Positions 1-64,000 of a stretch of 64,000 nt of DNA are shown here, in pieces. The notes under the pieces were generated by a model. The model had not been told where the DNA came from and ran no database searches. It saw only the letters and a list, made by a program, of their open reading frames with translations. The number at the start of each line of letters is the position of its first letter. The stretch's first letter is position 1. The DNA is taken from contig CAZSCV010000005.1 in the NCBI GenBank assembly GCA_964605525.1, positions 39,256 to 103,255 on the forward strand, read 5' to 3'. Source of the stretch: an uncultured Bdellovibrionales bacterium. GTDB lineage: Bacteria; Patescibacteriota; Minisyncoccia; Moranbacterales; UBA9337. Both the position numbers and the translations under genes were made by a program.

Positions 1-196
1 GTTTTGGATTTCTTCAGAGAAATTGTAAGTGGAAAAATCTTTTTTGCTGCGCGAATCTTTGTTTTCGGCGATTTCCCAGGTTTTTTCTTTCGGTTCGGCA
101 AGATATTGAATGGAGTTGTAATGCCGAGCTTCATCTTGACCGGAGAAAATAGGGAAAACCGAAGCCAAAAAAACCTCCCTGAGAAAGAAAGAAAAT

Positions 197-307
197 AAAA
201 TCAAAAACAGGACAAATCCCGGTTTTTTCCAAAAATCTTTGTTGAATTGAGTGAATTTCATATTATTCAGTATACCGCTTTTTTTGATTTCGTAAAAGTG
301 ATATAAT
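197..307 (+). repeat. ~111-bp direct repeat, copy 1 of 2 flanking the Fic gene; ends in an extended -10-like GTGATATAAT
   Basis: Near-identical to 1704..1815. A ~73-nt core is identical (aaaatcaaaaacaggacaaatcccggttttttccaaaaatctttgttgaattgagtgaatttcatattattca) and the tail matches ...gatttcgtaaaagtgatataat. Confidence 0.85.
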
Positions 308-494
308 CAGAAAAAGGAAATAATTGAATATTGTGCTATATCAAACACGTTTCCGTAATTCATAAAAAATAGTGAATTAAAGAAATGAAATTTCTTAGAA
401 TCTATTGAAGTTAGTGAAATATTTGAAATGATTTGAAAATAAAAATAATTCGCTCAATGATTTTTGACAAGTGATTGATTTTTGGGATGAAAGT

Positions 495-523
495 TTGACA
501 ATCGTCTAATAATCGTCTATAAT
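495..523 (+). promoter_or_regulatory. sigma-70-like promoter (TTGACA-N17-TATAAT) upstream of the Fic gene
   Basis: TTGACA at 495-500, a 17-nt spacer, TATAAT at 518-523, and a second TATAAT at 529-534. The spacer contains repeat module A (atcgtctaataatcgtctataat), also present at 4664-4686. Confidence 0.55.
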
Positions 524-551
524 TAGTCTATAATAACAAGAAAAAATAGCT

Positions 552-1589
552 ATGTTTACGCCTAAATATGCCATTTCTAATCGACTATTGGCTAATATAA
601 AAAGGATAACCGAAATTACCACCGATCTAAACAGTCGCAGTTTTTCTGGTGTGGTTTTGACGGAGTTGGAAAAAAAAGCTCGTGAAATATCAGTTTTTTC
701 TTCAACTAGTATTGAAGGCAATCCATTGCCACTGACTGATGTTAAAAGAATCTTAAAGACTAGGCCGGAACATATTCGAGACACAGAGAAAGAAGTTTTG
801 AATTATAACAGGGCTCTGGTGGAATTGAATGACTTGATTCGGGATGAAAAACAAGTTTTTGAGTTGTCTTTAGTTTTGAAAATTCAAAAAACCATCACAC
901 AAGAGCTGATTGAGGATTATCGATGTGGTTTTTTGAGGCAAGAACCGGTTTTCGTAAACAATCCCAAGACGCGCCAAGTTGCGTATTTACCGCCTGATCA
1001 CATCGAAGTGCCGGTCTTGATAAATGATTTATTTGAATATATCAAAAGTAGCGAAAATAAAATTGACCCTTTGATTTTAGCGGGAATTTTTCACAAACAA
1101 TTTGTTATTATTCATCCATTTATCGATGGCAATGGACGAACAGCTCGCTTGGCGACTAAAGTTCTCCTGGCTAAAATGGGGCTGAATACTTTCAATTTAT
1201 TTAGTTTTGAAAATTATTATAACAAAAATGTTAGTAAATATTTTCAAGAAGTTGGACTTCTTGGGAATTATTATGACATCAATGATCAAATAGATTTCAC
1301 TGCTTGGCTGGAATATTTTACAGACGGTATTATTGATGAACTGTTGCGAGTCAGCAAAGAGATGTCTCGAGAATCTGTTTCTCCAAAGACAGAGTTGAAA
1401 GAGTATCACAAAAAAATCATCAACTACATCGAAAAACATGGATTCATCAGTGATCGCGATTATACCAAGATGACTGACCGAGCCAAGCCAACGAGAAATC
1501 TCGATTTTAGAAAATTGATAAACCTAGGTATCATTGAAATGGAGGGGAGGGGCAGAGCGACGTATTATAAATTAAAGAAAAAGTCATAA
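552..1589 (+). CDS. Fic/DOC family protein (AMPylation-type toxin fold) with a C-terminal winged-HTH-like region
   Basis: Canonical Fic motif HPFIDGNGRTARL in the translation. The gene is bracketed by ~111-bp direct repeats. Confidence 0.8.
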   Translation: MFTPKYAISNRLLANIKRITEITTDLNSRSFSGVVLTELEKKAREISVFSSTSIEGNPLPLTDVKRILKTRPEHIRDTEKEVLNYNRALVELNDLIRDEKQVFELSLVLKIQKTITQELIEDYRCGFLRQEPVFVNNPKTRQVAYLPPDHIEVPVLINDLFEYIKSSENKIDPLILAGIFHKQFVIIHPFIDGNGRTARLATKVLLAKMGLNTFNLFSFENYYNKNVSKYFQEVGLLGNYYDINDQIDFTAWLEYFTDGIIDELLRVSKEMSRESVSPKTELKEYHKKIINYIEKHGFISDRDYTKMTDRAKPTRNLDFRKLINLGIIEMEGRGRATYYKLKKKS

Positions 1590-1660
1590 TGTTTGTATGA
1601 TTTCAATCGCAAAAAATGGATTTGAAGCAAGCGGCAAAAGATGTGGAAAGATTTCTTTTT

Positions 1661-1690
1661 TATCCCGAACAAGCGGAGTGGATTTTGAAA
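1661..1690 (+). repeat. repeat module D (tatcccgaacaagcggagtggattttgaaa), second copy at 4782..4809
   Basis: Exact 28-nt match between two intergenic regions. Confidence 0.7.
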
Positions 1691-1703
1691 TAAGAAGGAA
1701 AGC

Positions 1704-1815
1704 AAAATCAAAAACAGGACAAATCCCGGTTTTTTCCAAAAATCTTTGTTGAATTGAGTGAATTTCATATTATTCAAGTGCGCTACTTTTTTCGATTTCG
1801 TAAAAGTGATATAAT
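1704..1815 (+). repeat. ~111-bp direct repeat, copy 2 of 2 flanking the Fic gene
   Basis: See copy 1 at 197..307. It is immediately followed by module C (gtgatataatgtctgtggaaggaatgat, 1806..1833), which recurs at 4732..4760. Confidence 0.85.
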
Positions 1816-1856
1816 GTCTGTGGAAGGAATGATTAAAGCAATAAAAAACAATAACC

Positions 1857-1912
1857 CTGTGCATCGGCGGGTTTTTAGGTATTTGACTTTTGGATTAGTT
1901 TTAAGTATACTT
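1857..1912 (+). promoter_or_regulatory. repeat module F (ctgtgcatcggcgggtttttaggtat) fused to a TTGACT-N17-TATACT promoter
   Basis: The module recurs at 2971..2996, where it precedes a TTGACA-N17-TACTAT promoter upstream of the AbiEi-like gene. It may be an operator plus promoter unit. Confidence 0.4.
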
Positions 1913-2001
1913 AAAATATATCAATAAAAATTAAAAACTTTTAACTATGAATAAAACATATCAAAAACGCCCATTTTATTTGAATAAAATTACCCCCTTT
2001 A

Positions 2002-2850
2002 TTGGGGTTGATCTTATTAAAGTGCTTATTGGACAGCGGACGTTACATTGAAATTCCAGTACACACTCTGTCGTATGGGGAGTTTTTGAAATTTCAAAAA
2101 CTGCCATCCAGCGAAGAGTCACTCCTGAAATATATTCGTTATGGTGGGTTGCCTTTTCTTTCTAATTTAAAGCTTACCGATGAAATTGTATATGGTTATT
2201 TGCAGAGTGTATACAATACAATTATTTTAAACGATGTAGTAGCAAGGTTTAGGATTAGAAATATTAACTTCCTTAATCGCCTTCTAGAGTATTTAGCAGA
2301 CAATATCGGTTCCTTAGTTTCCGCCAATCGAATTAGCGATTTTTTGAAATCGCAAAAAATAAAAACTACACCCAATATAGTTTTAGATTATTTGTCATTT
2401 CTGACTGCCAGCTTCATTATTCATGAAGTTAATCGCGCAAATATAAGAGGTAAAAAAGTTTTTGAAATCAATGAAAAATATTATTGGGAAGATTTGGGCT
2501 TACGAAATTCTAGGGCTGGATACAAATCGACGGAAATTGGTCAGATGTTGGAAAATTTAGTTTTTTCTCATTTGTTGCGACTTGGATTTGCCATTCATGT
2601 TGGACAACTGGCAAATAAGGAGATTGATTTTGTGGCGGAAAAAGAAGGAAAGAAAATATATATTCAAGTGGCATATTTGATAAATAATGATTCAGTCAAA
2701 AATAGAGAGTTTGGTAATCTTTTGGATATTAAAGATAATTATCAAAAAATTGTAGTTTCAATGGATAAAATAATAGGAAATGATTATAATGGGATTAAGC
2801 ATTGCCAGATTATTGATTTTTTACTCGATGATAATATATTGAAAATATAA
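2002..2850 (+). pseudogene. 5'-truncated ATPase of the AAA_14/DUF4143 family (N-terminal Walker A domain missing)
   Basis: The translation matches only the C-terminal two-thirds of DUF4143 ATPases (KYYWEDLGLRN, EIDFVAEKEGKKIYIQV). An in-frame TGA lies at 1981-1983 and the only start is TTG. The Fic repeat module lies immediately upstream. Confidence 0.6.
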
Positions 2851-2878
2851 ATTTATACCAGTCTTTTTCTGGCGGAAT

Positions 2879-2904
2879 AATTACAGGAAAGCGGGGTGAG
2901 GCTT
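2879..2904 (+). repeat. repeat module B (aattacaggaaagcggggtgaggctt) in a 3' UTR; second copy at 4624..4649
   Basis: Both copies lie about 30-50 nt after the stop of a plus-strand gene (2850 and 4575). Confidence 0.6.
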
Positions 2905-3091
2905 AAGAGATAAAAGATTTTAAAAAAATGATTGAGAATTTGAAATTAAAATTAATCTCCTTGTTCGAAGCTGTGCATAGACGGATTTTTAGGTATGAGA
3001 TGAGTGATGAATAAGGTCTTTTAAAAAGTATTTCTTGACATCCCGTTTCTGATAGTGTACTATTATTGTATACTATTAGAAATAAGTATTT

Positions 3092-3748
3092 ATGAGTAAA
3101 ATTGATAAAAATAAATCTAAAGCAATTTGGGAAGCTGTGAGAAATCTTCCTTATTTTACTATTTATGACTTGGTGTCAATGGAAAAAAACGGAGAATATT
3201 TAAAGGTATTGCTCTATAGATTTTCCAAGCAGGGGAAAATAAAGTCATTAAAAAGAGGTATTTATGTTAGTAAAAATTTCTTAGAAAATGTACATAAAAA
3301 AAATATTACTAACGAATATGCTGAATTCATAGGAAATATCATATATGAACCTAGCTATTTAAGTATGGATTACGTGCTTGAAAAATATTCGGTACTATCA
3401 GAATCAGTAAGTACTTTTACGCTAGTTAGTGAAAAAAAGACCAATAAATTTTCCAATTATTTAGGTATTTTTAAGTTTTATAGCATTAAAAAAAGTTTAT
3501 TCACCGGATTTAATATTAAGAAGAAGGGAGATTTTTTTATTGCCGAAGCCACTCTTGCAAAGGCTTTGTTTGATTTTTTATATTTCAGGAAAAATATTTT
3601 ATTTTCCGATAAGCAAGTGGACGAGTTAAGATTGAATCTGGATAATTTTACCAGAAAAGACTTTAAAGAATTAGAAAAATATATTAATTTGGAAAAATCA
3701 AAAAGAATGAAGAAAATTTTTGATTATTTAAAAATAAAATCAATATGA
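3092..3748 (+). CDS. AbiEi-like antitoxin/transcriptional regulator (type IV TA, putative)
   Basis: A ~218-aa protein directly upstream of, and overlapping by 4 nt (ATGA) with, an AbiEii/DUF1814 nucleotidyltransferase gene. The assignment rests on this positional pairing. Confidence 0.45.
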   Translation: MSKIDKNKSKAIWEAVRNLPYFTIYDLVSMEKNGEYLKVLLYRFSKQGKIKSLKRGIYVSKNFLENVHKKNITNEYAEFIGNIIYEPSYLSMDYVLEKYSVLSESVSTFTLVSEKKTNKFSNYLGIFKFYSIKKSLFTGFNIKKKGDFFIAEATLAKALFDFLYFRKNILFSDKQVDELRLNLDNFTRKDFKELEKYINLEKSKRMKKIFDYLKIKSI

Positions 3749-4575
3749 AAAAAGTAATCCTGGAGTTAAAAAATATTATTGATGAAAACTCTGACAGAAC
3801 TGATTCGTATAAACGAAATTTATTAAAAAATTATTTACAGGTATATGCTTTAAATTTTATTTATTCTGAAAAAAAATACAGTAATTTAATATTTTATGGA
3901 GGCTCAGTTCTTTCTCAGTGTTATAACTTACCGCGTCTTTCTGAGGACTTAGATTTTGTGGATCTGACTGGGCGCATTAACCTAAGCGATTTGGCGAATG
4001 ATTTAAAAAACTACCTTAAAAAAGAGTTGGGCTTGCCATTAGAAATTAAAATACAGAAATTTAGAATATATTTGAAAGTTCCAATTCTTAAGCAACTGGA
4101 GGTATCTACTGACTCAGAATCTGACTGGCTTTATTTAAAGGTGGAAATTTTTAATGGGACAGGCTTTTGCAAAAAGCATAAAACAGAAATTAGGCCACTT
4201 TTTAAATTTAATCAATCGGTGTTAATTAAAACTTTTGATTTGCCAACATTAATGGCAACAAAAATTGGGGCTATTTTACATCGAAAATGGGAAAAAATCA
4301 GCAAATCCGGAGAAGTTCTGCTGAGCGTCAAGGGAAGGGATTACTTTGATTTAATGTGGTATTTGCAAAAAGACATCTCTCCGAATTTAGATTGCATAAA
4401 GGAGGTTGAGGATGTTGCGGAGTTAAAGAACGAGCTTTTAGATATTGTGAATAAAATTGATAAACAAAGCATTATTCTCGATTTGGAAAATTTTATCGCA
4501 GATAGGGAATTTGTTAAAAATCTTGGAAAAAATATAAAAGATATATTAAAAATAGAAATTAATAAATTGCACTAA
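3745..4575 (+). CDS. AbiEii/AbiGii-family nucleotidyltransferase toxin (DUF1814)
   Basis: Family motif IFYGGSVLSQCY...RLSEDLDFV (GGTAL...R.SEDlDf). Confidence 0.7.
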   Translation: MKKVILELKNIIDENSDRTDSYKRNLLKNYLQVYALNFIYSEKKYSNLIFYGGSVLSQCYNLPRLSEDLDFVDLTGRINLSDLANDLKNYLKKELGLPLEIKIQKFRIYLKVPILKQLEVSTDSESDWLYLKVEIFNGTGFCKKHKTEIRPLFKFNQSVLIKTFDLPTLMATKIGAILHRKWEKISKSGEVLLSVKGRDYFDLMWYLQKDISPNLDCIKEVEDVAELKNELLDIVNKIDKQSIILDLENFIADREFVKNLGKNIKDILKIEINKLH

Positions 4576-4623
4576 GGATTATACCAAAACAATGCGGTCG
4601 TCGAGTTTTTGGCATAATCATTA

Positions 4624-4812
4624 ATTACAGGAAAGTGGGGTGAGGCTTGAAAAGCATTGGTTTATCGTCTAACAATCGTCTATAATCTATGAGGGAGATA
4701 AAAAAATAAAAATAACCCCGAGGTTAAAATGGGTGGTATAATGTCTGTGGAAAGAATGATCTGGATCTGGTTTCCATTTTACCCCGAACAAGCGGAGTGG
4801 ATTTTGAAACTG
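4624..4812 (+). repeat. composite of repeat modules B', A', C', D' in the spacer upstream of the glycan locus
   Basis: B' at 4624-4649, A' at 4664-4686 (with a TATAAT), C' at 4732-4760 (tggtataat extended -10), D' at 4782-4809. The order C-D is permuted relative to the D-E-C arrangement at 1661-1833. Confidence 0.7.
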
Positions 4813-4881
4813 TCGAAATATTTGAAAGGGTTTGAGATGTGAAAAATAATTCATTTAAAAATTTTTTAACAAAAAATAAAA

Positions 4882-5688
4882 ATGGAGATAAAGATTGAAG
4901 AAATCAAAGAAATCGCCAAAAAATCCGGGGAAAAAGTTTTGGAATATTATTACAAAGATTATAATATTTCATACAAAGATAACGGTGGCAAAAAATCACC
5001 TTTGACTGAGGCGGATTTGGCGTCGGATAAAATAATCATGGAAGGACTTGAAAAATACAATTTTCCGATTTTGAGCGAAGAAACGGAAGATGATTTATCA
5101 AGGATTCAAAGTGAATATGTTTGGATTGTTGATCCGTTGGACGGTACGAGTGATTTTATGGAAAAGACCGGTGAATTTTCGATTCTTATCGGGTTAGTGA
5201 AAAATGGTGATCCGGTTTTGGGTATGGTTTTCGAACCGGTAAAAAATACTTTTTATTGGGCGGAAAAAGGGAAGGGCGCTTTTATGGAAAAAAATGGAAA
5301 AATCAAAAAAATAAATGTTTCCAATAAGGATAATTTTCAAGATATGACTATTTTGCTCTCGCGAAATCATCTTTTGGAAAGCGATAAAAAACTTTGTGAA
5401 AATTTGAAAATAGGAAAACAAACAAAAAGAGGGTCGACTTCCAAAATGTGCGTGATTGCGCGTGGGGATGCGGAAATCTATGTAAATACCAGTGATAAAA
5501 CGGGGGAGTGGGATACTTGCGCGCCACAAGTAGTCTTGACGGAAGCGGGAGGTAAGATTGTGGATATGCGGGGAAAAGAACTAATGTATAACAAAAAAAA
5601 CCCGAAGAATCTTAATGGATTCGTGGTGTCAAATGGTAAAAATTATGCTAGAATAGTTGAGGAATTGAAAGGGGTAATAAAAAGTTAA
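4882..5688 (+). CDS. inositol monophosphatase family / 3'(2'),5'-bisphosphate nucleotidase (CysQ-like)
   Basis: IMPase motif WIVDPLDGTSDF. The gene is adjacent to the APS kinase. Confidence 0.65.
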   Translation: MEIKIEEIKEIAKKSGEKVLEYYYKDYNISYKDNGGKKSPLTEADLASDKIIMEGLEKYNFPILSEETEDDLSRIQSEYVWIVDPLDGTSDFMEKTGEFSILIGLVKNGDPVLGMVFEPVKNTFYWAEKGKGAFMEKNGKIKKINVSNKDNFQDMTILLSRNHLLESDKKLCENLKIGKQTKRGSTSKMCVIARGDAEIYVNTSDKTGEWDTCAPQVVLTEAGGKIVDMRGKELMYNKKNPKNLNGFVVSNGKNYARIVEELKGVIKS

Positions 5689-5702
5689 ATTCAATAAGAA
5701 TA

Positions 5703-6227
5703 ATGAAAAAAGGAATAGTGATTTGGCTTACGGGCTTGCCGTGCAGTGGGAAAACAACATTATCCAAGGAAATCGAAAAATATTTTCAGCAAAAGAATTT
5801 GCCCATTCAGAGATTGGATGGCGATGTGGTGCGTGAAACTATCAGCAAGGATTTGGGATTTTCGAAAAATGATCGAGATGTTAATATCGAGAGAATTTCG
5901 TATGTGGCGCAGATGCTTTCGGATAATGGTGTAAATGTTGTTTCCGCTTTTGTTGCTCCATATCAGAAAATGAGAAATTTTACACGTAGTCTTTGTGAAA
6001 ATTTCGTAGAAGTTTATGTTAAATGCGATATTGAAGAATGCAAGAGAAGAGATGTAAAAGGAATGTATGCCAAAGCCGCCAAGGGACAAATTAAAGATTT
6101 CACAGGAGTCGACGATCCTTATGAAACTCCAAATAATCCAGAGGTTGCTGTAAATACGGAATACGAAGAAATAAAAGAAAGTACAGAAAAAATTATTCGT
6201 TGTGTTTTAAATAAGCATACTTTATGA
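5703..6227 (+). CDS. cysC: adenylyl-sulfate (APS) kinase
   Basis: P-loop GLPCSGKTTL, an RLDGDVVR motif, and length/architecture typical of CysC. Confidence 0.85.
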   Translation: MKKGIVIWLTGLPCSGKTTLSKEIEKYFQQKNLPIQRLDGDVVRETISKDLGFSKNDRDVNIERISYVAQMLSDNGVNVVSAFVAPYQKMRNFTRSLCENFVEVYVKCDIEECKRRDVKGMYAKAAKGQIKDFTGVDDPYETPNNPEVAVNTEYEEIKESTEKIIRCVLNKHTL

Positions 6228-7039
6228 TAAAAATATTTTTTCTAAAAAAATATTATTTTATTGTTTATCATCTTACAAGAATGTTTTTTTTGGAAAATAT
6301 GGTGATAAATAAAGAAAACAAGCACAAAAGAATATATCATTATCATATTAGAAAAACCGGAGGAACAAGCTTGAATAAGATGTTTTTTTTATTAAATAAC
6401 ACAAAAGATGATTCAATGAATATATATAGTGAGATTTGCAATTCCATGAATCACAGAGCGGTTGATAGCATGAGTAGAATTTATGTTGGATATAATCCTT
6501 ATTTTATTGAAAATGAAGATTATTTTTATGGATTTTCTCATATTCCAATGCATAAAATAAAAATTCCTACAGAAATATTTACCTTTACAATAATAAGGGA
6601 TCCTGTCGAAAGAATATTGTCCCATTATAAAATGTTATTAGACTATGAAGCAAATAAAAATAAACATCCTTCGTTTAATACTGAAAAAAAATGGATAGGG
6701 GATAGCTTCGGTGATTTTATTAGTAGAGTGCCGTCTAGACATTTAATGAGGCAGTTGTATATGTTTTCCAATAGCTTTAATGTGGAAGAAGCAGTAGAGA
6801 ATATTTCAAAATGTTCCCATGTGATATTTTTTGAGGATTTTAATAAAGGAGTGAAATCGTTATTTGATAAACTAGAATTGGATATGCCGGAAATTATTCA
6901 TGAAAAGAAAAGTGCTGTATGTTTTGAGCCAAAATACGATGAATTGTTGATGTTAAGAAAACTGATAGAAAAAGAATTGGTTTTCTACGAAAGGGTAAAA
7001 TATATTTATAGGCATAGTGATTTATTGAATAATTTATGA
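6224..7039 (+). CDS. carbohydrate sulfotransferase (Sulfotransfer_2-like)
   Basis: 5'-PSB-like YHIRKTGGTSL and 3'-PB-like IIRDPVERILSHY motifs. ATGA overlap with cysC. Confidence 0.55.
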   Translation: MIKIFFLKKYYFIVYHLTRMFFLENMVINKENKHKRIYHYHIRKTGGTSLNKMFFLLNNTKDDSMNIYSEICNSMNHRAVDSMSRIYVGYNPYFIENEDYFYGFSHIPMHKIKIPTEIFTFTIIRDPVERILSHYKMLLDYEANKNKHPSFNTEKKWIGDSFGDFISRVPSRHLMRQLYMFSNSFNVEEAVENISKCSHVIFFEDFNKGVKSLFDKLELDMPEIIHEKKSAVCFEPKYDELLMLRKLIEKELVFYERVKYIYRHSDLLNNL

Positions 7040-7049
7040 ATACAAAAAA

Positions 7050-7679
7050 ATGATATTAAAAATTTTATTGCGAGAGATAAGATATGTATTTTCAGTAACG
7101 AAGAGGTTTTTTATAAGTCCAAAATTTCCAAAAAATAAAGACGGAAAGATCTTGATTCATATTGGATGCGGAGATATAAAAGACTCTTGTTTCGTGAATA
7201 TTGATGCGCGACCCATGGAGCATATTCATTATGTAACAAAAAATGTTGATAATTTAAGCTTCCTTCCATCTAAAAGTGTTGATTTATTGTATATGTGTCA
7301 TGTTATGGAGCATTTTGATAGAGCAAAATCTGTCATGGTTACAAAAGAATGCTTTAGGGTTCTCAAACATGGCGGAATATTGAGAATTTCCGTTCCAGAC
7401 TTCGATCGAATAGTTGATATTTATCTTGATAACAATAGAAACATGAAGGCTATTATAGCCCCGTTATTTGGAGGACAAGATTATGAGTTTAATTACCATT
7501 ACAATATGTTCAACAGAGAAAGTCTTGGTGAATTATTTAAACAATGCGGTTTTCGTATTACAAGAGAATGGAAGCCTGATGATGTGCAGTATCATAAATT
7601 TGATGATTGGTCGCGAAGAAAATTTAGCGTCGATGATAAAAAGTATATCATAAGTCTGAATTTGGAGGCTGTTAAATAA
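7050..7679 (+). CDS. class I SAM-dependent methyltransferase
   Basis: Motif I-like ILIHIGCGD and HVMEHF. Confidence 0.6.
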   Translation: MILKILLREIRYVFSVTKRFFISPKFPKNKDGKILIHIGCGDIKDSCFVNIDARPMEHIHYVTKNVDNLSFLPSKSVDLLYMCHVMEHFDRAKSVMVTKECFRVLKHGGILRISVPDFDRIVDIYLDNNRNMKAIIAPLFGGQDYEFNYHYNMFNRESLGELFKQCGFRITREWKPDDVQYHKFDDWSRRKFSVDDKKYIISLNLEAVK

Positions 7680-7697
7680 TCCATTTTATTTTTTTAA

Positions 7698-9005
7698 ATG
7701 AATTTATATAGAAGATTGTTAATTTTTTTAGAAAATATTCATGTGCTCATTTTTAAGCGCTCATCAGGAAGAAAGATGCGAGAATTTGCTATAAATCTTT
7801 CTTGGTCATTGGGTGGATTTTTTTTTAGTTCCTTTATATTATTTTTTCTTAATGTTTCAGCTGGTAGAATTTTAGGACCCGTCGGATATGGAAAATATAA
7901 TCTGATATTGGTTTTGGCAAATATTGTTTCTGTGGTTATCCTCCTTGGATTGAATACGACAACTACAAAATTTTTAGCAGAAAGTAAAAATGAATTGGAA
8001 AAGAAAAGAATTCTTTCAAATTCAATCATTATTATATCTATTACTAGTTTGATTTCTTTATGCTTATTTCTGCTGATGTTGTTTTTGGATTTATTTAATG
8101 GATTAAATTTAAATCCGAATCTGTTTTTTACAGCTATAATCTTTGCGATTTTGTTAAGCTATAAATCTTTATTTGACGGAATAGCCAAAGGATTAAATTT
8201 ATTTGAATATCAAACGAAAATTAGAATTGCGGAGAGTTTGATTGTAGTTATAATTTTTTTACTATTTTTTTCCCAACTAAAAATTGGCAATTTTTTCTAT
8301 TATGCCATATCCCTAATTGGAGGAATGGTGTTTTTTTGCCTATTTTTTTATTTTAAAATTAAAAGTTATGTAATAGGGTGGAGCATGCAACATTTTAAGA
8401 GGATATTTAAATATACAAGAGACACAATTGTTATTACTATTATTCTTATGATTGTAAATTATTTAGATAGGATTTTTGTAGGAAGATTTATTGGATTAAC
8501 AGATCTAGGAATATATAGTGCCTATCTAACTTCGTCATCAGTTTTCGTAGGTCAAATAATGATAGTTTTAAATAATGTTTTTTTTCCGGCAGTAATTTTA
8601 TTAGAAGATAAAGATGCAGTAAAAAAACAAGTAGATAAATTATTTATATTTTTTTCAATTCCAGTATTTTTTTTATTTTCCATTGTTTCATACGGAGCAT
8701 TGTATCTTTTTGGAAATAATTTTGAGAAGAATATTCTTATTATTTTTGCCTTTTCTTTTGCTTCCGTTCTTCAATTGTTTGGAAGCTTATATAAAAGTTT
8801 AGTATCTTCACATGAATCAAAATATGGAAAATATAGGAAACTTTCTTTTACTCTGCCGATTTTTTTTATAGTCTTTTATGGGATATTGGTTGTTTTTGAT
8901 TTAAAAAATTTAAATTACGCGACATTTGCCTATGTGGCGTTTGTAAGTTATAATTTTACTATTATTCGATTAAGTTGTAATTATGAAAAGAAAAAAAACA
9001 TTTAA
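7698..9005 (+). CDS. polysaccharide biosynthesis protein / Wzx-like oligosaccharide flippase
   Basis: 435 aa with about 12 predicted TM helices, in a glycan locus context. Confidence 0.5.
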   Translation: MNLYRRLLIFLENIHVLIFKRSSGRKMREFAINLSWSLGGFFFSSFILFFLNVSAGRILGPVGYGKYNLILVLANIVSVVILLGLNTTTTKFLAESKNELEKKRILSNSIIIISITSLISLCLFLLMLFLDLFNGLNLNPNLFFTAIIFAILLSYKSLFDGIAKGLNLFEYQTKIRIAESLIVVIIFLLFFSQLKIGNFFYYAISLIGGMVFFCLFFYFKIKSYVIGWSMQHFKRIFKYTRDTIVITIILMIVNYLDRIFVGRFIGLTDLGIYSAYLTSSSVFVGQIMIVLNNVFFPAVILLEDKDAVKKQVDKLFIFFSIPVFFLFSIVSYGALYLFGNNFEKNILIIFAFSFASVLQLFGSLYKSLVSSHESKYGKYRKLSFTLPIFFIVFYGILVVFDLKNLNYATFAYVAFVSYNFTIIRLSCNYEKKKNI

Positions 9006-9738
9006 AAAAAGAATTTTTAATGCGCTAAAAACTGTCGGACTTTGGGGTATTATAAAACTTATTTTTGTAAACATAAAATTGTATTATCTTAGAATAAGGA
9101 AAACTCCATCCTATTCGCAACTGTTCGAGGATTATTTTCTGGATTCATTGATGAAACATAGTAGAAATGGATTCTATGTCGATATTGGCGCTAATGATCC
9201 CTTTAATTTGAATAATACGGCATTTTTTTATCAAAAAGGATGGCATGGTATTAATATTGAACCGGATATGCAAAAATTTAATTTATTAAAAGAAAAAAGA
9301 CCTGACGATATTAATATAAACATGGGCGTAGGCAAGAATGCCGGAATACTTAAGTTCTACAGATTTAAAGATAGCTCCTTATGTACATTTTCAGAGGATG
9401 AGGCGAAAAAAAGAGTGCAGCAGGGCGTTGAATTGATTGGTGAAACTGAAGTCTTCGTAGATACTCTCGCGAATATTTTGGCAAAGAATATTCCATCGGA
9501 GAAGAGAATAGACTTTATTTCAATTGATGTCGAAGGTCTTAATCGAGATGTTCTGTATTCAAATGATTGGAAAAAATATAGACCAAGATATGTTTGCATA
9601 GAAGTTGCTGAGTATTGCAAAGATGTTTTAACTAAAGATATGGAGATTGTTAAATTTTTAGAAAAGCAGAAATACAAAGAAGTATTTTTTAATGGAATTA
9701 ATTCTATTTTTAAAGATATAAAAAAAAATGAAAAATAA
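8983..9738 (+). CDS. FkbM-family methyltransferase
   Basis: FYVDIGANDPFN and FISIDVEGLNRDVL motifs. Confidence 0.7.
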   Translation: MKRKKTFKKRIFNALKTVGLWGIIKLIFVNIKLYYLRIRKTPSYSQLFEDYFLDSLMKHSRNGFYVDIGANDPFNLNNTAFFYQKGWHGINIEPDMQKFNLLKEKRPDDININMGVGKNAGILKFYRFKDSSLCTFSEDEAKKRVQQGVELIGETEVFVDTLANILAKNIPSEKRIDFISIDVEGLNRDVLYSNDWKKYRPRYVCIEVAEYCKDVLTKDMEIVKFLEKQKYKEVFFNGINSIFKDIKKNEK

Positions 9739-10687
9739 GGACGAGATAGAGTTTAAGCAGGAATCCATTAATAATTGCCCTGTTTGCCTTTCGAGTGAGA
9801 TCAGGTTTCACTTAAGTAAGTTTGATGATAGATATGGACAAGCCGATATTTTTCATTTATATCGTTGTTTGGAGTGCGATGCAGTTTTTTTGAAAAATAG
9901 AATAAAAGAAGCTGAGCATCCTCCGTTGTACGAAAAATATTACATTTTTTTATCTAAAATTAATAAAAAGACTTCTACAAAGGAAGCATTTTTTTGGTTA
10001 CAAAAAATGATTATGAAGGTAGCAGGCGAGTTTTTTTTAATTGGGAAGATGAATTATGAAGCGAAAGTTCTTGAAATAGGTCCTGGCGATGTTTCTCAAT
10101 TATCAATGCATAGCATAAAAAAGAATAAGTTAAAATGGATTGGACTGGAGGTCAATGAAAAATGCGCGAAAAATATCAAAGGAAAGGGGTTAGATGTTTA
10201 TCGAGAGTCGTTCGGAGACTTTATTTCGAGAGGAATGAAATTTGATTCAATAATTTTGTCGATGTCAATAGAACATTTGCATGACCCAATCCTTTTTTTT
10301 GGTAATTGTAAAAAAGTTTTACATGAAGATGGTGTTATATTTTTAACTACCGCTAATCTGGATTCCAGATATCGAGAAAAATACAATAAAAGATGGATCA
10401 ATTGGCACGTCCCATATCACCAAGTGCTTTTTTCGAAAAAATCTATAAAAATGATTTGTGAAAATAATGGATTCTACATAAAAAAATATCACACATCTAC
10501 TCCAACTAGCTGGTTTTTATTGCAAAAGAAATTTAGTATACCTACGAGAGGAAAAATAAATACTGATTGTGCGATGAGTTTTTCATTTGTGGATTACTTG
10601 CTATTTTCAGTGTTCCTCAGATTTTATGAATTTTTTTCCAGGAATAGTGGGGATTGCATGTATTGTGAAATAAAATTAAGAAAGTAA
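9728..10687 (+). CDS. SAM-dependent methyltransferase with an N-terminal Cys4 zinc ribbon
   Basis: CPVC...CLEC pair and a VLEIGPGD motif I. Confidence 0.55.
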   Translation: MKNKDEIEFKQESINNCPVCLSSEIRFHLSKFDDRYGQADIFHLYRCLECDAVFLKNRIKEAEHPPLYEKYYIFLSKINKKTSTKEAFFWLQKMIMKVAGEFFLIGKMNYEAKVLEIGPGDVSQLSMHSIKKNKLKWIGLEVNEKCAKNIKGKGLDVYRESFGDFISRGMKFDSIILSMSIEHLHDPILFFGNCKKVLHEDGVIFLTTANLDSRYREKYNKRWINWHVPYHQVLFSKKSIKMICENNGFYIKKYHTSTPTSWFLLQKKFSIPTRGKINTDCAMSFSFVDYLLFSVFLRFYEFFSRNSGDCMYCEIKLRK

Positions 10688-10698
10688 ATAAAAAAAGT

Positions 10699-12891
10699 AT
10701 GTTTTTTTTGGGTGTGATTTTATTTTTTATTATACCGTCAAATATAGCGTTGCTTTTTTTTGCACATTTTTGTTTAGCAAAGAACTATAGGATAATTTTT
10801 ATAACTTCATATGGAGTAGCTCCCTTCTTAAGTCCAGTGCTTTTCTATTACCTGATTTGGTTTTTTCCGGAAAGGTCAGATTTGTTTTATTTGTTATGGC
10901 TGTCAATTTTTTGGATTATAGCATTGGTGATATCGTTTATGAAATGGAGAAAGGTCGCTTTGTTGTACAGGATGATTTATAGAGATTTCATCAGATTCTT
11001 TGAAATTTTTATAAGAATGAAAATGATTTCCTATTTAGCGGTGTTAAGTATGTTTTTATTCTTATATTTTATTCAATCTTTTTATTATCCGATTTTAGGG
11101 AATGACAATGCCCTTTATATTGGGCAAAGTATTGCATTGCGGGAATATAAAAACTTAGAATGGGAGAAAAAAACATTTGTCATGGTTGATGGAAGCGAAT
11201 ATAGATACAACTCATCAATTAGACCAGGAATTCCATTTTTTGTTTCTATCTTTATAATGAGCGGAGTGGATTACAGGAAAATGTTTCAGTTTATTTCTAC
11301 ATATTATTACGTTCTTCTTTTTGGAATATTTATGCTTTTTGTATATAAAGTATCCATAGAACTAAAAAAAAATATCGGGCGGTCTTTTTTTTGGGCCAGT
11401 TCATTCTTTTTGTTTTCTTGGGTGCTTACCAGAGCATTTATTTTTAATGCAAAGGAGATTGTAGTTTATTTTTTTGCACTTCTTTCTTTGTATTTAATTT
11501 ATGTTTTAATTAAGATGAAAGAGCGAAATATTTTTTTTGAATTATTAACAGGAATAGCAATAGGCGTGGGTGTTTTTGTTAATTTACACGGAGTGATAAT
11601 TGGCGGTATTGTTATTATGTTGTTATTTGTATTATCAAAGCTTAATATTAAGGAAAGAATTAAACAATGTGTTTCTATATTTTTATACCATTTTATTTTT
11701 AGTGCTTTTGATTTTGCGAGAATTTTTCGTTTTATATTTATTATTACCATAAAAGGTTTAATCGCAAAGGGTAGTATTTTTTTGAATAAAATATTTAGCG
11801 CTTTTGATTTTAAAAATAGATCTAATATTTTTTCTGATAATACAAACAATATTCCTAGAAATGAAATTAAAGAGGCTGATCATGCAGTACGGGCAGTGAT
11901 AGTGAATAATTCAGGAGGAAATATTAATTCCGGGATTTTGAGGGGTACCACCGGAAAGCACCTTGCGCTTTACGGAATGAAAAATTTATTTGATATATAT
12001 ATAAAGGGAAAATTTCAAATTTTTACAAATATAGGGGTTTTCGGTTTCTACTTTTGGGTTTTTTTGACTATATTAATGCTTAAGATAAGGGAGTTATTAA
12101 GGAGTGACATTACTAAAATTCTTGTATTTTTTATTTTAATTTATTTTTTATTTATACTGGATGTTTTTAACATAAACACTCACCCTGCCGCCATTGTATT
12201 ATGGGGGAGCACGAAATATGCGGCTTTATTGCTCCTTATAAGTATGATTGTGTCAAGCGTGTATATCGAACAATTTTTTGAATTTTTTATTGGTTTTATT
12301 AAAAAAAATGTTAGGAAAGTTATAATTTTTTCTTTCCTGGTCGTTTCTTTAATTATAAGTCTAAATAAATTATTTATATCGCTAGGAGTCAGCTTATTGT
12401 CATTGACAATTTCTTTTTCGAAAGACGAGTATTTTTATAGAGAAAAAGTAGAATATTTTTATTATATTTTAGTATTTTTTATAATTATTTTTTTAGTGGC
12501 TATTTTTTTATCAAAATACAGGGAAAAATTATCTTATAATATTCTCGTGTCTTCTTCATTGATGTTTTTTGTCTTAATGCCGTTTTTTATTACTACGGTA
12601 GGAAAAGTTGATTTATTAAAAACTTTTCATTATTTGAATAGTAGTTTGCAAAATAAGCTGGAGAAGAGTTATTTGAAAGATATATATGATGTGTATTTTT
12701 TTGCAAAAGATAACCTGAAAAAAAATTCCATCATTAGAACTGGATTTTATGACATATATACTTACAATGATTATTTTTCACTGAGAATGAAAAGCGATAA
12801 TGAAGTTCAATATGAGATAAGTGCTGAATGTGGTATAAGTAGTGCTCATATTATATATAACTCGAAAGAGGTTTATTTATGCGAGAAATAA
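10699..12891 (+). CDS. large polytopic membrane protein (730 aa), putative GT-C-type glycosyltransferase/polymerase
   Basis: More than 15 hydrophobic segments, in a glycan locus context. No specific family motif was recognised. Confidence 0.3.
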   Translation: MFFLGVILFFIIPSNIALLFFAHFCLAKNYRIIFITSYGVAPFLSPVLFYYLIWFFPERSDLFYLLWLSIFWIIALVISFMKWRKVALLYRMIYRDFIRFFEIFIRMKMISYLAVLSMFLFLYFIQSFYYPILGNDNALYIGQSIALREYKNLEWEKKTFVMVDGSEYRYNSSIRPGIPFFVSIFIMSGVDYRKMFQFISTYYYVLLFGIFMLFVYKVSIELKKNIGRSFFWASSFFLFSWVLTRAFIFNAKEIVVYFFALLSLYLIYVLIKMKERNIFFELLTGIAIGVGVFVNLHGVIIGGIVIMLLFVLSKLNIKERIKQCVSIFLYHFIFSAFDFARIFRFIFIITIKGLIAKGSIFLNKIFSAFDFKNRSNIFSDNTNNIPRNEIKEADHAVRAVIVNNSGGNINSGILRGTTGKHLALYGMKNLFDIYIKGKFQIFTNIGVFGFYFWVFLTILMLKIRELLRSDITKILVFFILIYFLFILDVFNINTHPAAIVLWGSTKYAALLLLISMIVSSVYIEQFFEFFIGFIKKNVRKVIIFSFLVVSLIISLNKLFISLGVSLLSLTISFSKDEYFYREKVEYFYYILVFFIIIFLVAIFLSKYREKLSYNILVSSSLMFFVLMPFFITTVGKVDLLKTFHYLNSSLQNKLEKSYLKDIYDVYFFAKDNLKKNSIIRTGFYDIYTYNDYFSLRMKSDNEVQYEISAECGISSAHIIYNSKEVYLCEK

Positions 12892-12899
12892 TTTAATTT

Positions 12900-13649
12900 T
12901 TAAGACCGAAATTTGTTTAGCTTGTCTATAATATTTAACAGAAAGATTAGGACGGAACTTTTTAAATATTGCTTGTGAATAAGATTATGCTCGTTGTTAG
13001 ATTTTCCTTTCGTGCTCTGTGAATCAGGATGAATAAAGAAATTACATATAGTTTTATTAAAAAATACCGGAAATACGTTGTTTTTTAAGAGCCGTAACCA
13101 CATCTCATAGTCCATTGAGTTCTTGTATTTTTCATTGAAGTATCCATATTTTTTGAATATTTTTTTCTGAATGAAAACGGATTGATGAGGAATATAATTA
13201 GTTGCTAGCAAAAGCCAGAACTTAGCTTTATGATAAATTTTTCTATGCGGGATTATTCTACTAGCTCCTCTTATCTCATTGATAAATAATGCTTTTCCAT
13301 ATATCCAATAAGGATTTTTGTTTATTAATATAAAGGCGTTGATTTCCTTTAATGTATCCGGACTAAATAAACTATCATCGGAATGCAAGTGAATAATATA
13401 TTTTCCCGACGATTTATTTATTCCAATATTCATAGCATTTCCGATTCCTCGCGGCTTGAATTGAAATAGTTTAACTTTTTCTGGAAATTCTTTTTGATAA
13501 CTTTTTATGATAGAGGTGGTTTTGTCTGATGAAAATCCATCAATGAATATGTGTTCAAAATTTTTGAATGATTGATTTTTTATGGAATCTATGTTTCTCC
13601 GGATATACTTTTCGCTGTTGTATGTGCAAGTAATTATCGAAAATTTCAT
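12900..13649 (-). CDS. glycosyltransferase family 2
   Basis: N-terminus FSIITCTYNSEKYI...FIDGFSSDKT. Confidence 0.8.
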   Translation of the reverse strand: MKFSIITCTYNSEKYIRRNIDSIKNQSFKNFEHIFIDGFSSDKTTSIIKSYQKEFPEKVKLFQFKPRGIGNAMNIGINKSSGKYIIHLHSDDSLFSPDTLKEINAFILINKNPYWIYGKALFINEIRGASRIIPHRKIYHKAKFWLLLATNYIPHQSVFIQKKIFKKYGYFNEKYKNSMDYEMWLRLLKNNVFPVFFNKTICNFFIHPDSQSTKGKSNNEHNLIHKQYLKSSVLIFLLNIIDKLNKFRS

Positions 13650-14770
13650 AATAAAGTGGATTTAATTATATTAGCTGCAGTTTTTGTTTTTTGGATAATT
13701 CCCCACGAATCATTTTTTAAGTGCAAATTATTTTCAAAAACATTTTTTATTGCCTTGGTGATTTCTTTTGAATTAGCAGATTTGATTATGTATCCATTTT
13801 TTCCATCTTCAATAAGATCGGCGCTCGCTCCAGCTTCTTTCGTTGCTATAACGGGTAGATCACAAGCCATAGCTTCATTTATTACCAAGCCCCAAACTTC
13901 CTCGTAAGATGGAAGTATCAGTAAATTGGAAATGGAATAATATTTGTAAAGATCGTCATATTGGATGAAATCAGTAAAAATTATATCTTTTAAATGCATT
14001 TTTTTTATAATTCGTTTCATCTTTTCTTTCTCTCTCCCTCTTCCTATGATTAACAAGGAAACGTCAGGGTCATAAGTATGATAGTCTTTAAAGCCCTCAA
14101 GGAGGTTATAAATTCCTTTTCTTTCAATTAGCTGTCCGTTAAATAATATTATTTTTGAAGTTTTTATTCCTAGTTTATTTGTTATCAATTTTTTTTCTGT
14201 TCGAGTAAGGTTTTTTGTCTTTTCTTTAAAGTAGTCTATGTCAATAGAATTGAAGATTATTTCAATGTTCTTAGGGTTAACTCCGAGCGAAATGATGTAA
14301 TCACGCGCTCTTGTTCCGTAGACTACAAATTTATCCGTATTTTTAAATAAATATTTCACAAGAGGAGAAAATATTGTTCTTCTCCAACTCGGTTCATATT
14401 TAGTACTTCCTGACCAAAGAATGAATTCTTTTTTGTTCTTGCGTGCCCACCAGTTTGCTGCGTAAGCAGCAAAATGATCCCAGCCGAAACATATTATTTT
14501 ATCTGGATTATTATGACTAAGCGCACTCAGTATGTTTGGGTTTATAAAGAAAGTAAAGAGATCTTTTTTTCCAATTCTGATGGCAAAATTTTTTAGAATT
14601 TCATAATCAAATCTGATGTTAAAATCTTTCCAATATCTATTTTTGTCACTTTTGCTCAGGAAAAAAACTTTAAGTGTGCTTTCGTTATTGTGATAATGTT
14701 TATTTAACTCATTGAATAAATGAATTCTTGCTGGGCTTATTATGTTATGTAATACGAGTATTTTCTTCAT
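13646..14770 (-). CDS. glycosyltransferase family 4 (GT-B)
   Basis: C-terminal EX7E-type region SYEEVWGLVINEAMACDLPVIAT. Confidence 0.7.
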   Translation of the reverse strand: MKKILVLHNIISPARIHLFNELNKHYHNNESTLKVFFLSKSDKNRYWKDFNIRFDYEILKNFAIRIGKKDLFTFFINPNILSALSHNNPDKIICFGWDHFAAYAANWWARKNKKEFILWSGSTKYEPSWRRTIFSPLVKYLFKNTDKFVVYGTRARDYIISLGVNPKNIEIIFNSIDIDYFKEKTKNLTRTEKKLITNKLGIKTSKIILFNGQLIERKGIYNLLEGFKDYHTYDPDVSLLIIGRGREKEKMKRIIKKMHLKDIIFTDFIQYDDLYKYYSISNLLILPSYEEVWGLVINEAMACDLPVIATKEAGASADLIEDGKNGYIIKSANSKEITKAIKNVFENNLHLKNDSWGIIQKTKTAANIIKSTLL

Positions 14771-14806
14771 TTTTTTGATGTAATTATGAAAAATGTTTAG
14801 AAGCGG

Positions 14807-15970
14807 TTATTTGTAGATATTTTCTAGCTTGGAACAAACTTTGTCTATGGAAAATTTAATCGCAATCATATTTTTTGAATTTATGGATAGTTTTTTCTTT
14901 AAATCGGAATCATTTAGGATAGTTAATATTTTATCTGAAAATTCAGTTTTATTTTTTAGTTCCAATTCAAAGCCTGCTTTATGTGTTTCAATTTCTGGAA
15001 CATTGCAGTTTTTTGAGATGATCTGGGGGATGCCAATGGCGGCGACCTCCAAAACTGTCATAGGTAGACCTTCGTTTCTGGATGTGAAAATAAAAATATC
15101 ACACGATTTTATCGTTTCGAGTTTTTCTTTTCCGGTTAGTATTCCAGTAAAAACAACGTTGTTTTGCAAATCTAGTTCAATTGCCATTTTTTTTAATTTT
15201 TCTTTTTCTCCTTCATCGGGACCGATAATAAGATAGGTGAATTTTGTTTTGTATTTTAGGGAAGATAGAATTTCTATTGATATATCCACTCCTTTGATAT
15301 ATTGCAATCTTCCGATATATGCGATGATTTTATTTTCTTTCGGAAAATTGTATTTTTTACTTAGATTGATTTTTTTGATGTTTTCAAATTCTTCAAGGTG
15401 GAGACCATTGGGAATGATAATAGTTTTATTCTCAAATTTTTTGTTTATTGAAATTATTTCACTTTTTTCATTTTCCGTCAGGGCAATAATGTTCTTTGAG
15501 TTTTTTAGTATGGTTGTAAAAATATCTAAAAAAATCTTTTTTATGAATTTAAATTTGGCCTCTTGTCGAACCAAGGAAAGAGTGCCGTGAGGTTGAATAA
15601 TGAAGGGAATATTATGTTTTTTGCAAAAATGGGCAGTAATGATGTTTTGTAAAGTAAAAAAATCATGGCAATGAACTACATCAAAATTTCGTATATTATT
15701 TTTAGCCCAAAAATAAAATCCAATTGGTAAGTACCCGTTGCAATTTTTGGCTAGCCAATTACTGATGTTTCTGAAGCGGATAATTTTTATTCCGTTAACA
15801 TCTTCTTGAAGTTTTAAGATTCTATTTTTTTTATCAAGTGTGTCTGTTGTGACCACGGTAACTTTGTTTTTGCGGGCGGTTAATTCTTTGGAAATATCGA
15901 AACAAACTTTAACTGGTCCGCCGAAGCCGTAGGCTGGAATAAAATATGGAATAACTTGAAGTATTTTCAT
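14807..15970 (-). CDS. glycosyltransferase family 4 (GT-B)
   Basis: RNEGLPMTVLEVAAIGIPQI motif. Confidence 0.7.
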   Translation of the reverse strand: MKILQVIPYFIPAYGFGGPVKVCFDISKELTARKNKVTVVTTDTLDKKNRILKLQEDVNGIKIIRFRNISNWLAKNCNGYLPIGFYFWAKNNIRNFDVVHCHDFFTLQNIITAHFCKKHNIPFIIQPHGTLSLVRQEAKFKFIKKIFLDIFTTILKNSKNIIALTENEKSEIISINKKFENKTIIIPNGLHLEEFENIKKINLSKKYNFPKENKIIAYIGRLQYIKGVDISIEILSSLKYKTKFTYLIIGPDEGEKEKLKKMAIELDLQNNVVFTGILTGKEKLETIKSCDIFIFTSRNEGLPMTVLEVAAIGIPQIISKNCNVPEIETHKAGFELELKNKTEFSDKILTILNDSDLKKKLSINSKNMIAIKFSIDKVCSKLENIYK

Positions 15971-17466
15971 TTGGTTTTTATAAACGAGTATTCTTCTTTG
16001 GAAGATGAAATGGCAAAAATTTTATAGTTTGCTTTGTTGAGTTTTTGTATCGCATCTCTTGTTTTTTGGGCAGATATAGAAGAAAAGCGATGATGAAATT
16101 CAATTAATATCTGCTTGATATCAAAGTTATTTTCAATTATGTCATCAATAATTTCATATTCAGAGCCCTCGATATCCATTTTTAGAATGTCAATTTTATT
16201 GTGACCCAATTCTTTCATTATTGTTGTCAGATTTTTTACCTTAACTATTATTGGACTGTTTGCATGGTCTTTGCGTACAATACTGTGTGAAATGTGATTT
16301 GGGTTTTTCGGGGGAAACAGCTCGACAAATCCATTTTGTGCGGATAATCCATAATCAAAATATTGAAAATTATTCGGAAGATGTTGTTTCTTCAACCAAC
16401 TTATTGATTTTGGAGTAGGGTCAAAGGCAAAAACCTTACATCCATATTTTGAAATAATGTCTAAATCAAATGAAATATCCTCTCCTATTCCAAACGAATA
16501 AATAATGCTTTCGCTGTGTATATTTTTAGGGGAAATAGTCCAACCTCCATATTTTTTCGATCCAATAAAATCACCGTGAATGTTTTTTTGAACGAAAAAA
16601 AACACTTCTTTACCTAAAGCAACTTTTGCTAGGTATCTGATTTTCCAAAGAAGTAGTTTTAATTTTTCCACAAAGAAATATTTATTTTTTTTTATCTTAC
16701 TTAAGGCTTCATAGATCGTAGTTATCTTGTAATAATTGAATTTATGCAAGAATAATGATGCTGGATATTTCCCCCCGTATTTTTTAGCTAGCCTCAGTTC
16801 ATCTTGAAATTGTTTTTTGTTGACACTGCCACTTTTGCTGTTTGGATAATATCTGAAATTCGCCAGATAATTATCAATAACTCCGGCTGGATATTTTTGA
16901 CCGATTCTAAGCCAAAATTCATAATCCATACACAGATGCTCATTTTCATCAAAAAAACCCCTCTTGGCGTGAATTTCGCGTTTCCAGAACGTTGCGGGTT
17001 GGGAGATGAAATTTTCTGTCAGGAGTTTTGCATAACTGTATTTTCTAAGAAGAAAGTTTTTGTACCATGTTATGGGCTTCCTTATTTCTTCATCATTCTT
17101 GTTGATAATTTTGCATTTGCCATAGACCCAAAATTTTTCCGGATTTTTCTTGAAAAAATCGGCGACTTTTCGGAGCGCGCTTGGCTTGTAGGTATCATCG
17201 GAATTGAGATAGGCGACAATGTCTCCGGTAGCCATTTTGAGTCCCTTGTTGATGGCATCAGATTGTCCATTGTCTTTTTCGGATTTCCAAATGATGTGGT
17301 CGGAATATTTTTTCAAAATTTCAATTGTTCCATCGGTTGATCCTCCGTCCATAATGATATATTCAAGATTCGGATAATCTTGCTTGAGCACGCTCAAAAT
17401 AGTCCGTTCAATAAATTCGGCTTGATTGTATGATGGGGTAATAATTGAAATTTTAGGATTGTTCAT
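15967..17466 (-). CDS. bifunctional glycosyltransferase family 2 / FkbM-family methyltransferase fusion
   Basis: N-terminal [14 protein letters not shown]...[10 protein letters not shown] (GT2) and C-terminal [11 protein letters not shown]...[16 protein letters not shown] (FkbM). Confidence 0.7.
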
Positions 17467-18388
17467 AATTTTTCAGAAACCATTGGTAGGTATCTTTGAT
17501 TCCTTGATTGAGTTCAATTTTGTGCTTCCAATTGAGACTGTGCAATTTGGAAACATCCAGAAGTTTTCTTGGCGTGCCATCCGGTTTCGATGTGTCATTT
17601 TTTATTTCTCCTTCAAATCCGACTATTCGCTTGACTATTTCGGCTAATTCTCGAATGGAAATATCCTCCCCGGTTCCAATGTTTACGATTTCATTTTCGT
17701 TGTAATTTTCCATTAAAAAAACGCAAGCGTCAGCCAAATCATCAACGTGCAAAAATTCTCTTTTCGGGGAGCCCGTTCCCCAAATCAATACTTCTTTTTG
17801 ATTATTGATTTTCGCTTCGTGAAATTTTCGGAGTAGGGCAGGGAGAACATGAGATGAATTCAAATCAAAATTATCATTCGGTCCGTACAGGTTTGTTGGC
17901 ATTACGGAAATATATTTTGTGCCATATTGTTTGTTATATGACTGGCACATTTTAATTCCGGAGATTTTGGCAACAGCGTAGGCTTCATTTGTTCTTTCCA
18001 GCGGTCCGGTCAAAAGATATTCTTCTTTGATTGGTTGGGGACATTCGCGCGGATAAATGCAAGAGCTTCCGAGAAAAAGAAGTTTTTTGACTTTGTTTAG
18101 ATATGCATTGTGAATAATATTGTTTTGTATTTGCAGATTTTGAAAAATGAAATCGGCGGGATAGGTATCGTTTTCCAATATTCCGCCAACTCTCGCAGCT
18201 GCCAGAAAAACATATTCCGGTTTTTCTGTTTCAAAGAATTTTTTTACTTCCTGCCAGTCGAGCAGATCTAATTCTTTGTGTGTTTTCAAAACGAGATTGT
18301 TAAATCCGTTTGATTTGAGATTGCGAATAATCGCTGAACCGACAAGTCCATTATGCCCCGCGATATATATTTTAGAATTCTTTTCCAT
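17453..18388 (-). CDS. fcl: GDP-L-fucose synthase (GDP-4-keto-6-deoxymannose 3,5-epimerase/4-reductase)
   Basis: N-terminus [19 protein letters not shown]. Adjacent to gmd. Confidence 0.85.
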
Positions 18389-18398
18389 ATGCTTTGTC

Positions 18399-19436
18399 TT
18401 ATGATTCTTTTTTCATATCCGCTTTCATCATTATTTTTACCAACTCTTTGAATTTGGTTTTCGGCTTCCAATTCAATTTCTTTGCCGCCTTTGTCGGATC
18501 TCCCAGAAGTAGATCGACTTCGGTAGGGCGGTAATATCTTGGATCGATTCTGATCATTATTTTTTTTGTATTTTCATCAATTCCAACTTCTTTTTCTTTT
18601 TTTCCTTTCCATTTCAATTTTATTTTGGCGACTTTGCAAGCCTCTTCAATAAATTCTCGCACGCTGTGAGTTTCGCCGGTTGCCAAAACAAAATCATCCG
18701 GAGTTTTTTGTTGGAGCATCAGCCACATCCCTTCCACATAATCTTTTGCATAGCCCCAGTCTCGCTTGGAGTCGATATTTCCCAAATAGAGGCAGTCATC
18801 TTTTCCGGCTAAAATTCTGGCAAGTCCGCGAGTGATTTTTCTAGTCACAAAAGTTTCTCCGCGACGCGGTGATTCGTGATTGAAAAGAATTCCATTGCAC
18901 GCATATAGATCATAACTTTCTCGATAATTTACGGTTATCCAATAAGAATATAGTTTGGCGACTCCATAGGGTGAGCGGGGATAAAATGGAGTAGTTTCTT
19001 TTTGCGGGGTTTCTTGAACAAGTCCGAAAAGTTCACTGGTAGATGCTTGATAGAATTTGGTTTTTATTCCGGATTCTTTGATTGCATCTAAAATTCTCAA
19101 CGTTCCAATACCGGTGACATCGGCGGTATATTTTGGCACATCAAAGCTGACTTTGACATGGCTTTGAGCGGCAAGGTTGTATATCTCATCCGGCTTTATT
19201 TTTTCAATTATGCGGCTAATATTGCTTCCGTCCGACAAATCTCCATAGTGCAAAAACAAACGCACATTGTTCAGGTGCGGATCTTTGTACAAATGATTTA
19301 TTCTTCCTGTGTTGAATGAGCTTGATCGGCGAATTATTCCGTGAACTTCATATCCTTTTTCTAATAATAATTCGGCTAGGTATGATCCGTCTTGTCCCGT
19401 TATTCCCGTTATTAATGCTTTTTTCTTTTTTTTCAT
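18399..19436 (-). CDS. gmd: GDP-mannose 4,6-dehydratase
   Basis: [33 protein letters not shown]. Confidence 0.9.
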
Positions 19437-19469
19437 TATCGCGCAGCGTATTAGATTTTTTACGATTGT

Positions 19470-19817
19470 TTATTGTTTGATCTCAGATTCATTGATAGCT
19501 TTTTTTCTTACGATTTCAGTCATCTGTTGTTCCAGTCTTTCGATAGCGGAGAGCAGTTTGAATATCATTAGGAATATTAAAAGAAATCCGGCAAGTATTA
19601 CGGCGTTTATATTTCCTTCAAGTCCAATTATGCGAGCCATTATATTAGTAAAAGAAGGAAAGAGCGCAATCAGAATCATTCCACCCCAGACAAAAAAACG
19701 AATGGATAGCTTATAAAAATTCTGACCCGTTTTACCTTTGACAAAATTTACAATTCCGGAATAAATCATTGATGAAGAAACTATGATCACGATAATTTGA
19801 TATAGATGTAGAGACAT
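19470..19817 (-). CDS. DUF2304-family small membrane protein (commonly paired with GT2 enzymes)
   Basis: 115 aa with 3 TM segments and a C-terminal charged tail. Family resemblance only. Confidence 0.45.
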   Translation of the reverse strand: MSLHLYQIIVIIVSSSMIYSGIVNFVKGKTGQNFYKLSIRFFVWGGMILIALFPSFTNIMARIIGLEGNINAVILAGFLLIFLMIFKLLSAIERLEQQMTEIVRKKAINESEIKQ

Positions 19818-19910
19818 AATATTTGTAATTTATTTTTTCTAATGTTGATTGTAGCAATTTTTTTTAAATTGAACAACTATATGTCGTAACTTGTTAATTT
19901 AAAAAATAAG

Positions 19911-19950
19911 ATACCCAGCTGTTTTAAGGCTGGGTTTTTTGTAAGTTACT
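19911..19950. terminator. bidirectional rho-independent terminator
   Basis: Hairpin cccagctgttttaaggctggg flanked by an A-run and a T-run. It lies between two minus-strand genes, at the low-GC / higher-GC boundary. Confidence 0.7.
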
Positions 19951-19975
19951 TGTTTTTTGAATGGCAACTAGTGCA

Positions 19976-20335
19976 TTATTCCTTGGTTGCTCGAATAGCA
20001 ACCGGATATGCATTAGTTCCAGGTGTACATCCGGAAACATAAAAATATACCGTAAGTCCTTCTGCTTGTGCAACTTCCATGGCGATGGACATGCGGTCAC
20101 CATTAGTGCTCACTGTTCCATCCAGATTTATTAATTGAATGTCGATGTATGTTGCTGATCCGCAGCCGTCGGGATTGGTTAGGACTGATAATGGTTCCAC
20201 ACGAAAAATATCGTCACTTACGTAATAAGTTTGACCGATTAAAGTCGGTCCGATCCAGCCAGCACCGAAAGTCGTATTTGCTAAAAGTAAAAATGGCAAC
20301 ACAACAAGTAGAAACAGGGGGGTTGTTTTTTTCAT
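19976..20335 (-). CDS. small secreted protein (signal peptide, 2 Cys), function unknown
   Basis: N-terminus MKKTTPLFLLVVLPFLLLANTTFG. 4-nt overlap with the upstream FN3 gene. Higher GC than the genome background. Confidence 0.5.
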   Translation of the reverse strand: MKKTTPLFLLVVLPFLLLANTTFGAGWIGPTLIGQTYYVSDDIFRVEPLSVLTNPDGCGSATYIDIQLINLDGTVSTNGDRMSIAMEVAQAEGLTVYFYVSGCTPGTNAYPVAIRATKE

Positions 20336-20970
20336 TGGATACTCCTTTTCTTTTTTAATAGGATTATTCTTGTTGCGGATCCTTTTACAATCCGCGATGT
20401 TCCATCAATCATTACAACCGTAAACATTACGGACTTTCCGTAATATCCGGTTGCATCATATGGAGATACTGCGAAGAAGTATCTTCCGTCGGCGAGGCTC
20501 AAAGTCGAGAGGTCGAGCGACGTTGTCGCTCCGACATCAATTTCGTTGGTGGTGCCTCCTTTGACGGTGTCATAGAATACTGAGTATCCTGCGACGTCAC
20601 CAGCCCCCGCTGTCCAACTCAGGATTGTTCCCGTGGTGATGATGGGAGTGGAGGGACTTTTGAGACCGAAATTGATGTAATACGGGACAGCGTGAGCGTC
20701 AGTCGCTGCATCTCCCGTTCCGAATGTAAAAGTGTTAACACCTTCCGTGAGCGCAGAGGTTTTGAATTCCCCGCTACAAACTCCGGAAGTATCGGTGAAT
20801 GTGAAAGTATATATGAGTACTTGTTCATGATATACCCTTACGGTATCGTCGACTATATTACTGCAGTCGACAGATGTTCGAATCGTTGCTTCTTCGGCGA
20901 TTACTGTTCCAGTCCAAAAAAACAACAAGAAAAACCATAAAAATTGAAAAATCAAAAATCGTCTCTTCAT
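20332..20970 (-). CDS. secreted protein with a fibronectin type III-like domain
   Basis: Signal peptide, then an FN3-like signature (W..G..v.GY.vfyd....ttsLdLstLsladGrYfFaVspyDatG). Strong SD (gggagg) upstream. Confidence 0.5.
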   Translation of the reverse strand: MKRRFLIFQFLWFFLLFFWTGTVIAEEATIRTSVDCSNIVDDTVRVYHEQVLIYTFTFTDTSGVCSGEFKTSALTEGVNTFTFGTGDAATDAHAVPYYINFGLKSPSTPIITTGTILSWTAGAGDVAGYSVFYDTVKGGTTNEIDVGATTSLDLSTLSLADGRYFFAVSPYDATGYYGKSVMFTVVMIDGTSRIVKGSATRIILLKKKRSIQ

Positions 20971-21222
20971 TTCTCCTCCCTCGCCTCCCTTATTTCAGGA
21001 GACTTTTTATTTTATTGTCAAAACAACTATTTCTTATCCTTATATCACTATTTTGCCGTATTTTGGAAAAAAAGCAAGTTTTTTTGATGTTGAGATTGAC
21101 AAATGAGGTTGAGATAGGGGATAATGGGAAATCATAGAAATATGGTTGTTGGTTGCAGTTGTTTGACAAATGAATAATGGAATAATGATTGATGAATATA
21201 AAATTATATAGGAGGAAGGAAG

Positions 21223-22378
21223 ATGAAAGATATGAAGATAATCGGATTGGAAGATGTTTTGAAAAAGGCGAAAAAATATGCCGCTACGGATGTTCCGATT
21301 CTCATCACTGGAGAGCCGGGAGTGGGGAAGGAAGTTGTGGCGGAATTTATTCACAGGAATAGTTTGCGTGCGGAAAGAGTTTTCAATCCGCTTAACTGTG
21401 GGGCCGCTAATGGCCTCGTGGACAGCGAACTTTTCGGACACAGAAAGGGCTCTTTTACGGATGCTCGCTTTGATCGCCCGGGACGTTTGATGGCATCTGC
21501 TGGCGGGACGGTTTTTTTGGACGAGATTGGCGATATGCCGACTTCCGTTCAAGCAAAAATCTTGCGGTTTTTGAACGGCAGAGGCGAGATTCAGCAAATC
21601 GGGGCGGACCGTCCCGTATATGTTGAAACGCGCATAATTTGCGCAACAAATCAGTTGCTCCGAAAAATGGTTTCAGAAAAAACGTTTCGGAGAGATTTGT
21701 ATAGTCGGATTTCCGGGTTTGAAATTCACATTCCGTCGCTTCGCGAGCGCAGGGATGAGATTCCAACTTTTCGTGGAACATTTTTTTGAGTATTTCACTG
21801 AGAAATATCAAAAAAAATGGTGTCGCGATTTCATTATCCCTCGTCTTACAGAGCTGGCGATGGAAATGTCATGGCCGGGGAATGTCAGGGAATTGATGGG
21901 TTGGATCGAGAAGTTTGTTGTTCTTGAAGATCTTGAGACAGCCTGTTGTTCTAGTAAAAAAGAAATAAAGATCATCAGGAGTGTTCCTGATGATGCAATG
22001 GGAAAATGCATTATAATTCCGGAGAAAGAGTTTCCCCTTTTTCCCGAGGAGGTTGGTTTTGAAAAAATTCCGGTTGAAGGTGGTTTTGTGGATGGGGAAT
22101 GCTTTGCACCTAATTGTGCAAGCGGGGATTTTCAGCCGTTGTCATTGAGTTTTAATCCGTTTGTTCTCGATAATTTCCGTTTTTTGGAAATGGATGAACC
22201 TCAAAAAAAAGAAGCTTTGAAAAAAGCTCTTGAAAAAAATAATGGGGTTGTAACGGCGGCTGGAAGGGATTTGGGCTTGCCCGAATCTTCGGCTAGCTAT
22301 TTCGTAAAAAAATTGGGGCTTATTGAGTATGCAAGGGAACTCAAAAAAGCCGCAAAAAAATCGGAAAAATCCGCTTGA
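21223..22378 (+). pseudogene. sigma-54-dependent transcriptional activator (AAA+ bEBP, PspF-like, no sensor domain), disrupted by a +1 frameshift near 21768
   Basis: Walker A GEPGVGKE, GAFTGA-loop variant GSFTDA and RRDLYSRI in frame 1. WPGNVREL and a C-terminal Fis-type HTH in frame 2 (ORF 21719..22378). Removing one A in ccaactttt restores EIPLFVEHFFEYF. Confidence 0.75.
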
Positions 22379-22385
22379 TTTAAAA

Positions 22386-22421
22386 CAGGATCGGCACAAA
22401 TGCGCCGACCCTGTTTTTTTG
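22386..22421 (+). terminator. rho-independent terminator
   Basis: Hairpin caggatcggcacaaatgcgccgaccctg followed by T7. Confidence 0.7.
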
Positions 22422-22431
22422 TCTTTTAAAT

Positions 22432-22476
22432 TTAATGTACCAGTTTCCAGAGCATTTTCCAGACGGTTTTGATGCC
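22432..22476. repeat. 45-bp direct repeat, copy 1, duplicating the 3' end of the GT2 gene at 23805..24494; the second copy is 23805..23849 (the native 3' end)
   Basis: 44/45 identical. The reverse complement encodes GIKTVWKMLWKLVH plus a stop, which is the C-terminus of the GT2. The copies bracket the second AbiE-like cassette. Confidence 0.85.
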
Positions 22477-22553
22477 ACTTGTAAGGGCAAATTGACAATA
22501 TTTCAAGTTATGATAAACTGAAAGTAAGAAAAAATAACACTTTTAGTCTATAT

Positions 22554-23126
22554 ATGGATAATTTTCTGACAATTATATATGGTTCAAAACAAACGGTTTT
22601 TACCAGCAAAGAAATCGCTATTTTAATCGGGGAAAAAAATGCCGATAAACTCAAGTCAAAGTTGTCCTATTATGTGAAAACCGGAAAATTGATCCGGCTT
22701 CGTCGTGGAATTTTCTCAAAAAAAGATGATTATGACAAAAATGAACTGGCTGTCAGAATTTTTACTCCGGCATATGTGAGTTTTGAAACGGTTTTAGCAA
22801 AAGAAGGCGTGATATTTCAATATTATGAAACAATTTTTGCAGCCAGCTACCTTTCGCGGAATCTGAAATTCAGGGAAAATAAATTTACGTTTCGAAAACT
22901 CAAAAGTGAGATATTGATTAATCAGCAAGGATTAATAAATCGAGGGACGTATTTTGAGGCATCAAAAGAGCGAGCTTTTTTGGATATGTTGTATTTGTTT
23001 GGAAGCTGTCATTTTGATAATCTTCGAAATATCAATTGGAATACTTGTTTTGATATTGTCGGTATATATAAAAACAAAATGCTGGAAAAAAGACTTAAAA
23101 ATTATTTTGAAAAATATGCTAAATAA
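22554..23126 (+). CDS. AbiEi-like antitoxin/regulator (type IV TA, putative)
   Basis: 190 aa, directly upstream of and overlapping the AbiEii-like gene. Its own TTGACA-N16-TAAACT promoter lies at ~22492-22520. GC is at genome background, unlike the surrounding island. Confidence 0.45.
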   Translation: MDNFLTIIYGSKQTVFTSKEIAILIGEKNADKLKSKLSYYVKTGKLIRLRRGIFSKKDDYDKNELAVRIFTPAYVSFETVLAKEGVIFQYYETIFAASYLSRNLKFRENKFTFRKLKSEILINQQGLINRGTYFEASKERAFLDMLYLFGSCHFDNLRNINWNTCFDIVGIYKNKMLEKRLKNYFEKYAK

Positions 23127-23808
23127 AGAAAAACACAGACTGGTTATGGCGCAAATATTAAAAGATATTTATTCTGATATCTCTATTGCATCTCTGTTGG
23201 GTTTTAAGGGTGGTACGGCAGCATATTCATTTTATGAATTGCCGAGATTTTCTGTTGATTTGGATTTTGATTTATTGGATGACTCTGAATCAAACAGGAA
23301 TTTGATATTCGAAAAAATAAAAAATATTATTTCAAAATACGGTGAAATCAAGGACAAACAACAAAAATTTGCGACTATATTTTTTGCTCTTTCATATGAA
23401 TCAGGTGAGCATCAAATAAAGGTTGAAATAAATATGAGAAAAACCGGTGCCAGTTATGAAATGAAAAATTATTTCGGCATACCGGTTTTGGCAAGTACCA
23501 AAGAGTCTATGTTTTCGGCAAAACTAGTGGCACTTTTGAATCGCAAGGAATTTGCGGCGCGGGATCTTTTTGATGTGTATTATTTTCTCAAAAACAATTG
23601 GGGGACTGATAATAATGTTTTTGAATCATATAATATTTCGTCTGAAAAAGAATATATCAAAAAGTGCGTTTCTTTTGTTGAAAACGTTCCGGAGAATACT
23701 TTATTGAAAAATCTCGGAGAGCTTATTGATGAAAAGCAAAAAGAATTTGTCAAAACAAAAATAAAAGACGAGGTAATTTTTATGTTAAAGGCTCGTTGGA
23801 ATATTTAA
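23116..23808 (+). CDS. AbiEii/AbiGii-family nucleotidyltransferase toxin (DUF1814)
   Basis: LLGFKGGTAAYSFYELPRFSVDLDFDLL motif. Start is the in-frame ATG at 23116; an alternative is 23146. Confidence 0.7.
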   Translation: MLNKEKHRLVMAQILKDIYSDISIASLLGFKGGTAAYSFYELPRFSVDLDFDLLDDSESNRNLIFEKIKNIISKYGEIKDKQQKFATIFFALSYESGEHQIKVEINMRKTGASYEMKNYFGIPVLASTKESMFSAKLVALLNRKEFAARDLFDVYYFLKNNWGTDNNVFESYNISSEKEYIKKCVSFVENVPENTLLKNLGELIDEKQKEFVKTKIKDEVIFMLKARWNI

Positions 23809-24494
23809 TGCACCAGTTTCCAGAGCATTTTCCAGACGGTTTTGATGCCGTTGGCAAGCGATTGCTTTTGAGCTTTTCCCATTGAGTATTCTGTATAGCG
23901 GACTTGAATGGGGATTTCTTTGTATTTAAGTTTGTATTTGTATATTTCCCGGATTACTTCGCTGTCATATTCATATCGGTCGCCAAGAGTGTTGATGACT
24001 TCGGCGGCGCGACGGGAATAGGCGCGCAATCCCGATTGACTGTCGGTAACCCAAAGACCATAGAGATACCAGGTGATGGCGTTGCCGATTTTGTTGTGGA
24101 TGATTTTGTACCAAGGCATTCCTTCAGGATTCATCAGACGCGAACCCAAAACCACGTCGCAATTTCCTGAGGCGATAGGGGAGATGAGGCGCGCAATGTC
24201 TTTGGGGTCATGCTGTCCGTCGGCATCCATTGTGATGATAATATCAGCGCCCAAAAGTTTGGCGGCTTCAATACCGGTTTTGGCGGCCGCTCCTTTTCCG
24301 CGGTTGATTTTGTGCCGGAGCGCCGTGGCGCCGGGAATTTCCTTGGATTTGGAAAAAGTGCCGTCCGCGCTTCCGTCGTCGACGATAATGATTTTTTCAT
24401 ATCCGGCATCGCGGATTTCTTTGGCAACATCAGCAATAACCTTTTCTTCGTTGTAAGCGGGAATAACGATATAAATTTTTTCGTTGTTTTTCAT
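23805..24494 (-). CDS. glycosyltransferase family 2 (polyprenyl-phosphate sugar synthase, DPM1-like)
   Basis: IYIVIPAYNEEKVI...IIVDDGSADGT. Noticeably GC-rich. Confidence 0.8.
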   Translation of the reverse strand: MKNNEKIYIVIPAYNEEKVIADVAKEIRDAGYEKIIIVDDGSADGTFSKSKEIPGATALRHKINRGKGAAAKTGIEAAKLLGADIIITMDADGQHDPKDIARLISPIASGNCDVVLGSRLMNPEGMPWYKIIHNKIGNAITWYLYGLWVTDSQSGLRAYSRRAAEVINTLGDRYEYDSEVIREIYKYKLKYKEIPIQVRYTEYSMGKAQKQSLANGIKTVWKMLWKLVH

Positions 24495-24517
24495 ATTTGT
24501 TATTATATGTCATTTTT

Positions 24518-24561
24518 GAAAAATAAAAAACCCCGCCAAGCGCTCGTGGCGCATGGCGGGG
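24518..24561 (-). terminator. rho-independent terminator for the lipoprotein gene
   Basis: Hairpin ccccgccaagcgctcgtggcgcatggcgggg followed on the minus strand by a T-run. Confidence 0.65.
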
Positions 24562-24568
24562 GCAAAGG

Positions 24569-25042
24569 TTATTCTAAATAGACTACTTCTATCTCATTTG
24601 AATGATCACTTATGTATACCAAGCGGTGTTCAAATGGATAATACGCTATTACTTTGTTAGTGAAGTAGTATTTTTTGATTCCCGGAACTGTTTGGATTTT
24701 TATTTTTATCCATGGAGACCTCACACCGGAAACCTCCCTCTTGGAAACTATAAAAATCCGATCATAATTTCCGCTTTGGGTGCCGTAGGATATTATATAT
24801 CCCAGTATCGTTTCTCCGTATCCCTCTTCGGCATACGAGAAATTTTCAATAGACGTATCTATTAATATGTTATCAATAAATCGTTCTTTTCTTTTATTAT
24901 CATCCGGTGTATCCCATGCGAAAGTTAGCGAAACTTCTTTTTCTAAATTTCTTTCGACAACAAGATGTGACTGCGACGTGCAAGCTGCCAGTGGCAACAA
25001 TATCGACAACAAAAATAAAACAGATAAGAGATGTTTCTTCAT
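24569..25042 (-). CDS. lipoprotein, function unknown
   Basis: Signal peptide with lipobox LAAC. Confidence 0.5.
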   Translation of the reverse strand: MKKHLLSVLFLLSILLPLAACTSQSHLVVERNLEKEVSLTFAWDTPDDNKRKERFIDNILIDTSIENFSYAEEGYGETILGYIISYGTQSGNYDRIFIVSKREVSGVRSPWIKIKIQTVPGIKKYYFTNKVIAYYPFEHRLVYISDHSNEIEVVYLE

Positions 25043-25054
25043 TATAATACCTCA

Positions 25055-25996
25055 TTATTTTTCAGTTTTGGGTTTGAAATACGGATTTGGAAATCCGTAT
25101 TTAATTTCCGTTGACGGACCTGAGATCTCACCGCTTGAGAGGTAGAGAATGCAGGCGATATAAAAAACGATATCGCGCTGGTTTTTCCATTGGTGTACTG
25201 TTGTAGTTATGACAAGTGACTTTGCGGGATTTTCCGGTGTGGCAGTCAGACCCACATCGATTACGTGGTCATACTTCCGGCTCTCGGTGCCGTACAAGAT
25301 TTTGTAGCCGGCAAGCTTCTCCTCTTCCAGATTTTTATCCCACACCAATTTTATTTCTGGGGTCCGGATTATGACATTTCCCTTCTTGTCTTTTTCCAAT
25401 GACACGAATTTCGCGTCCTTTTCCTTTTCGGTTTTATTTTTATACCGGATAAAGAAATATGGACGTCGGATATCCGAGTCGTCGCCATCGGAAATTCCGT
25501 CATTGTCGGAATCAGGGTCGATGATGTTTGGAATGTTGTCTTCATCGAAGTCGATTTTGTTTTCGACTCGATCAATTCCCCAAGTTGCCAATTCTTCGCC
25601 GTCAGGAATCCCATCTTCATCGGAATCCGCTTTTTTTGGATCGGTTCCGATTTTTTGTTCGAAATCATCCGCCAACCCGTCCTTGTCGGAGTCGATTTGA
25701 TTTTCTCCGATTTGAAAAAGGATGATCTCCTCGGACGGAGGCATTTCCCTCCTGTCTTTGACAAATGAAACAGAAATGAAATTCGGCGCATCCAAATAGA
25801 GCGGAAGAGTGGAAACACTGACCTCGGTTAAATTTTCAACCGTGATTTTTTCCGAATAATCACGGGAATGCTTCCCGATTCGGATGATGTACTCCTTTAC
25901 GGTTATATCCGGCAATTTCGGCCAGATAATTTCGTATCCTAATGCAACGTCGGAACACGAAAAAACAAAGCAAAAAATCAGGAATACTTTTTTCAT
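25055..25996 (-). CDS. secreted calcium-binding protein with thrombospondin type-3-like DxDxDG repeats
   Basis: Signal peptide plus repeated DSDKDGLADD, DSDEDGIPDGEE, DEDNIPNIIDPDSDNDGISDGDDSD motifs. Confidence 0.55.
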   Translation of the reverse strand: MKKVFLIFCFVFSCSDVALGYEIIWPKLPDITVKEYIIRIGKHSRDYSEKITVENLTEVSVSTLPLYLDAPNFISVSFVKDRREMPPSEEIILFQIGENQIDSDKDGLADDFEQKIGTDPKKADSDEDGIPDGEELATWGIDRVENKIDFDEDNIPNIIDPDSDNDGISDGDDSDIRRPYFFIRYKNKTEKEKDAKFVSLEKDKKGNVIIRTPEIKLVWDKNLEEEKLAGYKILYGTESRKYDHVIDVGLTATPENPAKSLVITTTVHQWKNQRDIVFYIACILYLSSGEISGPSTEIKYGFPNPYFKPKTEK

Positions 25997-26090
25997 GGCA
26001 AAACCTCTCGGGTTTAATATGTTGAATTGTTAAGAAGCTGTTTTTTGTTTTCATAAAAGTCTAGCATATTTTCGCATAAAAGCAATACTG

Positions 26091-26123
26091 CTACAAAATC
26101 TCGCGATCGTGAGTGTTTTGTAG
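26091..26123. repeat. 33-bp imperfect palindrome ctacaaaatctcgcgatcgtgagtgttttgtag; second copy in inverted orientation at 30858..30890
   Basis: A 22-nt core tacaaaatctcgcgatcgtgag is identical between copies. It sits between a terminator and the next promoter. Confidence 0.7.
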
Positions 26124-26139
26124 TGTGGGAATGTGGGAA

Positions 26140-26179
26140 ATAAAAAAGGACTCATGCAAGGCAATGCTTGCATGAGTCC
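26140..26179 (-). terminator. strong rho-independent terminator for the 646-aa protein gene
   Basis: Perfect 13-bp stem ggactcatgcaag/cttgcatgagtcc followed on the minus strand by TTTTTTATTT. Confidence 0.8.
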
Positions 26180-26203
26180 TGTTGTGTCGGGTTTCCGACG
26201 TTA

Positions 26204-28144
26204 CTATTTCAAACAAGATAACAGTGAATGATCGGAAGAGTGATCGAATTCAAATTCGCTTACTCCTGCCATTCTGACAGTGCGATTTGTTCCAACCCCG
26301 TGGACTACTGAGATGATGGGATTGTCATATCCCTTCTCTTGCCACGAAAATTGGTGGAGCTTGTCCGTTTCGAATACATCACCATTTTTAGTTTTTGTAT
26401 CCAGAGACTCGGTTTCCCCTGTTGCCTCGACAAATACGAACGGTACTCCGTCGATGAGCATATGGTTTGAAAATGGATCTGTGATCACCCTTTCCGCCGG
26501 AATATTTTCCGCCTGCACTAACGTGACGGCATGACCTCGTCCGAAAAAGTTGAGGGTTCCGATGGCAACTGTGCTGGTGTCGCCGAGGACGGTGTTCTCG
26601 GCGGAAAAATAAAGCGTTGCCATGGCAATGGCATGTCCCTCGCAGTCTTCACCGCGATTGAGCATTGCCATTGGAAGTGTCATTGGAATTTCCTCGGGAC
26701 TGTTATTTCCGGACTTACTTCCATCAAACTTCTTGTCGGAAATATAGTCCAGATCTCGGGCCGAAAAATCGGAAATTTTTTGAAGTGCCTCTGGTTTAGT
26801 TGAGGCATCTCCGATGATTTCCTTGGCAAGTCTTTCAGTGGAGGGCGTTTTGACGATGTATGCCGCAAGATAGCTGTCGCCAAAATTACTATTTCCGTTG
26901 CCGGGATAGAGCGGTAAGACTTTCGCCCGGCGGTTTTCCTCGACTTGCTGTTGCGCAACAAGAATGTCGCGATATGTTATTGACTTGTCGCGTTTGGCGC
27001 CGAGTACAATTGGATCATCTTGACCCATTTTCGCCAAATAGGAAAACGGGATGATGATTGATTGTGTCGGGTCGAGTGACCCAAAAAAGAGCAGTTCATT
27101 GCGGGAATTCCGCAATGGAACTGCCACTTCGTCGTACCCGTCAACTTCGTGACCGTTTTTGTCGGTTTTTTTCCAGGCGACAACGGTCATATCGACAGGA
27201 AGGTCTGCTGAATACACAGGACGTGCATTTAGACCGCTTCCTGTAATCTCGATTTTTTTCGGATCAAGATATGCTCCATAAGCGGCAGCATATTGATTCG
27301 AAATCAGTCGCGTTGTTCGCTCCTGATCCCACTCGCCAGTCTCCCAATCGCAAAGATTAGTGAGGATATAGTAGGCAACTAGGAGAGATTCTTCCGGTTC
27401 TAGATTGGGCGTTCCTAATTCAACACTGGTTTTGTCCCGGCGCCCCTTGCCATTGGGGTGCAAAAATATATAGATGTCGCCCGAAAGGTCGATCCAGCGT
27501 GTTTCGCCGTCGGCGAATTGCCGATTGAAACCAGTAAGACCTTGCATTCCATCTGTTTCGAAAAACGGATTGGACATATAATAATCCGAGCCTTGAACAA
27601 GCGCGCCATTACTGCCGGAGAAATCTCCATATGGTACTGAAGAGAATGCCATCGAAAAATTTTCCCTTGCTACGATTTCCGTGTTCATTTTTCCCTCTCT
27701 TGCGATTCGAGAGGGGAGAACCCAGTCCATCGCTGTGGTTCGCGAAAGGTATTTCCTTGCCGCGTTGTACGCGGCAAAACTTACAGGATCATTCAGCTCC
27801 CGATTTTTTCCGTCGCCTTCGACAATAGAAATCGTGTCGCCGAGAGCGAACCTTCCATTGACGAAGTCAAGCCATGAAATCGTGATGGACTGGATGTGAA
27901 GATCTTTTTCGATGCTGGAATATGGGATGTGATACACCCCTCGATAGGGGTGATGGATTTTTGCTGCATTGGATACGGCATATTCGACCGCGAACCCTCC
28001 GCCGACAAAAAACGCAATTGTGAAAAATATCCCCAGCCATTTGAAAACAGATTTTGCAATTTGTTTTCTGGGTTGGAAATTACCGCTTGTTGTTCCGGAA
28101 ACATGCTTTGCTTCCGGCCAATTCAGTTTTTCCAGATAACTCAT
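26204..28144 (-). CDS. N-terminally membrane-anchored extracellular protein (646 aa) with a C-terminal transglutaminase-like Cys-His-Asp core
   Basis: TM helix WLGIFFTIAFFVGGGFAV near the N-terminus. Candidate C-terminal triad GEDCEGHAIAMATLYF ... GHAVTLV ...(18 aa)... DP. GC-rich. Confidence 0.45.
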   Translation of the reverse strand: MSYLEKLNWPEAKHVSGTTSGNFQPRKQIAKSVFKWLGIFFTIAFFVGGGFAVEYAVSNAAKIHHPYRGVYHIPYSSIEKDLHIQSITISWLDFVNGRFALGDTISIVEGDGKNRELNDPVSFAAYNAARKYLSRTTAMDWVLPSRIAREGKMNTEIVARENFSMAFSSVPYGDFSGSNGALVQGSDYYMSNPFFETDGMQGLTGFNRQFADGETRWIDLSGDIYIFLHPNGKGRRDKTSVELGTPNLEPEESLLVAYYILTNLCDWETGEWDQERTTRLISNQYAAAYGAYLDPKKIEITGSGLNARPVYSADLPVDMTVVAWKKTDKNGHEVDGYDEVAVPLRNSRNELLFFGSLDPTQSIIIPFSYLAKMGQDDPIVLGAKRDKSITYRDILVAQQQVEENRRAKVLPLYPGNGNSNFGDSYLAAYIVKTPSTERLAKEIIGDASTKPEALQKISDFSARDLDYISDKKFDGSKSGNNSPEEIPMTLPMAMLNRGEDCEGHAIAMATLYFSAENTVLGDTSTVAIGTLNFFGRGHAVTLVQAENIPAERVITDPFSNHMLIDGVPFVFVEATGETESLDTKTKNGDVFETDKLHQFSWQEKGYDNPIISVVHGVGTNRTVRMAGVSEFEFDHSSDHSLLSCLK

Positions 28145-28164
28145 TTTTTCCTCCTCCTTTTTTG

Positions 28165-28533
28165 TCAGGAAATTCCGCCGGATAATTCTCTGATTCTCCA
28201 GAAAACTCCCGGCATAGAAACTGCGTTCGTATATTCCTCAAGAAAATAGCTATATACCTTTCTTTCGGAGTTGAAGCGAACCTCAACGGTTCGGTGTTTT
28301 TTCTTTGCAAGTATTACGATACTTTTCAGTTCATAAGAACTCATATCACGATCATTGCATCTTGCGATGCAATCTTCTCCGATGCGGTACATATAGACAT
28401 CTACGTACGGAATCGGATCACTGCTTTCAAATTCTGTTGCATTATTTCCACCCTCTGATCGAACGGTGAATATCAGGAATACGCAAAATATCATCAGAAA
28501 ATCCACAAAACGGCGCAATAATGCTTCTCTCAT
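28165..28533 (-). CDS. ExbD/TolR-like single-pass membrane protein (putative)
   Basis: N-terminal TM helix with a conserved Asp (RRFVDFLMIFCVFLIF), then a ~90-aa domain patterned like the ExbD periplasmic domain. ATGA overlap with the upstream MotA/ExbB-like gene. Confidence 0.4.
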   Translation of the reverse strand: MREALLRRFVDFLMIFCVFLIFTVRSEGGNNATEFESSDPIPYVDVYMYRIGEDCIARCNDRDMSSYELKSIVILAKKKHRTVEVRFNSERKVYSYFLEEYTNAVSMPGVFWRIRELSGGIS

Positions 28534-29228
28534 AATGTTTTCTCCTTATTGAGTCGCAGAATCACGATAAAAGTTTTGAGCAGGATTTTTCTTTCCTCCT
28601 CCACTACGGTATTAAGGGTTAAAATTACCAATCCTCCGTACAATGCTAGAATAGTAGTATCCATTGCCAGATCGGCTCCAGCGAGCATTGAAGCAACCGA
28701 CGAACTTTTCTCATGGCATGCCAACTTGAACCCGACGAGCGTGCCAATTAAACCCAGTGCGGCAAGAATATAATCCAAATATTTCACCGCATTTGTGGAG
28801 CGAAGAAAAACTTCCTCGAAATAATTATCCAACCCATTCTTCACTTCATCCGACCAATTTCTTTGGTTGGCCAGAGAAAGCTTTTGAAAATGCTGAACAA
28901 GAATTGAATCGAAAAATTTCTTAGATAATGGAAGTTCTCCGCGTTGCAGGCTGGTGTCATTTGTGTATGCAATCATCCTCTCAATCAATATCGCTTCACT
29001 TTTTGTTGAAAAAAGTGTTGCGATTGATGAAATTATTCCAATCGCTATGATTGCCGAAATGGCAATCATTAGCGGATTGGAAAAATCCATTTTTTGAACA
29101 ATCGGCATTTTTGCCAGAAAAAACGTCAACAAAAATACCGCCATCATCGTTTGTAAATATTTCCAGATAAAAACGGTTGAATCTTTGATGGTTCTTGTTG
29201 TTTTTGTGATTTCCAAAGTTTTTTCCAT
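28530..29228 (-). CDS. MotA/TolQ/ExbB proton-channel family protein
   Basis: C-terminal TM pair with family signature LAALGLIGTLVGFKLA ... AMDTTILALYGGLV. Confidence 0.55.
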   Translation of the reverse strand: MEKTLEITKTTRTIKDSTVFIWKYLQTMMAVFLLTFFLAKMPIVQKMDFSNPLMIAISAIIAIGIISSIATLFSTKSEAILIERMIAYTNDTSLQRGELPLSKKFFDSILVQHFQKLSLANQRNWSDEVKNGLDNYFEEVFLRSTNAVKYLDYILAALGLIGTLVGFKLACHEKSSSVASMLAGADLAMDTTILALYGGLVILTLNTVVEEERKILLKTFIVILRLNKEKTL

Positions 29229-29393
29229 TTGCCTCTTCCTCCTCCATAGATTTGCGGGGATATCCCGCTAGTTCGATATTCAATTGTCAAATTACTACAA
29301 AACTTCGAAAATTCCGATTATTCGGACTTTTCTTGTATTTGCTTTAATTATCCATTTCTTGTGTTTTAAAGTCAAGCTTTTTTACGTTTTTAT

Positions 29394-29422
29394 TGACAAA
29401 ACCTTGGAAGTTTCTTATTCTT
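29394..29422 (+). promoter_or_regulatory. sigma-70-like promoter TTGACA-N17-TATTCT upstream of ugd
   Basis: Sequence match. A strong SD (ggagaggag) lies 6 nt before the ATG. Confidence 0.5.
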
Positions 29423-29525
29423 GCAGAAAGTTGTTTGAAAAAATGGTTATGCTAAAATAAAAGCATAAAAAATAAAAAATCCCAAATTCGGGAAAAACTT
29501 CCCGAGATAGGGAGAGGAGAAAAGA

Positions 29526-30839
29526 ATGAATATTGCAATAATTGGTTCGGGTTATGTTGGGCTGGTCACTGGTGCGTGTCTAGCGGAATTTGGGCATCGG
29601 GTCATCTGCATGGATAAAGACAGCAGTAAAATCGAACGGCTTCGTAACGGCGAGATGCCCATTTACGAACCGGGATTGGATGCCTTGGTGGTCAAGAACG
29701 TCAAAGACGGCAGGTTGTCCTTCACCAGCAATATGGAAGAGAGCGTCAGTCAGGCCAAAGCTGTTTTTATCGCCGTGGGCACCCCCTCGTCCCGTCGTGG
29801 CGACGGCTATGCTGACTTGACCTATATTTATGCTGCAGCCAGGGATCTGGCCCCGTATTTAGGCAAATACACGGTGGTGGTTGATAAGAGCACCGTCCCG
29901 GTTGGCACAGCCAGACAGGTTGCGCGCGTCATAAGAGAGGCAAATCCCGCCGCCCAGTTTGATGTGGTTTCCAACCCGGAATTTTTACGGGAAGGCGCGG
30001 CAATCAATGATTTTATGCGTCCGGACCGGGTGGTCATCGGAATTGAGACGGAACGGGCCAGCGAGGTCATGAAAGAAATTTATAATCCTCTATACCTGAT
30101 CGCCACCCCATTTGTCTTAACCGGACTTGAAACCGCCGAACTGATCAAATACGCCTCAAATGCCTTCCTGTCGATGAAGATCTCGTTTATTAACGAGATG
30201 GCAAATGTGTGCGAGGTCTTGGGAGCGGATGTTATTGATCTGGCCAAAGCCGTTGGGCTTGATGGGCGCATTGGAAGGAAATTTTTACATCCCGGTCCCG
30301 GTTATGGTGGTTCCTGCTTTCCGAAAGATACATTGGCTTTGTTGCGAATTGCGCAGGAGAATGGAGTTCCAATTCGAACTGTCGCGGCAGCAGTTGAGAC
30401 TAATGCTGCTCAAAAAGCGGCGATGGTGAAAAAGATTCGTGACGCCCTCGGCGGTTCGGAGGCCGGCAAGACTATCGGAGTTCTTGGCTTGACTTTTAAG
30501 CCGGAAACGGATGATTTGCGAGATGCTCCGGCACTAACGATCTTGCCACCTCTTTTTGAAAAGGGGGCAAAAATTCAGGCGCACGATCCACAAGGAATGA
30601 CAGAGTGCGCCAAAATGTTTCCGGAATTTTCTTATGTTGGAGATGCGTACGAGGCAGCCGAGGGCGCGGATGTTCTCGTGCTGATGACAGAATGGAATCA
30701 GTATCGCGCGCTTGATTTGCAGGAGCTGAAATCCAGGATGAAAGCCTTGGTATTTGTTGACCTGCGCAATGTGTATAATCATAAGCAGGTGAAGGATGCC
30801 GGATTTACGTATGTTGGCGTAGGACGGGGAGGGTTGTAA
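29526..30839 (+). CDS. ugd: UDP-glucose 6-dehydrogenase
   Basis: MNIAIIGSGYVGLVTGACLAEFGHRV and the catalytic GGSCFPKD motif. The most GC-rich gene in the window by eye. Confidence 0.85.
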   Translation: MNIAIIGSGYVGLVTGACLAEFGHRVICMDKDSSKIERLRNGEMPIYEPGLDALVVKNVKDGRLSFTSNMEESVSQAKAVFIAVGTPSSRRGDGYADLTYIYAAARDLAPYLGKYTVVVDKSTVPVGTARQVARVIREANPAAQFDVVSNPEFLREGAAINDFMRPDRVVIGIETERASEVMKEIYNPLYLIATPFVLTGLETAELIKYASNAFLSMKISFINEMANVCEVLGADVIDLAKAVGLDGRIGRKFLHPGPGYGGSCFPKDTLALLRIAQENGVPIRTVAAAVETNAAQKAAMVKKIRDALGGSEAGKTIGVLGLTFKPETDDLRDAPALTILPPLFEKGAKIQAHDPQGMTECAKMFPEFSYVGDAYEAAEGADVLVLMTEWNQYRALDLQELKSRMKALVFVDLRNVYNHKQVKDAGFTYVGVGRGGL

Positions 30840-30857
30840 GGTCTGCGCCAAAATATA

Positions 30858-30890
30858 CTACATTTTTCTCACGATCGCGAGATTTTGTAG
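30858..30890. repeat. second copy (inverted) of the 33-bp palindromic element
   Basis: ctacatttttctcacgatcgcgagattttgtag; see 26091..26123. Confidence 0.7.
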
Positions 30891-30910
30891 TATATATTTG
30901 ATGAGTGTAA

Positions 30911-30958
30911 AAATAGCAAAGCTCCGATAATCATGATTGATTGCCGGAGCTTTTTTTA
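30911..30958. terminator. bidirectional rho-independent terminator
   Basis: Hairpin agctccgataatcatgattgattgccggagct followed by T7; an A-run lies upstream. Confidence 0.7.
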
Positions 30959-30978
30959 TGGAGCGGGAGAAGTAGCTT

Positions 30979-31116
30979 TTATTTAAAGACTACGAAAATT
31001 ACCACAGGACCCTTGCCGCCAATACGCATTGGCTCTCCGCACGCCTCAATGGACTCAGGGGCGGTGTTCTCAAACTCTTCAATCGTGATCGGTACTGCCT
31101 TTTTTTCAGAAGACAT
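30979..31116 (-). CDS. small ORF (45 aa, MSSEKKAVPITIEEFENTAPESIEACGEPMRIGGKGPVVIFVVFK), hypothetical
   Basis: Not in the >=60-aa ORF track. Perfect SD aaaggaggtgactt 7 nt upstream of the ATG. GC-rich like the island. The plus-strand ORF 30941..31162 over the same DNA lacks an SD. Confidence 0.35.
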   Translation of the reverse strand: MSSEKKAVPITIEEFENTAPESIEACGEPMRIGGKGPVVIFVVFK

Positions 31117-31140
31117 AAGTCACCTCCTTTCGGTGTTTTT

Positions 31141-32418
31141 TTATCTTCCTATCCCTTTGTAAATCACTCCTTGCTTTTCAAAAGCTATTTTGTCGAGGCA
31201 GTTTTTGCCGTCGATTATGATTTTTATTTTGTGCTTTTTGAAAAGTTTCGGGTCGATTTCTTTGAACGCCTTGTGGTCGGTTACCAAGACAACTGCTTCA
31301 GATTTTTTCAGCAATTCCTCAATATTTTTAACAGTGGACATTTTCGGAAAATAGGGGTCAAAGATTTCCACTTTAGCTCTGTGTTTTTTGATTTCTTCAA
31401 TTACCTTGAGAGCGGGAGTTTCGCGCAAATCATCAACATTGGCTTTGTAAGAAAGTCCAAGAATTCCGATTTTGGTTCCGTTGAGAGGTTTTTTTATTTT
31501 GTTCAATTCCTCGTGCAGAAGCTCAACAGTATAAAGTGGCATTGAGTTGTTTATTTTTCTGGCTATTTTGAGGAATTCATGGTCAAAACCGGAAAGCTTG
31601 GCGCGCTCAATCAAATAATACGGATCAACCGGAATACAATGTCCGCCAACTCCGCAACTTGGCCAGTGAGCCATAAAAGAGAAGGGTTTGGTGGAAGCGC
31701 CAGTAATCACATCTTTGACATCAATCCCCATTTTGTCGAAAGATTTTGCCAGCTCGTTAACAAAAGCGATGTTAATGTCGCGGAAAGAATTTTCCACCAC
31801 TTTCACCGCTTCAGCTTCACGAATTGATTTCATCGGAAAAATTTCTGCGTCAATGATTGCTCGGTAAAAATTCAAGGCTTTGTCTAATCCTTGTTTGTCA
31901 AATGATCCAACTACGCGTGGAATGTTTGTTACGTTCCATTTCGGATCTCCAGGGTTGATTCGTTCCGGGCAATGCGCCAAAAAATAATCTTTTCCAACTT
32001 TGAATCCCGCTTCGGCAAACATCGGTTCAACTATTTCTTCACAAACGCCGGGATTGATAGTGGATTCAATGACAATCAGTTGTCCTTTTTTGAAATTGCG
32101 AACAATTGACGCAACTGCTCCGCGCACCGGACTCAGATCCGGAAAAAATAATTTATCAACAGGAGTGGGAACACAAACCAAAACAATGTCGGATTGTTTG
32201 ATTATTTTTTCATCAGTAGTAGCCGTGAGTTTCACGATAGGAAGATTTTTGTGCAAAAATTCTTCTTCAATGGGACTTTTTCCTGCTTGAATTTTTTTAA
32301 TTTTTTCTTTGTCCATATCTAGACCGAAGACCTCAAAACCTTTGAGCGCCGATTGGACGGCAAGAGGGAGCCCGACATAACCCAAACCGATGATGCAAAC
32401 CTTTGCTGTGTTTTTCAT
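31141..32418 (-). CDS. nucleotide-sugar dehydrogenase (UDP-N-acetyl-D-glucosamine/mannosamine 6-dehydrogenase family, TviB/WbpA-like)
   Basis: VCIIGLGYVGLPLAVQSALKGFEVFGLD. Length 425 aa. Confidence 0.75.
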   Translation of the reverse strand: MKNTAKVCIIGLGYVGLPLAVQSALKGFEVFGLDMDKEKIKKIQAGKSPIEEEFLHKNLPIVKLTATTDEKIIKQSDIVLVCVPTPVDKLFFPDLSPVRGAVASIVRNFKKGQLIVIESTINPGVCEEIVEPMFAEAGFKVGKDYFLAHCPERINPGDPKWNVTNIPRVVGSFDKQGLDKALNFYRAIIDAEIFPMKSIREAEAVKVVENSFRDINIAFVNELAKSFDKMGIDVKDVITGASTKPFSFMAHWPSCGVGGHCIPVDPYYLIERAKLSGFDHEFLKIARKINNSMPLYTVELLHEELNKIKKPLNGTKIGILGLSYKANVDDLRETPALKVIEEIKKHRAKVEIFDPYFPKMSTVKNIEELLKKSEAVVLVTDHKAFKEIDPKLFKKHKIKIIIDGKNCLDKIAFEKQGVIYKGIGR

Positions 32419-32633
32419 AGTTTTTTTAATTTTTTATTACCTGCGTATTTAGATAATTTTCGTATGGTTTTTCGAAAAAACATTTTTTTCTCCGGTCCTT
32501 TCGAGGGACGCGGACAGCTGCGAAAAAAACATTTTTTCGGAAAACCGAGAGTATTGTTATTTAATTGCGTAAGTTCTAAATTTACGCAAATTGTAGAAGC
32601 AATAATGTTATTATATTATTTTCAAGCTTTTCG

Positions 32634-33605
32634 TCAACCGAAACTTATTTTTTTGATTATTTCTTTGACATCTTTGAGATTTTTTATTTGTACCGCACGG
32701 GCGCGCCACGCGCCGGCATCGGGAATGCTTTTCAGGTAGGAAGCGAGATGCGCGCGGAAGATAACGAAGCCTTTTTCGCCGAAATATTTTTCCACCAATT
32801 CGGCGTGGCGCAAAATGGTTTTCTTTTTTTCAACTTCGCTTGGGAAGGAATATTTTCCGGTTTGAAAGAAATCTTTGATTTGGGAAAATATCCAGGGATT
32901 TCCGATGGCTGCTTGTCCAATCATCAATTGAATACATCCGGTTTTTTGCGCGTAAAAAAGCGCATCTTCAGGGGATTTGATTCCACCGTTGTAAACGATA
33001 GGAATTTTTAACATTGCTGTGAGTTTTTTGACTATTTCCCAGTTCGGTTCCTGATGAAACATTCCCGGTAATGTCCGGGCGTGAACAATCAGGCAATCAA
33101 TCCCGGCTTTTTCTAATTTTGGAGCAAATGACAAAACTTCTTTTGGATCAGAAAGTCCTAGTCGAGTTTTGATTGAAAGGGGAAGGGAGACACTTTTTTT
33201 TATTTCGCGCACTATTTTTTCAACTGACTCAATATCTCCCATTTGGCAAGCGCCATAGCCCGCTTTTTTTGCTTTGGGAACAGGACATCCCAAATTGATA
33301 TTAATTTCCATCGGATGAATTTTTTCTTCAACAGTTTTGGCGGCACTCACCATTGATTCAATATTGCTTCCGAAAATTTGTACAGTGTAATTTTTTTCTG
33401 AGGGAGAATATTTTTCCGCCAAAGATAGGGATTTGTTTAATTTTGAAGAATTTCGCACTAATCCTTCAGCACTAATCATTTCACTCCAAGTGATGTCGGC
33501 ACCGTTTTCGACGCAAATTTGCCTCATCGCCTTATCGGTAAATCCGGCCATTGGAGCCAAGTGCAATTTTAAATTATTAAATTGTTTCATTATTAAATTG
33601 TTCAA
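32634..33605 (-). CDS. dus: tRNA-dihydrouridine synthase
   Basis: LAPMAGFTDKAMRQICVENGADITWSEMISAEGL and the catalytic-Cys region. Confidence 0.85.
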   Translation of the reverse strand: MNNLIMKQFNNLKLHLAPMAGFTDKAMRQICVENGADITWSEMISAEGLVRNSSKLNKSLSLAEKYSPSEKNYTVQIFGSNIESMVSAAKTVEEKIHPMEININLGCPVPKAKKAGYGACQMGDIESVEKIVREIKKSVSLPLSIKTRLGLSDPKEVLSFAPKLEKAGIDCLIVHARTLPGMFHQEPNWEIVKKLTAMLKIPIVYNGGIKSPEDALFYAQKTGCIQLMIGQAAIGNPWIFSQIKDFFQTGKYSFPSEVEKKKTILRHAELVEKYFGEKGFVIFRAHLASYLKSIPDAGAWRARAVQIKNLKDVKEIIKKISFG

Positions 33606-33695
33606 AATTGTAAATTAAAAGTTTTTGGATTATAATTAAAATCACATAGTCAGTGTATACCTGCCTATAATCAGTTTATATCAGTCTATAAAATA

Positions 33696-34880
33696 ATGAA
33701 AGAAAAACAAAAAATAATCAAGGTGGGGATTAATGCTTCTTTTTTACGCAAGCCCAGTAATGGTACTGGACAAGTTACGAGTAATTTTCTTGGCAAACTG
33801 ATTGAAAAAAACTGGAAAAGTTTGGAGCGGAATATTCAATATGTTTTGTATTTGGAAGAAGATATTAATTGGGCGTTGCCGGGGAATTTCGAGAAGCGTG
33901 TTTTTTTGCCAATTTGGAAGCGGGATGATTTGATCCGCAAAATTTGGTGGGAAAAATACTTGTTGCCGTGCCAAGTGAAAAAAGACGGGTGTGATATTTT
34001 TTTAAGCATGTATCAATGCCCGACAATATTGAAAAAAATAAAGCATATAATGGTGGTTCATGATATTATTCCAAAGCTTTTTCCTGAATATTTGAATAAT
34101 TGGAGAAAAAAAATATATTGGAGTATAACAGAAAAGGCAATTGCCAAAGCCGGCAAGATTGTTGCGGTTTCAATTCATACTGAAAAAGACCTGATCCGCC
34201 ATTTGGGACTGAATGCTTCCGATATTGCTGTTAATTATATTGATGTTGATGAGATGTATAAGAAGGAAGTTTCCGAGCGAGAAATAGAAAGAGTTATGGC
34301 TAAATATGACATCAAGCGCGGATATATTTATGCCGGTGGGGGAATGGAAGTACGCAAGAATATTGAGGGCGTAATCCGGGCTTATGGATTGCTTTTGGAA
34401 AAAAACAAAAGAGAACATTTTTTGAGCTATTTTCCGAATTTGGTTGTCAGTGGAAAATTGCTCCCGCAGTTGGCACCCCTGATAACTGATGCGGAAAAAT
34501 TGGTGCGGGAATTGAATTTGACAGCTCACGTAAAACTATTGGATTTTGTTCCGCAAGAAGATTTGCCGGCTTTGTATTCCGCTGCTAGTGTTTTTGTATA
34601 TCCTTCGTTTTATGAAGGTTTTGGACTCCCGATTTTGGAAGCGATGAATCAAAATACTCCGGTGGTGACTTCGCGCAATTCTTCCTTGGAAGAAGTTGGG
34701 GGCGATGCGGTGCAATATTGCCATTCGGACAGTGTTTCCGATATTGCCGGAGCGGTGAAAAATGTTCTCTTGAACAAAGAGCACAAAAAAGAACTTGTTC
34801 GCCGCGGAAAAGAAAGATCGAAATATTTTTCCTGGAACAAATTCACTGACAAAATGCTGGAATATTTTTCCAATAATTAA
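33696..34880 (+). CDS. glycosyltransferase family 4
   Basis: EGFGLPILEAMNQNTPVV motif. Confidence 0.75.
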   Translation: MKEKQKIIKVGINASFLRKPSNGTGQVTSNFLGKLIEKNWKSLERNIQYVLYLEEDINWALPGNFEKRVFLPIWKRDDLIRKIWWEKYLLPCQVKKDGCDIFLSMYQCPTILKKIKHIMVVHDIIPKLFPEYLNNWRKKIYWSITEKAIAKAGKIVAVSIHTEKDLIRHLGLNASDIAVNYIDVDEMYKKEVSEREIERVMAKYDIKRGYIYAGGGMEVRKNIEGVIRAYGLLLEKNKREHFLSYFPNLVVSGKLLPQLAPLITDAEKLVRELNLTAHVKLLDFVPQEDLPALYSAASVFVYPSFYEGFGLPILEAMNQNTPVVTSRNSSLEEVGGDAVQYCHSDSVSDIAGAVKNVLLNKEHKKELVRRGKERSKYFSWNKFTDKMLEYFSNN

Positions 34881-34899
34881 TAATTGAAATAAAAAAAGT

Positions 34900-35253
34900 A
34901 TGAAAACTGAACAGTCATCCGGTTTTGAGGGTTTGCCGGAAAATAGTGTGAGTAATTTTGAAGAACCGAAAGATCTTCCTCCTTTTGCGGCGGAAATCAA
35001 AAGCGCAATGGAAGGGGAGTCGGGATGTGATTTGTTAAAAAGGTTTCTTTCCACGGAAGTTTTGTCTGATTCCAAAAAAGTTGAAAAATTGGATTTGATT
35101 TTAAATTCCATAGGAGAAACTCCGCGCTCTCTTTTCTTGGCTGAAAATGAAGGCGCGGCTGCCATCGAATCGCTCAGAGAACTTCTTGTTTCGGAAATCG
35201 ACAAAGAAGCAGAAAAGAAACGAAGAAACGAATTAAAGGATATTTTGGGATAA
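34900..35253 (+). CDS. hypothetical acidic protein
   Basis: ORF only. No recognisable motifs. Confidence 0.3.
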   Translation: MKTEQSSGFEGLPENSVSNFEEPKDLPPFAAEIKSAMEGESGCDLLKRFLSTEVLSDSKKVEKLDLILNSIGETPRSLFLAENEGAAAIESLRELLVSEIDKEAEKKRRNELKDILG

Positions 35254-35280
35254 AATGTTGTTTCTGCATTCTGAATAACC

Positions 35281-35371
35281 TTGTCATTTCCGCTCTAATA
35301 TTTTGTTACTCCCGCTCTTAATTTTGTTACTCCCGCTCTTAATTTTGTCATTCCCGCGGAGGCGGGAATCC
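35281..35371 (+). repeat. four tandem ~21-bp units (ttgtcatttccgctctaatat / ttgttactcccgctcttaatt x2 / ttgtcattcccgcggaggcgggaatcc); the last unit is the left palindromic inverted repeat
   Basis: Direct inspection. Units degenerate towards the 5' end. Confidence 0.8.
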
Positions 35372-35374
35372 AGC

Positions 35375-35665
35375 ATGAGTATGAAAATATATTGCGTTTA
35401 CATTTTAACCAACCAAAGGAATGGAACGTTATACATTGGAATAACGAGTAATTTAAAGAATAGAATTTTTCAACATAAAGAAAAAATGTTCGAAGGTTTT
35501 ACGAAAAAATATGGAATTGACAAATTGATTTATTTTGAACAAACGGAAGATGTGCAAAGCGCCTTGCGCAGAGAAAAACAATTGAAAAAATGGAATAGGG
35601 ATTGGAAATTGAGATTGATTGAAGAAAAAAATCCCCAATGGAAAGATTTATATGATGAATTATAA
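35375..35665 (+). CDS. GIY-YIG nuclease family protein (UPF0213/YhbQ-like)
   Basis: KIYCVYILTNQRNGTLYIGITSNLKNRIFQH and a KKWNRDWK tail. The start is reset to the ATG at 35375; the tracked ORF begins inside the repeats. Confidence 0.75.
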   Translation: MSMKIYCVYILTNQRNGTLYIGITSNLKNRIFQHKEKMFEGFTKKYGIDKLIYFEQTEDVQSALRREKQLKKWNRDWKLRLIEEKNPQWKDLYDEL

Positions 35666-35688
35666 ATTTGTGCAGTTGTAAGTTTTCT

Positions 35689-35713
35689 GGATTCCCGCCT
35701 CCGCGGGAATGAC
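35689..35713. repeat. right palindromic inverted repeat ggattcccgcctccgcgggaatgac, the exact reverse complement of 35347..35371
   Basis: 25/25 reverse-complement match. Each copy can fold as a 7-bp stem hairpin. It is followed by a purine-rich gggaatga-type degenerate repeat run to ~35800. Confidence 0.85.
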
Positions 35714-35814
35714 AAGTGGAGGTGGGAATGATAAAAAAGAGATGGGAATAATGAAGTGAAGAAGAGAATGATAAGGTAAAGAAGTGGGGGATGATGAGTA
35801 GAGAGGGAAGCCTT

Positions 35815-35853
35815 ATAAATAAAAAATCGGCAGGCGCAACTTGTGCGTCTGCC
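35815..35853 (-). terminator. rho-independent terminator for the minus-strand gene 35861..36304
   Basis: Hairpin ggcaggcgcaacttgtgcgtctgcc with a T-run on the minus strand. Confidence 0.6.
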
Positions 35854-35860
35854 AATTGAA

Positions 35861-36304
35861 TCAAGGAAATTGATAATACGCCTTGTCGTATTCGTCTGTT
35901 TTATTATTGGTGAATTTTTCGGAATGAAACATTATTTGATTTCCGTTCCTAAGATTTAAATAATAATCGCCAGTCGACATCATTGGCACCATTAGTAGCG
36001 ATTCATTATTAACATCCGCAGTTGTGCTGGTCTTGATGACCAGCACGCTTTTCACAAAATCCTTGGGAAAAAACAATACAGCGGAACTGGATTCCTTAAT
36101 AATGTTAGCTTGCCGGGTGATCGTTTCTTCCAGCTCGGCAATGCGGTTGTCTTTTTTTACAATTGCGGTCGCACCCATAACGAATCCCGCCAGCAGTACG
36201 GATACGAGAACTATTAATCCGATTATTTTTTCTTTTTCCAATGCCTGTTGTTGATTCATCTTTTCTCCTCCCCGAGAATTTTTATTTATGGTATAATAAT
36301 ACAA
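35861..36304 (-). CDS. hypothetical single-pass membrane protein
   Basis: ORF with one TM helix. A likely alternative start at MNQQQ shortens it by 15 codons. Confidence 0.35.
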   Translation of the reverse strand: MYYYTINKNSRGGEKMNQQQALEKEKIIGLIVLVSVLLAGFVMGATAIVKKDNRIAELEETITRQANIIKESSSAVLFFPKDFVKSVLVIKTSTTADVNNESLLMVPMMSTGDYYLNLRNGNQIMFHSEKFTNNKTDEYDKAYYQFP

Positions 36305-36338
36305 ATTGTTAAATTAACTGTCGACTGACTAACTTCTA

Positions 36339-38030
36339 ATGTTTTCATATTTTCGACAATTTGTCAATGCGGGGAAACCCCTCCTCAATCCTCCCCTTGG
36401 AAAAGGGAGGAGGTTTGGGATTGGAGCTTGGCTAATTTGGGCCAATGTTTTTTTGGTTTTCTTTTTGATTTTGCTTTCCAATTTCTCTGTTTTGCCAGTG
36501 AAAAATGTTGGGGATTTTCTTTTTTTTGCGGTGATTGTTTTGCTGTTTTCTTTATACCGTCCAGGGTGGGCGTTTTTGTTTTTTGTGGGGACGATTGCTT
36601 TGGAGAATGTGAATTTGGCGCCAAAAGAATTGGGATTGGCAGTGCGACCGTATCAGCTTTTGGGTGCCGCTTCTTTGATTGCTGTTGTGATTCGATATTT
36701 TACCAAGCGTCTTTCATTTGCATTGCCAAAATGGAATTGGATTGACACGTTGATTTTGGTTTTTGCATCAAGTGGATTTGTCAGTGCGCTGGCGAGTCCG
36801 ATTTCCAAAGGAATTGCGTTCAAGCAATCGATCGTGATTGCAAGTTTTGCGGCGCTGTATTTTTTGACGAGGATTTTTATTCAGGACTTGAAGGATGTGA
36901 AAAAAATAATTCCGTATTTTTTGAGTTCGTCGGTGGTTGTGATTGGATATGGAATTTGGCAAAACTGGCGATTTGTTCGCGGATTTTCTCATTTTGAAGT
37001 GATGCCTGGGCGTCCCAATGCGACATTTTCCGAGGCGGACTGGGCCGGAATTTATTTAACTTTTTTATTAAGTGTGATATACGCATTGGTTTTCTTTTTT
37101 TGTAAAACTCAAGGCGATGCAAATTCCGGAATTTCCAATTTCCAATTTCCAATTTCTAAACAATTTCCAATTCTTAAATTAAATAATTTAAAATTTAAAA
37201 TCCAAAATTTTTTCTTATACTTAATTCTTACTTCTTTATTCTTGATTCTTATTCTAACTGTTGCACGGAGCGCTTGGTTGGGAGCGGGGGCTGTTAGCGT
37301 TCTGTTTTTTGCGTTTTGCGTTTGGTATTATTTTAAGAATAAAAATTCAAAAATTCTCTGGATTCCCGCTTTCACGGGAATGACATTGGTATTGGCGATT
37401 CTTATTATTAAAGTTTTCGGTTTGACGAATTTTGAATTGGGAAATCGAATTCAAAGCACCGGGTCAGGACTTCAGGAGATTACAATCTCTTGCTTGTCCG
37501 TATCGAAGATTGACCCCGAGTTGGTGATTGCGGATGTCAAAGAGTTGGAACAATATGGTTGCCGGCATATCAATTTGGAGGAAATTGAAAGTGAAGAATC
37601 GATGGGAAATTTTGTTGCGCGCGTAAAAAGAAATGATCCGAACGTGAATATTCGCGCTGAAATTTATCAATCGTCGTGGGAGCAAATCAAAGCGCATCCG
37701 ATTTTGGGAATTGGCTGGGGGAATATTTCGCAAATTTTGGGAACGGATGATTTGGGACACGGCCTTAATGCGAGTAATATATTTTTAGAAATATGGCTGG
37801 GAGCGGGACTATTAGGTATTGTTAGCTTCATTGTTATTTTAGGATTAATATTAATGCAAGGTATTCGTTTATTATATGAAGGAATCAAGAGTCAGGAATC
37901 AAGAATTATGATTTTTGGATTTTTTATTATTTTGAGCCTATGCGCAATTGTTGTTCCAAATTTGTTTAATTCCGGAATTATGTTAGGATTTTTGTGGGTA
38001 TGGCTGGCGGTAGTGCAAGCAAAAATATGA
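36339..38030 (+). CDS. O-antigen ligase/polymerase family membrane protein (Wzy_C-like) with in-frame repeat insertions
   Basis: Polytopic, with the Wzy_C-type motif VARSAWLGAGAV. It contains a low-complexity insert (NSGISNFQFPISKQFPILKLNNLKFKIQNFF) and, in frame, a copy of the 25-bp palindrome. Confidence 0.55.
   Translation: MFSYFRQFVNAGKPLLNPPLGKGRRFGIGAWLIWANVFLVFFLILLSNFSVLPVKNVGDFLFFAVIVLLFSLYRPGWAFLFFVGTIALENVNLAPKELGLAVRPYQLLGAASLIAVVIRYFTKRLSFALPKWNWIDTLILVFASSGFVSALASPISKGIAFKQSIVIASFAALYFLTRIFIQDLKDVKKIIPYFLSSSVVVIGYGIWQNWRFVRGFSHFEVMPGRPNATFSEADWAGIYLTFLLSVIYALVFFFCKTQGDANSGISNFQFPISKQFPILKLNNLKFKIQNFFLYLILTSLFLILILTVARSAWLGAGAVSVLFFAFCVWYYFKNKNSKILWIPAFTGMTLVLAILIIKVFGLTNFELGNRIQSTGSGLQEITISCLSVSKIDPELVIADVKELEQYGCRHINLEEIESEESMGNFVARVKRNDPNVNIRAEIYQSSWEQIKAHPILGIGWGNISQILGTDDLGHGLNASNIFLEIWLGAGLLGIVSFIVILGLILMQGIRLLYEGIKSQESRIMIFGFFIILSLCAIVVPNLFNSGIMLGFLWVWLAVVQAKI
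37125..37230 (+). repeat. ttccaattt-type low-complexity element inserted in frame in the ligase gene; a related copy lies in trmD at 44985..45045
   Basis: Shared string caatttccaatttc.aaacaattt.c.aatt, giving a shared peptide QFPISKQF in two unrelated proteins. Confidence 0.7.
37360..37384. repeat. third copy of the 25-bp palindromic element (ggattcccgctttcacgggaatgac), in frame inside the ligase gene
   Basis: Same stem and flanks as 35689..35713, with a different loop. It encodes WIPAFTGMT within a TM segment. Confidence 0.75.
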
Positions 38031-39181
38031 AAATCGGCATTGACATTCGAAATATTGGAAAAGGAAGGACCGGCGATGAGGTGGTGTTTTTTAATTTAGT
38101 GAAAAATTTACAAGAGATAGTGCGTGAAGAAAAGCAGGAAGAGGGTGATTTTTTGCTTTTTACGGATATTGCTGATAAAAGTAAGTTGAAAGAAATTGAA
38201 AAGGATTTGGGTATAACGAAAGGTGATGGTTTTAAAATCATCTCACTTCCTTCAAAAAACAAGTTTGTTTGGAATTTCTGGACTTTGCCAAATTATTTGC
38301 GCAAGTATCCTGTTGATATTTTTCATACGCAATATATCACGCCTTTTTTTGTTTCTCGCAAAACGAAGATTGTTACCACGCTTCATGATGTTTCATTTCG
38401 AGTGCACAAAGAGTTTATCAAAAAAACCGATCTCTTTTTTCTGAATATTTTGATTCCGCTCAGTATTCGGCGTGCTGACAAAGTGATTGCAGTTTCCCAG
38501 TTTACAAAAGATGAAATTGTGAAATATTATGCAGTGAATCCGGAAAAAGTGGCGGTTGTACGAAATTCTGTGGCGGATAATTTCAAGAGAAAGCTTTCCA
38601 ATGAAGAACTGGCCGAGGTAAAAAAGAAATATAATTTGCCGGATGAATTTGTTATGTATCTTGGAACCTTGCAACCGCGTAAGAACATTGCGTTGTTAGC
38701 TGAGGCTTATGCGAGAATAAAAAAAGATGTTCCTGGGGTAAAATTGGTTTTGGTAGGAAATCGCAAGTCGCATAATTTCGATCAAAAGATAGACGAAGTT
38801 ATCAAAAAGGAGAAATTACAAGAGGATGTGATTTTCCCCGGGTATGTGGATGAAAAAGATAAGCCGGCAATTTTTCGCTTAGCGAAGATTTTTGCTTTTT
38901 TGTCCTTGTATGAAGGATTCGGAATTCCGATTTTAGAAGCGATGAGTCAGGATGTTCCAGTGCTTGCTTCCGACATTCCGGTTTTGCGGGAAGTCGGAGG
39001 AAATGGATGTAGCTTTGCGCCGGCGGAAAATCTTGATGAAATATCAAAAAAGATGTATAATCTTATTATTGACAATAATTTGAGAGATGAGCTTATTTTG
39101 AGCGGAAAAGGGCAACTGGAAAAATTTTCTTGGATGAAATCGGCTCAAAAAATGCTGGAAATTTATCAAAAATTAATTTAG
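38027..39181 (+). CDS. glycosyltransferase family 4
   Basis: EGFGIPILEAMSQDVPVLAS. Start reset to the ATG at 38027 (ATGA overlap with the ligase stop). Confidence 0.75.
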   Translation: MKIGIDIRNIGKGRTGDEVVFFNLVKNLQEIVREEKQEEGDFLLFTDIADKSKLKEIEKDLGITKGDGFKIISLPSKNKFVWNFWTLPNYLRKYPVDIFHTQYITPFFVSRKTKIVTTLHDVSFRVHKEFIKKTDLFFLNILIPLSIRRADKVIAVSQFTKDEIVKYYAVNPEKVAVVRNSVADNFKRKLSNEELAEVKKKYNLPDEFVMYLGTLQPRKNIALLAEAYARIKKDVPGVKLVLVGNRKSHNFDQKIDEVIKKEKLQEDVIFPGYVDEKDKPAIFRLAKIFAFLSLYEGFGIPILEAMSQDVPVLASDIPVLREVGGNGCSFAPAENLDEISKKMYNLIIDNNLRDELILSGKGQLEKFSWMKSAQKMLEIYQKLI

Positions 39182-39208
39182 AAATAAGAAACATAATATT
39201 ATAAAAAA

Positions 39209-40432
39209 ATGTGGCCATTTTCAAAAAAGAAACAGGGAGGTAATAATGATTTCGTGTACGATTCTTCAAAAAATAAAAAAATGAAAACCTGGAAAAAAGT
39301 TTCACTTATTCTGGGCGGGCTTTTGGTTTTGGTTTTTGGAGCGATGGCGTGGAAAACTGGAAGCGTTTGGCATAAAGTCGGAAGTGGTGGTATTTTTGAA
39401 AATTTATACAAAGCCTTACCGATCGGAGAAGACAAACTTGAGGGAGAGGCTGATGGAAGGGTTAATATTCTTCTTTTGGGAATGCGCGGAGAAGGTGTGG
39501 AGGGCGGAGGGCTTTTGGCAGATACAATTATGGTTGCCAGTGTTAAACCAGGAAGCGAAGGAGTGGAAAGCAAAGCCTCGCTATTTTCTGTTCCGCGAGA
39601 TTTTTATGTGAAAGTTCCCGGCAAAGATTTTCAAGCAAAAATAAATGCCGTATATGCCAGTGGCGAGGAGCGGGAAAAAGGAGGCGGACTTACTGATATG
39701 AGTACGATTATTGGTGAAATTGTCGGAGTTCCAATTCATTATGCAGTGAGTATTAATTTTGCGGGATTTCAGCAATTGGTGGATAGTTTGGGCGGAGTGG
39801 ATATTCATCTTGATCAGCCATTTAGTGAAACACTGCAATTTAAGGGTCTTGAACAGCGTTGCGATCCAACTACCGTTTTCAATGTCCCGTCTGGAAATTA
39901 TGAAGAAAAATGGATTCAACGAAAGAACGGAACATATTATACTAATCCGAAAAGATATCCTCTTTGCTATGCCAATAACGCTGACAAAGCATCTTTGGAG
40001 TGCGGAGGAGATTTTGAATTGCCTGCCGGAGATATTACTTTAACTGGAGAACAAGCGCTTTGTTATGTAAGATCCCGCGTTACTTCAAGTGATTTTGAAA
40101 GAGCGCGCCGTCAGCAGGAAATACTTCAGAAAATTAAAACCAAAGCTTTGAGCGTAGGAGTTCTTTCTGATTTTGGAACGATAAACAAAATGATGGATAG
40201 TTTGGGAAATAATGTTCGCACTAATATGCAAATGTGGGAAATGAAGAGATTTTTTGAACTATACCAGCAAATGGGAGATGTGAAAATCAGTCAGAAAGTT
40301 TTGGAAAATTCCGAAGAAGGGCTTTTGTACACGCCAACCGGAGATGAATGGAAAAGCGCCGGGTATATCCTTTTTCCAAGAGGCGATAACTACGACAGAA
40401 TAAAAGAAGCGTTTGCGAAAATGCTTGATTAA
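39209..40432 (+). CDS. LCP (LytR-CpsA-Psr) family protein
   Basis: N-terminal TM helix, then RVNILLLGMRGEG...ADTIMVASV...SVPRDFYVKVPG. Confidence 0.75.
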   Translation: MWPFSKKKQGGNNDFVYDSSKNKKMKTWKKVSLILGGLLVLVFGAMAWKTGSVWHKVGSGGIFENLYKALPIGEDKLEGEADGRVNILLLGMRGEGVEGGGLLADTIMVASVKPGSEGVESKASLFSVPRDFYVKVPGKDFQAKINAVYASGEEREKGGGLTDMSTIIGEIVGVPIHYAVSINFAGFQQLVDSLGGVDIHLDQPFSETLQFKGLEQRCDPTTVFNVPSGNYEEKWIQRKNGTYYTNPKRYPLCYANNADKASLECGGDFELPAGDITLTGEQALCYVRSRVTSSDFERARRQQEILQKIKTKALSVGVLSDFGTINKMMDSLGNNVRTNMQMWEMKRFFELYQQMGDVKISQKVLENSEEGLLYTPTGDEWKSAGYILFPRGDNYDRIKEAFAKMLD

Positions 40433-40440
40433 AATATCAA

Positions 40441-41709
40441 ATGACTCAAGATAGCCAACAGCCTCAAGAAATGAAAAAAAGCGGAAAAACATTTGGATTG
40501 TACGTCCAAAGTTTTTTCTTTTTCATTTTGTTGATTTTGAGTTTTTGGGTCGGGCTGGAAAAAGGAAGACAGGAAAACCAAGCTAATATTATTTCAAGCG
40601 AGGAGGTTCCGCTGGAAGAATCCATTTTGATTAATAAGGAAAAAGGCGGGAAAACTGTCGATTTCTCCCTATTTTGGAAGGTTTGGGATTTGCTCAAAGA
40701 AAAATATGTTGATACTAAAGATTTGAAAACGCAAGATTTGATTTATGGCGCCATCGAAGGAATGCTTGCGGCGACTGATGATCCATATACGGTGTTTTTT
40801 GATCCGGAAAAAAACAAACAATTCAATGAAGAAATCGAGGGAACGTTTGAGGGAATCGGTGCCGAGCTGGGAATCAGGGACGAAATTTTAACGGTAATCG
40901 CGCCTTTGGAAAATTCTCCGGCGGAAAAAGCCGGACTCAGACCGGGGGATAAAATCATTAAAATTGATGGAGAGGAAACTGATACAATAATCGAAGATGC
41001 AGTTAAGAAAATTCGCGGACCAAAGGGAAGTGAGGTTAAGCTTACGATATTTCGCAGCGGAGCGGAAGAGGAAACAAAAGAAGTTACGGTTATTCGGGAC
41101 ACTATCAGTGTTGATAGTGTTAAATCGGAAGAAAAAGGTAGTGGAATTTTTTATATAAATATAATCCGCTTTGGCGATACGACGATCAAGGAATTTCATG
41201 GTGCGATTAATAAAATCCCAAAGGATACAAAGGGGTTGATTATCGATTTGCGAAACGATCCCGGGGGATATTTGGATGCGGCGGTTGAAATGTCCAGCCG
41301 TGCTTTGCCAAAAGGAAAAACGGTTGTGATTGAGGAAGATTCCCAAGGAAAGCAGAAAAAAATATTCAGTACCGGAGGGGATGTTTTGAGTCAAATTAAT
41401 ACCGTAATTTTGATTAACGAGGGAAGTGCGAGCGCGTCGGAGATTATGGCGGGAGCGCTTCGTGAAAATCGCGATAATGTGACTTTGGTAGGAAAAAAAT
41501 CTTTCGGAAAAGGCTCAGTTCAGGAAGTAGTTTCTCTTCCCGGAAATAGCGCGGTTAAGATCACGGTTGCCAAATGGCTTACGCCCAGCGGAAATCAAAT
41601 CAACAAGGAAGGAATTTCCCCGGATGTCGAAGTAGACCTTACGGAAGATGATTGGAATAACGACCGCGACCCCCAACTGGACAAAGCAATTGAGATTTTG
41701 AAAAATTAA
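40441..41709 (+). CDS. ctpA: S41-family carboxyl-terminal processing protease with a PDZ domain
   Basis: PDZ GLRPGDKIIKIDGEE and the catalytic region LINEGSASASEIMAGAL. Confidence 0.8.
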   Translation: MTQDSQQPQEMKKSGKTFGLYVQSFFFFILLILSFWVGLEKGRQENQANIISSEEVPLEESILINKEKGGKTVDFSLFWKVWDLLKEKYVDTKDLKTQDLIYGAIEGMLAATDDPYTVFFDPEKNKQFNEEIEGTFEGIGAELGIRDEILTVIAPLENSPAEKAGLRPGDKIIKIDGEETDTIIEDAVKKIRGPKGSEVKLTIFRSGAEEETKEVTVIRDTISVDSVKSEEKGSGIFYINIIRFGDTTIKEFHGAINKIPKDTKGLIIDLRNDPGGYLDAAVEMSSRALPKGKTVVIEEDSQGKQKKIFSTGGDVLSQINTVILINEGSASASEIMAGALRENRDNVTLVGKKSFGKGSVQEVVSLPGNSAVKITVAKWLTPSGNQINKEGISPDVEVDLTEDDWNNDRDPQLDKAIEILKN

Positions 41710-41735
41710 TAGACGTACGCAGATGTTTTAATATC

Positions 41736-41765
41736 AAAAGACGGCTATAATGAGCCGTTTTTTGA
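41736..41765 (+). terminator. rho-independent terminator
   Basis: acggctataatgagccgt followed by T6. Confidence 0.6.
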
Positions 41766-41879
41766 TATGAGATATTGATTTTATTTTGATTCTATTATAT
41801 CTTTGTCTGATGCTGTTTGACAATTTCATAATTTAAAAACCAAAAAAGATGTTTTTAATTTCAAAACGGAGGAAGTGGT

Positions 41880-42527
41880 ATGAAAAAAACAAGTATTATC
41901 GCTGTGTTGTTGATTGCAGTTTTTCTTGGTGGCGGATGTGCTGTCGCGGATGATGCTGTTGTTGAATGGAGTAATCCGGAACAGCCGCAGCCGGAAATAC
42001 TTTTTGACCTCTGGGGGGATGGTGGCGAGAAATATGCCGTCACAATATCAGTGAGAGATATCTTCTTTGATAATCTCTCTGTTGAGGTTGACGGAGAGTT
42101 TGCCATTAGCGGGAAATCCCGCTATCTTTCCGATTTTAGTGTCGTTCTACCTGAGGTTGGGAAGAAGTATGACATCAAAGTCAGACTCTTTGATAAAAAT
42201 CGGAAGGAGATTTTTTCAAGGAGCGAAAAAATCTCAACTCCGCTTGTTGAATTCGAGACATGCTATTGTCTTAAAAAAAATGACCAGATTATGGTCGTTT
42301 GCGAAGGGAATTTAATGGTGGAGGATTATATTTTCCAGAAAATTTCCCTTTTGATGGGGGAAGATGTGAGCAGAGAGCCATTGGTTATTAATAATGGCGG
42401 AAACTTGTTTGTCATTGCGTCTTTTACGAAGGAGGAGTTTAGGAAGATCGGGAGTCTTCCTGTGGTGGTGAATTTCGATGAATTCTCCTCCGAGCCAATG
42501 GTTTTGGAGGATTGCAATAAGAAGTAA
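41880..42527 (+). CDS. secreted/lipoprotein-like protein, function unknown
   Basis: Signal peptide MKKTSIIAVLLIAVFLGGGCAV. Strong SD. Confidence 0.4.
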   Translation: MKKTSIIAVLLIAVFLGGGCAVADDAVVEWSNPEQPQPEILFDLWGDGGEKYAVTISVRDIFFDNLSVEVDGEFAISGKSRYLSDFSVVLPEVGKKYDIKVRLFDKNRKEIFSRSEKISTPLVEFETCYCLKKNDQIMVVCEGNLMVEDYIFQKISLLMGEDVSREPLVINNGGNLFVIASFTKEEFRKIGSLPVVVNFDEFSSEPMVLEDCNKK

Positions 42528-42548
42528 AAAATTGCAAATAGTTCTTTT

Positions 42549-42591
42549 TAAAAAATCCCGGACACGCACTGCGTGTTCGGGATTTTTTTGT
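42549..42591. terminator. bidirectional rho-independent terminator between the convergent lipoprotein-like gene and cysS
   Basis: atcccggacacgcactgcgtgttcgggat flanked by an A-run and T7. Confidence 0.75.
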
Positions 42592-42610
42592 GGTTTTAAA
42601 AAGATAAGAT

Positions 42611-44044
42611 TTATTTTTTCTTTACCTTGAATCCTTCTTTGATGTCTTCAATGAGGTAGCCTTTTTCTTCAATACTTTTGCGGAAGGTGTCGGCTTTTTG
42701 GAAGTCTTTTTCTTTGCGGGCATTTTCCCGGTTTTTTGCCAGCGCCAAAATTTCTTCCGGAATTTCCGCTTGTCCATTAAGATGAAGACCGAAAACGGAA
42801 TTCATTTTTTTCCAAAGGGAAAGTATCTGCCGGGCTTTTTTGGAAGGAATTCTTTGCTGGGAAGTTATTTTGTTTGTAGTGCTAATCAAATCAAAAAGAA
42901 CGCTGAGCGCCAGAGGCGTGTTGAGATCGTCATCCATTGCTTCCCTGAAGCGTTTTTCAAATTCATCCAACTGAATTTTTTCAGAAATTTCAATGTCCAG
43001 ATTCTGCGCCGCCATGATTTCCATATTCAAAACAAAATCGGAAATTTTTTGCAGATTTGATTTGGCTTGCTTCATTGCATCCCAGGTGAAATTCAGATTT
43101 GAGCGATAATGGGAAGAAAGAAGAAGAACGCGAAGCGCCATTGGTTCAAATCCTTTCTCTTTAATATCAACAAGGGTGTAAAAATTTCCTTTGGATTTTG
43201 CCATTTTTTCTCCGTCAACGAGCAAATGGCGGACGTGAATCCAATAATTAACAAATTTTTTCCCAGTATAACACTGAGTTTGGGCAATTTCCGCTTCATG
43301 ATGAGGAAATATATTATCTTCTCCTCCGGTGTGAATGTCGATGGTTTCACCTAGATATTCGGTACTCATTGCGCTACATTCAATGTGCCAGCCGGGATAA
43401 CCGATTGACCAAGGTGATTCCCATTGCATCAGGTGTTTTTCCGGAGCTTTGAGCCAAAGAGCAAAATCCCAAGGATTTTTTTTGTCCGGATGCTCTTCGA
43501 GGCGAGCGCCGATTTTGAGGTTTTCCAAAGTGTTTCCGGAAAGTTTTCCATATTCCGGAAATTTTTCAATATCAAAAAAGACATTCCCATTTTTTTCATA
43601 GGCAAATCCTTTTTCAATTAACCCGCTTATTATTTTTATCATTTGGTCGATATGCGCTGTGGCTCTTGGGAAATAGGTAGCCGGAAGAATGTTCATTTCC
43701 TTTTCCACTTCTTTGAAATTTTCTTCATAAAATCGGGCAATTTCTTTTGGAGATTTTTTTTCTGACAGAGCTTTTTTTACAAGCTTGTCATCTCCGCTGT
43801 CGCCCTGATTGACATCATCTTCCGTGAGATGTCCGACATCTGTGATATTTTTAATCAGACGGACTTCAAAACCAAGAAATTCCAAGTATCTTCGCAAAGT
43901 GTCAGCATTTAAATAGGCGCGGATATTTCCCAAGTGGATGTAGTCATAAACAGTCGGACCGCAAACATACATCCCGACTTTTCCGAGATGCAAGGGTTTG
44001 AATTCTTCTTTTTGTTTTGCAAGGGTGTTGTATAGAGTTAGCAT
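42611..44044 (-). CDS. cysS: cysteine--tRNA ligase
   Basis: HIGH-type YIHLGN and KMSKS-type KMAKSKGN motifs. CGPTVYD at the N-terminus. Confidence 0.9.
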   Translation of the reverse strand: MLTLYNTLAKQKEEFKPLHLGKVGMYVCGPTVYDYIHLGNIRAYLNADTLRRYLEFLGFEVRLIKNITDVGHLTEDDVNQGDSGDDKLVKKALSEKKSPKEIARFYEENFKEVEKEMNILPATYFPRATAHIDQMIKIISGLIEKGFAYEKNGNVFFDIEKFPEYGKLSGNTLENLKIGARLEEHPDKKNPWDFALWLKAPEKHLMQWESPWSIGYPGWHIECSAMSTEYLGETIDIHTGGEDNIFPHHEAEIAQTQCYTGKKFVNYWIHVRHLLVDGEKMAKSKGNFYTLVDIKEKGFEPMALRVLLLSSHYRSNLNFTWDAMKQAKSNLQKISDFVLNMEIMAAQNLDIEISEKIQLDEFEKRFREAMDDDLNTPLALSVLFDLISTTNKITSQQRIPSKKARQILSLWKKMNSVFGLHLNGQAEIPEEILALAKNRENARKEKDFQKADTFRKSIEEKGYLIEDIKEGFKVKKK

Positions 44045-44346
44045 TTGTTTGATTTTAAAAAATAATAGGAGATTTGCATATTCAGATTTATGATATGTTC
44101 TTCAAAAAATAATGAATTTTTCTTTTTCCAGTTGTCCCTTTTGGTTGGTTTATTTTTTCTTTTCTGGTATTCGGTTGGCTCGTGCGTGAAGTTTTTGCTG
44201 TATACGCACAAAGACAAGAGTAAAAAGAAAAATTCATTATTTTTTTGGAAAACAGGAGTCTATTTGAATACGCAGGCTGTATAATTATTAAAACAGAACG
44301 ATATTTTTAACTTATTAACATTTGAATTATACACTTTTTTATTTTT

Positions 44347-44375
44347 GTTGACAAAGTATGTGGGCTAAAATAGTA
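44347..44375 (+). promoter_or_regulatory. sigma-70-like promoter TTGACA-N17-TAGTAT upstream of yidD
   Basis: Sequence match. Confidence 0.45.
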
Positions 44376-44383
44376 TAAAGAGT

Positions 44384-44641
44384 ATGAAAAAGTTGCTTCT
44401 GTTGTTTATTCGATTTTACCAAAAAACTTTGTCGCTTGACCAGGGTATTTTTAGTTGGATGGTTTCCGAGCAATCTTGTCGTTTTTACCCAACTTGCTCG
44501 GAATATTCTTATCAGGCGATAGATCGCTTTGGAATTACAAGAGGAGGATGGCTGGCAGTCAAAAGAATTTCACGCTGTCATCCATGGAATCCGGGAGGAT
44601 ATGATCCAGTGCCAAAGAAGGAATTAAGAATTAAGCATTAA
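44384..44641 (+). CDS. yidD: membrane protein insertion efficiency factor YidD
   Basis: [19 protein letters not shown]...[14 protein letters not shown]. Confidence 0.85.
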
Positions 44642-44722
44642 GAAGTAGGAAGTTGGAATTAAGCGTGGAGTGCGCGCAAGTTGGCGCTTTTTTATTTTCT
44701 CTAAAAATGTTAGAATGAAGTT

Positions 44723-45442
44723 ATGCAGTTTGATATCATTACAATATTTCCGGAGATATTCAACTCGTATTTTTCCGAGTCGATTTTGAAGCGCGCGCAG
44801 AGGGAAAATCTCATTAAAATAAATGTGCATAATTTGCGGGATTATACGACAGACAAACATCGAACAGTTGATGACACGCCATATGGTGGGGGAGCTGGGA
44901 TGGTAATGATGGTGGAGCCGATACTTCTAGCTGTTAGCTCAATAATTTCCAATTTTTCCTCCAAAGGCGGACCAGCCTTGGGCTGGCAATTTCCAATTTC
45001 CAAACAATTTTCAAATTCCAATTCTAAAATTTCCAAACCGAAAAATACGCGCATTATACTGTTTTCTGCCAAAGGAAAAAGGTATACTCAACAAGATGCA
45101 ATCAGATTATCCCAATATAAAAATATCATAATGATTTGCGGGCGGTATGAAGGAGTTGATGAAAGAGTGGCGGAGCATATTGCGGACGAAGAAATATCGA
45201 TCGGGGATTATGTTTTGACTGGCGGGGAAATTCCGGCAATGGTTATCGTTGATAGCGTGTCGCGATTGTTGCCGGGAGTGCTTGGGAATAAAGAAAGTAC
45301 CAAAAAAGAATCACACAATGAACCTGGAGATCTTGAGCACCCTCAATACACGAAACCGGAAAAGTTCAACGATTGGAAAGTTCCGGAAGTTTTGCTCGGA
45401 GGAAATCACGCTGAAATTGAAAAATGGAGAAATGAAAAATAA
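44723..45442 (+). CDS. trmD: tRNA (guanine37-N1)-methyltransferase with a ~35-aa in-frame low-complexity insertion
   Basis: MQFDIITIFPEIF...TPYGGGAGMVMMVEP and C-terminal GDYVLTGGEIPAMV. Insert ISNFSSKGGPALGWQFPISKQFSNSNSKISKPKN at nt 44985..45045. Confidence 0.85.
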   Translation: MQFDIITIFPEIFNSYFSESILKRAQRENLIKINVHNLRDYTTDKHRTVDDTPYGGGAGMVMMVEPILLAVSSIISNFSSKGGPALGWQFPISKQFSNSNSKISKPKNTRIILFSAKGKRYTQQDAIRLSQYKNIIMICGRYEGVDERVAEHIADEEISIGDYVLTGGEIPAMVIVDSVSRLLPGVLGNKESTKKESHNEPGDLEHPQYTKPEKFNDWKVPEVLLGGNHAEIEKWRNEK

Positions 45443-46523
45443 AAACATAGATAAAAAATTATTATTTACGGTTATCGCTTTGTCGATTTTCGGATTAGTT
45501 ATGATTGCCAGCGCCGGAGTGATTTATTCAAAAACTCGGTTTGGAGATCCGAATTATTTTTTCAAGCACCAGCTTTTGTACGGTTTCCTTCCGGGGTTGT
45601 TTGTCATGTATTTTTTTCAAAAAATTGATTATCATTTTTGGAAAAAAATGGCTTTTCCTGCGATTGTTGGGGCGTTGATTGCTTTGGTGCTGGTTTTTGT
45701 GCCGGGGATAGGCTCGAGAGTATATGGAGCTAATCGTTGGATTGGACTGGGGCCGATTTCTTTTCAGCCGTCTGAAATGGCAAAAATATCGATTATTATT
45801 TATTTGGCGGCTTGGTTGGAAAGCAAGGGAAAACAGAGAATAAAAGATATTTATGAAGGGTTGTTTCCCTTTTTGGGTATTTTGGGAATAATCGGCTTTT
45901 TAATTATTAAACAGCCAGACACGGGAACGATGGGGGCGATAATTTTAATTGCAATGTCGATTTTCTTTGTTTCCGGGGCTAGAATTTCCCATATTTTCGG
46001 ATTGATAATTGCCGGGTTGACAGGGCTTATGATTCTGATAAAAATTGAGCCCTACCGAATGAATCGTTTTTTGACGTTTATGAATCCGGAAGCGGATCCT
46101 CAAGGAATTGGTTATCAAATCAATCAAGCGCTTTTGGCAATAGGATCCGGAGGAATTTTCGGTCTCGGCTTGGGGCATAGCCGGCAAAAATTCAATTATT
46201 TGCCGGAACCGATTGGAGATTCAATTTTTGCAATTATCGGGGAAGAACTTGGATTGGTTGGCGCAGTTACATTGGTGTTGCTTTTTTCTATGCTGGCTTT
46301 CCGCGGCTATAAAATTGCCAAAAATGCTCCGGATGAATTTGGAAAATTGATGGCAGTGGGGATTACTTCATGGATTGCTTTCCAGGCATTTATTAACATT
46401 GCGGCAATTTCTGGTATAATTCCATTGACGGGAATTACTTTGCCGTTTGTGAGCTACGGAGGAACATCATTGATATTTTTGATGTCAGGAGCTGGAATTT
46501 TATTAAATATTTCTAAACATTAG
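45432..46523 (+). CDS. ftsW: FtsW/RodA/SpoVE-family peptidoglycan glycosyltransferase (SEDS)
   Basis: Polytopic, with the SEDS signature region. Start reset to MKNKNIDKK at 45432; the tracked ORF extends into trmD. Confidence 0.8.
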   Translation: MKNKNIDKKLLFTVIALSIFGLVMIASAGVIYSKTRFGDPNYFFKHQLLYGFLPGLFVMYFFQKIDYHFWKKMAFPAIVGALIALVLVFVPGIGSRVYGANRWIGLGPISFQPSEMAKISIIIYLAAWLESKGKQRIKDIYEGLFPFLGILGIIGFLIIKQPDTGTMGAIILIAMSIFFVSGARISHIFGLIIAGLTGLMILIKIEPYRMNRFLTFMNPEADPQGIGYQINQALLAIGSGGIFGLGLGHSRQKFNYLPEPIGDSIFAIIGEELGLVGAVTLVLLFSMLAFRGYKIAKNAPDEFGKLMAVGITSWIAFQAFINIAAISGIIPLTGITLPFVSYGGTSLIFLMSGAGILLNISKH

Positions 46524-46597
46524 ATCGTAGGATTTAGGTGGTAGCTTTTTAGAAAGAATCTAAAAAGTTAAGTAGCTAATTTCTAAAAAGTTTAATT

Positions 46598-47713
46598 ATG
46601 AAAATCGTATTAGCAGGCGGCGGAACCGGAGGGCATATTTTTCCTCTTGTGGCGGTCGCTAGAAAATTAAAAGAAAAACACGCATTGGGAATAGATTTGC
46701 TTTTTATCGGACCGAACGGAAAACTGGAAAAAGAAGTGATGATGGAAGAGGGAATTCGCGCAAAAAGTGTTTTAAGTGGAAAGGTCAGGCGATATTTTTC
46801 TTTTTTGAATTTTATCGATTTTTTTAAGGTTCCTTTCGGTTTTCTGAAAGCGCTTTGGATTTTGCTTTGGGAAATGCCCGATGCGGTTTTTTCCAAGGGA
46901 GGTTACGCATCTGTTCCTGTTGTTCTGGCCGCGTGGGTATACCGTATTCCGGTTTTAATACATGAATCGGATGCAGTACCAGGAATTGCCAATAGGTTTT
47001 TGGAAAAATTTTCCAAGCGAGTCGCTATTTCATATCCGACGGCTGAAAAGTTTTTTATGTCTTCTAAAATTTTGCTTACCGGAAATCCAATTCGCGAAGG
47101 AATGAATCAAGGGAATAAAGAAGCGGCGCGGGAGAAATATAATATGGGACAATCAAAGCCAACTTTATTGGTATTAGGGGGAAGCCAGGGATCTCAGGCG
47201 GTGAACCGTGCAATCGTGGAGGCGCTCCCGGATATTTTGCAAACAGTTCAAATAATTCATCAAACCGGGCAGGAAAATTTTGAAGAGGTTGTGCATTCTG
47301 CGGCCAAGAAAGGAATTAAAAACGGAAGAGATGGATATTTCGCAATTCCTTTTTTGAATTTCGAAGATATGCGCAATTGCTTGGCGTTGGCAGATGTGGC
47401 GGTGAGCCGCGCCGGAGCCAATTCAATTGCCGAACTGGCGGCAAATGGAATCCCACCTGTCTTAATTCCCCTGGCAACTGCTGCCAATGACCATCAAAGA
47501 ATGAATGCTTTCCGCTTGGCGGAAATCGGAGGCGCAATAATGCTGGAAGAATCAAATTTGGGAAAACATATTCTTATTGAAAAAGTTCAATCGATTTTAT
47601 CCAGCGAAGAATCATATCGGAAAATGGCGGAAAAAATTCAAACATTCTATCATCCGGACGCTGCGGAAAAAATCATTGAAGGATTGGAAGGAATGATAAT
47701 GTATGAAGAATAG
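46598..47713 (+). CDS. murG: undecaprenyldiphospho-muramoylpentapeptide beta-N-acetylglucosaminyltransferase
   Basis: MKIVLAGGGTGGHIFPLVAVARKL and a C-terminal GT-B motif. Confidence 0.9.
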   Translation: MKIVLAGGGTGGHIFPLVAVARKLKEKHALGIDLLFIGPNGKLEKEVMMEEGIRAKSVLSGKVRRYFSFLNFIDFFKVPFGFLKALWILLWEMPDAVFSKGGYASVPVVLAAWVYRIPVLIHESDAVPGIANRFLEKFSKRVAISYPTAEKFFMSSKILLTGNPIREGMNQGNKEAAREKYNMGQSKPTLLVLGGSQGSQAVNRAIVEALPDILQTVQIIHQTGQENFEEVVHSAAKKGIKNGRDGYFAIPFLNFEDMRNCLALADVAVSRAGANSIAELAANGIPPVLIPLATAANDHQRMNAFRLAEIGGAIMLEESNLGKHILIEKVQSILSSEESYRKMAEKIQTFYHPDAAEKIIEGLEGMIMYEE

Positions 47714-47826
47714 AACATAGAACATATGAAGTATGGAACATTAGAGCATGGAGTATGGAGCGTAAAGTGAAATTACGTCTTACGTCTTACGTCTTAAAAA
47801 ATATTATTAATTTTTTTTAAAAAAAT

Positions 47827-49200
47827 ATGAATGTATATATTATTGGAATTGAAGGTGCCGGGACTTCGGCTTTGGCGGAGATGTATGTTGATTTGGGGCA
47901 CAGTGTTTCCGGGTCTGATAATGGTGATCATTTTTATCAAGCGGCTCTCAAGAAAAAAAATGTTCCAGTTTTTTCTGAATATTTAGCGGAAAATATCCCG
48001 GATAAGATTGATTTGTTGGTTTTTTCCACCTCAATCAAAGAGGATAATCCGGAAATAGTTGAGGCGCGAAAAAGGGATTTGAGAATGCTTTCTTACCCGG
48101 AAGCCTTGGCGGAACTTTTCAATAGTAAAATCGGGATTGCTGTTTGCGGAACGCATGGAAAAACAACTACCACCGCGATGATAGCCCATATTTTGAATGA
48201 AATCGGAAAAGATCCGAGTGCTGTAGTGGGAAGCCGTGTTTTGAATTGGGGAGGGAATTCCATTTCCGGAGGAGGAGATTATTTCGTTATTGAAGCGGAT
48301 GAATATCAAAATAAATTGCAATATTACGAGCCATTTGCAGCTGTTCTTACAAGTATTGATTGGGATCATCCTGATTTTTATCCAACAGAGGCGTCTTATC
48401 GGCAGGCTTTTTCTGATTTTGTTTCCAAAGTGCCTAATCACGGATTTTTGGTTGTTTGTGGAGATGATTCGGCCGCAGGAAGCGTGGCACTTTCAGCTGT
48501 GTGCAAGATTTCGACGTACGGGTTCTTAGAAGGAAATGATTTTAGGATTATGGAACAAAAACCATGGGATGCAAAAAATAAAATGCGTAATTTTTCAATT
48601 ATTCATAAAAAGCAGACAGTAAGAGAATTTGAGATTGGATTGCCAGGAGATTACAATTTGCTTAATGCCGCGGCAGCTATTTCGGTTTGTTATCGGTTGA
48701 ATTTGGATATGAAAGAAGTAGCAGATGCTTTGCGCACTTTCAAGGGTACTGCTCGCAGATTTGAATATGTCGGAAAAAGAAACGATGCGATTTTAATTGA
48801 TGATTACGCGCATCATCCGGAAGAAGTTAAGGCCATGTTAAAATCTGCGCGCAGTTTGTATGAAAGGAAAAATATTATCGCACTTTTTCATCCGCATTCT
48901 TTTACTCGCACCGAAGCTCTTCTTGGTGATTTTGCGCAAAGTTTTGACAATGCCGACAAAGTTTTTGTTTTGGATATTTATGGTAGCGCTCGAGAGGAAA
49001 AAGGCAATGTGAGCTCGCAAAATTTGGTTGATCAAATTAATAGGTATTTTCCGGCAAAAGCTGAGCTAATCCCGACAATCCCCGAAGCGGTTGAATTTTT
49101 CAAAAATAAGCTTGCCAGTAAAGATATTCTGATTTCCATCGGTGCCGGAGATGTTTGGAAAGTGACGCATGAATTGGCCGGAAAAATAAAAAATAAATGA
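47827..49200 (+). CDS. murC: UDP-N-acetylmuramate--L-alanine ligase
   Basis: IGIEGAGTSALAEMY...GSD and VCGTHGKTTTTAM. Confidence 0.9.
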   Translation: MNVYIIGIEGAGTSALAEMYVDLGHSVSGSDNGDHFYQAALKKKNVPVFSEYLAENIPDKIDLLVFSTSIKEDNPEIVEARKRDLRMLSYPEALAELFNSKIGIAVCGTHGKTTTTAMIAHILNEIGKDPSAVVGSRVLNWGGNSISGGGDYFVIEADEYQNKLQYYEPFAAVLTSIDWDHPDFYPTEASYRQAFSDFVSKVPNHGFLVVCGDDSAAGSVALSAVCKISTYGFLEGNDFRIMEQKPWDAKNKMRNFSIIHKKQTVREFEIGLPGDYNLLNAAAAISVCYRLNLDMKEVADALRTFKGTARRFEYVGKRNDAILIDDYAHHPEEVKAMLKSARSLYERKNIIALFHPHSFTRTEALLGDFAQSFDNADKVFVLDIYGSAREEKGNVSSQNLVDQINRYFPAKAELIPTIPEAVEFFKNKLASKDILISIGAGDVWKVTHELAGKIKNK

Positions 49201-49481
49201 GTAAATTATTCCTTTTTTTGACAGTATTTTTTTTGACAGTTAATTTACTGGCTTTTTTGGTGATGCTTTTGGATAAGGTTAAGTCGAAAAAGCCGGGAGC
49301 GGAGAGAATTTCAGAAGGGATGCTATTTTTTTTGGCGACAGTTTTTGGAAGCGTCGGAGTTTATGCCGGAATGTTCGTCTTTCGCCACAAAAGTCGAAAA
49401 TGGTATTTTTTGATCGGCATTCCACTACTGATTCTCCAAAACTGCGCATCCTTGTATTTTTTTTATATTTTTTATAAATAA
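49197..49481 (+). CDS. DUF1294-family small membrane protein
   Basis: FRHKSRKWYF and GSVGVYAGM motif region. ATGA overlap with murC. Confidence 0.55.
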   Translation: MSKLFLFLTVFFLTVNLLAFLVMLLDKVKSKKPGAERISEGMLFFLATVFGSVGVYAGMFVFRHKSRKWYFLIGIPLLILQNCASLYFFYIFYK

Positions 49482-49524
49482 AAGTGCGATCGAATAGCTC
49501 TTTTTTGTGGTATAATAAAAACAG

Positions 49525-50508
49525 ATGGCTATTGAAATTCAAAAAGATGTGCTTTTGGCACCATATACTACTTTTAAAATCGGCGGACCGGCGAGGTTTT
49601 TTGTCGAGGTGGAGAATGAAAAAGAATTGATTGAAGCTTTGGAATATGCCAAGAAAAACAATTTTGAGTATTTTATTTTGGGAGGAGGATCAAATATTTT
49701 GATTAGCGACAAAGGATTTGATGGGATGGTGATTAGGTTGCAAAATACAAAATATGAAATATCCGCCAATGGCGGATTGGCACCTGGTTTACAAGATGCG
49801 GATATTGAGTGCGGAGCGGGCGCGTTGCTTTCCGCTATTGTTTCTGAATCTGTGAAAAATGGATTGACCGGACTAGAATGGGCAGCGGGAATTCCCGGAA
49901 CAATCGGCGGAGCGGTGCGAGGGAATGCCGGAGCGTTTAATGGAGAAATGGTGCAAAGTGTTGTTTCGGTGAGAGCAATAAACACCCTTGATTCAAGAGT
50001 GGAAATTATTAAATTGACGAATGAAGATTGTCATTTTAAATATCGAAGCAGTATTTTCAAAGAAAATAAGGGGTGGATAATAATCTCAGTTAATCTGAAA
50101 TTAACAAAAGAAATAAACGCCGGAGAGAGTAGTAATAGAGTGAAAGAGATTATCCAAAAGAGAACTGGATCTAGCCCAAAATTTCCGAGCGCTGGAAGTA
50201 TATTCAAAAATTGTATAACATTTGATGAGCTAAAAGCACATAATAAAGAATTAGCCGATTATATTGTTCAAGAGGGAATCGTAAACAGAATGGGGAATGT
50301 CGGCACTGGTTTTTTGATTGAATATTTAGATTTAAAAGGGAAAAAAATTGGTGGAGCGGAAGTGAGTACTGTACATGGAAATTTTATAATCAATAATGGG
50401 AATGCCACTGCGGAGGATGTTATAATGTTAATAAATTTTATTAAGCAACAGGTTCGAACAAAATTAGGTATTCAGCTTCAGGAAGAGGTTCAACTGGTGG
50501 GATTTTAA
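49525..50508 (+). CDS. murB: UDP-N-acetylenolpyruvoylglucosamine reductase
   Basis: FAD-binding PYTTFKIGGPARFF...ILGGGSNIL. Confidence 0.85.
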   Translation: MAIEIQKDVLLAPYTTFKIGGPARFFVEVENEKELIEALEYAKKNNFEYFILGGGSNILISDKGFDGMVIRLQNTKYEISANGGLAPGLQDADIECGAGALLSAIVSESVKNGLTGLEWAAGIPGTIGGAVRGNAGAFNGEMVQSVVSVRAINTLDSRVEIIKLTNEDCHFKYRSSIFKENKGWIIISVNLKLTKEINAGESSNRVKEIIQKRTGSSPKFPSAGSIFKNCITFDELKAHNKELADYIVQEGIVNRMGNVGTGFLIEYLDLKGKKIGGAEVSTVHGNFIINNGNATAEDVIMLINFIKQQVRTKLGIQLQEEVQLVGF

Positions 50509-50526
50509 TAATTAATAAAAATCAAT

Positions 50527-50901
50527 ATGGAAAACATGAGAATCATGCTCAAAGGGTTGACAATTGATGACAGAACAAGAGAGTATGTTGAAAAGCGAAT
50601 TGTTTCGATTAAAAAATTATTAAAAAAATACGATAGCAAAGAGGGAGATACATTGAAATTCGAAGTAGAAATTGATTTGGACAAAAAAGGAAAATTTCGA
50701 GTGGAAGTGATGGTGAAAACTCCGCGCAATTTGTATCGCGCCGAAGATATTACGGAATCGATTGAAGGTTCTGTTGATTTGGTTGAAGACCAGCTCAAAA
50801 AGCAAATCATTCGAAAAAAAGATGAGATCAGGACAAGAATTGTCCGAGGCGCTCGCTCACTGAAAAAGAAAATGTCAATTGATGAAGACGCAAGATTTTG
50901 A
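50527..50901 (+). CDS. hpf: ribosome hibernation-promoting factor / RaiA family
   Basis: GLTIDDRTREYVEKRI...KFEVEI...FRVEVMV pattern. Confidence 0.75.
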   Translation: MENMRIMLKGLTIDDRTREYVEKRIVSIKKLLKKYDSKEGDTLKFEVEIDLDKKGKFRVEVMVKTPRNLYRAEDITESIEGSVDLVEDQLKKQIIRKKDEIRTRIVRGARSLKKKMSIDEDARF

Positions 50902-51005
50902 TTTTAACAGCGTAAATAGAACTAAAAATCCTTCTTTGACGGAGGGATTTTTAATTGATATACTGGATAATGCTTGAAATTATCCAAAGATATTATATTT
51001 AAAAT

Positions 51006-53699
51006 ATGATTAAAATTTTCAAAAAAATATTCGGTTCAAATGAGCGGGAAATAAAAAAACTTCAACCGATTGTGGATAAGATAAATTTCTTAGATGAAGA
51101 AATTTCCAAACTTTCCGATGAAGATTTGAAGGGAAAAACGCAAGAATTTAAAAAAAGAATAAAGGATGCGGAAGATGAGAAAAAGGCGTTGGATGAAATT
51201 CTTCCTGAGGTTTTTGCGGTTGTGCGCGAAGCGGCGCATCGGGTGATTGGAGAAAAACATTACGATGTGCAATTAATCGGAGGATTGATTTTGCATCAAG
51301 GAAAAATTGCGGAAATGAAAACGGGGGAGGGAAAAACCCTGACTTCGACTTTGCCGATTTATCTTAATGCACTTTCCGGAAAAGGCGTGCACGTGGTTAC
51401 GGTCAATGATTATTTGGCAAAAAGAGATTGTAATTGGATGGGTTCTATTTTTAATTTTCTCAATCTTTCAACGGCTTGCATTATGCACGACGCCTCATAC
51501 CAGTATCGGCCGAAATTGATTGATGAAAATGAGGTGAGTGTAGAGATGGAAAATCTTTCTCCTGTTTCCCGCAAAGAAGCGTATAGTTGCGATATTACAT
51601 ATGGAACAAACAACGAATTCGGTTTTGATTTTTTGCGCGATAATATGGCGCACAGTTTGGAACAATATTCCCAGCGCGGATTTAATTATGTAATCGTTGA
51701 CGAAGTGGATTCAATTTTAATTGATGAGGCGCGGACCCCTTTGATTATTTCCGCTCCGGATACGGAATCCACCAAGCAATATGTGCAATTTGCAAAAATC
51801 GTACCTCAATTGAAAATGACGGAAGATTTTGAAGTGGATGAAAAAATGCGCTCTGTTACACTCACAGACAAAGGAATTTCCAAAGTGGAAAAACTTTTAG
51901 GAGTGGGAAATATTTATGAACCCGGAAAAATTAGCTATGTCCATCATTTGGAACAATCTTTGAAGGCGGAAATTCTTTTTAAGAAGGAAAAGGATTATAT
52001 TGTTAAGGATGGAAAGGTGGTGATCGTGGATGATTTCACTGGACGTTTGATGGAAGGGCGCCGGTATAGCGAAGGGTTGCATCAGGCGATTGAAGCGAAG
52101 GAGGGAGTTGCTGTTCAGAGAGAATCAAAGACATTGGCAACCATTACGTTTCAAAATTATTTCAGGATGTATGAAAAAATATCCGGTATGACCGGGACAG
52201 CAATTACGAGTGCGGAAGAATTTGCAAAAGTATATAAGCTGGATGTTGTGGATGTCCCGACCAATGTTTTGGCGCAAAGGAAAGATCTGCCAGACATTGT
52301 GTATAAAACTGAAGAAGGAAAATTCAAAGCTATTGTTGAAAAAATAAAAAAAATAAACGAGGCCGGACAACCGATTTTGGTTGGTACCGTGGCGATTGAA
52401 AAATCGGAATATTTAAGCGAGCTTTTGGAGCGGGATGGAGTTAGGCATGAAGTTCTTAATGCTAAACAGCATGAAAAAGAGGCGCAAATTATTTCTAACG
52501 CCGGACAGAAAGGATCAGTTACGATTGCTACTAATATGGCGGGGCGCGGAACTGATATTAAACTCGGAGAAGGCGTAAAAGGGTTGGGCGGATTGTATAT
52601 TATAGGAACGGAACGCCATGAAGCGAGAAGAATCGATAACCAGCTTCGCGGACGCTCCGGACGACAAGGAGATCCCGGGGTGTCGCAATTTTATGTTTCG
52701 CTTGAAGATGAACTGATGCGCCGTTTTGGAGGAGACCGGATGAAAAATATGATGAATACATTGGGCCTTCCGGACGATCAGCCGATTCAAAATAAAATTA
52801 TTTCAAAAACAATTGAAAATGCCCAATCAAAAATTGAAGGGTTTAATTTTGATATTCGCAAGCACGTTTTGGAATATGATGATGTGATGAATAAACAGCG
52901 GGAAGTTATTTATCGGAATCGAAGAAAAATTCTGGAAACAAAAAATGCTCGAAATGAAATATTTCAATATATTTCCGAAGAATTGGAGGCGATCGTTTCA
53001 TCTCGTTGCGGAACGGAAGAATGCAATTGGGATATAAAAACTATCATAACGGATATAGGAGGAATTTTTTCTTTGTCGGATGACAATAAAAAACAGCTTC
53101 AGGTAATCAGCAATGACAGGGGATTGGACGGAGCAACTCAAGCTAGTAAAATACTGGATTATTTAATGGGGATTGCCAAGCAAGCCTATGCAAAGAAGGA
53201 GGAAGAAATCGGAGAGGAAAATATGCGAAAAGTGGAAAAAATGATTATTTTGCAATCAATGGATACTCTCTGGATGAATCATTTGGATCAGATTGATTAT
53301 TTACGCCAGGGAATCGGACTTCGCGGTTATGGACAGCGCGATCCATTGATTGAGTACAAAAAAGAAGCGTATGATCTTTTCTCTACCTTAATTCGAAGTA
53401 TTCACTCAACGATTGTAAATACTATTTTCAAAATAACTCTTGCGCGCCCATTGGAGCAGATTTCGACTGAAGAAAAAAAGGAGAATTGGAAATTGCAAGG
53501 AGCTGATGATCAGATCGAGCAGTTTAAATCTGTCAAAAATCCGCAAGCATTCGCTTCCGGAGGATCGTCGCATGATGAAATTCCAAAACAGAAACCCATA
53601 AAGGTTGCCAAGCTTCCAGGAAGAAATGATCCTTGCCCATGCGGAGCAACAAAAGAAGACGGGACTCCGAAAAAATTCAAGAATTGCTGCGGAAAATAA
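51006..53699 (+). CDS. secA: preprotein translocase ATPase SecA with a C-terminal zinc finger
   Basis: KTGEGKTLTSTLPIYLNAL...VTVNDYLAKRD and C-terminal CPCGATKEDGTPKKFKNCCG. Confidence 0.95.
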   Translation: MIKIFKKIFGSNEREIKKLQPIVDKINFLDEEISKLSDEDLKGKTQEFKKRIKDAEDEKKALDEILPEVFAVVREAAHRVIGEKHYDVQLIGGLILHQGKIAEMKTGEGKTLTSTLPIYLNALSGKGVHVVTVNDYLAKRDCNWMGSIFNFLNLSTACIMHDASYQYRPKLIDENEVSVEMENLSPVSRKEAYSCDITYGTNNEFGFDFLRDNMAHSLEQYSQRGFNYVIVDEVDSILIDEARTPLIISAPDTESTKQYVQFAKIVPQLKMTEDFEVDEKMRSVTLTDKGISKVEKLLGVGNIYEPGKISYVHHLEQSLKAEILFKKEKDYIVKDGKVVIVDDFTGRLMEGRRYSEGLHQAIEAKEGVAVQRESKTLATITFQNYFRMYEKISGMTGTAITSAEEFAKVYKLDVVDVPTNVLAQRKDLPDIVYKTEEGKFKAIVEKIKKINEAGQPILVGTVAIEKSEYLSELLERDGVRHEVLNAKQHEKEAQIISNAGQKGSVTIATNMAGRGTDIKLGEGVKGLGGLYIIGTERHEARRIDNQLRGRSGRQGDPGVSQFYVSLEDELMRRFGGDRMKNMMNTLGLPDDQPIQNKIISKTIENAQSKIEGFNFDIRKHVLEYDDVMNKQREVIYRNRRKILETKNARNEIFQYISEELEAIVSSRCGTEECNWDIKTIITDIGGIFSLSDDNKKQLQVISNDRGLDGATQASKILDYLMGIAKQAYAKKEEEIGEENMRKVEKMIILQSMDTLWMNHLDQIDYLRQGIGLRGYGQRDPLIEYKKEAYDLFSTLIRSIHSTIVNTIFKITLARPLEQISTEEKKENWKLQGADDQIEQFKSVKNPQAFASGGSSHDEIPKQKPIKVAKLPGRNDPCPCGATKEDGTPKKFKNCCGK

Positions 53700-53759
53700 A
53701 ATATTTCGGATGTTCTTGTGGGTAAAAAATCCAAAAACAGAATCAATAATAAATACAAA

Positions 53760-54221
53760 ATGATAACTTTTGAAGAATCTTCCGGTGCAGTGGTATTCCG
53801 GCGCGAAGAAGGAAAAATAAAATATCTGCTTTTGCAATATCGAAACAAGCACTGGAGTTTTCCGAAGGGTCATATTGAAAGCGGTGAATCTTTGCTCGAA
53901 ACAGTCAGAAGAGAAACAAAAGAGGAAACCGGAATTGATGATTTGGAAATATGCCCCGGCTTTTCCAGGCGTATTTATTTTTATTACAAAGCAGTCGGAT
54001 CAGAAAGGGAAGAGAGGATTAAATCAAAAAGAAGCATACGAATATTTAAGCGGGTAACTTTCTTTTTGGGAAAAACCGCAAAAGAGAAGGTTGTTTTGTC
54101 TGATGAGCAAATTGATTTTGCATGGCTAGAATTTGATAAGGCCTTCGAAAGGACGACGTATTCCAAAGACCGTTCGGTTCTTGTCGCGGCAAGTCAATAC
54201 TTGAAAAATGCCGAGATTTAG
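53760..54221 (+). CDS. NUDIX hydrolase
   Basis: Nudix box GHIESGESLLETVRRETKEETGI. Start set at MITFEE. Confidence 0.8.
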   Translation: MITFEESSGAVVFRREEGKIKYLLLQYRNKHWSFPKGHIESGESLLETVRRETKEETGIDDLEICPGFSRRIYFYYKAVGSEREERIKSKRSIRIFKRVTFFLGKTAKEKVVLSDEQIDFAWLEFDKAFERTTYSKDRSVLVAASQYLKNAEI

Positions 54222-54239
54222 TTTATACTCAAAAAAGAT

Positions 54240-55991
54240 ATGAACTCAATAAAAAAGACAAGAATAAAATTTGCATCGGTTATTGTCCTGGCTTTGCTGG
54301 CGGGAATTGTTTCCTATCCGCAATCAATAAAATTCATTCCTCCGGCATATAATGCCGTCAATAAATTGAAAATAAATTTAGGGCTGGATTTGCAAGGAGG
54401 AATACATTTGGAATATAAAGCTGACTTGAGCAAAATAGACAGCGCAAAAGTGGAAGAATCAATGCAGGCAGTGCAGGATGTTATTGAGAGAAGAGTCAAC
54501 GCTTTTGGAGTGGCGGAGCCGGTAATATACACCACTGAATCCGGATCAGAGCACAGGCTGGTTGTGGAATTGGCCGGAGTAAGGGATATCAATCAGGCAA
54601 AAAATTTAATCAAAGAAACGCCTTTTTTGGAATTTAAAAAAGAAGCCGACCTGAGTGATCCAGAAATCAAAACAGTTATTGATCAATTGAATGAAGAATC
54701 GAAATCCCAGGCTGATGATATTTTGATTCAGGCACTTTCTGAGAATAGTAATTTTGAAGAATTGGCAAAACAATACAGTCAAGATCCGGGATCAAAAAAT
54801 ACTGGGGGCGATTTGGGATTTGTTAAAAAAGGCGAGTTAGTCGGAGAATTTGATGCGATACTTTTTAATAATGATTTTAAAGACGGACAAATATATCCAA
54901 AGTTAATTGAAACTCAATATGGATGGCATATCATTAAAAAAATGGAAGCTCGCGGAGAAGAAGATAATATGGAGGTACGGTCGGAACACATTCTTTTTAT
55001 AAAAGCGACAGTTGATATGCTTCCGAGCTTGAAATATAAATCGACTGGTCTTACGGGGAAAAATTTAAAAAGTGCGGCTGTTGAATTTGCAAGCCAGGGT
55101 CTTTCGGAACCACAAGTAGCGTTGAAATTTGACGATGAAGGTACGAAAATTTTTGCCGAGCTGACGAAGGAAAATATTGGAAAAACCATCGCTATTTATC
55201 TTGACGGATTGCCCATCGTTGATACGAATGGGGATGGAATAATTGATAATAACGACGCTCCATATGCGCCGGTAATACAATCGGAAATTACCGACGGACA
55301 AGCGGTAATTTCAGGGAATTTCACATTGGATGAAGCGAAAAATCTTGTCGGGAGATTGAATGAAGGCGCATTGCCCGTGCCGATTAACTTGGTTAGCCAA
55401 GAGAGTGTTGATGCATCGCTGGGAGAACAGTCATTGTCCGCCAGTTTGAAAGCCGGATATATCGGACTTGGATTGGTGGTTATTTTCATGCTTTTGTATT
55501 ACAGATTTTTGGGTCTTATTGCTTCTGTAGCGCTGCTAATCTATTCCGGACTTATGGTTTCTATTTTTAAATTATCCGGACTCACACCTTGGCAAATAAC
55601 TTTGACATTGCCGGGTATTGCTGGTTTCATCTTGTCTATCGGTATGGCAGTGGATGCGAATATTTTGATTTTCGAAAGAACCAAAGAAGAAATCCGCCGA
55701 GGAAGAACCATTCTTGGAGCTTTGGACGAAGGCTTCAAAAGGGCTTGGACATCTATTCGGGATGGAAATTTTTCATCAATCATTACTTCATTTATTTTGA
55801 TTGAATTGGGAACTGGATTTGTTAAGGGGTTTGCTGTAACTTTGATTGTCGGAGTCCTACTCTCAATGTTTACCGCGGTTACGGTTTCCCGAACATTGTT
55901 AAATTTTATCTTAGGTGAATGGATTTCAGATAAATTGTGGCTGGTGGGAATAAAGAAAAGTGAAATTTCAAATATTAATAAAAAATCGTAA
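54240..55991 (+). CDS. secD: protein translocase subunit SecD with an embedded parvulin (PpiC-type) PPIase domain
   Basis: SecD hallmarks: LGLDLQGGIHLEY, TIAIYLDGLPIV and a C-terminal 6-TM bundle. Embedded segment FEELAKQYSQDPGSKNTGGDLGFVKKGELVGEFDAILF...TQYGWHIIKK matches the parvulin core. Confidence 0.85.
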   Translation: MNSIKKTRIKFASVIVLALLAGIVSYPQSIKFIPPAYNAVNKLKINLGLDLQGGIHLEYKADLSKIDSAKVEESMQAVQDVIERRVNAFGVAEPVIYTTESGSEHRLVVELAGVRDINQAKNLIKETPFLEFKKEADLSDPEIKTVIDQLNEESKSQADDILIQALSENSNFEELAKQYSQDPGSKNTGGDLGFVKKGELVGEFDAILFNNDFKDGQIYPKLIETQYGWHIIKKMEARGEEDNMEVRSEHILFIKATVDMLPSLKYKSTGLTGKNLKSAAVEFASQGLSEPQVALKFDDEGTKIFAELTKENIGKTIAIYLDGLPIVDTNGDGIIDNNDAPYAPVIQSEITDGQAVISGNFTLDEAKNLVGRLNEGALPVPINLVSQESVDASLGEQSLSASLKAGYIGLGLVVIFMLLYYRFLGLIASVALLIYSGLMVSIFKLSGLTPWQITLTLPGIAGFILSIGMAVDANILIFERTKEEIRRGRTILGALDEGFKRAWTSIRDGNFSSIITSFILIELGTGFVKGFAVTLIVGVLLSMFTAVTVSRTLLNFILGEWISDKLWLVGIKKSEISNINKKS

Positions 55992-56003
55992 AACAGTTAT
56001 TAC

Positions 56004-56897
56004 ATGCTTAATATCATTTCAAAAACTAAATACGCATATATTTTCTCCATTATTTTATCGATTCTGAGTATTCTGAGTATTTCTTTGTGGGGTTTGAAAT
56101 TCGGTATTGATTTTACTGGCGGAACGGTGATGGAAATAAATTTTTCCCAAAATATTCCAACAAATGAAGATGCGACCGGCATCTTGGGCGATTTGAATTT
56201 AGGCAGTCTTACTATTCAAAAGAAAGGAGATAGTTCATTACTTGTGAGCTATGCTTCAGTTGACGATAGTGTCAATCAATCGGTGTGGGAAAAAATTAAC
56301 GGAAAATATCCGGAATCGACGCAAGTAAAGGTGGATTATCGCGATTCTTCCATTTCAAATGAGTTGAAAACTAATTCCTTGTGGGCGCTTTTTTGGGCGG
56401 CATTGGGTATTATGGCATTTATTGCTTTTGCTTTTCGAAAAGTTTCCCGTCCGGTTCAATCCTGGAAATATGGCGCTGGTGCGGTTGTCGCTTTGATTCA
56501 TGATGTATTAATTACAGTTGGGGCGTTTTCAATTCTGGGACATTTTGCGGGCATTGAAGTGGGGATTCCTTTTATTGCGGCACTGTTGACTATTTTAGGA
56601 TTTTCCGTTCATGATACTATCGTGGTTTATGACAGGACTCGTGAAAATTTGCTGAAAAGATTAGACAAGGAATCTTTTCCGGAAGTGGTTAACCGCAGTT
56701 TGAATGAAACGTTAGTGAGATCCATTAATACTTCGCTTACTGTGATTATAACACTGCTGGCAATTTATATTTTCGGAGGAGAAACTATTCAAAATTTCGC
56801 ATTGGCACTTTTGATTGGTGTTTCCTTTGGAACATATTCTTCAATTTTTATCGCGTCTGCTTTGCTGGTAACGAGTTATAATCGAATAAAAAAATAA
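56004..56897 (+). CDS. secF: protein translocase subunit SecF
   Basis: GIDFTGGTVMEINF and a conserved C-terminal TM region. Confidence 0.9.
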   Translation: MLNIISKTKYAYIFSIILSILSILSISLWGLKFGIDFTGGTVMEINFSQNIPTNEDATGILGDLNLGSLTIQKKGDSSLLVSYASVDDSVNQSVWEKINGKYPESTQVKVDYRDSSISNELKTNSLWALFWAALGIMAFIAFAFRKVSRPVQSWKYGAGAVVALIHDVLITVGAFSILGHFAGIEVGIPFIAALLTILGFSVHDTIVVYDRTRENLLKRLDKESFPEVVNRSLNETLVRSINTSLTVIITLLAIYIFGGETIQNFALALLIGVSFGTYSSIFIASALLVTSYNRIKK

Positions 56898-56908
56898 AAA
56901 ATATTCCA

Positions 56909-57607
56909 ATGGAAAAAAAAGAGAGAAAAACGGTTGTGATTTCATTAGGTGGATCGTTGGTTGTTCCGGAAGAAGTGGATACTGTTTTTGTTCGTGATTT
57001 CAAAAAAATGGTCGAAAGTCGATTGTGTGATTTTCGTTTTATTCTTGTTGTCGGAGGAGGAAAATTGGCGCGAAATTATATTATGGCAGCCGACAAAGTC
57101 GGAGAAATTACTAATGAAGATAAGGACTGGATTGGAATTCATGCCACTCGGATGAACGCACATTTTATCCGAACCGTTTTTCACAAGAATGCTTACAAAA
57201 AAATTATCACCAATGAGGAAAAAATTGAAGAATGTTTGGGATCAGACGCGCCAGTAGTCATTGCTTCCGGTTGGCGTCCGGGAAATTCCACAGACTTTAT
57301 CGCAGTAAGCTTGGCAAAACATCTTGGAATCAAGAATGTTATCAATCTTTCAAATATCAGTTATGTATATGACAAAGATCCGGGAAAATATTTCACGGCG
57401 CAAAAAATAAAAAATATTTCCTGGAATGATTTTCGAAAAATGTTTCAGCAGGAATGGAGCCCGGGACTCAATACTCCTTTTGATCCGGTTGCCGCACAAA
57501 TGGCGGAAAAGGAAGGTTTCCAAATTGCAATTATGCATGGTAAGGATTTGGAAAATTTAAAAAAATATCTAGACGGAAAAGAGTTTGAAGGAACCGTAAT
57601 TGGATAA
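56909..57607 (+). CDS. pyrH: UMP kinase, archaeal-type
   Basis: VISLGGSLV, VVGGGKLARNYI, GIHATRMNA. The ~230-aa length matches the archaeal subfamily. Confidence 0.8.
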   Translation: MEKKERKTVVISLGGSLVVPEEVDTVFVRDFKKMVESRLCDFRFILVVGGGKLARNYIMAADKVGEITNEDKDWIGIHATRMNAHFIRTVFHKNAYKKIITNEEKIEECLGSDAPVVIASGWRPGNSTDFIAVSLAKHLGIKNVINLSNISYVYDKDPGKYFTAQKIKNISWNDFRKMFQQEWSPGLNTPFDPVAAQMAEKEGFQIAIMHGKDLENLKKYLDGKEFEGTVIG

Positions 57608-57622
57608 AAATAAAACCCCGGA

Positions 57623-58771
57623 TTATTCCGGGGTTTCTTCATCTTCGTCGCCCATTTCATTTTGTTTTTTGACGCCAAATCCCCTGGTTTCTTTTCCGAG
57701 TTCTTTGGCCAGGTCTATTTTTTTTCGAGTTTCAACTGGCAAAGTGGGGAGGATTTTTTTCAAAGCGGTGGCATCAATCTTGATTACATCATCCCATTGT
57801 CCCAAGGGTTCAAGAGCTTCTTTTACTTTCTTGTCGTCATATTTGTATGTGGCGCGAAGTGTCCGGGCGATTATTCCGGCATTGGAGAAAACTCTCTCGA
57901 CCCCTTCTTGGTCCATATATTGGGAAATTTTTTCTTGGAGCTCGGCGATTTTGTAACGCAGGCTTTTGGATTCATCCTCGGCAGAAATATAATCGGCAAT
58001 AGCCTGATTGACCTCCTCGGTGTCAATTTTGCGCACATCTTTGAATTTGTGTTTCCACATCGGGCAGATTTTTTGATATCCGCACCACGCGCAAAGAGGG
58101 GTGACATTGGGCTGGAATTTCCCTTCTTCAATTTGCCCGATAACTTCAAGGAACAATTCGTCGACTTCTTGCAGTTGTTTTTGATTTCGAGTGGCGCTGA
58201 GTTTTACTCCGTGTTTGAGGAAGTATAAGCTAACTTTTATTTTTTCCAAGTTTTTTGCTTCTTCCGGATAGCGCGACAAAAATGCTTTCAGGTAGATCGA
58301 GAGTTGCAGGTCATTGTCGATTTTTTCTTGGGAGGGCATTTTTTTGGTGGTTTTGTAATCCACGATTTCATAACCATCCTCGGTTTTGTCAATGCGGTCG
58401 ATTATTCCAGAGATGATATTTCCTTCCAAATCAAGAGAGAATCGACTTTCCAAATCTACAATATTGATTCTGGCAATGTCATTTTTTTCATAATATTTCC
58501 GGATCATTTCCACTCCCTGGGAAAAAGCGGCGCGCTCTTCAGCTTCAATCTCAAAAACATCACTATTCCAACTGCGAGAATAAAAATCCAAGGTTTGTTC
58601 AAGAGTAGGAGAAAGAATGCCCGGAGTGTGAGCAAATTTGAGGGCGCTGTGAATGATCGTCCCAAAAACCGCCTCTTTACTCTTAGGCTCTTTGATTTTG
58701 TCGATATTTTGATATTTGTACTTCAAGGGACAATTCTGATAAGTCCCCAAAGCGCTGTAAGATATTCGCAT
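57623..58771 (-). CDS. PD-(D/E)XK nuclease, RecB/Cas4-like, with a C-terminal Cys cluster
   Basis: N-terminus ISYSALGTYQNCPLKYKY, motif GIIDRIDK...EIVDYKTTKK, and C-terminal CAWCGYQKIC. No cas genes nearby. Confidence 0.7.
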   Translation of the reverse strand: MRISYSALGTYQNCPLKYKYQNIDKIKEPKSKEAVFGTIIHSALKFAHTPGILSPTLEQTLDFYSRSWNSDVFEIEAEERAAFSQGVEMIRKYYEKNDIARINIVDLESRFSLDLEGNIISGIIDRIDKTEDGYEIVDYKTTKKMPSQEKIDNDLQLSIYLKAFLSRYPEEAKNLEKIKVSLYFLKHGVKLSATRNQKQLQEVDELFLEVIGQIEEGKFQPNVTPLCAWCGYQKICPMWKHKFKDVRKIDTEEVNQAIADYISAEDESKSLRYKIAELQEKISQYMDQEGVERVFSNAGIIARTLRATYKYDDKKVKEALEPLGQWDDVIKIDATALKKILPTLPVETRKKIDLAKELGKETRGFGVKKQNEMGDEDEETPE

Positions 58772-59006
58772 TTATTTGTTGTTTATCACCAATTATTTCA
58801 AATTATATCACGCCCACCAATCAATGTCGACAAACCCCCAAACGGCTCACTAAACGGCCCACCTGAGTCGTTCACTCTCATAAGCCAATCTAGCATCATT
58901 TTCTTTACTCCGAGGTCGTTTGGCGGTATTATGAAAACATAAAGAAAAAGATGATCTATGGCGGGAAACAAAAAAACAGGGGATATTGAGAAAATAACTA
59001 AAAATT

Positions 59007-59595
59007 ATGGCGCAAGAATCACAAAATCAAATAATTATTTATGAAGGCAGTGACGGAAAAGCACGTATAGAAGTGCGATTTGAAGGTGAAACTGCTTGGC
59101 TTACTCAAGCGCAAATAGCACAGCTTTTTGGTAAAGGTAGGTCCACTATTGCAGAACATATTCAAAATATATTCAAAGAAAAAGAATTAGATGAAGAAGT
59201 GGTATGTCGGGATTTCCGACTAACCACAGAACATGGGGCAATAAGGGGAAAAACTCAGGAAAACACCGTAAAACATTACAATATCGATGTCATCATTTCA
59301 GTTAGCTATTGTGTAAAATCACCTCAAGGTACAAGGTTTCGTCAATGGGCAACAGCGCGACTTCGTGAATATTATGAAAATGGCGGACTGGGTGAAGCAT
59401 CTTGATAATATTCTTACATCTACTGGAGAACAACTCTTGCTGGATGCAGGAAACGTGAGCCATGAGCAGGCTATTGATAAGGCCGAAAGTGAATACAAAA
59501 AATATCAAGCCAAGACGCTTTCATCAGTAGAAAAAGATTATTTGGAAGCGATCAAAATGGTGGAGAAAAAGATTAAAAAGAAAACAAAGCCTTGA
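59007..59595 (+). pseudogene. RhuM-family (virulence/DNA-binding) protein split by a frameshift near 59370-59400
   Basis: ORF 59007..59405 has the RhuM N-terminal signature: IIIYEGSDGKARIEVRFEGETAWLTQAQIAQLF...YNIDVIISVSYCVKSPQGTRFRQWAT. ORF 59365..59595, in another frame, continues the family C-terminus (ADWVKHLDNIL...). Confidence 0.65.
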
Positions 59596-59678
59596 ATTAT
59601 CATTAGTACGTAGCATGTTATGTAGTGTCAGGATGATGGATAGTTTTATTAAATACCTTTTTAAATAAAAATAATTCT

Positions 59679-60278
59679 ATGGAAAACAGCTTTGAAAAAA
59701 GAGAAATGCCTATTGAATGCGAAGAGGTTGCGAAGGATAATTTAGATCTGGCTATTAAGATCCAGCGGGTCATTTTTCCCGAAGAAGATGGGGCATTAAA
59801 TCTGAGAGCATCAGTGGACGAAAGTCTTATTGAAAAAGTATATGGTGAAGGTGCCAGAGAAAAAGTAACTTTCTGGCTATGTAAAGATAAAGAGGGTGAC
59901 GCTGTGGGGATTACCGGTATCTATGTCTATTTCGAATATCCAGATGATGCTTGGCTTGCTTGGTATGGAATTTTGCCGGAAAAAAGAGGGCAGGGATATG
60001 GAAGCAAGTTATTGTTATGGACAATGAAGAAAGCGAAAGAATTAGGTTACAAGAATCTGCGGTTATATACCGATCTTGAGGATAATGGTGCGGCTGTGGA
60101 ATTGTATCGCAAAATGGGAATGATAGAAGAGTCATATGAGGCTGAGGATATGGGGGAGGAAAAAACAATAATTTTTTCTAAAAGCTTGGTATCTGATAAA
60201 TCAGAAAAACTCGGCAACAAGATGCTTTTTTTGAAAAAACAAGCAGAGATCCAAATGAGAGGAAAAGAGCTTGATTGA
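59679..60278 (+). CDS. GNAT-family N-acetyltransferase
   Basis: Motif A RGQGYGSKLLLWTMKKA. Confidence 0.75.
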   Translation: MENSFEKREMPIECEEVAKDNLDLAIKIQRVIFPEEDGALNLRASVDESLIEKVYGEGAREKVTFWLCKDKEGDAVGITGIYVYFEYPDDAWLAWYGILPEKRGQGYGSKLLLWTMKKAKELGYKNLRLYTDLEDNGAAVELYRKMGMIEESYEAEDMGEEKTIIFSKSLVSDKSEKLGNKMLFLKKQAEIQMRGKELD

Positions 60279-60473
60279 TGAAATTTTTTATTGATCTTGA
60301 CTTCAATTCTTAATCACATTATGGCAATTGCAATATATTGATTAAATTTTAGATAATAAATTAGTTGACTATATTGATTATTTGTGCATATAATATTAAG
60401 TTGTTTAACAATTTTAGTGAAAAGGCGTTATTTTTGAAATACAAACCAATATTTTTTCCAAGGAGGAGAGAAA

Positions 60474-61352
60474 ATGGAAAGCGGAAAATTTTATTGTTGC
60501 GGACAGTTGTTGACCGAATCAAATCAGTTGGGCGGAATATTTTCCTGTTGTAATGAGATGGATAATTCCGAAATGGCTATTATCGTCGGAGGATTTGCCA
60601 GAGTGGCTACCGAAGAAAAATTACTCTTGGCGATTGCCAAAAAGATTAATATGCCATCCTTTGTTCTGGATTGGCATGGACTCGGAATGTCCGAAGGAAA
60701 CTTCGGAGATGTTACAGTAAGCCGACTAAAGGATGACTTGAAAAAGGTTATCTGGAGGTTTCTCTCAGAAGGATTTTCCAAGTTCCATTTGATTGGGCAC
60801 AGCCTCGGAGCTTGTGCTATTGCCTTGCTTGATGGCGAAAATCGCGAGACGAATTGTCTTAATATTGACAAAAAAATTCTTCTTGCGCCCGCTCTGAATC
60901 AGAGCTTTCTTTTGAGGTATTGGTTTGCCAAAGAGAACGGGTTTGATTTTTCGATTTCAGACTGGAATGAGGATTGTGAAAAAAATAGTGCTCATTTCAA
61001 TGAATGGATAAGAGAAAGAAGATTTTGTGATTTTGGAGCATGTTGGGTGTTCGAAGATAAGTTCAAAGAATATCTTCAAAAGCGCAAACTTATTAAGGGG
61101 ATTAGCTTTGAGCCAGATTATTGGCAGCAGGAAAATTCAATGAATTACCTCTATTATTTGCACTACGATCACATGATCGAAGGGGTAATAGATAGAAAAG
61201 CACTCTTTTTACTCGGAGAGCATGACAAGACCGTGCCTCCGGAGAGTATTTCTTTTGAAGCACCTAACATGTACACCCTTGATGATGCCGATCATTATTT
61301 CACGGGAAAGGAAATGGAAGTCGCTGAAATTGCAAGAATTTTTTTAAAGTAG
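60474..61352 (+). CDS. alpha/beta-fold hydrolase
   Basis: Nucleophile elbow HLIGHSLGA. Strong SD. Confidence 0.6.
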   Translation: MESGKFYCCGQLLTESNQLGGIFSCCNEMDNSEMAIIVGGFARVATEEKLLLAIAKKINMPSFVLDWHGLGMSEGNFGDVTVSRLKDDLKKVIWRFLSEGFSKFHLIGHSLGACAIALLDGENRETNCLNIDKKILLAPALNQSFLLRYWFAKENGFDFSISDWNEDCEKNSAHFNEWIRERRFCDFGACWVFEDKFKEYLQKRKLIKGISFEPDYWQQENSMNYLYYLHYDHMIEGVIDRKALFLLGEHDKTVPPESISFEAPNMYTLDDADHYFTGKEMEVAEIARIFLK

Positions 61353-61599
61353 TATCGGCAAAAAAGATCGCATCTGAATATAAGTGTATAAATGGCCAGG
61401 GCTTGAATGAGTTCTGGCCATTTTTTTAAAAATCTTTATTAGGACTAGTATAAATTATAAAAAAGACCATGTTGCAATTAAGAATAGAATTCAAGCCGTA
61501 AACCTTGACGTTTTGTTTATTTCATTGTAATATGTTTAATAGTTTATTTTTAAGGCGTAGTTCATTTTATTAATTTTTTCAAAAAAGAAGGGTCTCAAG

Positions 61600-62064
61600 A
61601 TGGCAGAAGGCGGGATGATTATTGTTTCAGAGGGAATGTTTTCCCTCGAAGAGGTTGCGGAAATATTAAGGGGAAATAAGAAATTCCCTAAAGATATTTA
61701 TTCTCGAGGATTTAAGCCTGCTAAAATTAAGCAAAAGTTTCGAACAAGAAACGGGAGGGGGCGTAGTGGCAAGTGCCGCATATTTACTCGCGAGGAAATT
61801 TTATATGAGGAAATGTGTCGGCATGCTATCAATAAGCCGATGATAATTATTGGTACAATACTAATAATGATTGAAATCGGTTATAACTTTTTTGAAATTG
61901 ATTCAGAAAAAATCAGCACGTTTATTGAGGTGCTGAAATTCGAAAAAATCACTCGGCAAGAAATAGGTCGAGTATTGATGAAATTGGAGGACAGTAATTT
62001 GTTTGAAAGGCTGGTTCTTAAAAATCAGATAGGGCTGCAGGCAGCTTATAGGCTCTATCGTTAG
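61600..62064 (+). CDS. hypothetical protein
   Basis: ORF with a plausible SD. No motifs recognised. Confidence 0.3.
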   Translation: MAEGGMIIVSEGMFSLEEVAEILRGNKKFPKDIYSRGFKPAKIKQKFRTRNGRGRSGKCRIFTREEILYEEMCRHAINKPMIIIGTILIMIEIGYNFFEIDSEKISTFIEVLKFEKITRQEIGRVLMKLEDSNLFERLVLKNQIGLQAAYRLYR

Positions 62065-62230
62065 TTGAGTCCTGGGAGCGTACCAGGAAGGTCGTCTTCA
62101 CTGAAGCGGCCTTTTTTATTTTGTGTTTTTTCTTACTCCGCGTCTGTTGACATCCTTTTTTGAAAGTATTATTATTAAACCATACTGAATTGGTGGGGGA
62201 TAGATTTGTTTTGTTAAATAATTTGATATT

Positions 62231-62617
62231 ATGAAATTTTCAACTAAAGCTGAATATGGCCTGCGGGCGATTGTGAATCTGGCGGATGCGTATCCGGAAA
62301 TCAAGAGTTTAAACGATGTTTCCAAGGAGGAAAAAATTTCTCTCAAATATTTGGAGCGCCTGATGGGGGATATGCGCAAAAAAAATCTAGTTGTGAGCCA
62401 GAAGGGAAAAATGGGAGGATATGTTTTGGCGCGAGAGCCAAAAGATATTAATGCCGGGGAAATTGTTGAAGCGCTGGAAGGACCGATTGAGTTTATGCAG
62501 TGTGAAAGTTCGCAGTGTACTTCCAAAAATTGCCGGCCGAAAAAAGTTTGGCTTACGCTGGGAAGGCAAATTCGAGAAACATTAAAAAGCATTACATTGG
62601 AAGATTTGATAAAATAA
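62231..62617 (+). CDS. iscR: Rrf2-family transcriptional regulator (IscR-like, with Cys ligands)
   Basis: MKFSTKAEYGLRAIVNLA and the CESSQCTSKNC cysteine cluster. Upstream of a cysteine desulfurase. Confidence 0.8.
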   Translation: MKFSTKAEYGLRAIVNLADAYPEIKSLNDVSKEEKISLKYLERLMGDMRKKNLVVSQKGKMGGYVLAREPKDINAGEIVEALEGPIEFMQCESSQCTSKNCRPKKVWLTLGRQIRETLKSITLEDLIK

Positions 62618-62689
62618 ACAATATTCTGATTCGAATTTGCGAATAATGCGAATCTGCAAATAAAAAATAAATTTATTTACAAAAAAATT

Positions 62690-63898
62690 ATGAATAACAA
62701 TAAAAGAATATATTTGGATTATGCGGCAACTACTCCGGTCGATGAAAATGTTTTGAAAGAAATGATGCCGTATTTTTTTGAAAAATTCGGAAACGCAATG
62801 TCGGTGCACAGTTTTGGACAAGAGGCTCAGCAAGCAATTGACACAGCCAGAGAAAGAGTGGCGAAATTTTTCAATTGCTCTTCTTCGGAAATAATTTTCA
62901 CTTCCGGAGCCACAGAAAGCAATAACCTTACCGTTAAGGGTGTTGTAAAATCATTTCACTCCATTTCGCGCAAGAAAGGAGAAATCCCGCATATCATCAC
63001 AACTGTTTTCGAACATCATTGCGTTTTGGATGCTTGCCATGCGATGGAAAAGGAAGGTTTGGCGGAAATCACTTTTTTGCCAGTAGGGAGGGATGGAATT
63101 GTGAAGATTGCGGATGTCAAAAAAGCCATCAAGCCAAACACGATTTTAATTTCAGTTATGTATGTAAATAATGAAATTGGAACAGTCCAGCCGATTGAGG
63201 AAATCGGAAAAATGATCAAATTGCAAAATGCCGAAAGAAAAAATCGAATTCTTTTTCATACTGACGCGACCCAGGGCGTGAATTATTTTGATTGTAATGT
63301 GGAAAATTTGGGAGCGGATCTGCTTTCATTTTCCGCGCACAAGATATATGGACCGAAGGGAGTTGGCGTTTTGTATGTCCGCAGAGGAACGCCGATTCGC
63401 AGAATTCAAGATGGCGGAGATCAAGAATACAAACTCCGCGCCGGGACGCACAATGTTGTCGGAATTGTCGGCTTGGGAAAGGCAATAACTTTGATTAATG
63501 AAAAAGACAAAAAAAAGGTTTTGCAATTGCGGGATTATTTGATTGAAAAAGTTTTGCGGGAAATTCCCGCCGCATATCTGAATGGATCAAAGGAAAAACG
63601 TTCGCCGAACAATGCCAATTTCCGTTTTGACAATGTGGAAGGGGAGGGATTGATTCTCTCTCTGGATCTGGAAGGAATCGCCGCTTCAACCGGCAGCGCT
63701 TGTTCATCGGGAGCGCTTGAGCCATCTCATGTACTTTTGGCGTTGGGACTCAGGCATGAGCAGGCGCATGGAAGTTTGCGCATAACCATCGGGAAATATA
63801 CCACAAAAGCGGAACTGGACAGAACCGTCAAAGTGCTCAAGGAAACAGTCGCAAGACTTCGAAAAATTTCCGGAAATGTATTAGCTGACTTTAAATAA
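62690..63898 (+). CDS. iscS: cysteine desulfurase (IscS/NifS family)
   Basis: IYLDYAATTPVD, the PLP-Lys region SFSAHKIYGPKGVG, and the active-site SSGSAC loop. Confidence 0.9.
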   Translation: MNNNKRIYLDYAATTPVDENVLKEMMPYFFEKFGNAMSVHSFGQEAQQAIDTARERVAKFFNCSSSEIIFTSGATESNNLTVKGVVKSFHSISRKKGEIPHIITTVFEHHCVLDACHAMEKEGLAEITFLPVGRDGIVKIADVKKAIKPNTILISVMYVNNEIGTVQPIEEIGKMIKLQNAERKNRILFHTDATQGVNYFDCNVENLGADLLSFSAHKIYGPKGVGVLYVRRGTPIRRIQDGGDQEYKLRAGTHNVVGIVGLGKAITLINEKDKKKVLQLRDYLIEKVLREIPAAYLNGSKEKRSPNNANFRFDNVEGEGLILSLDLEGIAASTGSACSSGALEPSHVLLALGLRHEQAHGSLRITIGKYTTKAELDRTVKVLKETVARLRKISGNVLADFK

Positions 63899-64000
63899 AT
63901 ATTTTGTAAAGATTTCTTGTTTTTTAATTTTTTTAATAATTTTATATTTTAAAATTGTTTAGAAATTAGAAATTAGAAGTTAGAAATTTTAATATGAATT

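Follow-up and report, generated by a model that had tools for sequence, protein, structure and literature searches.

Sensor-less activators and a bEBP locus in Moranbacteria-like genomes

PspF, the phage-shock activator of E. coli, and HrpR/HrpS are bacterial enhancer-binding proteins (bEBPs) in which an N-terminal AAA+ domain is followed by a C-terminal Fis-type helix-turn-helix (HTH) without any cis regulatory domain, and their genes are divergent from a neighbouring operon. The bEBP gene that we describe here shares this arrangement, with the reservation that its HTH is matched weakly. FlgR of Campylobacter and Helicobacter (L1 loop GAFTDA) and LevR of Bacilli (GSFTGA) each carry one of the two L1 substitutions of our bEBP; they differ from it in domain architecture, FlgR by its REC domain and LevR by its PRD and EIIA domains. 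Identity with the bEBP is low outside the AAA+ core, and both proteins act in hosts that bear rpoN. The regulons of sigma-54 are typically tied to functions of the cell exterior, such as EPS and LPS (Francke 2011). Sigma-54 has been recorded in 5 CPR genomes versus 792 non-CPR genomes and the bEBP family in 30 CPR genomes (Meheust 2019, PMC6744442), a paper that was the one useful source in the literature on sigma-54 or rpoN in CPR, Patescibacteria, Parcubacteria and Moranbacteria.

The window, by which we mean the whole 64-kb stretch of DNA that was analysed, is chromosomal DNA of a tiny-genome Moranbacteria-like Parcubacteria (CPR) bacterium. SecA falls into a cluster with a Parcubacteria MAG protein at >90% identity. 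Homologues of the bEBP, and of the larger of two exported proteins encoded beside it, are from Ca. Moranbacteria GW2011_GWE2_35_2-, assembly GCA_000992235.1. Intact bEBP orthologues with 60-81% identity are found at the same position in related genomes: in that Moranbacteria genome and two other relatives the gene fills the same slot, between a GT2/surface-protein cluster and an FN3/DUF2304/gmd/fcl glycan operon, and the loci with syntenic, intact orthologues are L081, L082 and L094-L096. Its neighbours in the window are the genes for the FN3-like and 2-Cys secreted proteins, DUF2304, gmd/fcl, AbiE and GT2. The bEBP is always found beside genes for secreted FN3/PKD-type proteins, and this is true also of a 45%-identical member in L083-L085. 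In one relative, L097, the bEBP gene is absent from a locus that is otherwise collinear.

An earlier, sequence-only reading of this DNA had cast the activator as a passenger of an imported island, a view that is contradicted by intact orthologues at the same slot, with the same flanks and under purifying selection. The truly mobile piece of the locus is the AbiEi/AbiEii toxin-antitoxin (abortive-infection) cassette downstream of the bEBP gene (22554..23808, plus strand), which occupies a variable slot between the bEBP and GT2 genes. The cassette, a type IV toxin-antitoxin system, has an AbiEi antitoxin gene with an AbiEii nucleotidyltransferase gene behind it and was detected by PADLOC (AbiEi 2.4e-61, AbiEii 7.5e-66) and by Pfam (AbiEi_4; AbiEii, PF08843, 1.9e-18); the slot holds Fic in L094, a 296-aa ORF together with AbiE in L081 and nothing in L082.

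A scan of contigs with the full bEBP was dominated by generic bEBPs (FLDEIGDM), the best among the matches listed being 38-48% identical, and may have missed close relatives; a metagenome scan with a family-specific C-terminal alignment returned only a 788-kb Moranbacteria contig, Ga0209319_1000001. The search for homologous proteins missed the 81%-identical Moranbacteria orthologue because its cluster is represented by a 167-aa fragment.

Domains of the bEBP and the frameshift in its gene

The 5' part of the bEBP gene (21223..21789, plus strand, frame 0) encodes a 188-aa product with Walker A, the GSFTDA loop, Walker B and the R-finger region, and it ends at a TGA that follows a frameshift. 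The 3' part (21767..22378, plus strand, frame +1) encodes the AAA+ lid (WPGNVREL), a long, variable, Cys-containing linker and a putative Fis-type HTH. Deletion of one base produces a 384-aa ORF that matches PF00158 over profile positions 8-168 of 168 (E=1e-53), with a score of 181.9 bits against a threshold of 20.2, and the match begins at residue 9, leaving no room for an N-terminal sensor. The lid matches AAA_lid_14 with 48.5 bits. The match of the HTH (about 22208-22375, plus strand) to HTH_8 (PF02954) is weak (19 bits, E=0.0011, cut-off 22), and the region aligns with the canonical bEBP HTH. The Walker A, Walker B and arginine-finger/sensor II residues are intact: the motifs GEPGVGK, FLDEIGDM, RxDLYxR and LRERxxEI are invariant in an alignment with canonical bEBPs, and the alignment with the intact orthologues reaches the end of the gene. 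The sensor-less anatomy described earlier, an AAA+ core with a GSFTDA loop and a lid, is borne out by these data, the C-terminal HTH being matched only weakly. A role in a defence system was considered and rejected because the PADLOC match involves only the generic AAA+ part of the RtcR/PspF models and there is no CARF domain.

Alignment with intact orthologues and other bEBPs places the L1 loop at 21448-21465 (plus strand). It reads GSFTDA here and GSFT[D/N]A in the orthologues, with F3 and T4 intact. A reading of GSFTDA as a sign of degeneration is not supported: A2->S (LevR) and G5->D (Campylobacter FlgR) are each present in validated sigma-54 activators (Francke 2011, PMC3162934), and GSFTDA was seen in 19 of the bEBP matches tallied for this loop. 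The intact orthologues retain this sigma-54-competent loop under strong purifying selection, so the protein does something in the relatives.

A single inserted A (21765..21766, plus strand) separates the two frames, as shown by alignment of the DNA with the intact L081 and L082 (ATTCCAACTTTTC here, ATCCC-ACTTTTC in the intact orthologues); the extra A that had been placed at about 21768 is the same lesion. The site is an AA dinucleotide and not a long homopolymer. A run of seven T residues that ends in the frame-0 TGA lies 15 nt downstream (21781..21787, plus strand); this Phe-Phe codon run, read directly from the sequence, is present in L081 and L082 too. Repair of the inserted A restores RERRDEIPLFVEHFF, in agreement with the orthologues, and the 3' part contains no further stops or lesions. 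We found the identical insertion in three other assemblies, L086 (ERZ27284377), L087 (ERZ27284381) and L088 (SRR8863431), that come from other samples and were made with different assemblers, and we therefore regard the frameshift as real. The activator is thus broken, as had been proposed, and in L097 it has been lost altogether.

The dN/dS ratio of the bEBP is 0.19-0.26 overall and about 0.1 in the AAA+ half. Between the window and L094 it is 0.10 in the N-terminal half and 0.41 in the C-terminal half, and the corresponding values for the intact pair L081-L094 are 0.09 and 0.38. Because the ratio is no higher than that between intact orthologues, the frameshift is probably recent and the gene is best described as a young pseudogene. 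The lesion appears to be fixed in the sampled population, a statement that holds for that population only since all of the frameshifted assemblies may share one study site.

The exported gene pair and its control signals

Two genes on the minus strand, for proteins of 212 aa (20332..20970) and 119 aa (19976..20335), overlap by 4 nt (ATGA). Both products have a K/R-rich and then hydrophobic N-terminus, of the signal-peptide type that had been recognised earlier, both genes have a good RBS and conserved homologues were found for both proteins. Export, either into the medium or onto the cell surface, appears to be the fate of both. The homologues of the 212-aa protein are 57-75% identical, Ca. 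Moranbacteria being among their sources, and those encoded at the same locus vary widely in length (206-475+ aa). No Pfam family, fn3 included, and no NCBIfam family matched the 212-aa protein at the sequence level. Its AlphaFold2 model (mean pLDDT 81.5) consists of two all-beta (beta-sandwich) domains, and the top Foldseek matches in the PDB are tandem FN3 fragments with a probability of about 1.0; 19 PDB structures matched at E<=1e-3 and the best listed are mostly tandem FN3 or FN3-type receptor domains. In the 212-aa protein, then, a signal peptide precedes two FN3-like domains in tandem, and the C-terminus is a short tail that is basic and conserved. The FN3-like fold that had been suggested for it is upheld, and the single domain is replaced by two. 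Two neighbouring secreted proteins, of 313 aa and 157 aa, also have FN3-like C-terminal segments. When the N-terminal domain of the 212-aa protein was compared with a divergent 475-aa neighbour in L081, hhalign gave a probability of 39%, no more than a suggestion of homology, and the match was set aside.

The 119-aa protein has exactly two cysteines, in NPDxC and SGC motifs (AGW...NPDxC...SGC...YP), and in an alignment of ten sequences from its family the W, NPD, C and SGC are invariant, so that its earlier description as a small 2-Cys protein stands. It belongs to a very small orphan family: there is one 76% homologue among 5.8e9 proteins, 11 representatives were found at E<1e-3 among 1.84e9 proteins, and the protein is 31% identical to the product of the syntenic 121-aa gene of L094. 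The family profile had no relative in Pfam or the PDB. Structure prediction, which had been recommended for both exported proteins, was informative for the 212-aa protein; the AlphaFold2 model of the 119-aa protein, made from a two-sequence alignment, has a pLDDT of 48 and is unusable.

A promoter block (CTTGCTTTTTTTCCAAAATACGGCAAAATAGTGATATAAG, 21039..21078, minus strand) that we assign to the pair from its position and conservation is nearly identical in five loci: the window, L081, L093, L094 and L097, which lacks the bEBP gene. The block contains no GG-N10-GC. The extended -10 element that had been noted there (TGATATAAG) is present in the window; its TG is not conserved in the relatives, and a consensus scan called no sigma-70 promoter on the minus strand upstream of the pair. 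The bEBP gene has a sigma-70-type promoter of its own (TTGACA-N18-GATAAT, 21096..21125, plus strand) that matches the consensus at 11 of 12 positions, is the best promoter-like site in the region and is conserved in L082 and L094. The pair's unit ends in an intrinsic terminator, a hairpin with a T-run (19913..19935, minus strand); the scan reported the hairpin on the plus strand and the minus-strand terminator was read from the reverse complement. The corresponding sites of L093, L094 and L097, which differ in sequence, also fold into a hairpin with a T-tract, and terminators follow the small gene in all loci. The terminator scan also reported a terminator-like hairpin after the bEBP gene (22391..22408, plus strand).

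The earlier statement that the divergent region lacks a sigma-54 promoter holds there, in the relatives and at neighbouring genes. GG-N10-GC is absent from 20971-21222 and from the divergent regions of L081, L094 and L082, and no -24/-12 promoter was found upstream of the other genes that neighbour the bEBP gene. A scan for TGGCAC-N5-TTGCW with up to two mismatches, upstream of the gene starts adjoining the bEBP gene, had no match in the window or in L081-L098. Two candidates were rejected: the sigma-54-like TGGCAGTTCCATTGCG (27111-27126, minus strand) is deep within a 646-aa ORF and was treated as a chance occurrence, and TGGATTCCCGCCTGC, which precedes the bEBP gene in L082 and L094, was discounted as a promoter since it belongs to a GC-rich palindrome that the window does not have. 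The window contains 28 copies of TGG-N9-TGC where 20.4 are expected. Pfam scans of the larger ORFs detected no Sigma54_AID, CBD or DBD domain in the window, and no rpoN gene was found on the short contigs that extend beyond its ends.

A probably dispensable regulator and the alternatives

The explanation that we favour, with reasonable rather than strong confidence, is that the locus is a conserved cell-surface locus composed of two independent, back-to-back units and that its ancestral bEBP has recently been inactivated, is dispensable and is being lost in parts of the clade. One unit comprises the genes for the FN3-like and 2-Cys proteins with their own promoter block and terminator; the other is the divergent, sensor-less bEBP gene with its TTGACA-N18-GATAAT promoter, a gene that is ancestral to the locus in the clade and has been inactivated in the window's population by one inserted A. 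We infer that expression of the exported pair does not need the activator, since the relative without a bEBP gene has kept the promoter block; the activator thus looks like an accessory regulator that the cell can dispense with. A real and recent frameshift beside neighbours with an ordinary promoter of their own makes this a modest case of gene decay.

A less probable explanation, though one to be taken seriously, is that a working sigma-54 system exists in the clade, with rpoN elsewhere and the bEBP activating a distant -24/-12 promoter, and that this strain has lost a real circuit. The combination in GSFTDA of two substitutions known from validated activators, the frequency of this loop among ordinary NtrC-type bEBPs and the low dN/dS of the AAA+ half are all in its favour; so too are the five CPR genomes that carry sigma-54 and the link between sigma-54 regulons and the cell exterior, which fits the bEBP locus. 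Those five genomes have to be set against the 30 with bEBPs, however, and neither rpoN in the window nor a -24/-12 element beside the bEBP gene in any locus examined was found. We are doubtful of the proposal that the family works without sigma-54, its HTH binding the TTGACAA/TTGTCAA-rich divergent region and modulating sigma-70-type promoters in the manner of TyrR, DhaR and HupR; such a protein would tune the expression of a variable surface-protein gene. The near-absence of sigma-54 from CPR genomes, the constant company of secreted FN3/PKD-type genes and the repeated TTGACAA/TGACAA motifs of the divergent region are consistent with this proposal. The known sigma-70-dependent homologues, however, have a defective GAFTGA, whereas the bEBP keeps the F and T; moreover, the TGACAA motifs fall on -35 boxes and are conserved only partly, and the locus without a bEBP gene has the same promoter block upstream of the pair.

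Two further alternatives concern the lesion itself. It is improbable that the bEBP remains partly functional, whether through a +1 ribosomal slip or transcriptional slippage at the T7-TGA site (giving ...IPTFRGTFFEYF...) or as a split AAA+ protein assembled from the 188-aa and 207-aa products. The frames do overlap by 35 nt, TTT TTT TGA permits perfect re-pairing of tRNA-Phe in the +1 frame, loss of one U would also restore the frame, and the 3' half is free of other lesions and has a dN/dS like that of intact pairs; a low level of full-length protein might still be made. On the other hand, intact orthologues have the T7 run as well, so that it is ancestral and did not arise to allow recoding; we see no Shine-Dalgarno-like element that would stimulate a slip, and four residues in the lid helix would change. 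To our knowledge no other bEBP is divided at the junction of the AAA+ alpha/beta subdomain with the lid. We consider it very improbable indeed that the organism has an intact gene and that the frameshift is an artefact of assembly or sequencing. Only one base is inserted and all of the data are metagenomic assemblies, but the insertion is identical in four assemblies with different sample accessions and assemblers, it lies outside any long homopolymer and there is no intact allele in a 15-billion-protein collection.

In practice, annotation of the window should mark the activator as a recent pseudogene and treat the two secreted proteins as a unit of their own. At least one CPR lineage of bEBPs is a stable, syntenic and selected part of Moranbacteria genomes and not contamination. 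If rpoN is truly absent, the family would be a test case for an AAA+ activator that looks competent for sigma-54 and has no such sigma factor, and nature would have supplied the controls in the frameshifted and deleted variants; with rpoN present, the locus is simply one of the rare sigma-54 circuits of CPR bacteria, lost from one population. A more speculative possibility, to which we give rather little credence, is that a sensor-less bEBP clade under purifying selection in sigma-54-less Moranbacteria-like CPR bacteria acts independently of sigma-54 with an intact GAFTGA-type loop, perhaps controlling a hypervariable surface-protein/glycan locus by remodelling the sigma-70 holoenzyme or some other partner. 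Nature would then have knocked out that circuit by frameshift in the window and by deletion in a relative.

The 212-aa protein resembles the secreted tandem FN3/Ig-like proteins of bacteria in having a signal peptide and two beta-sandwich domains, and differs from them in having no Pfam fn3 match and no recognised catalytic or anchoring domain. The label PspF-like suits the bEBP in respect of its sensor-less architecture and fails in two others: scores of 195.1 bits against TIGR02974 (cut-off 443.55) and 169.4 bits against PRK11608 (cut-off 529) show that it is not a PspF equivalog, and there is neither a PspA or HrpV-like partner gene near it nor a match to the PspA family. Further differences from PspF and HrpR/HrpS are an additional linker of about 110 aa, variable and with Cys residues, a CPR host, the frameshift in the gene and an adjoining operon with no -24/-12 promoter. 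TyrR, DhaR, HupR and VpsR, bEBP homologues that act with sigma-70, would offer a functional precedent if the lineage lacks sigma-54. They have a lost or damaged GAFTGA, whereas the bEBP family keeps not only the F and T but also the flanking ESELFGH.KG; VpsR regulates polysaccharide production and so, as at the bEBP locus, the function concerned is one of the cell surface.

The frameshifted activator and its orthologues

The plus-strand gene for a sensor-less sigma-54-type activator (bEBP, 21223-22378) is most likely a young pseudogene of a clade-specific family. Removal of one base between 21755 and 21788 joins its ORFs of 188 and 219 aa into a single frame of 384 aa. The product gives a Sigma54_activat match (E=1e-53) that begins at residue 9, in agreement with an earlier proposal that an N-terminal sensor domain is absent, and also an AAA_lid_14 match; the HTH_8 match is weak, and between lid and HTH runs a variable linker of ~110 aa with several cysteines. 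Alignment with intact orthologues pins the single extra A noticed previously to 21765/6 (ATTCCAACTTTTC versus ATCCC-ACTTTTC), and the repaired frame reads RERRDEIPLFVEHFF, exactly as the orthologues do.

The identical insertion is present in independently assembled contigs of three other sample accessions (ERZ27284377, ERZ27284381 and SRR8863431), and the repaired protein was not found in a collection of 15 billion sequences; together these results show that the frameshift is real, and an assembly or sequencing artefact is very hard to credit. The dN/dS ratio between the window and L094, the locus with the closest intact orthologue, is 0.26 overall (N half 0.10, C half 0.41), and that of the intact pair L081-L094 is 0.24 (0.09 and 0.38). 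This comparison gives no trace of relaxed selection in the frameshifted gene, which points to a lesion that is probably recent. The truncated frame ends in the codons TTT TTT TGA (21781-21789), 15 nt downstream of the insertion, and a +1 slip at the T7 run, or a transcript that had lost one U, would put translation back into the bEBP frame at the cost of no more than four altered residues. The run is ancestral, coding for Phe-Phe in the intact orthologues, and we regard residual function, through slippage at this T7-TGA site or as a split protein, as improbable.

The intact orthologues share global protein identities of 81% (L094-L096 and L098; 421 aa, annotated 'ZraR', on 12 contigs), 76% (L081) and 65% (L082) with the repaired protein. 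In all three groups the gene has the same position: a conserved minus-strand cluster (232-, 122-, 646-, 313- and 157-aa proteins) and then a GT2 gene lie on one flank, with the FN3-protein gene, and beyond it DUF2304, gmd, fcl and glycosyltransferase genes, on the other. This shared position argues that the bEBP is ancestral to the locus and rules out the passenger of a recently imported island that the sequence-only reading had envisaged. The other half of that suggestion stands, for the gene is decaying, possibly without a sigma-54 partner: it is also missing from L097, an otherwise collinear 168-kb contig in which the next gene after GT2 encodes a homologue of the FN3 protein with 369 aa. 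One frameshift and one deletion indicate that it is dispensable. A more distant member (~45-50% identical, L083-L085) has 349 aa and a GSFTNA loop; the genes on either side of it, in the same orientation, encode secreted proteins of 397 aa (FN3/PKD-like) and 449 aa, so the family's link with secreted beta-sandwich genes reaches beyond the Moranbacteria locus.

Genomic setting and variable neighbours

The window lies within a contig of 103,678 bp, whose SecA falls in a cluster at >90% identity with that of 'Parcubacteria group bacterium Athens0714_25', and the nearest homologues of the locus genes are from Candidatus Moranbacteria GW2011_GWE2_35_2-. Taken with the core genes elsewhere in the window (SecA, SecDF, FtsW, MurG, MurC, MurB, CysS and TrmD) and its large low-GC glycan-synthesis region, these homologues place the locus on the chromosome of a CPR bacterium with a small genome. 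The GC content is 28-35% in the glycosyltransferase region (1-20000), 41-47% in the surface-protein cluster (24000-32000) and ~38-40% elsewhere, the compositionally odd part being the low-GC glycan cluster and not the bEBP region. In a SecD-like protein (54240-55991, plus strand) an inserted PPIC-type peptidyl-prolyl isomerase domain (Rotamase, residues 151-236) separates the N-terminal P1 segment of SecD from the P1 head, an unusual fusion.

Toxin-type cassettes recur in the gap between the bEBP and the convergent GT2 gene. This hot spot is occupied by AbiEi/AbiEii in the window (22554-23808, plus strand), by AbiE with a 296-aa unknown ORF in L081 (2906-5220) and by a Fic protein in L094 of Moranbacteria (7203-8231), and is empty in L082. 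A second group of toxin-type genes (552-4575, plus strand) lies at the far end of the glycan region and comprises Fic (552-1589), a DUF4143 protein (2002-2850), a 218-aa ORF and a second AbiEii (3745-4575). The five-gene cluster (24569-29228, minus strand) is syntenic in L082, L094 and L097; bacterial TSP3 repeats in the 313-aa protein were its only match in Pfam, NCBIfam or PADLOC. By eye, the 313-aa and 157-aa proteins have FN3-like C-terminal segments with a YYF..AY motif.

The secreted pair and its proposed promoter

The bEBP pseudogene would stand back to back with an independently transcribed gene pair for surface or secreted proteins. The minus-strand genes for the 212-aa (20332-20970) and 119-aa (19976-20335) proteins share an ATGA overlap, and each has a Shine-Dalgarno sequence; the N-termini are basic and then hydrophobic, in line with the signal peptides noticed earlier. 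A hairpin and T-run lie 3' of the 119-aa gene and an equivalent terminator, differing in sequence, occupies the same place in three related loci; we therefore treat the pair as a discrete transcription unit. The 212-aa protein has no match among Pfam or NCBIfam models. AlphaFold2, given a 5-sequence alignment, predicts an N-terminal helix and two all-beta domains (mean pLDDT 81.5), and the best PDB matches found by Foldseek are tandem fibronectin type III fragments (probability ~1.0; the two domains are oriented differently to each other, which lowers the TM-scores), a result that bears out the FN3-like character assigned earlier. Its C-terminal tail (20332-20400), GTSRIVKGS...ILLKKKR, is kept in four of five homologues; with a brief hydrophobic stretch and then basic residues, it might serve to retain or sort the protein at the cell surface, but a standard transmembrane anchor would have to be longer. 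The 119-aa protein does contain exactly two cysteines, both invariant in its family along with W27, N54-P55-D56 and S101-G102 (the cysteines being C58 and C103). Searched exhaustively with HMMER, 1.84 billion representatives yield only 11 proteins of that family at E<1e-3, mostly of 108-122 aa with a signal peptide; no relative was found in Pfam or PDB, and the AF2 model is too poor for use.

The bEBP has a near-consensus promoter, TTGACA-N18-GATAAT (21096-21125), kept in L082 and L094. The putative promoter of the pair is a 40-bp block 5' of the FN3 gene (21039-21078) that hardly differs between the window, L081, L093, L094 and the bEBP-less L097. The TG of the 'extended -10' proposed earlier is not conserved in relatives. 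The block contains no GG-N10-GC, and a scan of the window and related loci for TGGCAC-N5-TTGCW (≤2 mismatches, GG and GC fixed) gave no site upstream of any gene start near the bEBP, as the sequence-only reading had found for the divergent region. The top sigma-54-like site, 27111-27126 on the minus strand, is deep inside an ORF and was rejected; TGG-N9-TGC occurs 28 times in the window versus 20.4 expected. On the most likely reading, the promoter of the pair needs no sigma-54 and, apparently, no activator either. In L082 (150-215) and L094 (~9760-9830), but not in the window or L081, the bEBP 5' region carries an insert: a GC-rich palindrome, ATTCCCGC...GCGGGAAT, bordered by GGAATGACAA in three or four direct repeats. 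This insert may represent a small repeat element or a group of binding sites for a regulator.

The activator family and sigma-54

No rpoN was found within the 64-kb window. The sigma-54 family is recorded in 5 CPR versus 792 non-CPR genomes and the bEBP family in 30 versus 891 (Meheust et al. 2019, PMC6744442, Supplementary Data 1). A genuine sigma-54 circuit with rpoN and its target elsewhere is possible but less likely than not; it concerns function in the relatives and is compatible with a pseudogene in the window. That the family acts on the divergent promoters without sigma-54, in the manner of TyrR, is more doubtful still: bEBP homologues that work with sigma-70, or occur in genomes lacking sigma-54, have lost F or T from the L1 loop (Francke et al. 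2011, PMC3162934). The locus would be of more interest if rpoN were absent from complete Moranbacteria genomes that keep an intact bEBP.

The bEBP of the window falls under every NCBIfam equivalog cut-off, that of PspF included. Among those top bEBP matches whose L1 loop was tallied, its GSFTDA loop occurs in 19 and GAFTDA in 21. Two validated sigma-54 activators have the substitutions that make up GSFTDA, A2->S in LevR and G5->D in FlgR of Campylobacter (Francke et al. 2011, PMC3162934); this rules out a degenerate loop, and the family looks, by sequence, competent to contact sigma-54.

Follow-up and report, generated by a model that had tools for sequence, protein, structure and literature searches.

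How does a toxin-antitoxin cassette come to lie between two copies of the end of a housekeeping glycosyltransferase gene, and is a dedicated integrase needed to bring it there? The question touches on a wider one: CPR bacteria (Patescibacteria) have tiny genomes with few recognisable mobile elements, and the gain and loss of their defence genes are poorly understood. We analysed such a locus in a stretch of 64 kb of DNA from a Moranbacteria genome, which is called the window in the following, and compared it with related loci from genomes and metagenomes (L numbers).

An AbiE operon between two copies of a gene end

The features of the locus are collected in Table 1. A first-pass annotation had described a 45-bp duplication of the end of the GT2 gene with a single synonymous mismatch, and we were able to confirm this. 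The 45-mer (TTAATGCACCAG...GATGCC) is present in two copies in the 64-kb window, at 23805-23849 with 0 mismatches and at 22432-22476 with 1 mismatch, and it was not matched in any of 100 dinucleotide-preserving shuffles, none being expected by chance. In a repeat search the near-perfect core was extended by 2 nt to 47 nt (22430-22476 and 23803-23849). The same search also returned a stretch of 56 nt with 91% identity; this extension was dropped because its score beyond the 47-nt core was reached by 1190 of 2000 shuffles. The sole mismatch in the core (22438 T vs 23811 C) corresponds to GTA vs GTG, which both encode valine. The right copy comprises the final 14 codons and the stop codon of the minus-strand GT2 gene. 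The left copy, with the translation ...LTSGIKTVWKMLWKLVH-stop, has no open reading frame upstream and consists of the 14 terminal codons, a stop codon at 22432-22434 and 2 nt past the stop, with no gene body; its translation, read as ...GIKTVWKMLWKLVH-stop, is preceded by stop codons. The 45-mer is not a dispersed repeat; apart from its two copies in the window, its 28-mer core was found in the fetched loci only at GT2 ends.

Table 1. Coordinates of the features at the GT2 locus (positions in the window)
Feature	Position	Strand	Evidence or remark
Sigma-54-dependent activator gene, convergent with GT2	21223..22378	+	PF00158 E=1.5e-54, AAA_lid_14 E=1.4e-8
Native bidirectional terminator hairpin	22382..22421	.	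-20.6 kcal/mol, z=-5.6; also in terminator scan
Orphan GT2 3′ end, displaced	22430..22476	-	47 nt, 1 mismatch vs 23803-23849
AbiE operon promoter, TTGACA, 16-nt spacer, TG-TAAACT	22492..22519	+	10/12 positions, best promoter match of the region
AbiEi antitoxin/transcriptional regulator, 190 aa	22554..23126	+	PADLOC AbiEi E=2.4e-61, full length
AbiEii nucleotidyltransferase toxin, 230 aa	23116..23808	+	PF08843 E=1e-18, above cutoff; PADLOC E=3.8e-66, residues 3-226
Proximal repeat copy, functioning GT2 3′ end	23803..23849	-	contiguous with GT2 ORF
GT2 glycosyltransferase, polyprenyl-phosphate sugar synthase-like, 229 aa	23805..24494	-	PF00535 E=4e-26

Between the two copies lies a low-GC AbiEi/AbiEii pair with its own promoter, and this part of the earlier description was likewise borne out by the PADLOC, PF08843 and promoter matches and by the GC content (0.28-0.35 in the cassette interior vs 0.45-0.52 in the flanks). 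The pair resembles known AbiE systems in its organization as a two-gene operon with an 11-nt overlap between the end of AbiEi and the start of AbiEii, in its full-length PADLOC matches, in the PF08843 domain and in the possession of a sigma-70-type promoter. AbiEii carries the motifs GG[T] followed by SVDLDFD, and KLVALLNR...RDLFD, which we take to be nucleotidyltransferase signatures. The pair differs from known AbiE systems in two respects: matches of AbiEi in Pfam (AbiEi_4, E=0.002) and NCBIfam (TAA_AbiEi, E=1.4e-9) stay under the curated cutoffs, and the C-terminus of AbiEii is 1-3 codons shorter. The latter can be traced to the insertion. The TAA that ends AbiEii (23806-23808) is located within the repeat, where it overlaps with the stop codon of GT2 on the opposite strand; homologues run 1-3 codons longer and end in RWNII or RWNIKD before their stop codons, so that the junction falls within the last codons and the short C-terminus arises because the GT2 junction supplies the stop codon. 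We predict that the operon is an intact-looking cassette of the type IV toxin-antitoxin or abortive-infection kind. Its promoter is kept upstream of AbiEi in L090, L091, L094, L106, L187 and L188, and homology between the cassettes of different genomes starts at this element.

The GT2 protein has more than 7,800 homologues, with 70-95% identity in Moranbacteria, and its top match in NCBIfam is PpgS-like, under the cutoff. On the other side of the cassette, the sigma-54 activator gene is split in this lineage into overlapping reading frames (21223-21789 and 21719-22378), whereas it is intact with 421 aa in L001; this flank shares 85-94% nucleotide identity with L001. The terminator hairpin is common to the activator gene and, prior to the insertion, to GT2. 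The cassettes sit in a variable cell-surface glycosylation cluster.

Occupied and empty sites in relatives

The first-pass annotation had predicted that an empty site, with GT2 directly abutting the terminator, should exist in related genomes. We found this arrangement in L007/L010, where the GT2 stop is directly followed by a homologous hairpin; the unoccupied GT2 locus of L007 has 94% identity. In the closest relative (L001-L005; the L001 lineage is represented by 24 contigs from many samples with analogous structure) the site holds a 342-aa Fic gene instead of AbiE, flanked by an 83-nt repeat of the lineage's own GT2 end (98% identical), and the homologous hairpin follows the distal repeat. 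In L090, a more distant Moranbacterium, AbiE is again found at the site, here with a 32-nt repeat of its own, different GT2 end (97% identical). The repeat sequence in each lineage is thus the local GT2 sequence. In three cases the proximal copy shares 97-98% identity with the distal one, and in four events (L001, window, L090 and L109) the repeat has its outer end 1-4 nt behind the stop codon. Genome and metagenome scans of about 25 other Moranbacteria-like GT2 loci revealed neither a second copy of the gene end nor the cassette; the event is therefore sporadic, not universal.

Nucleotide identity of GT2 among the window, L001 and L007 is 86-90%. The 5 kb upstream of GT2 align with L007 only and the downstream side with L001 only, and GT2 behaves as a conserved anchor between variable, non-homologous flanks. 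A breakpoint inside GT2 was considered, as the discriminating sites favour L007 in one part of the alignment (columns 501-600, 14:7) and L001 in the next (columns 601-900, 22:8); this partition was chosen post hoc and the pattern is only suggestive.

The boundaries of the cassettes were examined by alignment. In AbiE homologues with 77-82% nucleotide identity the alignment is confined to the stretch between the -35 box and the stop codon, and the same holds for the two Fic cassettes with 69% identity. The junctions vary, with 14 vs 88 nt before the -35 box and 0 vs 61 nt past the stop, and no conserved arms outside the cassettes were seen in these alignments. A GT2-like ‘P arm’ common to the window and L090 (AAGTGGCA) was rejected, as the observed scores were reached by 817 and 246 of 2000 shuffles in further shuffle tests, and no shared junction is claimed; an 8-mer apparently shared by the two loci is likewise not significant. 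At the AbiEii/GT2 junction, possible microhomology amounts to a 3-nt ATT overlap, which is trivial in AT-rich DNA.

The same succession of a gene, a convergent defence cassette and a displaced copy of the end of that gene was also found elsewhere (L190, L109 and L015). L190 concerns a different gene of the GT2 family, with a displaced fragment of ∼93 codons and 85% nucleotide identity, so that the two copies derive from different alleles. At L109 a GATase gene carries a 71-nt repeat, and at L015 copies of a gene end of 140 nt lie between cargo blocks that include PDC-S01 and AbiE. In the window itself, a Fic cassette at 185-1815 has a 123-nt duplication on its flanks. This belongs to a second array (185-4810), which offers no clean empty-site comparison: cysQ is preceded by an epimerase gene in the L001 lineage, and L185 shares the cysQ promoter only. 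Repeats at unrelated genes are mutually unrelated and range from 71 to about 280 nt; when all events are taken together, the shortest repeat has 32 nt and the longest about 280 nt. The cargo was convergent with the duplicated gene in all six cases (6/6), and all direct repeats of high identity in the 64-kb window flank defence-type cassettes. The same AbiE cassette family was found in at least five other contexts, and roughly half of the AbiE loci that were inspected lack flanking repeats (L091, L094, L106 and L188).

Recombination anchored in the gene or a dedicated enzyme

The reading we favour, to which we give about an even chance, is that the cassette was acquired horizontally and joined to the locus by general recombination for which the conserved GT2 gene served as anchor, with no dedicated integrase. 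We infer this route, as well as the identity of the donor copy and the trimming by deletion, from the footprints; a donor allele, a circular form or a polymorphic empty allele of the same population was not recovered. Incoming DNA would have carried a GT2 3′ end with a convergent cassette, either as a linear molecule (transformation) or as a circle with a short piece of GT2, and would have recombined homologously within GT2. The other end would have been joined illegitimately, or the circle would have entered by a single crossover, 47 nt before the resident stop. GT2 would then end in the incoming copy, and the resident 14 codons and stop would have been moved by 1.37 kb in the downstream direction, to a place beside the native terminator. 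Later deletion in a compact genome could have trimmed the non-coding DNA, leaving overlapping convergent stop codons and a short orphan.

A comparable process is known from T6SS, Rhs and CDI loci, whose orphan 3′ ends and immunity arrays have been attributed to homology-facilitated illegitimate recombination (PMC5361080). The loci described here share with them a conserved upstream anchor, a new module that displaces the old 3′ end, arrays built by successive events (L015, L100 and window 185-4810) and the lack of an integrase. They differ in their anchor, which is not the toxin gene but a housekeeping glycosyltransferase or some other biosynthetic gene, in their cargo of a convergent, self-contained defence operon and in the much smaller size of the displaced pieces. 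Two features of such recombination were found, namely a conserved anchor with non-homologous flanks and a displaced 3′ fragment that possibly stems from a different allele (window, L190 and L015). Among the model organisms in which it was studied, the process is rare (PMC5361080). The window contains no genes for DNA uptake or RecA; competence and pilus genes have been reported to be prevalent in Patescibacteria (PMC12455944). Some observations do not sit easily with this route. The position of the repeat end 1-4 nt past the stop, which we read as a result of trimming, could alternatively reflect a precise, enzyme-defined cut. The convergent orientation of the cargo in six of six cases is not predicted by recombination alone, and the 97-98% identity of the copies in three cases calls for a close relative as donor or for subsequent gene conversion.

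The first-pass annotation had read the duplication as the trace of site-specific integration. Part of this reading stands, as there was an insertion that kept the GT2 frame and displaced a copy of its 3′ end; the repeat as att site of a recombinase is not supported, given the variable cargo, repeats and junctions and the lack of a recombinase in the window and in the annotated flanks. In full, the cassette would be the remnant or cis-mobilisable passenger of an element whose integrase recognises the GT2 3′ end, and the 47-nt repeats would be attL and attR, with a replacement gene end as in e14 and phage 21 at icd. We regard this as unlikely. The footprint is as expected for such an element (direct repeats, a reconstituted 3′ end and an orphan fragment), an unoccupied site exists in relatives, one gene end was used in two or three events with differing cargo, and the outer repeat boundary is nearly fixed. 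Insertion of e14 at icd leaves the icdC pseudogene, an orphan C-terminal fragment beyond the insert (PMC13626634), and the GT2 locus resembles e14 and phage 21 in the orphan on the far side, the intact target gene and the flanking direct repeats. It is unlike them in having no integrase in the 64-kb window, an insert of one operon of 1.3 kb, varying repeats and junctions, and a repeat that equals the local allele.

The statement of the earlier annotation that the window lacks an integrase was confirmed for reading frames of at least 150 aa, where Pfam revealed no integrase or transposase families, and no tyrosine or serine recombinase was found among the called genes within 6 kb at L001-L009, L090-L100 and L188-L192. 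An integrase is therefore missing from the element, the window and the annotated flanks of related loci, although one encoded elsewhere in the genome may have acted in trans. Inner repeat boundaries and cassette junctions vary between events, a common core with arms is not seen in independent insertions, and the repeats match the local allele even where lineages differ at about a third of positions. The layout also occurs at unrelated genes with unrelated repeats, for which many integrases would be needed and none is seen; differing cargo, repeat lengths, junctions and genes mean that one integrase specificity cannot explain these sites. Neither the 28-mer core of the repeat, found in the fetched loci only at GT2 ends, nor a close relative of AbiEii or of the Fic protein from L001 is present in IMG/VR viral contigs, and a phage or satellite as vector was rejected on these grounds.

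Other mobile elements fit no better. Terminal inverted repeats that pair the cassette ends were not found, and with no transposase and duplications of no fixed length the locus does not qualify as a transposon or IS. A mobility function encoded by the toxin was rejected, as Fic and AbiE cargo leave the same footprint. The cassettes are similar to integron cassettes as small units of one or two genes, often toxin-antitoxin pairs with promoters of their own, which form some repeat-separated arrays (L100 and L187/L188). Unlike in integrons, however, no intI or attC structure was seen (no integrase family in the window), the repeats at this locus are fragments of host coding sequence, namely of GT2, and the orientation of the cassettes is not uniform. 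A check by eye for an Xer/dif-like or attC-like site in the repeat yielded nothing convincing.

Alternatively, an unrecognised system acting in trans might insert defence cassettes at gene 3′ ends in a fixed orientation and with long target duplications of variable length. It would account for the uniformly convergent cargo, for the outer boundary just beyond the stop in four cases, for a cargo that in each case is a defence module, either known or candidate (AbiE, SoFic and PDC-S01), and for the association of each high-identity direct repeat in the window with such a cassette. However, no candidate enzyme was identified, the repeats span 32 to about 280 nt, and the 85%-identical pair at L190 cannot have arisen from one target by fill-in duplication. 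The AbiE loci that lack a flanking repeat also speak against it, and selection together with a deletion bias can account for the regularities. We therefore consider such a system quite unlikely.

It is improbable that AbiE and GT2 were neighbours by ancient vertical descent, with the repeat arising from local duplication or gene conversion and the empty sites from secondary losses. AbiE does adjoin GT2 in two lineages that share only 73% nucleotide identity in this gene, and recombination between direct repeats would give scarless loss. However, the cassettes of these two lineages are closer to each other than their GT2 genes (82% vs 73%), and these identity figures suggest that the cassette phylogeny is incongruent with that of the host. 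The low GC content of the cassette, its absence together with the repeat from the other Moranbacteria GT2 loci, the presence of Fic at the site in the sister lineage and the further contexts of the cassette family likewise argue against vertical descent. Finally, a chimeric join at a repeated k-mer might be suspected in a metagenome-assembled source with a repeat shorter than typical reads, but the chance of such an artefact is negligible, since two independent assemblies (L008 and L009) have the identical structure and analogous ones occur in the L001 contigs and in other lineages.

Conserved genes as possible landing pads for defence cassettes

Both the defence system at this locus and its kind of footprint are known; it is the recurring pattern that is of interest. 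It suggests that conserved housekeeping genes serve as landing pads for defence modules by ordinary recombination, probably after DNA uptake. We tentatively put forward, as a possibility, that Moranbacteria, and perhaps CPR bacteria in general, shuffle AbiE, SoFic and PDC-S01 cassettes free of integrases, with short duplicated gene ends as portable recombination sites that would allow excision as circles, re-entry at the same gene end and the build-up of integron-like arrays, or else that an unrecognised enzyme inserts such cassettes at stop codons, with a convergent orientation that is fixed. Should the pattern prove general, it would provide a simple, searchable signature of recent gene gain in uncultivated bacteria and would explain arrays of toxin cassettes without integrons.

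The duplicated GT2 end and the cassette between its copies

According to its GT2 homologues the window belongs to Candidatus Moranbacteria (CPR/Patescibacteria); its 64 kb carry a cell-envelope/glycosylation cluster together with housekeeping genes. The first-pass annotation had described a 45-nt duplication of the end of the glycosyltransferase gene GT2 with one synonymous mismatch. This was confirmed: the 45-mer occurs in the window only twice, at 23805-23849 and, with the single mismatch, at 22432-22476, and a match was found in 0 of 100 dinucleotide-preserving shuffles. A widespread genomic repeat had been named as one refuting outcome; the 45-mer proved not to be dispersed. A repeat search of the window yielded a near-perfect core of 47 nt (22430-22476 / 23803-23849), in which the copies differ only by GTA versus GTG, both coding for Val. 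An extended 56-nt repeat at 91% identity was rejected: the 9 nt past the core are at chance level, and its score was reached in 1190 of 2000 shuffles. The left copy is an orphan because stop codons sit directly upstream. Two further assemblies (L008 and L009) carry the identical structure.

As had been noted before, a low-GC AbiEi/AbiEii pair and its promoter lie between the copies (GC 0.28-0.35 inside the cassette versus 0.45-0.52 in the flanks), and both genes are matched by PADLOC. The two ORFs overlap by 11 nt and are intact, with nucleotidyltransferase motifs present in the sequence. AbiEi and AbiEii together constitute a type IV toxin-antitoxin/abortive-infection module, a function predicted here from the family; we take AbiEii to be the DUF1814 nucleotidyltransferase toxin and AbiEi its antitoxin and autorepressor. 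The stop codon of AbiEii (23806-23808) lies within the repeat and overlaps the opposite-strand GT2 stop codon. Since the terminator between the cassette and GT2 is now absent, transcription from the cassette converging into GT2 is possible.

Features of the GT2 locus and of the second array in the window
Feature	Position	Strand	Remarks
Bidirectional terminator hairpin	22382-22421		strong; -20.6 kcal/mol, z=-5.6
Left repeat copy	22430-22476	minus	translation ends ...GIKTVWKMLWKLVH*
Promoter	22492-22519		TTGACA-16-TAAACT, between repeat copies
AbiEi	22554-23126		PADLOC full length E=2.4e-61; Pfam and NCBIfam matches below cutoffs
AbiEii	23116-23808		PADLOC full length E=3.8e-66; Pfam E=1e-18
Right repeat copy	23803-23849	minus	3' end of GT2
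GT2	23805-24494	minus	229 aa, PF00535 E=4e-26
SoFic-type Fic gene	552-1589		between 123-nt duplication copies 185-307 / 1692-1815
Truncated PDC-S01/DUF4143 ATPase	2002-2850
Second AbiEi/AbiEii pair	3092-4575

The GT2 site in related genomes

GT2 is a conserved island, 86-90% nt identical across the window, the closest relative L001 and the empty locus L007, with variable flanks on either side. The suggested search for an empty site was successful: in L007/L010 (GCA_964600645.1; GT2 94% identical) there is no cassette, and a hairpin with homology to the window terminator lies ~20 nt past the GT2 stop codon. In the closest relative (L001-L005, Moranbacteria GW2011_GWE2_35_2-, 24 contigs; GT2 95% identical) the position is occupied by a 342-aa Fic gene in convergent orientation to GT2. 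Direct repeats of this genome's own GT2 end, 83 nt long and 98% identical, enclose the gene, and the native terminator comes after the distal copy. In L090, a more distant Moranbacterium (GT2 73% nt identical), GT2 faces a convergent AbiE cassette that shares 82% nt identity with the one in the window. The repeat flanking it is 32 nt long and 97% identical and again consists of the local GT2 end, which differs from the window's (...YKMIWRIMQ*). A second copy of the gene end is absent from ~25 other Moranbacteria-like GT2 loci, and occupied GT2 ends are not universal. The empty site, the other cargo and the sporadic occurrence show that the cassette is an insertion; insertions at the GT2 site have occurred repeatedly.

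Within window 19000-30000, the 5 kb upstream of GT2 are ~77% nt identical to L007 and unalignable with L001; on the downstream side it is L001 that aligns, at 85-94% identity, and L007 that does not; judged by such alignments, the ancestry around GT2 is mosaic. The sigma-54-dependent activator gene (21223-22378) consists of two overlapping ORFs in the window and in L008/L009, with an apparent frameshift near 21719-21789; it is intact in L001 (421 aa). The split could mean that the gene is a pseudogene, or it could be a sequencing error shared across the lineage.

The same layout at other genes and in arrays

In L190-L192 (L190 4995-7493) the gene facing the convergent AbiE is another member of the GT2 family, of 258 aa. 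On the promoter side there is a displaced fragment of ~93 codons from the 3' end of this gene, stop included, which carries the annotation of an 81-aa ORF; the copies are only 85% nt identical and are therefore different alleles. Further cases were collected by unbiased self-BLAST of all 2.25 Mb of compared sequence and subsequent annotation. In L109 (502-3500) a GATase gene faces a convergent AbiE pair (1145-2552, minus strand) that belongs to another subfamily; the 71-nt repeat flanking the pair (1048-1118 / 2691-2761, 92%) comprises the last 69 nt of the GATase gene plus 2 nt, and the displaced GATase end sits directly upstream of that genome's GT2. In the array of L015 (Moranbacteria UBA4824, 12065-18793) the last 140 nt of a GT2-family gene recur in full at 18642-18781 (98%) and in part at 15680-15756 (88%), dividing a GT2+GtrA block from a PDC-S01 and AbiE block.

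Repeats of other kinds were also seen. L100 (1310-7015) contains three tandem AbiE pairs separated by 92-167-nt GC-rich repeats with the palindrome CCTGCCTGTCGGTAGGCAGG, the whole flanked by a ~100-nt repeat (1353-1454 / 6918-7015, 91%); the layout is integron-like, and an integrase was not seen in it. A 50-64-nt element, GTTTCGGCCAATTTTGGATAAAAAGGCG..., lies upstream of the promoters of differing cassettes (AbiE, a ParA-like block, an HTH gene) in two genomes (L187 270-320, 1685-1735; L188 3088-3151, 5290-5353), in L187 on both sides of AbiE; this may be a boundary sequence that moves along with cassettes.

All high-identity direct repeats in the 64 kb flank defence cassettes. In the second array (185-4810), the 123-nt duplication around the Fic gene holds the promoter and first ~25 codons of the adjacent minus-strand membrane-protein gene, and the PDC-S01 and AbiE block is bracketed by short repeated segments from the cysQ promoter region (1806-1833 / 4733-4760, 1652-1690 / 4771-4809). 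A Fic-type operator remnant without an adjacent Fic gene is found at ~4676-4700. The Fic cassettes have a common promoter (window 495-535, L001 7735-7790), overlapped by CGTCTA(T/A)AAT-like units that are directly repeated two to three times (TTGACAATCGTCTAATAATCGTCTATAATTAGTCTATAAT), probably an autoregulatory operator.

Origin of the displaced gene ends

The locus had been read as site-specific integration rebuilding the GT2 3' end. Insertion and reconstituted end are borne out, but the att/integrase mechanism is not: boundaries vary, conserved arms are missing, the genes and repeats involved are unrelated and no recombinase was found in the window or the annotated flanks of related loci. 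Across the three GT2 events the inner repeat boundaries (47, 83 and 32 nt) and likewise the cargo junctions differ. In the window, 14 nt separate the upstream repeat copy from the -35 box, and on the other side the repeat border falls within the last AbiEii codons; in L090 these distances are 88 nt to the -35 box and 61 nt on the AbiEii side. Homology extends only from -35 box to stop codon among AbiE cassettes across genomes (77-82% nt identity) and between the two Fic cassettes (69%), and no conserved arms or terminal repeats were found among those compared. Each repeat is the local GT2 allele, even between lineages differing at ~1/3 of positions. No window ORF of at least 150 aa matched integrase, resolvase or transposase families, in agreement with the integrase absence reported earlier; no recombinase is annotated within 6 kb at related loci, and no relatives of the cargo were found on viral contigs. 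About half of this subfamily's AbiE loci are without a flanking repeat (L091, L094, L106, L188). Such repeat-free loci (L091-L093, L094-L099, L106, L188) lie in glycosylation/surface-protein clusters: between two LCAT-like lipase paralogues, beside a zeta toxin, after DUF2304 or beside ParA.

From these footprints we infer that foreign DNA entered by homologous recombination anchored in GT2, a conserved gene between variable flanks, and that its other end was joined illegitimately; the old 3' end of GT2 would thereby have stayed behind. A circle bearing a short GT2 piece would lead to the same outcome through a single crossover. The proximal copy would have arrived together with the cassette, and the distal 47 nt would be the resident GT2 end with its terminator still attached; the arrays (L015, L100, window 185-4810) may record successive events. 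In T6SS and Rhs loci, orphaned 3' regions and immunity arrays have been proposed to arise in this way (PMC5361080). In e14 at icd an equivalent fragment, icdC, is left behind, but there the event is integrase-mediated (PMC13626634). In Patescibacteria, genes for competence and pili have been reported as prevalent (PMC12455944).

Two regularities are not well explained by anchored recombination: the repeat ends 1-4 nt past the stop codon in four events (L001 +1, window +2, L109 +2, L090 +4), and in 6/6 cases the cargo and the duplicated gene are convergent. Deletion bias in a streamlined genome together with selection against read-through into the toxin operon could account for both. A precise, enzyme-defined event could also produce both, and we therefore keep two rivals, an integrase acting in trans, which we regard as unlikely, and an unknown dedicated insertion system, which seems to us somewhat less probable still. 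Footprints like those attributed here to anchored recombination are already known in kind; the interest lies in the recurrent integrase-free pattern across Moranbacteria and not in the single locus.

Follow-up and report, generated by a model that had tools for sequence, protein, structure and literature searches.

On balance, four genes in the window, the whole 64,000-nucleotide stretch of DNA analysed here, appear to form an envelope module of Patescibacteria in which an ion-driven stator is coupled to an anchored LapG-like protease. The genome of the window is Parcubacteria/Moranbacteria-like. We infer the physical coupling of the stator to the protease from operon structure and synteny only, and the synteny could reflect a shared process instead of contact. 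The genes and transcription signals of the locus are as follows.

29347-29375, minus strand: sigma-70-like promoter candidate (TTGACT-17-GATAAT) upstream of the operon, from a consensus scan with 10/12 matches
28530-29228, minus strand: gene of the MotA/ExbB-type A subunit, ORF of 232 aa
28165-28533, minus strand: gene of the predicted ExbD/TolR-type B subunit, ORF of 122 aa
26204-28144, minus strand: gene of the N-anchored large protein, ORF of 646 aa
26147-26180, minus strand: strong intrinsic terminator at the end of the three-gene operon, a 14-bp stem with 7 GC pairs followed by TTTTTTATTT
25055-25996, minus strand: secreted 313-aa TSP3/fn3 protein, the fourth co-conserved gene (Pfam TSP3_bac, E 3.6e-9)
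24569-25042, minus strand: lipoprotein-like ORF of 157 aa, with an L-A-A-C lipobox at residues 18-21
24534-24551, minus strand: terminator-like hairpin and T-run at the end of the TSP3/lipoprotein unit

The first three genes constitute one operon. A promoter-like site lies upstream, strong ribosome-binding sites are present, the A- and B-subunit genes overlap by ATGA, the large-protein gene starts 20 nt past the stop of the B-subunit gene with AAGGAGGAGG ahead of the start, and a terminator closes the unit. The promoter is regarded as a candidate only, because the region as a whole contains about as many of these sites as expected by chance. The three ORFs lie at the coordinates and on the strand given in the preliminary description, every feature stated there was found in place, and inspection of the junctions gave the same ATGA coupling and 20-nt gap. 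The TSP3 and lipoprotein genes do follow downstream on the same strand, but the strong terminator separates them from the three-gene operon. The lipoprotein-like ORF begins 12 nt past the TSP3 gene and shares its transcription unit; it occurs in the closest relatives only, and is outside the families common to the eight loci compared. The proposal of a compositionally distinct island is weak. The GC content is elevated over about 19-32 kb of the window, but the region is not an obvious island, because it is collinear with the glycan-biosynthesis region of a relative (L008).

The family of the 646-aa protein comprises 13 clusters (50% identity) among 1.84 billion representatives, and all of them belong to Patescibacteria. 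The 646-aa gene is located directly behind the stator pair in 12 of the 12 lineages with context, at identities of 24-82%. The order MotA-like, ExbD-like and large protein was observed in every related locus with enough flank. Because this order recurs in every related locus, down to 24% identity, the arrangement is more than chance. Only four gene families are common to all eight loci. Thus, the three genes are strictly co-conserved in related genomes (12/12 lineages), as the first reading of the locus required. None of the three outcomes named there as refuting was observed, although the proteins of the window lack Pfam matches of their own. No description of the module was found in the searchable literature, in agreement with that reading.

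The first gene encodes a very divergent A subunit of the MotA/ExbB type. According to hydropathy, four hydrophobic segments are present (aa 25-45, 47-75, 151-172 and 187-210), as expected for the four TM segments originally assigned. TM3 contains the motif G159-L-I-G-T163-L-V-G166, and TM4 contains A188-x-x-T191-T192. S108, H113, K116, W125 and Y136 are invariant in the cytoplasmic loop, which is about 75 aa long, and the C-terminal tail measures only about 22 aa. Taken alone, the A subunit, the B subunit and the 646-aa protein of the window each gave zero Pfam or NCBIfam matches. At the level of orthologs, however, Pfam MotA_ExbB (PF01618) matches six of the seven A subunits (best E 1.7e-9), whereas Pfam ExbD stayed below its threshold. 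One of the A-subunit orthologs (L006) scores 24.1 bits against the MotA_ExbB gathering cut-off of 22.9, and another (L025) has a precomputed match. When the A-family profile was compared with the PDB, the ten best matches were all MotA, TolQ or ExbB. The best were MotA of C. jejuni (6ykm, E 1.9e-4) and 8gqy (E 7e-4), and TolQ and ExbB followed after MotA. The assignment to the MotA/ExbB family therefore holds at the family level. By hhalign, T163 is aligned to T148 of ExbB, and T192 to T181; both threonines are invariant in seven divergent orthologs. T148 and T181 are essential in ExbB (PMC12905483), and their counterparts in TolQ are T145 and T178.

The second gene would encode a B subunit of the ExbD/TolR type, for which the support is weaker than for the A subunit. 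One hydrophobic segment (aa 3-28) was detected by hydropathy, and it contains D11 (nt 28501-28503). F9 and D11 are invariant across the family. The protein is single-pass with a small extracytoplasmic alpha/beta domain, and neither an OmpA-family Pfam match nor an OmpA-type peptidoglycan-binding domain was found in it. The best PDB matches of the family profile are ExbD (7ajq_F, E 0.0044; 6tyi_Y, E 0.041), and the ExbD alignments extend over the TM and almost all of the periplasmic domain. Pfam ExbD (PF02472) reaches two of the seven orthologs at sub-threshold scores only, with a best value of 16.5 bits (E 0.009) against the cut-off of 25.4. The gene at the B position was missed by the family HMM in two distant loci. 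In the hhalign comparison with E. coli ExbD/TolR (P 0.0014), D11 falls on ExbD D25. The essential TM aspartate is D25 in ExbD and D23 in TolR. At the family level, the ExbD identity and the TM aspartate given in the preliminary description are thus upheld by the top PDB matches and the invariant D11, with Pfam below threshold. Together, the A and B subunits retain the channel residues essential in Ton/Tol: A has one threonine in TM3 and one in TM4, and B has the aspartate within its TM.

The module resembles Ton/Tol in the succession of an A subunit, a B subunit and an N-anchored protein projecting from the membrane; in the short ExbD/TolR-like B subunit with no OmpA domain; and in the Thr/Thr/Asp ion-pathway residues. 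It differs from Ton/Tol in that the A subunit has four TMs as in MotA, not three, and in that no TonB-dependent receptor, Pal or TolB belongs to the module. As for MotAB/PomAB, the A subunit matches MotA best in sequence and shares its four TMs with a cytoplasmic loop between TM2 and TM3, and translation of the A and B genes is likewise coupled. In contrast to MotAB/PomAB, the loop and the C-terminal tail are much shorter, the B subunit has no OmpA-like peptidoglycan-binding domain, and no flagellar genes were seen. The annotated neighbours include no flagellar, Tol-Pal or outer-membrane-receptor genes, as noted at the outset. The host of the module has no outer membrane, unlike the hosts of LapG and Ton/Tol.

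The third gene encodes the 646-aa protein, in which one hydrophobic segment was detected by hydropathy. The topology is N-in and C-out, with an extracytoplasmic bulk. A cytoplasmic motif conserved in the family (M-S-Y-L-E-K-x-x-W) is followed by the TM, then by about 370 aa for which no relatives could be recognised, and finally by the C-terminal LapG-like domain. The AF2 model has a pLDDT of 73 and a pTM of 0.74. The relevant positions are as follows.

27974-28060, minus strand: single N-terminal TM anchor, aa 29-57
26255-26872, minus strand: predicted C-terminal LapG/BTLCP-like cysteine protease domain of transglutaminase fold, aa about 425-630
26735-26737, minus strand: D470
26639-26647, minus strand: D500-C501-E502
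26531-26533, minus strand: H538
26477-26479, minus strand: D556, at LapG-like spacing, varies
26426-26428, minus strand: E573 of the invariant E573-x-T575

The C-terminal domain shows a transglutaminase-like fold, with the Cys nucleophile at the N-terminus of a helix and the His on a beta-strand. Its closest relatives, by both sequence and structure, are LapG proteases. The family profile matched two LapG structures with E-values of 0.0011 and 0.003; D500-C501-E502 is aligned to GDCED of both structures, and D470 to the Asp of LapG 'Y-V-E-D'. These profile matches stop short of the D556 region. In the alignment of the 13 family members, D500, C501, H538 and E573 are invariant, and E502 is conserved in 12. 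Most of the members, though not all, have D or N at the position of D556, or else a D shifted by one residue towards the N-terminus, and the third catalytic residue is ambiguous between D556 and E573. In LapG-type proteases the third triad residue is Asp, or Asn in some members, and follows the His by about 15-17 residues. The Cys-His-(18 aa)-Asp-Pro core described earlier is present as C501, H538 and D556-P557, but D556 is not invariant. The distances are 37 residues from C501 to H538 and 18 from H538 to D556, close to the 37 and 17 of LapG, in a numbering that fits the cited D111. Pfam BTLCP does not match the family, and Pfam Transglut_core is significant only in the outgroup P0022, with E 0.03-0.1 inside the family. 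In LapG, D111 is a calcium ligand. DvhG, a LapG-family protease that also carries an N-terminal TM, needs D316 and E318 of the calcium site and C317, and is inactivated by D316A/E318A and by C317A. From these comparisons, the C-terminal domain is predicted to be a LapG-like (BTLCP) protease with Ca2+-binding residues flanking the nucleophile. The transglutaminase-like enzyme domain first proposed thus stands at the family level, and is sharpened to a LapG/BTLCP-like domain with Ca2+-site residues.

The N-terminal anchor of TonB and TolA carries the SHLS motif in its TM (Ser-x3-His-x6-Leu-x3-Ser; PMC12905483). When the N-terminal 90 residues of 15 family members were scanned with regular expressions, neither SHLS nor S-x3-H was present, and the TM of the family is not conserved in sequence. 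No Pfam match to TonB_C or TolA-III was found in the C-terminus of the 646-aa protein. A TonB/TolA homologue was therefore rejected. Where TonB and TolA have SHLS, a spacer that is Pro-rich or helical, and a TonB_C/TolA_C domain, the partner has an enzyme domain, as the preliminary description had it.

The secreted 313-aa protein begins with a signal peptide and a beta domain at the N-terminus, continues with about four TSP3 repeats of the Ca-binding type (DxDxDGxxDxxE) and ends in an fn3-like domain; the fn3 match was found in the ortholog of L006. A weak NCBIfam match to CglD (E 3.5e-6) is confined to the repeats. TSP3 orthologs adjoin the triplet in nine lineages, mostly downstream, and upstream in L016 and L017. 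We regard this predicted TSP3/fn3 Ca-binding protein, which adjoins the triplet in nearly all lineages, as the fourth co-conserved component of the module. No LapG-type site [TAP]AA[GV] was found, whether in TSP3 orthologs, in other neighbours or in the Calx-beta protein of L022. The likeliest candidate for the partner or substrate of the protease is the TSP3 protein.

In the mechanism we propose, the A and B subunits would form a stator-type complex driven by ions, with A5B2 stoichiometry by analogy, and this stator would couple membrane energisation to the anchored protease. The coupling may pass through the protease TM and its conserved cytoplasmic N-terminal motif, or through the external domain of the B subunit. 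Conserved cytoplasmic features are present on both sides, YLEKxxW in the anchored protein and the loop in the A subunit. The coupling would control the conformation of the protease, its reach across the wall, or its activity. The protease would then cleave an adhesin or another surface protein, in the way that LapG releases LapA, so that the energy state of the cell would govern attachment to surfaces or remodelling of the envelope. A stronger version, which we put forward tentatively and consider doubtful, is that the module represents a new functional class of 5:2 motor in a host with no outer membrane, whose motor acts mechanically on an extracellular Ca2+-dependent LapG-like protease, either actuating or gating it. 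If that version is true, adhesin release or processing and the attachment of epibiotic CPR bacteria would be set by membrane energy, not by c-di-GMP.

LapG-family proteases are controlled by sequestration on a partner receptor at the inner membrane. The A/B pair might accordingly be a static, LapD-like scaffold or sensor, which sequesters and releases the protease and senses potential or ions with no mechanical work. The module has no LapD/DvhD-like c-di-GMP receptor, which leaves the control of the protease to some other component; an SHLS-type TM motif is also missing from the anchored protein. However, the two ion-pathway threonines and the TM aspartate are invariant across very divergent sequences, and therefore ion flux itself is argued to be under selection. 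Moreover, all characterised members of the superfamily transduce ion flow into movement, and we regard a static regulator as unlikely. The canonical Lap system was rejected: no LapD-type receptor, T1SS or [T/A/P]AAG site was found. Neither a LapD/DvhD receptor nor a T1SS is present in any locus, nor does the module have a giant RTX-type adhesin with a TAAG site. In contrast to LapG, the protease domain is here fused behind the extracellular region of about 370 aa, and is encoded with a MotA/ExbD-type pair.

The module is always located among glycan genes, which encode UDP-glucose dehydrogenases, GT2/GT4, Wzy_C, a flippase, DUF2304, DUF2142 and GtrA. The enzyme might thus act on envelope polymers, as a transglutaminase that cross-links surface proteins (e.g. 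TSP3/fn3) or as an HvyA-like modulator of capsule or glycan, with the stator supplying energy or positioning within a glycan-export locus. HvyA of Caulobacter, an extracytoplasmic BTLCP, inhibits capsulation, needs its catalytic triad and is encoded in a capsule export locus; it tolerates Asn at the third triad position, similarly to the D/N variation in the module protease. BTLCP domains may catalyse transamidation besides proteolysis, and the neighbours show no LapG-type cleavage motif. However, HvyA is small, soluble and periplasmic, has no stator, and serves the cell-cycle control of capsulation in a diderm. The glycan genes differ from locus to locus, whereas the four module genes alone are constant, and the nearest relatives of the enzyme are LapG proteases. 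The chance that envelope polymers are the target is accordingly small.

Genomic association is the sole link between the stator pair and the protease. The pair could perform some other function in the envelope, in uptake or wall homeostasis for example, next to an unrelated operon-mate; monoderms do contain ExbB-family proteins whose role is unknown, as are the functions of many non-flagellar homologs. We consider this quite unlikely. Adjacency and order are strict in the 12 lineages at 24-82% identity, with overlapping or tightly spaced genes, and every relative recovered in a search from the MotA-like side carries the same triplet. The stator pair is absent exactly where the protease homolog has no TM anchor, in the outgroup P0022, which is a lipoprotein lacking the N-terminal TM. 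An anti-phage defence resembling Zorya, with a MotAB-type sensor of envelope perturbation and an effector, has the precedent of 5:2 stators in Zorya and an AbiE toxin-antitoxin pair nearby in the window and L003, but is very improbable, since PADLOC gave 0 matches for nine proteins (module proteins and orthologs), the effector domain lies outside the cytoplasm, a long ZorA-type tail is missing from the A subunit and a peptidoglycan-binding domain from the B subunit, AbiE is not conserved beside the module, and no viral structural relatives were found.

MotA/ExbB-type stators power flagella, Ton uptake, Tol-Pal, gliding/T9SS and Zorya defence. Like GldLM/T9SS, AglRQS-Glt (with the TSP3 lipoprotein CglD) and Zorya, the module would join a MotA/ExbB-type motor to an anchored partner, and these systems have diverse outputs; none of them, however, has a protease output. 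The output systems of 5:2 motors are all found in diderms, except for some MotAB stators. The module proteins gave no family match to the PADLOC/NCBIfam families of other 5:2-motor systems. The role of ExbB/ExbD-like proteins in cells with no outer membrane is an acknowledged open point (PMC9389320), and the module is a compact, strictly conserved CPR test case for such stators. The importance is limited by the rarity of the family (13 clusters) and by the coupling being so far genomic. Because the presumptive output enzyme has a well-understood relative, LapG, both halves are directly assayable, through ion-pathway mutants and through Ca2+-dependent proteolysis. The cluster suggests an undescribed link between the energy of the membrane and the processing of surface proteins. 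Should the coupling prove real, the 5:2-motor family would gain a new class of output, LapG-type proteolysis would have a mode of control independent of c-di-GMP, and surface regulation in ultra-small epibiotic bacteria would become more accessible to study.

Three consecutive minus-strand ORFs were found exactly at the coordinates claimed for them in the preliminary description. The 232-aa gene (A subunit) and the 122-aa gene (B subunit) are coupled by an ATGA overlap, and the 646-aa gene (large protein) starts 20 nt past the stop of the 122-aa gene, both as claimed. AAGGAGGAGG precedes the start of the 646-aa gene, and GGAGGAGG and a promoter-like TTGACT-17-GATAAT are located upstream of the 232-aa gene. 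The TSP3 gene and the lipoprotein-like ORF do lie downstream on the same strand, but a terminator sets them in a second unit. The three genes and the co-conserved TSP3 gene are called the module here.

Features of the module region
28530-29228, minus strand: A-subunit ORF, 232 aa (ORF call)
28165-28533, minus strand: B-subunit ORF, 122 aa (ORF call)
26204-28144, minus strand: large-protein ORF, 646 aa (ORF call)
26180-26147, minus strand: hairpin with a 14-bp stem and a T-run, 3' of the 646-aa gene
25055-25996, minus strand: TSP3 gene, first gene of the second unit
24569-25042, minus strand: lipoprotein-like ORF, with the TSP3 gene in the second unit
24551-24534, minus strand: terminator-like site closing the TSP3/lipoprotein unit

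A sigma-54-type enhancer-binding protein is encoded nearby in two overlapping ORFs, 21223-21789 (+) and 21719-22378 (+). The 188-aa ORF matches Sigma54_activat (E 1.5e-54), and the 219-aa ORF carries AAA_lid_14 and HTH_8. The protein has no N-terminal sensor domain, and thus the gene appears frameshifted or truncated; it is split identically in the independent assembly L001. Homologs are located near the module in the related loci L013 (a 500-aa ORF) and L017. Counts of the sigma-54 promoter sequence (TGGCAC-N5-TTGC, at most 2 mismatches) were at chance level, with none upstream of either transcription unit. This test therefore gives no link between the activator fragments and the module.

According to Kyte-Doolittle windows, the 232-aa protein has four hydrophobic segments, the 122-aa protein has one, with D11 inside, and the 646-aa protein has one at residues 29-57, in agreement with the four TMs, single TM and N-terminal anchor proposed previously. 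Scanned singly against Pfam, NCBIfam and PADLOC, none of the three window proteins had a relevant match, and a word-indexed homology search detected only 6, 3 and 2 relatives, respectively. More distant orthologs were taken from the syntenic loci, and the family-level tests were performed on those.

Six of seven A-subunit orthologs matched Pfam MotA_ExbB (best E 1.7e-9), and the L006 ortholog scored above the gathering score. The top ten PDB matches of the family profile are all MotA, TolQ or ExbB (best 6ykm, E 1.9e-4), and hhalign against E. coli ExbB/TolQ gave P 0.0012. In this alignment, GLIGT163LVG is paired with ExbB GLFGT148VWG, and T192 is paired with ExbB T181. T163 and T192 are invariant across the family, and the two Thr residues are essential in ExbB/TolQ (PMC12905483). 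The topology, with four TMs and a cytoplasmic loop of ~75 aa, is MotA-like, not ExbB-like; S108, H113, K116, W125 and Y136 of the loop are invariant. The A-subunit gene is a bona fide member of the MotA/ExbB family. The identity first proposed thus holds at the family level, whereas the window copy alone is unmatched.

The evidence for the B subunit is weaker than that for the A subunit but coherent. ExbD takes the top PDB places for its profile (E 0.0044 and 0.041), in alignments that span the TM and run to the end of the periplasmic domain, and hhalign gave P 0.0014. D11 is paired with the essential D25 of ExbD, and both D11 and F9 are invariant. No OmpA-type domain was found in the B subunit. 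The ExbD-like assignment is thus upheld by the profile matches and the invariant D11, but not by Pfam ExbD, which was sub-threshold on the orthologs (E 0.009). As its gene overlaps a bona fide MotA/ExbB-family gene, the 122-aa protein is accepted as the probable B subunit.

Only 13 members of the large-protein family came out of a profile search run exhaustively over 1.84 billion representatives. All 13 are annotated as hypothetical, and those with a taxon name are Patescibacteria. An AF2 model of the 646-aa protein from 6 sequences was discarded (pLDDT 34); the model from the 13-sequence alignment reached a pLDDT of 73 and a pTM of 0.74. The profile of the whole large protein matched no PDB sequence, but that of the C-terminal domain alone did, and its first matches are two LapG structures (E 0.0011 and 0.003). 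The family sequence G-D-C-E-D/G-H-A is aligned on G-D-C-E-D-Y/F-A of LapG, and Y-x-S-D470 on Y-V-E-D. D470 corresponds to D111 of LapG, which is a Ca ligand. The LapG residue numbers C135, H172 and D189 are assumed here, cross-checked through D111 and DvhG only. In DvhG, a member of the LapG family, the Ca2+ site consists of D316 and E318, with C317 as the nucleophile (PMC13090378). D500 and C501 are the same in all 13 aligned members, and E502 in nearly all. The LapG profile matches and these Ca-site and nucleophile residues indicate that the C-terminal domain, as judged from its sequence, is LapG/BTLCP-like.

This assignment is narrower than the "transglutaminase-like" core of the preliminary description. 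C501, H538 and D556-P557 are present as claimed, but D556 is not invariant. Its position has LapG-like spacing; D/N or a one-residue shift is observed in most members, and the residue is absent in some. In HvyA, Asn is functional at the third triad position. E573-x-T575 is invariant in the family. Pfam Transglut_core reaches significance for the outgroup P0022 alone (E 1.2e-8) and is sub-threshold within the family (E 0.03-0.1); the matches span only the N-lobe and the Cys helix, and end before the His/Asp region.

In every locus with enough flank, HMM searches of the full ORF set place A, B and the large protein side by side, on one strand and in constant order. The triplet was counted in the window, L008, L013, L003/L014, L006/L015, L016, L017, L018 and L019/L020. 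L016, L017 and L018 came from the genome scan, and L019/L020 were reached from the MotA-like side with a 4-sequence alignment that reaches close relatives only; L021 ends directly after the B gene. The same arrangement holds in the divergent members P0018, P0020 and P0021, at 24-30% identity. In L022 and L024, the gene at the B position is missed by the family HMM, and is still single-pass with an Asp at the TM start. The sole exception is P0022, a lipoprotein with a partial profile match (E 5e-5), no N-terminal TM and no stator. Apart from it, the co-conservation of the three genes is borne out. BLAST clustering of all neighbours showed that exactly four families are common to 8/8 loci: A, B, the large protein and TSP3.

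The TSP3 proteins encoded next to the triplet are true orthologs, built of a signal peptide, an N-terminal beta domain, four DxDxDG-type repeats and a C-terminal fn3-like domain. L016 and L017 have the gene upstream of the triplet; in most loci it is downstream. The LapG cleavage motif [TAP]AA[GV] is missing from every candidate substrate. In the most divergent stator-linked member, L022 (GCA_042571345.1, 7904-13716), genes for a response regulator and a histidine kinase come after the triplet, and the TSP3 protein is replaced by a surface protein exceeding 1,400 aa that has Calx-beta and DUF7948 domains. [TAP]AA[GV] was not found in its 1,231 available residues. This protein may act in place of TSP3 as a Ca-binding partner or substrate.

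The window encodes SecA, SecD, MurC, CysS, an LCP transferase and a CtpA-like protease, and identical or near-identical proteins are deposited under "Parcubacteria group bacterium Athens0714_25" and "Candidatus Moranbacteria". These results indicate chromosomal DNA of a peptidoglycan-making CPR/Patescibacteria bacterium. No rRNA, tRNA or other Rfam family was found within the window. Residues ~137-246 of the SecD homolog (583 aa, 54240-55991, +) match PrsA/parvulin-type peptidyl-prolyl isomerases (NCBIfam E 4.5e-15), and this sequence match points to insertion of a PPIase domain into the extracytoplasmic loop. The module and its neighbours are also found in full, at 78% identity, on L013 (CAZRJL010000012.1), a contig deposited as an 'uncultured Bdellovibrionales' MAG. 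As all other taxon-named family members are Patescibacteria, L013 is probably a mis-binned CPR contig.

The module had been placed in a compositionally distinct island. The GC content is indeed raised, to 0.43-0.47 across ~24-32 kb (the module and UDP-glucose dehydrogenase genes), against ~0.38-0.40 to the right and elsewhere and 0.27-0.33 in the first 16 kb. Yet the gene order (Wzy-like, GT4, Dus, two UDP-glucose dehydrogenases, module, GT2 ... DUF2304) is collinear with that of L008, where the large protein shares 82% identity, and the sole difference is an inserted AbiE pair and the split sigma-54 activator. Because of this collinearity, the reading as a recently acquired island is not upheld.

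The AbiEi-like/AbiEii (PF08843) toxin-antitoxin pair, 22554-23126 (+) and 22954-23808 (+), is located between the GT2 gene of the module and secreted fn3-like proteins. It is missing at the matching position of L008, and thus appears to be an insertion; L003 also has an AbiEii gene near the module. The small fn3-like proteins of 212 and 119 aa, 20332-20970 (-) and 19976-20335 (-), have no Pfam match and adjoin a DUF2304 gene (19470-19817). L003 and L008 also have homologs of the 212-aa protein and DUF2304 near the module. Directly upstream of the module is a convergent UDP-glucose/GDP-mannose dehydrogenase-family pair, 29526-30839 (+) and 31141-32418 (-), which also flanks the module in L008 and L013, with a single copy in L006. 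In L005 (JGI contig with the P0005 module, 10666-17857), the DUF2142-GT2 pair is duplicated in inverted orientation downstream of the module, through either a genuine rearrangement or an error of assembly.

Homologies, conserved ion-pathway and catalytic/Ca-site residues, operon structure and strict synteny are the ground on which a mechanism is proposed. A and B would assemble into a stator-type (A5B2) ion-driven complex. This complex would control the anchored protease via the TM and the conserved cytoplasmic N-terminal YLEKxxW motif, or alternatively via the external domain of B. The LapG-like protease would process a surface protein in a Ca2+-dependent manner, and its likeliest partner or substrate would be the TSP3 protein.

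The module resembles Ton/Tol in gene logic. The SHLS motif (the TonB/TolA TM motif) is absent from 15/15 large-protein family members and there is no TonB_C/TolA domain, and membership of TonB/TolA was rejected. In enzymology the module resembles Lap; it has no LapD/DvhD receptor, T1SS or TAAG site in the candidate substrates, and a Lap system was rejected. That A and B form a static LapD-like regulator in place of a motor is unlikely. Glycan-biosynthesis genes are usually near the module, in a set that varies by locus, and a role in the glycan envelope, HvyA-like or by cross-linking, seems equally improbable. Still less probable is a stator pair and a protease placed side by side without any coupling. 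A Zorya-like defence is very unlikely, and the defence-system reading was rejected: PADLOC gave no match, and a fold search of the viral structure library gave nothing significant for the 646-aa protein.

Non-flagellar "generic ion transporters" whose function is unknown are described in reviews and in a 2025 phylogenomic study of MotAB homologs, with no mention of CPR or a protease partner. ExbB-like proteins in monoderms are also recognised (PMC9389320). A full-text literature search of incomplete coverage found nothing joining BTLCP and ExbD, or CPR, PMF and ExbD. Few members of the family exist, and genomic association is the basis of the proposed coupling. We rate the module as a 5:2-type stator whose presumptive output is new and a LapG-type protease whose controller would likewise be new, an architecture that is surprising to specialists and directly testable.

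Follow-up and report, generated by a model that had tools for sequence, protein, structure and literature searches.

An Ssn-family GIY-YIG nuclease gene flanked by inward-facing NTS hairpins in Candidatus Moranbacteria

The nuclease gene and its flanking hairpins

The window, i.e. the whole 64-kb stretch of DNA analysed in this study, contains a 29-nt inverted repeat whose arms (positions 35345-35373 and 35687-35715) are 100% complementary and enclose one open reading frame. Exact 25-bp inverted repeats around a GIY-YIG gene had been described in the initial annotation; they were found again and are slightly longer. As single-stranded DNA, each arm folds into the self-complementary hairpin proposed there, with an 8-bp stem (ATTCCCGC/GCGGGAAT) and a 4-nt loop (dG -8.9 kcal/mol, z about -2.5). 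The enclosed gene, ssn (35375-35665, plus strand), codes for a 96-aa single-domain GIY-YIG nuclease, which was assigned to the Ssn (cd10448-type) family based on Pfam and on its homologues. Pfam domain PF01541 covers residues 6-79 of 96 (E 1e-17) and is the sole domain; no transposase family was matched by the product. A 120-aa reading frame with a TTG start was rejected, as it reads through the NTS motif described below ('SFPRRRESS') and is unsupported by homologues. NCBIfam holds no Ssn-specific model, and its lone match, TIGR01453 (group I intron endonuclease), scored 25 bits, below the cut-off of 56. A sequence search of the PDB with Ssn returned no solved relative at E ≤ 0.01. No ssn paralogue was found within the 64-kb window, where the gene is present as a single copy.

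The Ssn/NTS system was first described by Chenal et al. (2025, Nat Commun; PMC11893778). The NTS, or Neisseria Transformation Sequence (CGTCATTCCCGCGMAVGCGGGAATCYRG), extends the old dRS3 palindrome, giving it a direction, and is also called SRM, for 'Ssn-related motif' (PMC11893778). SsnA from N. meningitidis has 94 aa with a single GIY-YIG domain and belongs to CDD family cd10448; it binds the NTS only as single-stranded DNA and cuts a few nucleotides 5' of it, with no cutting of the reverse strand, duplex DNA, or RNA (PMC11893778). This strand-specific activity, restricted to single-stranded DNA, was shown biochemically for four homologues, including those from Neisseria and Wolbachia. The GTC before the palindrome is most critical for cutting and the C just after it for binding, while the loop is dispensable (PMC11893778).

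The window protein shares 58% identity over 86 residues (pairwise E 1e-39) with Neisseria SsnA, the reference being the N. gonorrhoeae orthologue as read from the chromosome record NZ_CP119142.1, not N. meningitidis CAX49033.1, in a copy that looks frameshifted at the N-terminus. A tblastn search with window Ssn against a 7.3-Gb collection retrieved the gonococcal orthologue with an E-value of 2e-28. Measured against the same gonococcal reference, the protein lies within the limits by which PMC11893778 defined the family (blastp E < 1e-10, at least 75% query cover). Its residues Y9, Y20, and E67 are in register with Y6/Y17/E64 of N. meningitidis SsnA at identical spacing, a numbering reproduced from the gonococcal ORF and from PMC11893778. 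These catalytic residues are invariant in an alignment of 18 diverse homologues. Thousands of Ssn homologues of 92-119 aa exist in many phyla, and the closest database proteins belong to Candidatus Moranbacteria (96% identity to GW2011_GWE2_35_2-).

YhbQ from E. coli, a DNA-damage-response exodeoxyribonuclease and the true UPF0213 protein, is, at about 100 aa, another small GIY-YIG protein that stands alone. It shares 28% identity with window Ssn (pairwise E 5e-8; the query was checked and is a 99% match to an annotated yhbQ), and we take it to represent a different CDD subfamily from Ssn. Of the label 'GIY-YIG (UPF0213)' given by the initial annotation, the first part stands, whereas 'UPF0213' should, judging from the protein comparisons, give way to 'Ssn family'.

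The left NTS/SRM motif, TGTCATTCCCGCGGAGGCGGGAATCCAG, occupies 35346-35373 on the plus strand, with the stem at 35350-35357 and 35362-35369 and the loop GGAG, and was recognized by its fold and by its match to the NTS consensus with two mismatches. Its 3' end lies 1 nt before the ssn start codon. The right motif (35687-35714, minus strand), an identical 28-mer detected as inverted repeat, consensus match, and fold, is located 21 nt downstream of ssn, and the pair faces inward. Both are identical to the Neisseria NTS consensus at 26 of 28 positions. The differences are the first base and one loop base, while GTC and the C after the stem are kept. Both carry a G at a loop position for which the strict published SRM pattern demands H, and so miss that pattern by one base. 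The motif is thus present at less than 500 bp on both sides of ssn.

The 28-nt consensus occurs three times in the 64-kb window at three or fewer mismatches, compared to 0.00 in 100 shuffles, and the pattern TCCCGC-N(1-12)-GCGGGA twice, compared to 0.01 expected in shuffles. A chance origin of the repeats is therefore excluded. All three copies read TGTC-ATTCCCGC...GCGGGAAT-C-CAG, with directional flanks, and all three match ATTCCC-N8-GGGAAT, as does neisserial dRS3. In contrast to the window element with its longer directional NTS flanks, dRS3 is a 20-bp undirected palindrome defined only in Neisseria.

No tRNAs were detected, and a search of the whole window at gathering thresholds matched no Rfam family, so the window hairpins do not represent a catalogued RNA. 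A promoter and terminator scan found neither a promoter for ssn nor a terminator at the right hairpin; neither hairpin is followed by a T-run. Another hairpin at 35829-35853, preceded by an A-run, was considered and assigned to the terminator of a converging 147-aa gene, outside the Ssn/NTS module.

The third NTS copy, TGTCATTCCCGTGAAAGCGGGAATCCAG (37358-37385, minus strand), was overlooked by the initial annotation. It matches the SRM pattern exactly, has two mismatches to the NTS consensus, and folds at -6.9 kcal/mol. It is situated 1.7 kb downstream, in frame within an ORF for a Wzy-like protein (O-antigen ligase family), where it encodes WIPAFTGMT. Three related loci (L001, L006, and L088) have the copy at the same Wzy position and differ from it in the loop alone; it is missing from the 49%-identical Wzy of L091. 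In the alignment with the 49% homologue, no indel coincides with the NTS segment and no clean insertion is visible. Rickettsia palindromic elements (RPEs) are in-frame insertions in protein genes. The NTS in Wzy resembles them as a short palindromic repeat that stands in frame in a gene without destroying it, but differs in that no clean insertion is seen at its segment. An in-frame NTS inside a Wzy gene was not found in the main text of PMC11893778. The total of three copies in the 64-kb window is not on the scale of hundreds.

Motif association and half-site arrays across 80 species

A sample of 80 loci with ssn relatives from 80 GTDB species, including Planctomycetota, Pseudomonadota, Bacteroidota, Chloroflexota, Omnitrophota, and several classes of Patescibacteria, was scanned for matches to the published SRM pattern and to the NTS at up to four mismatches. 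A motif was present within 150 bp of ssn in 64 of the 80 loci and on both sides of the gene in 40. The inward arrangement of the window, with a plus-strand motif upstream and a minus-strand motif downstream, was the commonest and was found in 36 of 80. Of 48 nearest motifs upstream of the gene, 38 were on the plus strand, and of 56 nearest motifs downstream of it, 44 were on the minus strand. Motif density amounted to 5.17 per kb near ssn and 0.115 per kb elsewhere in the same loci, a 45-fold enrichment.

The gene-motif association of PMC11893778, where 71% of RefSeq ssnA homologues had a motif nearby and 42% had motifs on both sides, was thereby reproduced in 80 species. The co-location of the palindrome with GIY-YIG genes elsewhere, raised in the initial annotation, is likewise borne out by these data: the palindrome is tightly tied to ssn genes. 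At gonococcal ssnA the nearest motifs face outward, whereas those of the window face inward. An inward-orientation rule and outward arrays of 5' half-sites were not found in the main text of PMC11893778.

A set of 79 distinct gene-proximal motifs of 28 nt showed no change at G2, T3, or C25, and C4 was conserved at 90% or more. Stem positions were paired in 98.3% of cells, with compensatory changes in six of eight pairs, although selection of the motifs by pattern somewhat favours pairing. The covariation score was reached by none of 500 shuffles.

Both flanking motifs of the window adjoin arrays of half-sites. The left array (35278-35345, plus strand), identified by self-comparison and TRF, consists of three degenerate direct copies of the NTS 5' half together with its 5' flank (GTCATTTCCGC, GTTACTCCCGC, and GTTACTCCCGC). 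It has a period of 21-22 nt and runs into the full NTS, which is the last of four units of ~21 nt (35278-35362), as had been stated for the left copy. TRF reported a period of 21, 3.2 copies, and 91% matches. Beyond the right motif, the purine-rich gggaatga run noted earlier is real and mirrors the left array. Self-comparison resolved it into four decaying 5' half-NTS units (35715-35795, minus strand), which on the plus strand read GTGGGAATGAT (35722), ATGGGAATAAT (35742), AAGAGAATGAT (35762), and TGGGGGATGAT (35785), with a period of 19-23 nt. Counting the full NTS, the left array has four units in the window, three in L001, and two in L006; the right array is shorter or different in these two relatives.

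Half-sites were then counted around 130 gene-proximal motifs from the sample, with full motifs masked and up to two mismatches to the motif's own 5' arm allowed in 90-nt flanks. In the 5' flank, 38 matches were on the same strand as the motif and five on the opposite strand; the 3' flank held two on the same strand and seven on the opposite strand. Roughly one match per flank and strand class is expected by chance. Arrays were present at 22 of the 130 gene-proximal motifs (17%), with a period of 16-23 nt, and at 11 of 70 distal motifs, and runs of half-repeats also adjoin full NTSs at gonococcal ssnA. The words 'tandem' and 'NIME' are absent from the main text of PMC11893778, and 'array' occurs once, in another sense. 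A possible reading of the 21-nt array phase as a mark of the Ssn cut site was rejected, since tandem repeats have no inherent phase from which information could be drawn.

According to PMC11893778, cleavage is also obtained when a 5' half is annealed to a 3' half, and loop extensions are tolerated. As annealed halves are cleavable, the half-site units may serve as alternative Ssn substrates or, just as well, have arisen as by-products of nick repair.

The locus in relatives and the boundaries of the module

In L001-L005 (96% Ssn identity) and L006 (84%), the gene order Dus, GT4 glycosyltransferase, ssn, small minus-strand ORF, and Wzy is kept. Both NTSs are retained in L001 and L006 with unchanged stems and flanks, while the surrounding spacer changes. 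The loops (left/right) are GGAG/GGAG in the window, GGAG/GAAG in L001, and GAAG/GCAG in L006. A 77% Ssn homologue from another Moranbacteria genome is found in an unrelated context with 11 NTS copies around it.

A metagenome scan based on Wzy yielded five loci only, and the informative empty site was obtained from GT4 homologues. In L094, whose GT4 and Wzy are 83% and 78% identical to those of the window, the two genes are 11 nt apart, and this junction is devoid of ssn, NTSs, and small ORFs alike. The outgroups L096-L098 (GT4 64-65%) have the same tight GT4-Wzy junction, and in L091 and L092 only a small minus-strand ORF separates the two genes. Empty sites in relatives, another point of the initial annotation, thus exist, and the arrangement is not conserved as a stable locus everywhere.

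In a neighbour-joining tree of GT4 and Wzy (1860 gap-free nt), the window grouped with L001 at 99%, and the empty L094 grouped with the filled L006 at 83-90% bootstrap; in the tree of GT4 alone, the placement of L094 was not resolved. Since the empty L094 stands beside the filled L006, close relatives are polymorphic for the cassette, through loss, repeated gain, or allelic replacement. The presence/absence difference spans the whole spacer of 0.9-1.5 kb with its other small ORFs, and its ends do not fall at the NTSs.

Loci with two ssn copies were informative about the extent of the module. Between the copies of L030, each NTS is identical at 28 of 28 positions, and identity amounts to 82% over the 330 columns between the NTSs and to 35-40% over the 60 columns outside. 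For the two copies in L036 and L081, the NTSs are again 28/28, with 77% identity between them and 23% outside on the left, while the right side of L036 is the contig end. Homology of the paralogues begins and ends within ~3-12 nt of the outer NTS edges. Because it ends at the NTSs, NTS-ssn-NTS is a discrete evolutionary unit, with motifs more strongly conserved than the gene.

This unit occurs in unrelated, tightly packed operon contexts according to lineage: GT4-[ssn]-Wzy in the window, mutS-[ssn]-mutL, and metK-[ssn]-pfkB. Identical Ssn proteins in differing contexts were not found; P0002, P0086, and P0118, each represented by ~20 or more contigs, have one context each (GT4-Wzy, mutS-mutL, and metK-pfkB). 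Ssn identity across phyla (55-70%) is as high as within Moranbacteria (64-77%). A target-site duplication is not visible at the window locus, and matches in phage records are distant only (34-39% identity).

Function, alternative explanations, and mobility

Identity of 58% to SsnA compared to 28% to YhbQ, together with the 26/28 match to the NTS, led us to interpret the locus as the NTS-ssnA-NTS module of PMC11893778, namely an Ssn-family GIY-YIG endonuclease with its cognate recognition motifs. We put the probability of this reading at about 0.9. The likeness to the N. meningitidis system extends to the single-domain protein of ~94-96 aa, the same Y/Y/E residues, the 28-nt directional hairpin, and the NTS-gene-NTS layout. 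Differences are the loop (GMAV in Neisseria, GGAG in the window) and the host, Candidatus Moranbacteria (Patescibacteria), a group not mentioned in the main text of PMC11893778; moreover, the window system is known from sequence alone.

By homology with the enzymes from Neisseria and Wolbachia, Ssn would ignore duplex DNA and RNA. Its cognate motif would be the NTS, represented by the two flanking 28-nt hairpins and the third copy 1.7 kb downstream, which in single-stranded DNA would fold into the 8-bp hairpin. Recognition by the enzyme would involve the sequence of the stem as well as its asymmetric flanks, with GTC on the 5' side and C on the 3' side, and the nick would fall in the motif strand a few nucleotides 5' of the motif, leaving the complementary strand of the same motif uncut. 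As the motifs face inward, each strand of the locus would carry one cleavable motif. The cuts are predicted just outside ssn, at ~35342/35343 on the plus strand and ~35717/35718 on the minus strand, positions deduced from oligonucleotide lengths in PMC11893778. Both the restriction to single-stranded DNA and the cut position are thus carried over to window Ssn from the literature. The suggestion of the initial annotation that the nuclease may act on the palindromes is supported by this comparison, given the NTS motif, the Ssn family, the conserved critical nucleotides and residues, and the biochemistry of homologues (PMC11893778).

The cellular role would most likely be processing or restriction of NTS-bearing single-stranded DNA, e.g. 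DNA imported by competence, as shown in N. meningitidis. In Neisseria, hundreds of motifs cluster around surface-protein genes; with three motifs in 64 kb, that situation of hundreds of genomic targets in pathogenic species does not apply here. We infer that the motifs flanking the gene go back to the arrival of the whole module as one unit.

The hairpins might instead be generic REP-like elements, or terminator or mRNA-stabilising elements, with the nuclease as an incidental neighbour. They are indeed situated in the untranslated regions on the 5' and 3' sides of ssn and would fold in RNA too; a single nucleotide separates the upstream copy, with a loop that reads GGAGG, from the ATG; and a regulatory role for the motif was what the authors of PMC11893778 first considered. 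We nevertheless regard this explanation as very improbable, considering the 45-fold enrichment within 150 bp of ssn in 80 species with its strand rule, the conservation of sequence in the unpaired flanks beyond what structure alone requires, and the fact that neither hairpin has a T-run behind it or is predicted as a terminator. In addition, homologues directly bind and cleave the motif, and RNA is no substrate (PMC11893778).

Extremely improbable, in our view, is a role of ssn as a UPF0213/YhbQ-type DNA-damage-response nuclease or as a classical GIY-YIG homing endonuclease that cuts duplex DNA. The Pfam domain is shared, and the sub-threshold TIGR01453 match points in that direction, but the higher identity to SsnA than to YhbQ does not. 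In homing endonucleases of the I-TevI type, the nuclease is linked to a DNA-binding domain and resides in an intron or intein or free-standing in phage, whereas the 96-aa window protein is without such a domain and without an intron, intein, or phage context. Its surroundings are a chromosomal glycosyltransferase operon, and its matches in phage records are distant.

While the Ssn/NTS module accounts for the locus, its mobility has to be considered separately. The initial annotation took a minimal mobile or selfish unit to be plausible, and the authors of PMC11893778 raised, without testing it, the same mobile-element hypothesis for NTS-ssn-NTS. They also drew the analogy to REP/RAYT 'REPtrons'. 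These share with the window a small nuclease-type gene between inverted hairpin repeats that are recognised as single-stranded DNA, and a repeat dispersed in the genome. RAYT (REP-associated tyrosine transposase), however, is an HUH/Y1 enzyme with a covalent intermediate, whereas Ssn is a hydrolytic GIY-YIG enzyme without sequence or fold relation to it. Elements of the IS200/IS605 group (TnpA, 'peel and paste' transposition of single-stranded DNA) are similar in their subterminal hairpins in single-stranded DNA, strand specificity, and very small size. In these, both hairpins act on one strand and TnpA rejoins the DNA, whereas the window motifs lie on opposite strands next to another class of enzyme, and transposition is hypothetical.

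Several observations fit an active minimal mobile element of ~370 bp, with Ssn as the end-recognising nuclease nicking 5' of the inward-facing ends: paralogue homology stops at the outer NTS edges in L030 and L036/L081, the cassette is found in unrelated operons of different lineages, the level of Ssn identity across phyla suggests horizontal spread, and an empty GT4-Wzy junction exists in the close relative L094 and three outgroups. On the other hand, the window has one copy without a paralogue, synteny of the locus is kept in relatives whose Ssn is as little as 84% identical, the local indel (0.9-1.5 kb spacer) is not bounded by NTSs, no target-site duplication is visible, and identical Ssn proteins always share one context. 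The boundary on the right of L036, a contig end, is not judgeable. GIY-YIG enzymes are hydrolytic, and we know of no strand-transfer step or covalent intermediate in their chemistry. On balance, such an element appears unlikely to us, as does its movement or homing via single-stranded intermediates and host repair, by which solo NTSs and half-site scars would be seeded. Since no recent transposition was seen, mobility is treated here as a hypothesis, and active mobility of NTS-ssn-NTS is rated as rather unlikely. The earlier proposal of a mobile or selfish unit is still plausible in view of the paralogue boundaries, the presence/absence difference, and the unrelated contexts.

In a more specific form, which we consider quite doubtful, NTS-ssn-NTS would be a still-active ~370-bp selfish element with a new mechanism, in which a hydrolytic GIY-YIG nickase acts on hairpins in single-stranded DNA and host repair finishes the process. 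The outward same-strand arrays of half-NTSs would then be scars of repeated nicking, strand-displacement synthesis, and flap re-ligation. If this were true, Ssn would locally give rise to tandem duplications and to new hairpin copies, some of them in frame within genes such as Wzy.

The module at this locus is real and is well explained by the system described in 2025, of which it is a new example, not a new system. Its recovery from the sequence is a rediscovery, and as such the present work is a confirmation and extension rather than a discovery. The orientation rule, the module boundaries between paralogues, the alleles with and without the cassette, and the half-site arrays provide handles on mobility and on the multiplication of repeats. 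New pairs of Ssn and motif are of practical interest as sequence-specific cutters of single-stranded DNA. For the family, the Ssn/NTS module is now placed in a Patescibacteria lineage with small genomes and an unamplified motif. As the motif is unamplified here, the system seems to have its core in the pair that flanks the gene, with the dispersed copies, hundreds of them in the pathogens, as a later elaboration.

The GT4–Wzy junction

The junction between the GT4 glycosyltransferase gene and the Wzy gene is an insertion hot spot. In the window, the spacer spans 1458 nt (34881-36338) and holds a 117-aa ORF, ssn, and a 147-aa membrane-like ORF; no Pfam match was found for the 117-aa ORF. The spacer is 928 nt long in L006, a relative with 84% identical Ssn, where it holds ssn and a 109-aa ORF, and 497 nt long in L091, where a single small minus-strand ORF is present. 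In the close relative L094 and the outgroups L096 and L098, it measures 6–11 nt.

Hairpins in the Wzy reading frame

A full copy of the NTS/SRM hairpin motif (37358-37385, minus strand) lies in frame in the Wzy-like gene of the O-antigen-ligase family (ORF 36339-38030), where it encodes the peptide WIPAFTGMT. Across relatives, the stem codons (IPA...GMT) are constant and the loop codons variable (FT, YA, CA). Compared to the 49%-identical homologue, no length difference was found at this position, and the residues there are unrelated.

A second G+C-rich hairpin repeat, unrelated to the NTS, was located at 36377-36415 of the window and, in L001 (a relative with 96% identical Ssn), at 7066-7100 and about 6455-6500; its occurrences in L001 include one downstream of ssn. 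It reads CCCTCTCCC-N3-GGGAGAGGG in L001, and the window version is degenerate. In the N-terminal region of Wzy, this repeat is in frame and codes for '...PSPQPSPRGRGG...' or '...GKPLLNPPLGKGRRF...'; the Wzy proteins of L094 and L091 are without the segment carrying it.

ssn loci in other lineages and in metagenomes

Other ssn-bearing lineages (the L099-L106 and L107-L114 loci) include an Omnitrophica lineage with the gene order mutS-ssn-mutL and a Patescibacteria lineage in which ssn is flanked by metK and adenosine kinase/AdoHcy hydrolase genes. In both contexts ssn has the same orientation as its tightly packed neighbours, likewise in the GT4-ssn-Wzy order of the window.

At the Neisseria gonorrhoeae locus L093 (NZ_CP119142.1, 1880219-1883476, on a 2.17-Mb chromosome), the nearest NTSs face outward, in contrast to the majority arrangement. 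The ssnA orthologue there appears frameshifted near its N-terminus; the ATG and the VYILASQRNGTLYIG... reading frame are out of frame with each other. PLSDB lists this chromosome as a 'plasmid'.

The Logan contig L095 of a relative (3743-3885) ends within the left NTS hairpin, directly after a two-unit half-site array. The NTS repeat evidently breaks short-read assemblies, and counts of ssn/NTS cassettes in metagenomes are therefore probably underestimates.

Signals around ssn

An A-run with an imperfect 10-bp G+C-rich hairpin (35821-35853, minus strand), likely the intrinsic terminator of the converging 147-aa minus-strand gene, is also kept in L001 and L006; a consensus terminator scan of the window gave no call at this hairpin. 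In the upstream NTS, the loop variant GGAG gives rise to a GGAGG located 12 nt upstream of the ATG of ssn (35358-35377). Only 1 nt separates the end of this NTS from the start codon, so any ribosome-binding site that ssn has, or any regulation of the gene, must coincide at least in part with the gene's own recognition hairpin.
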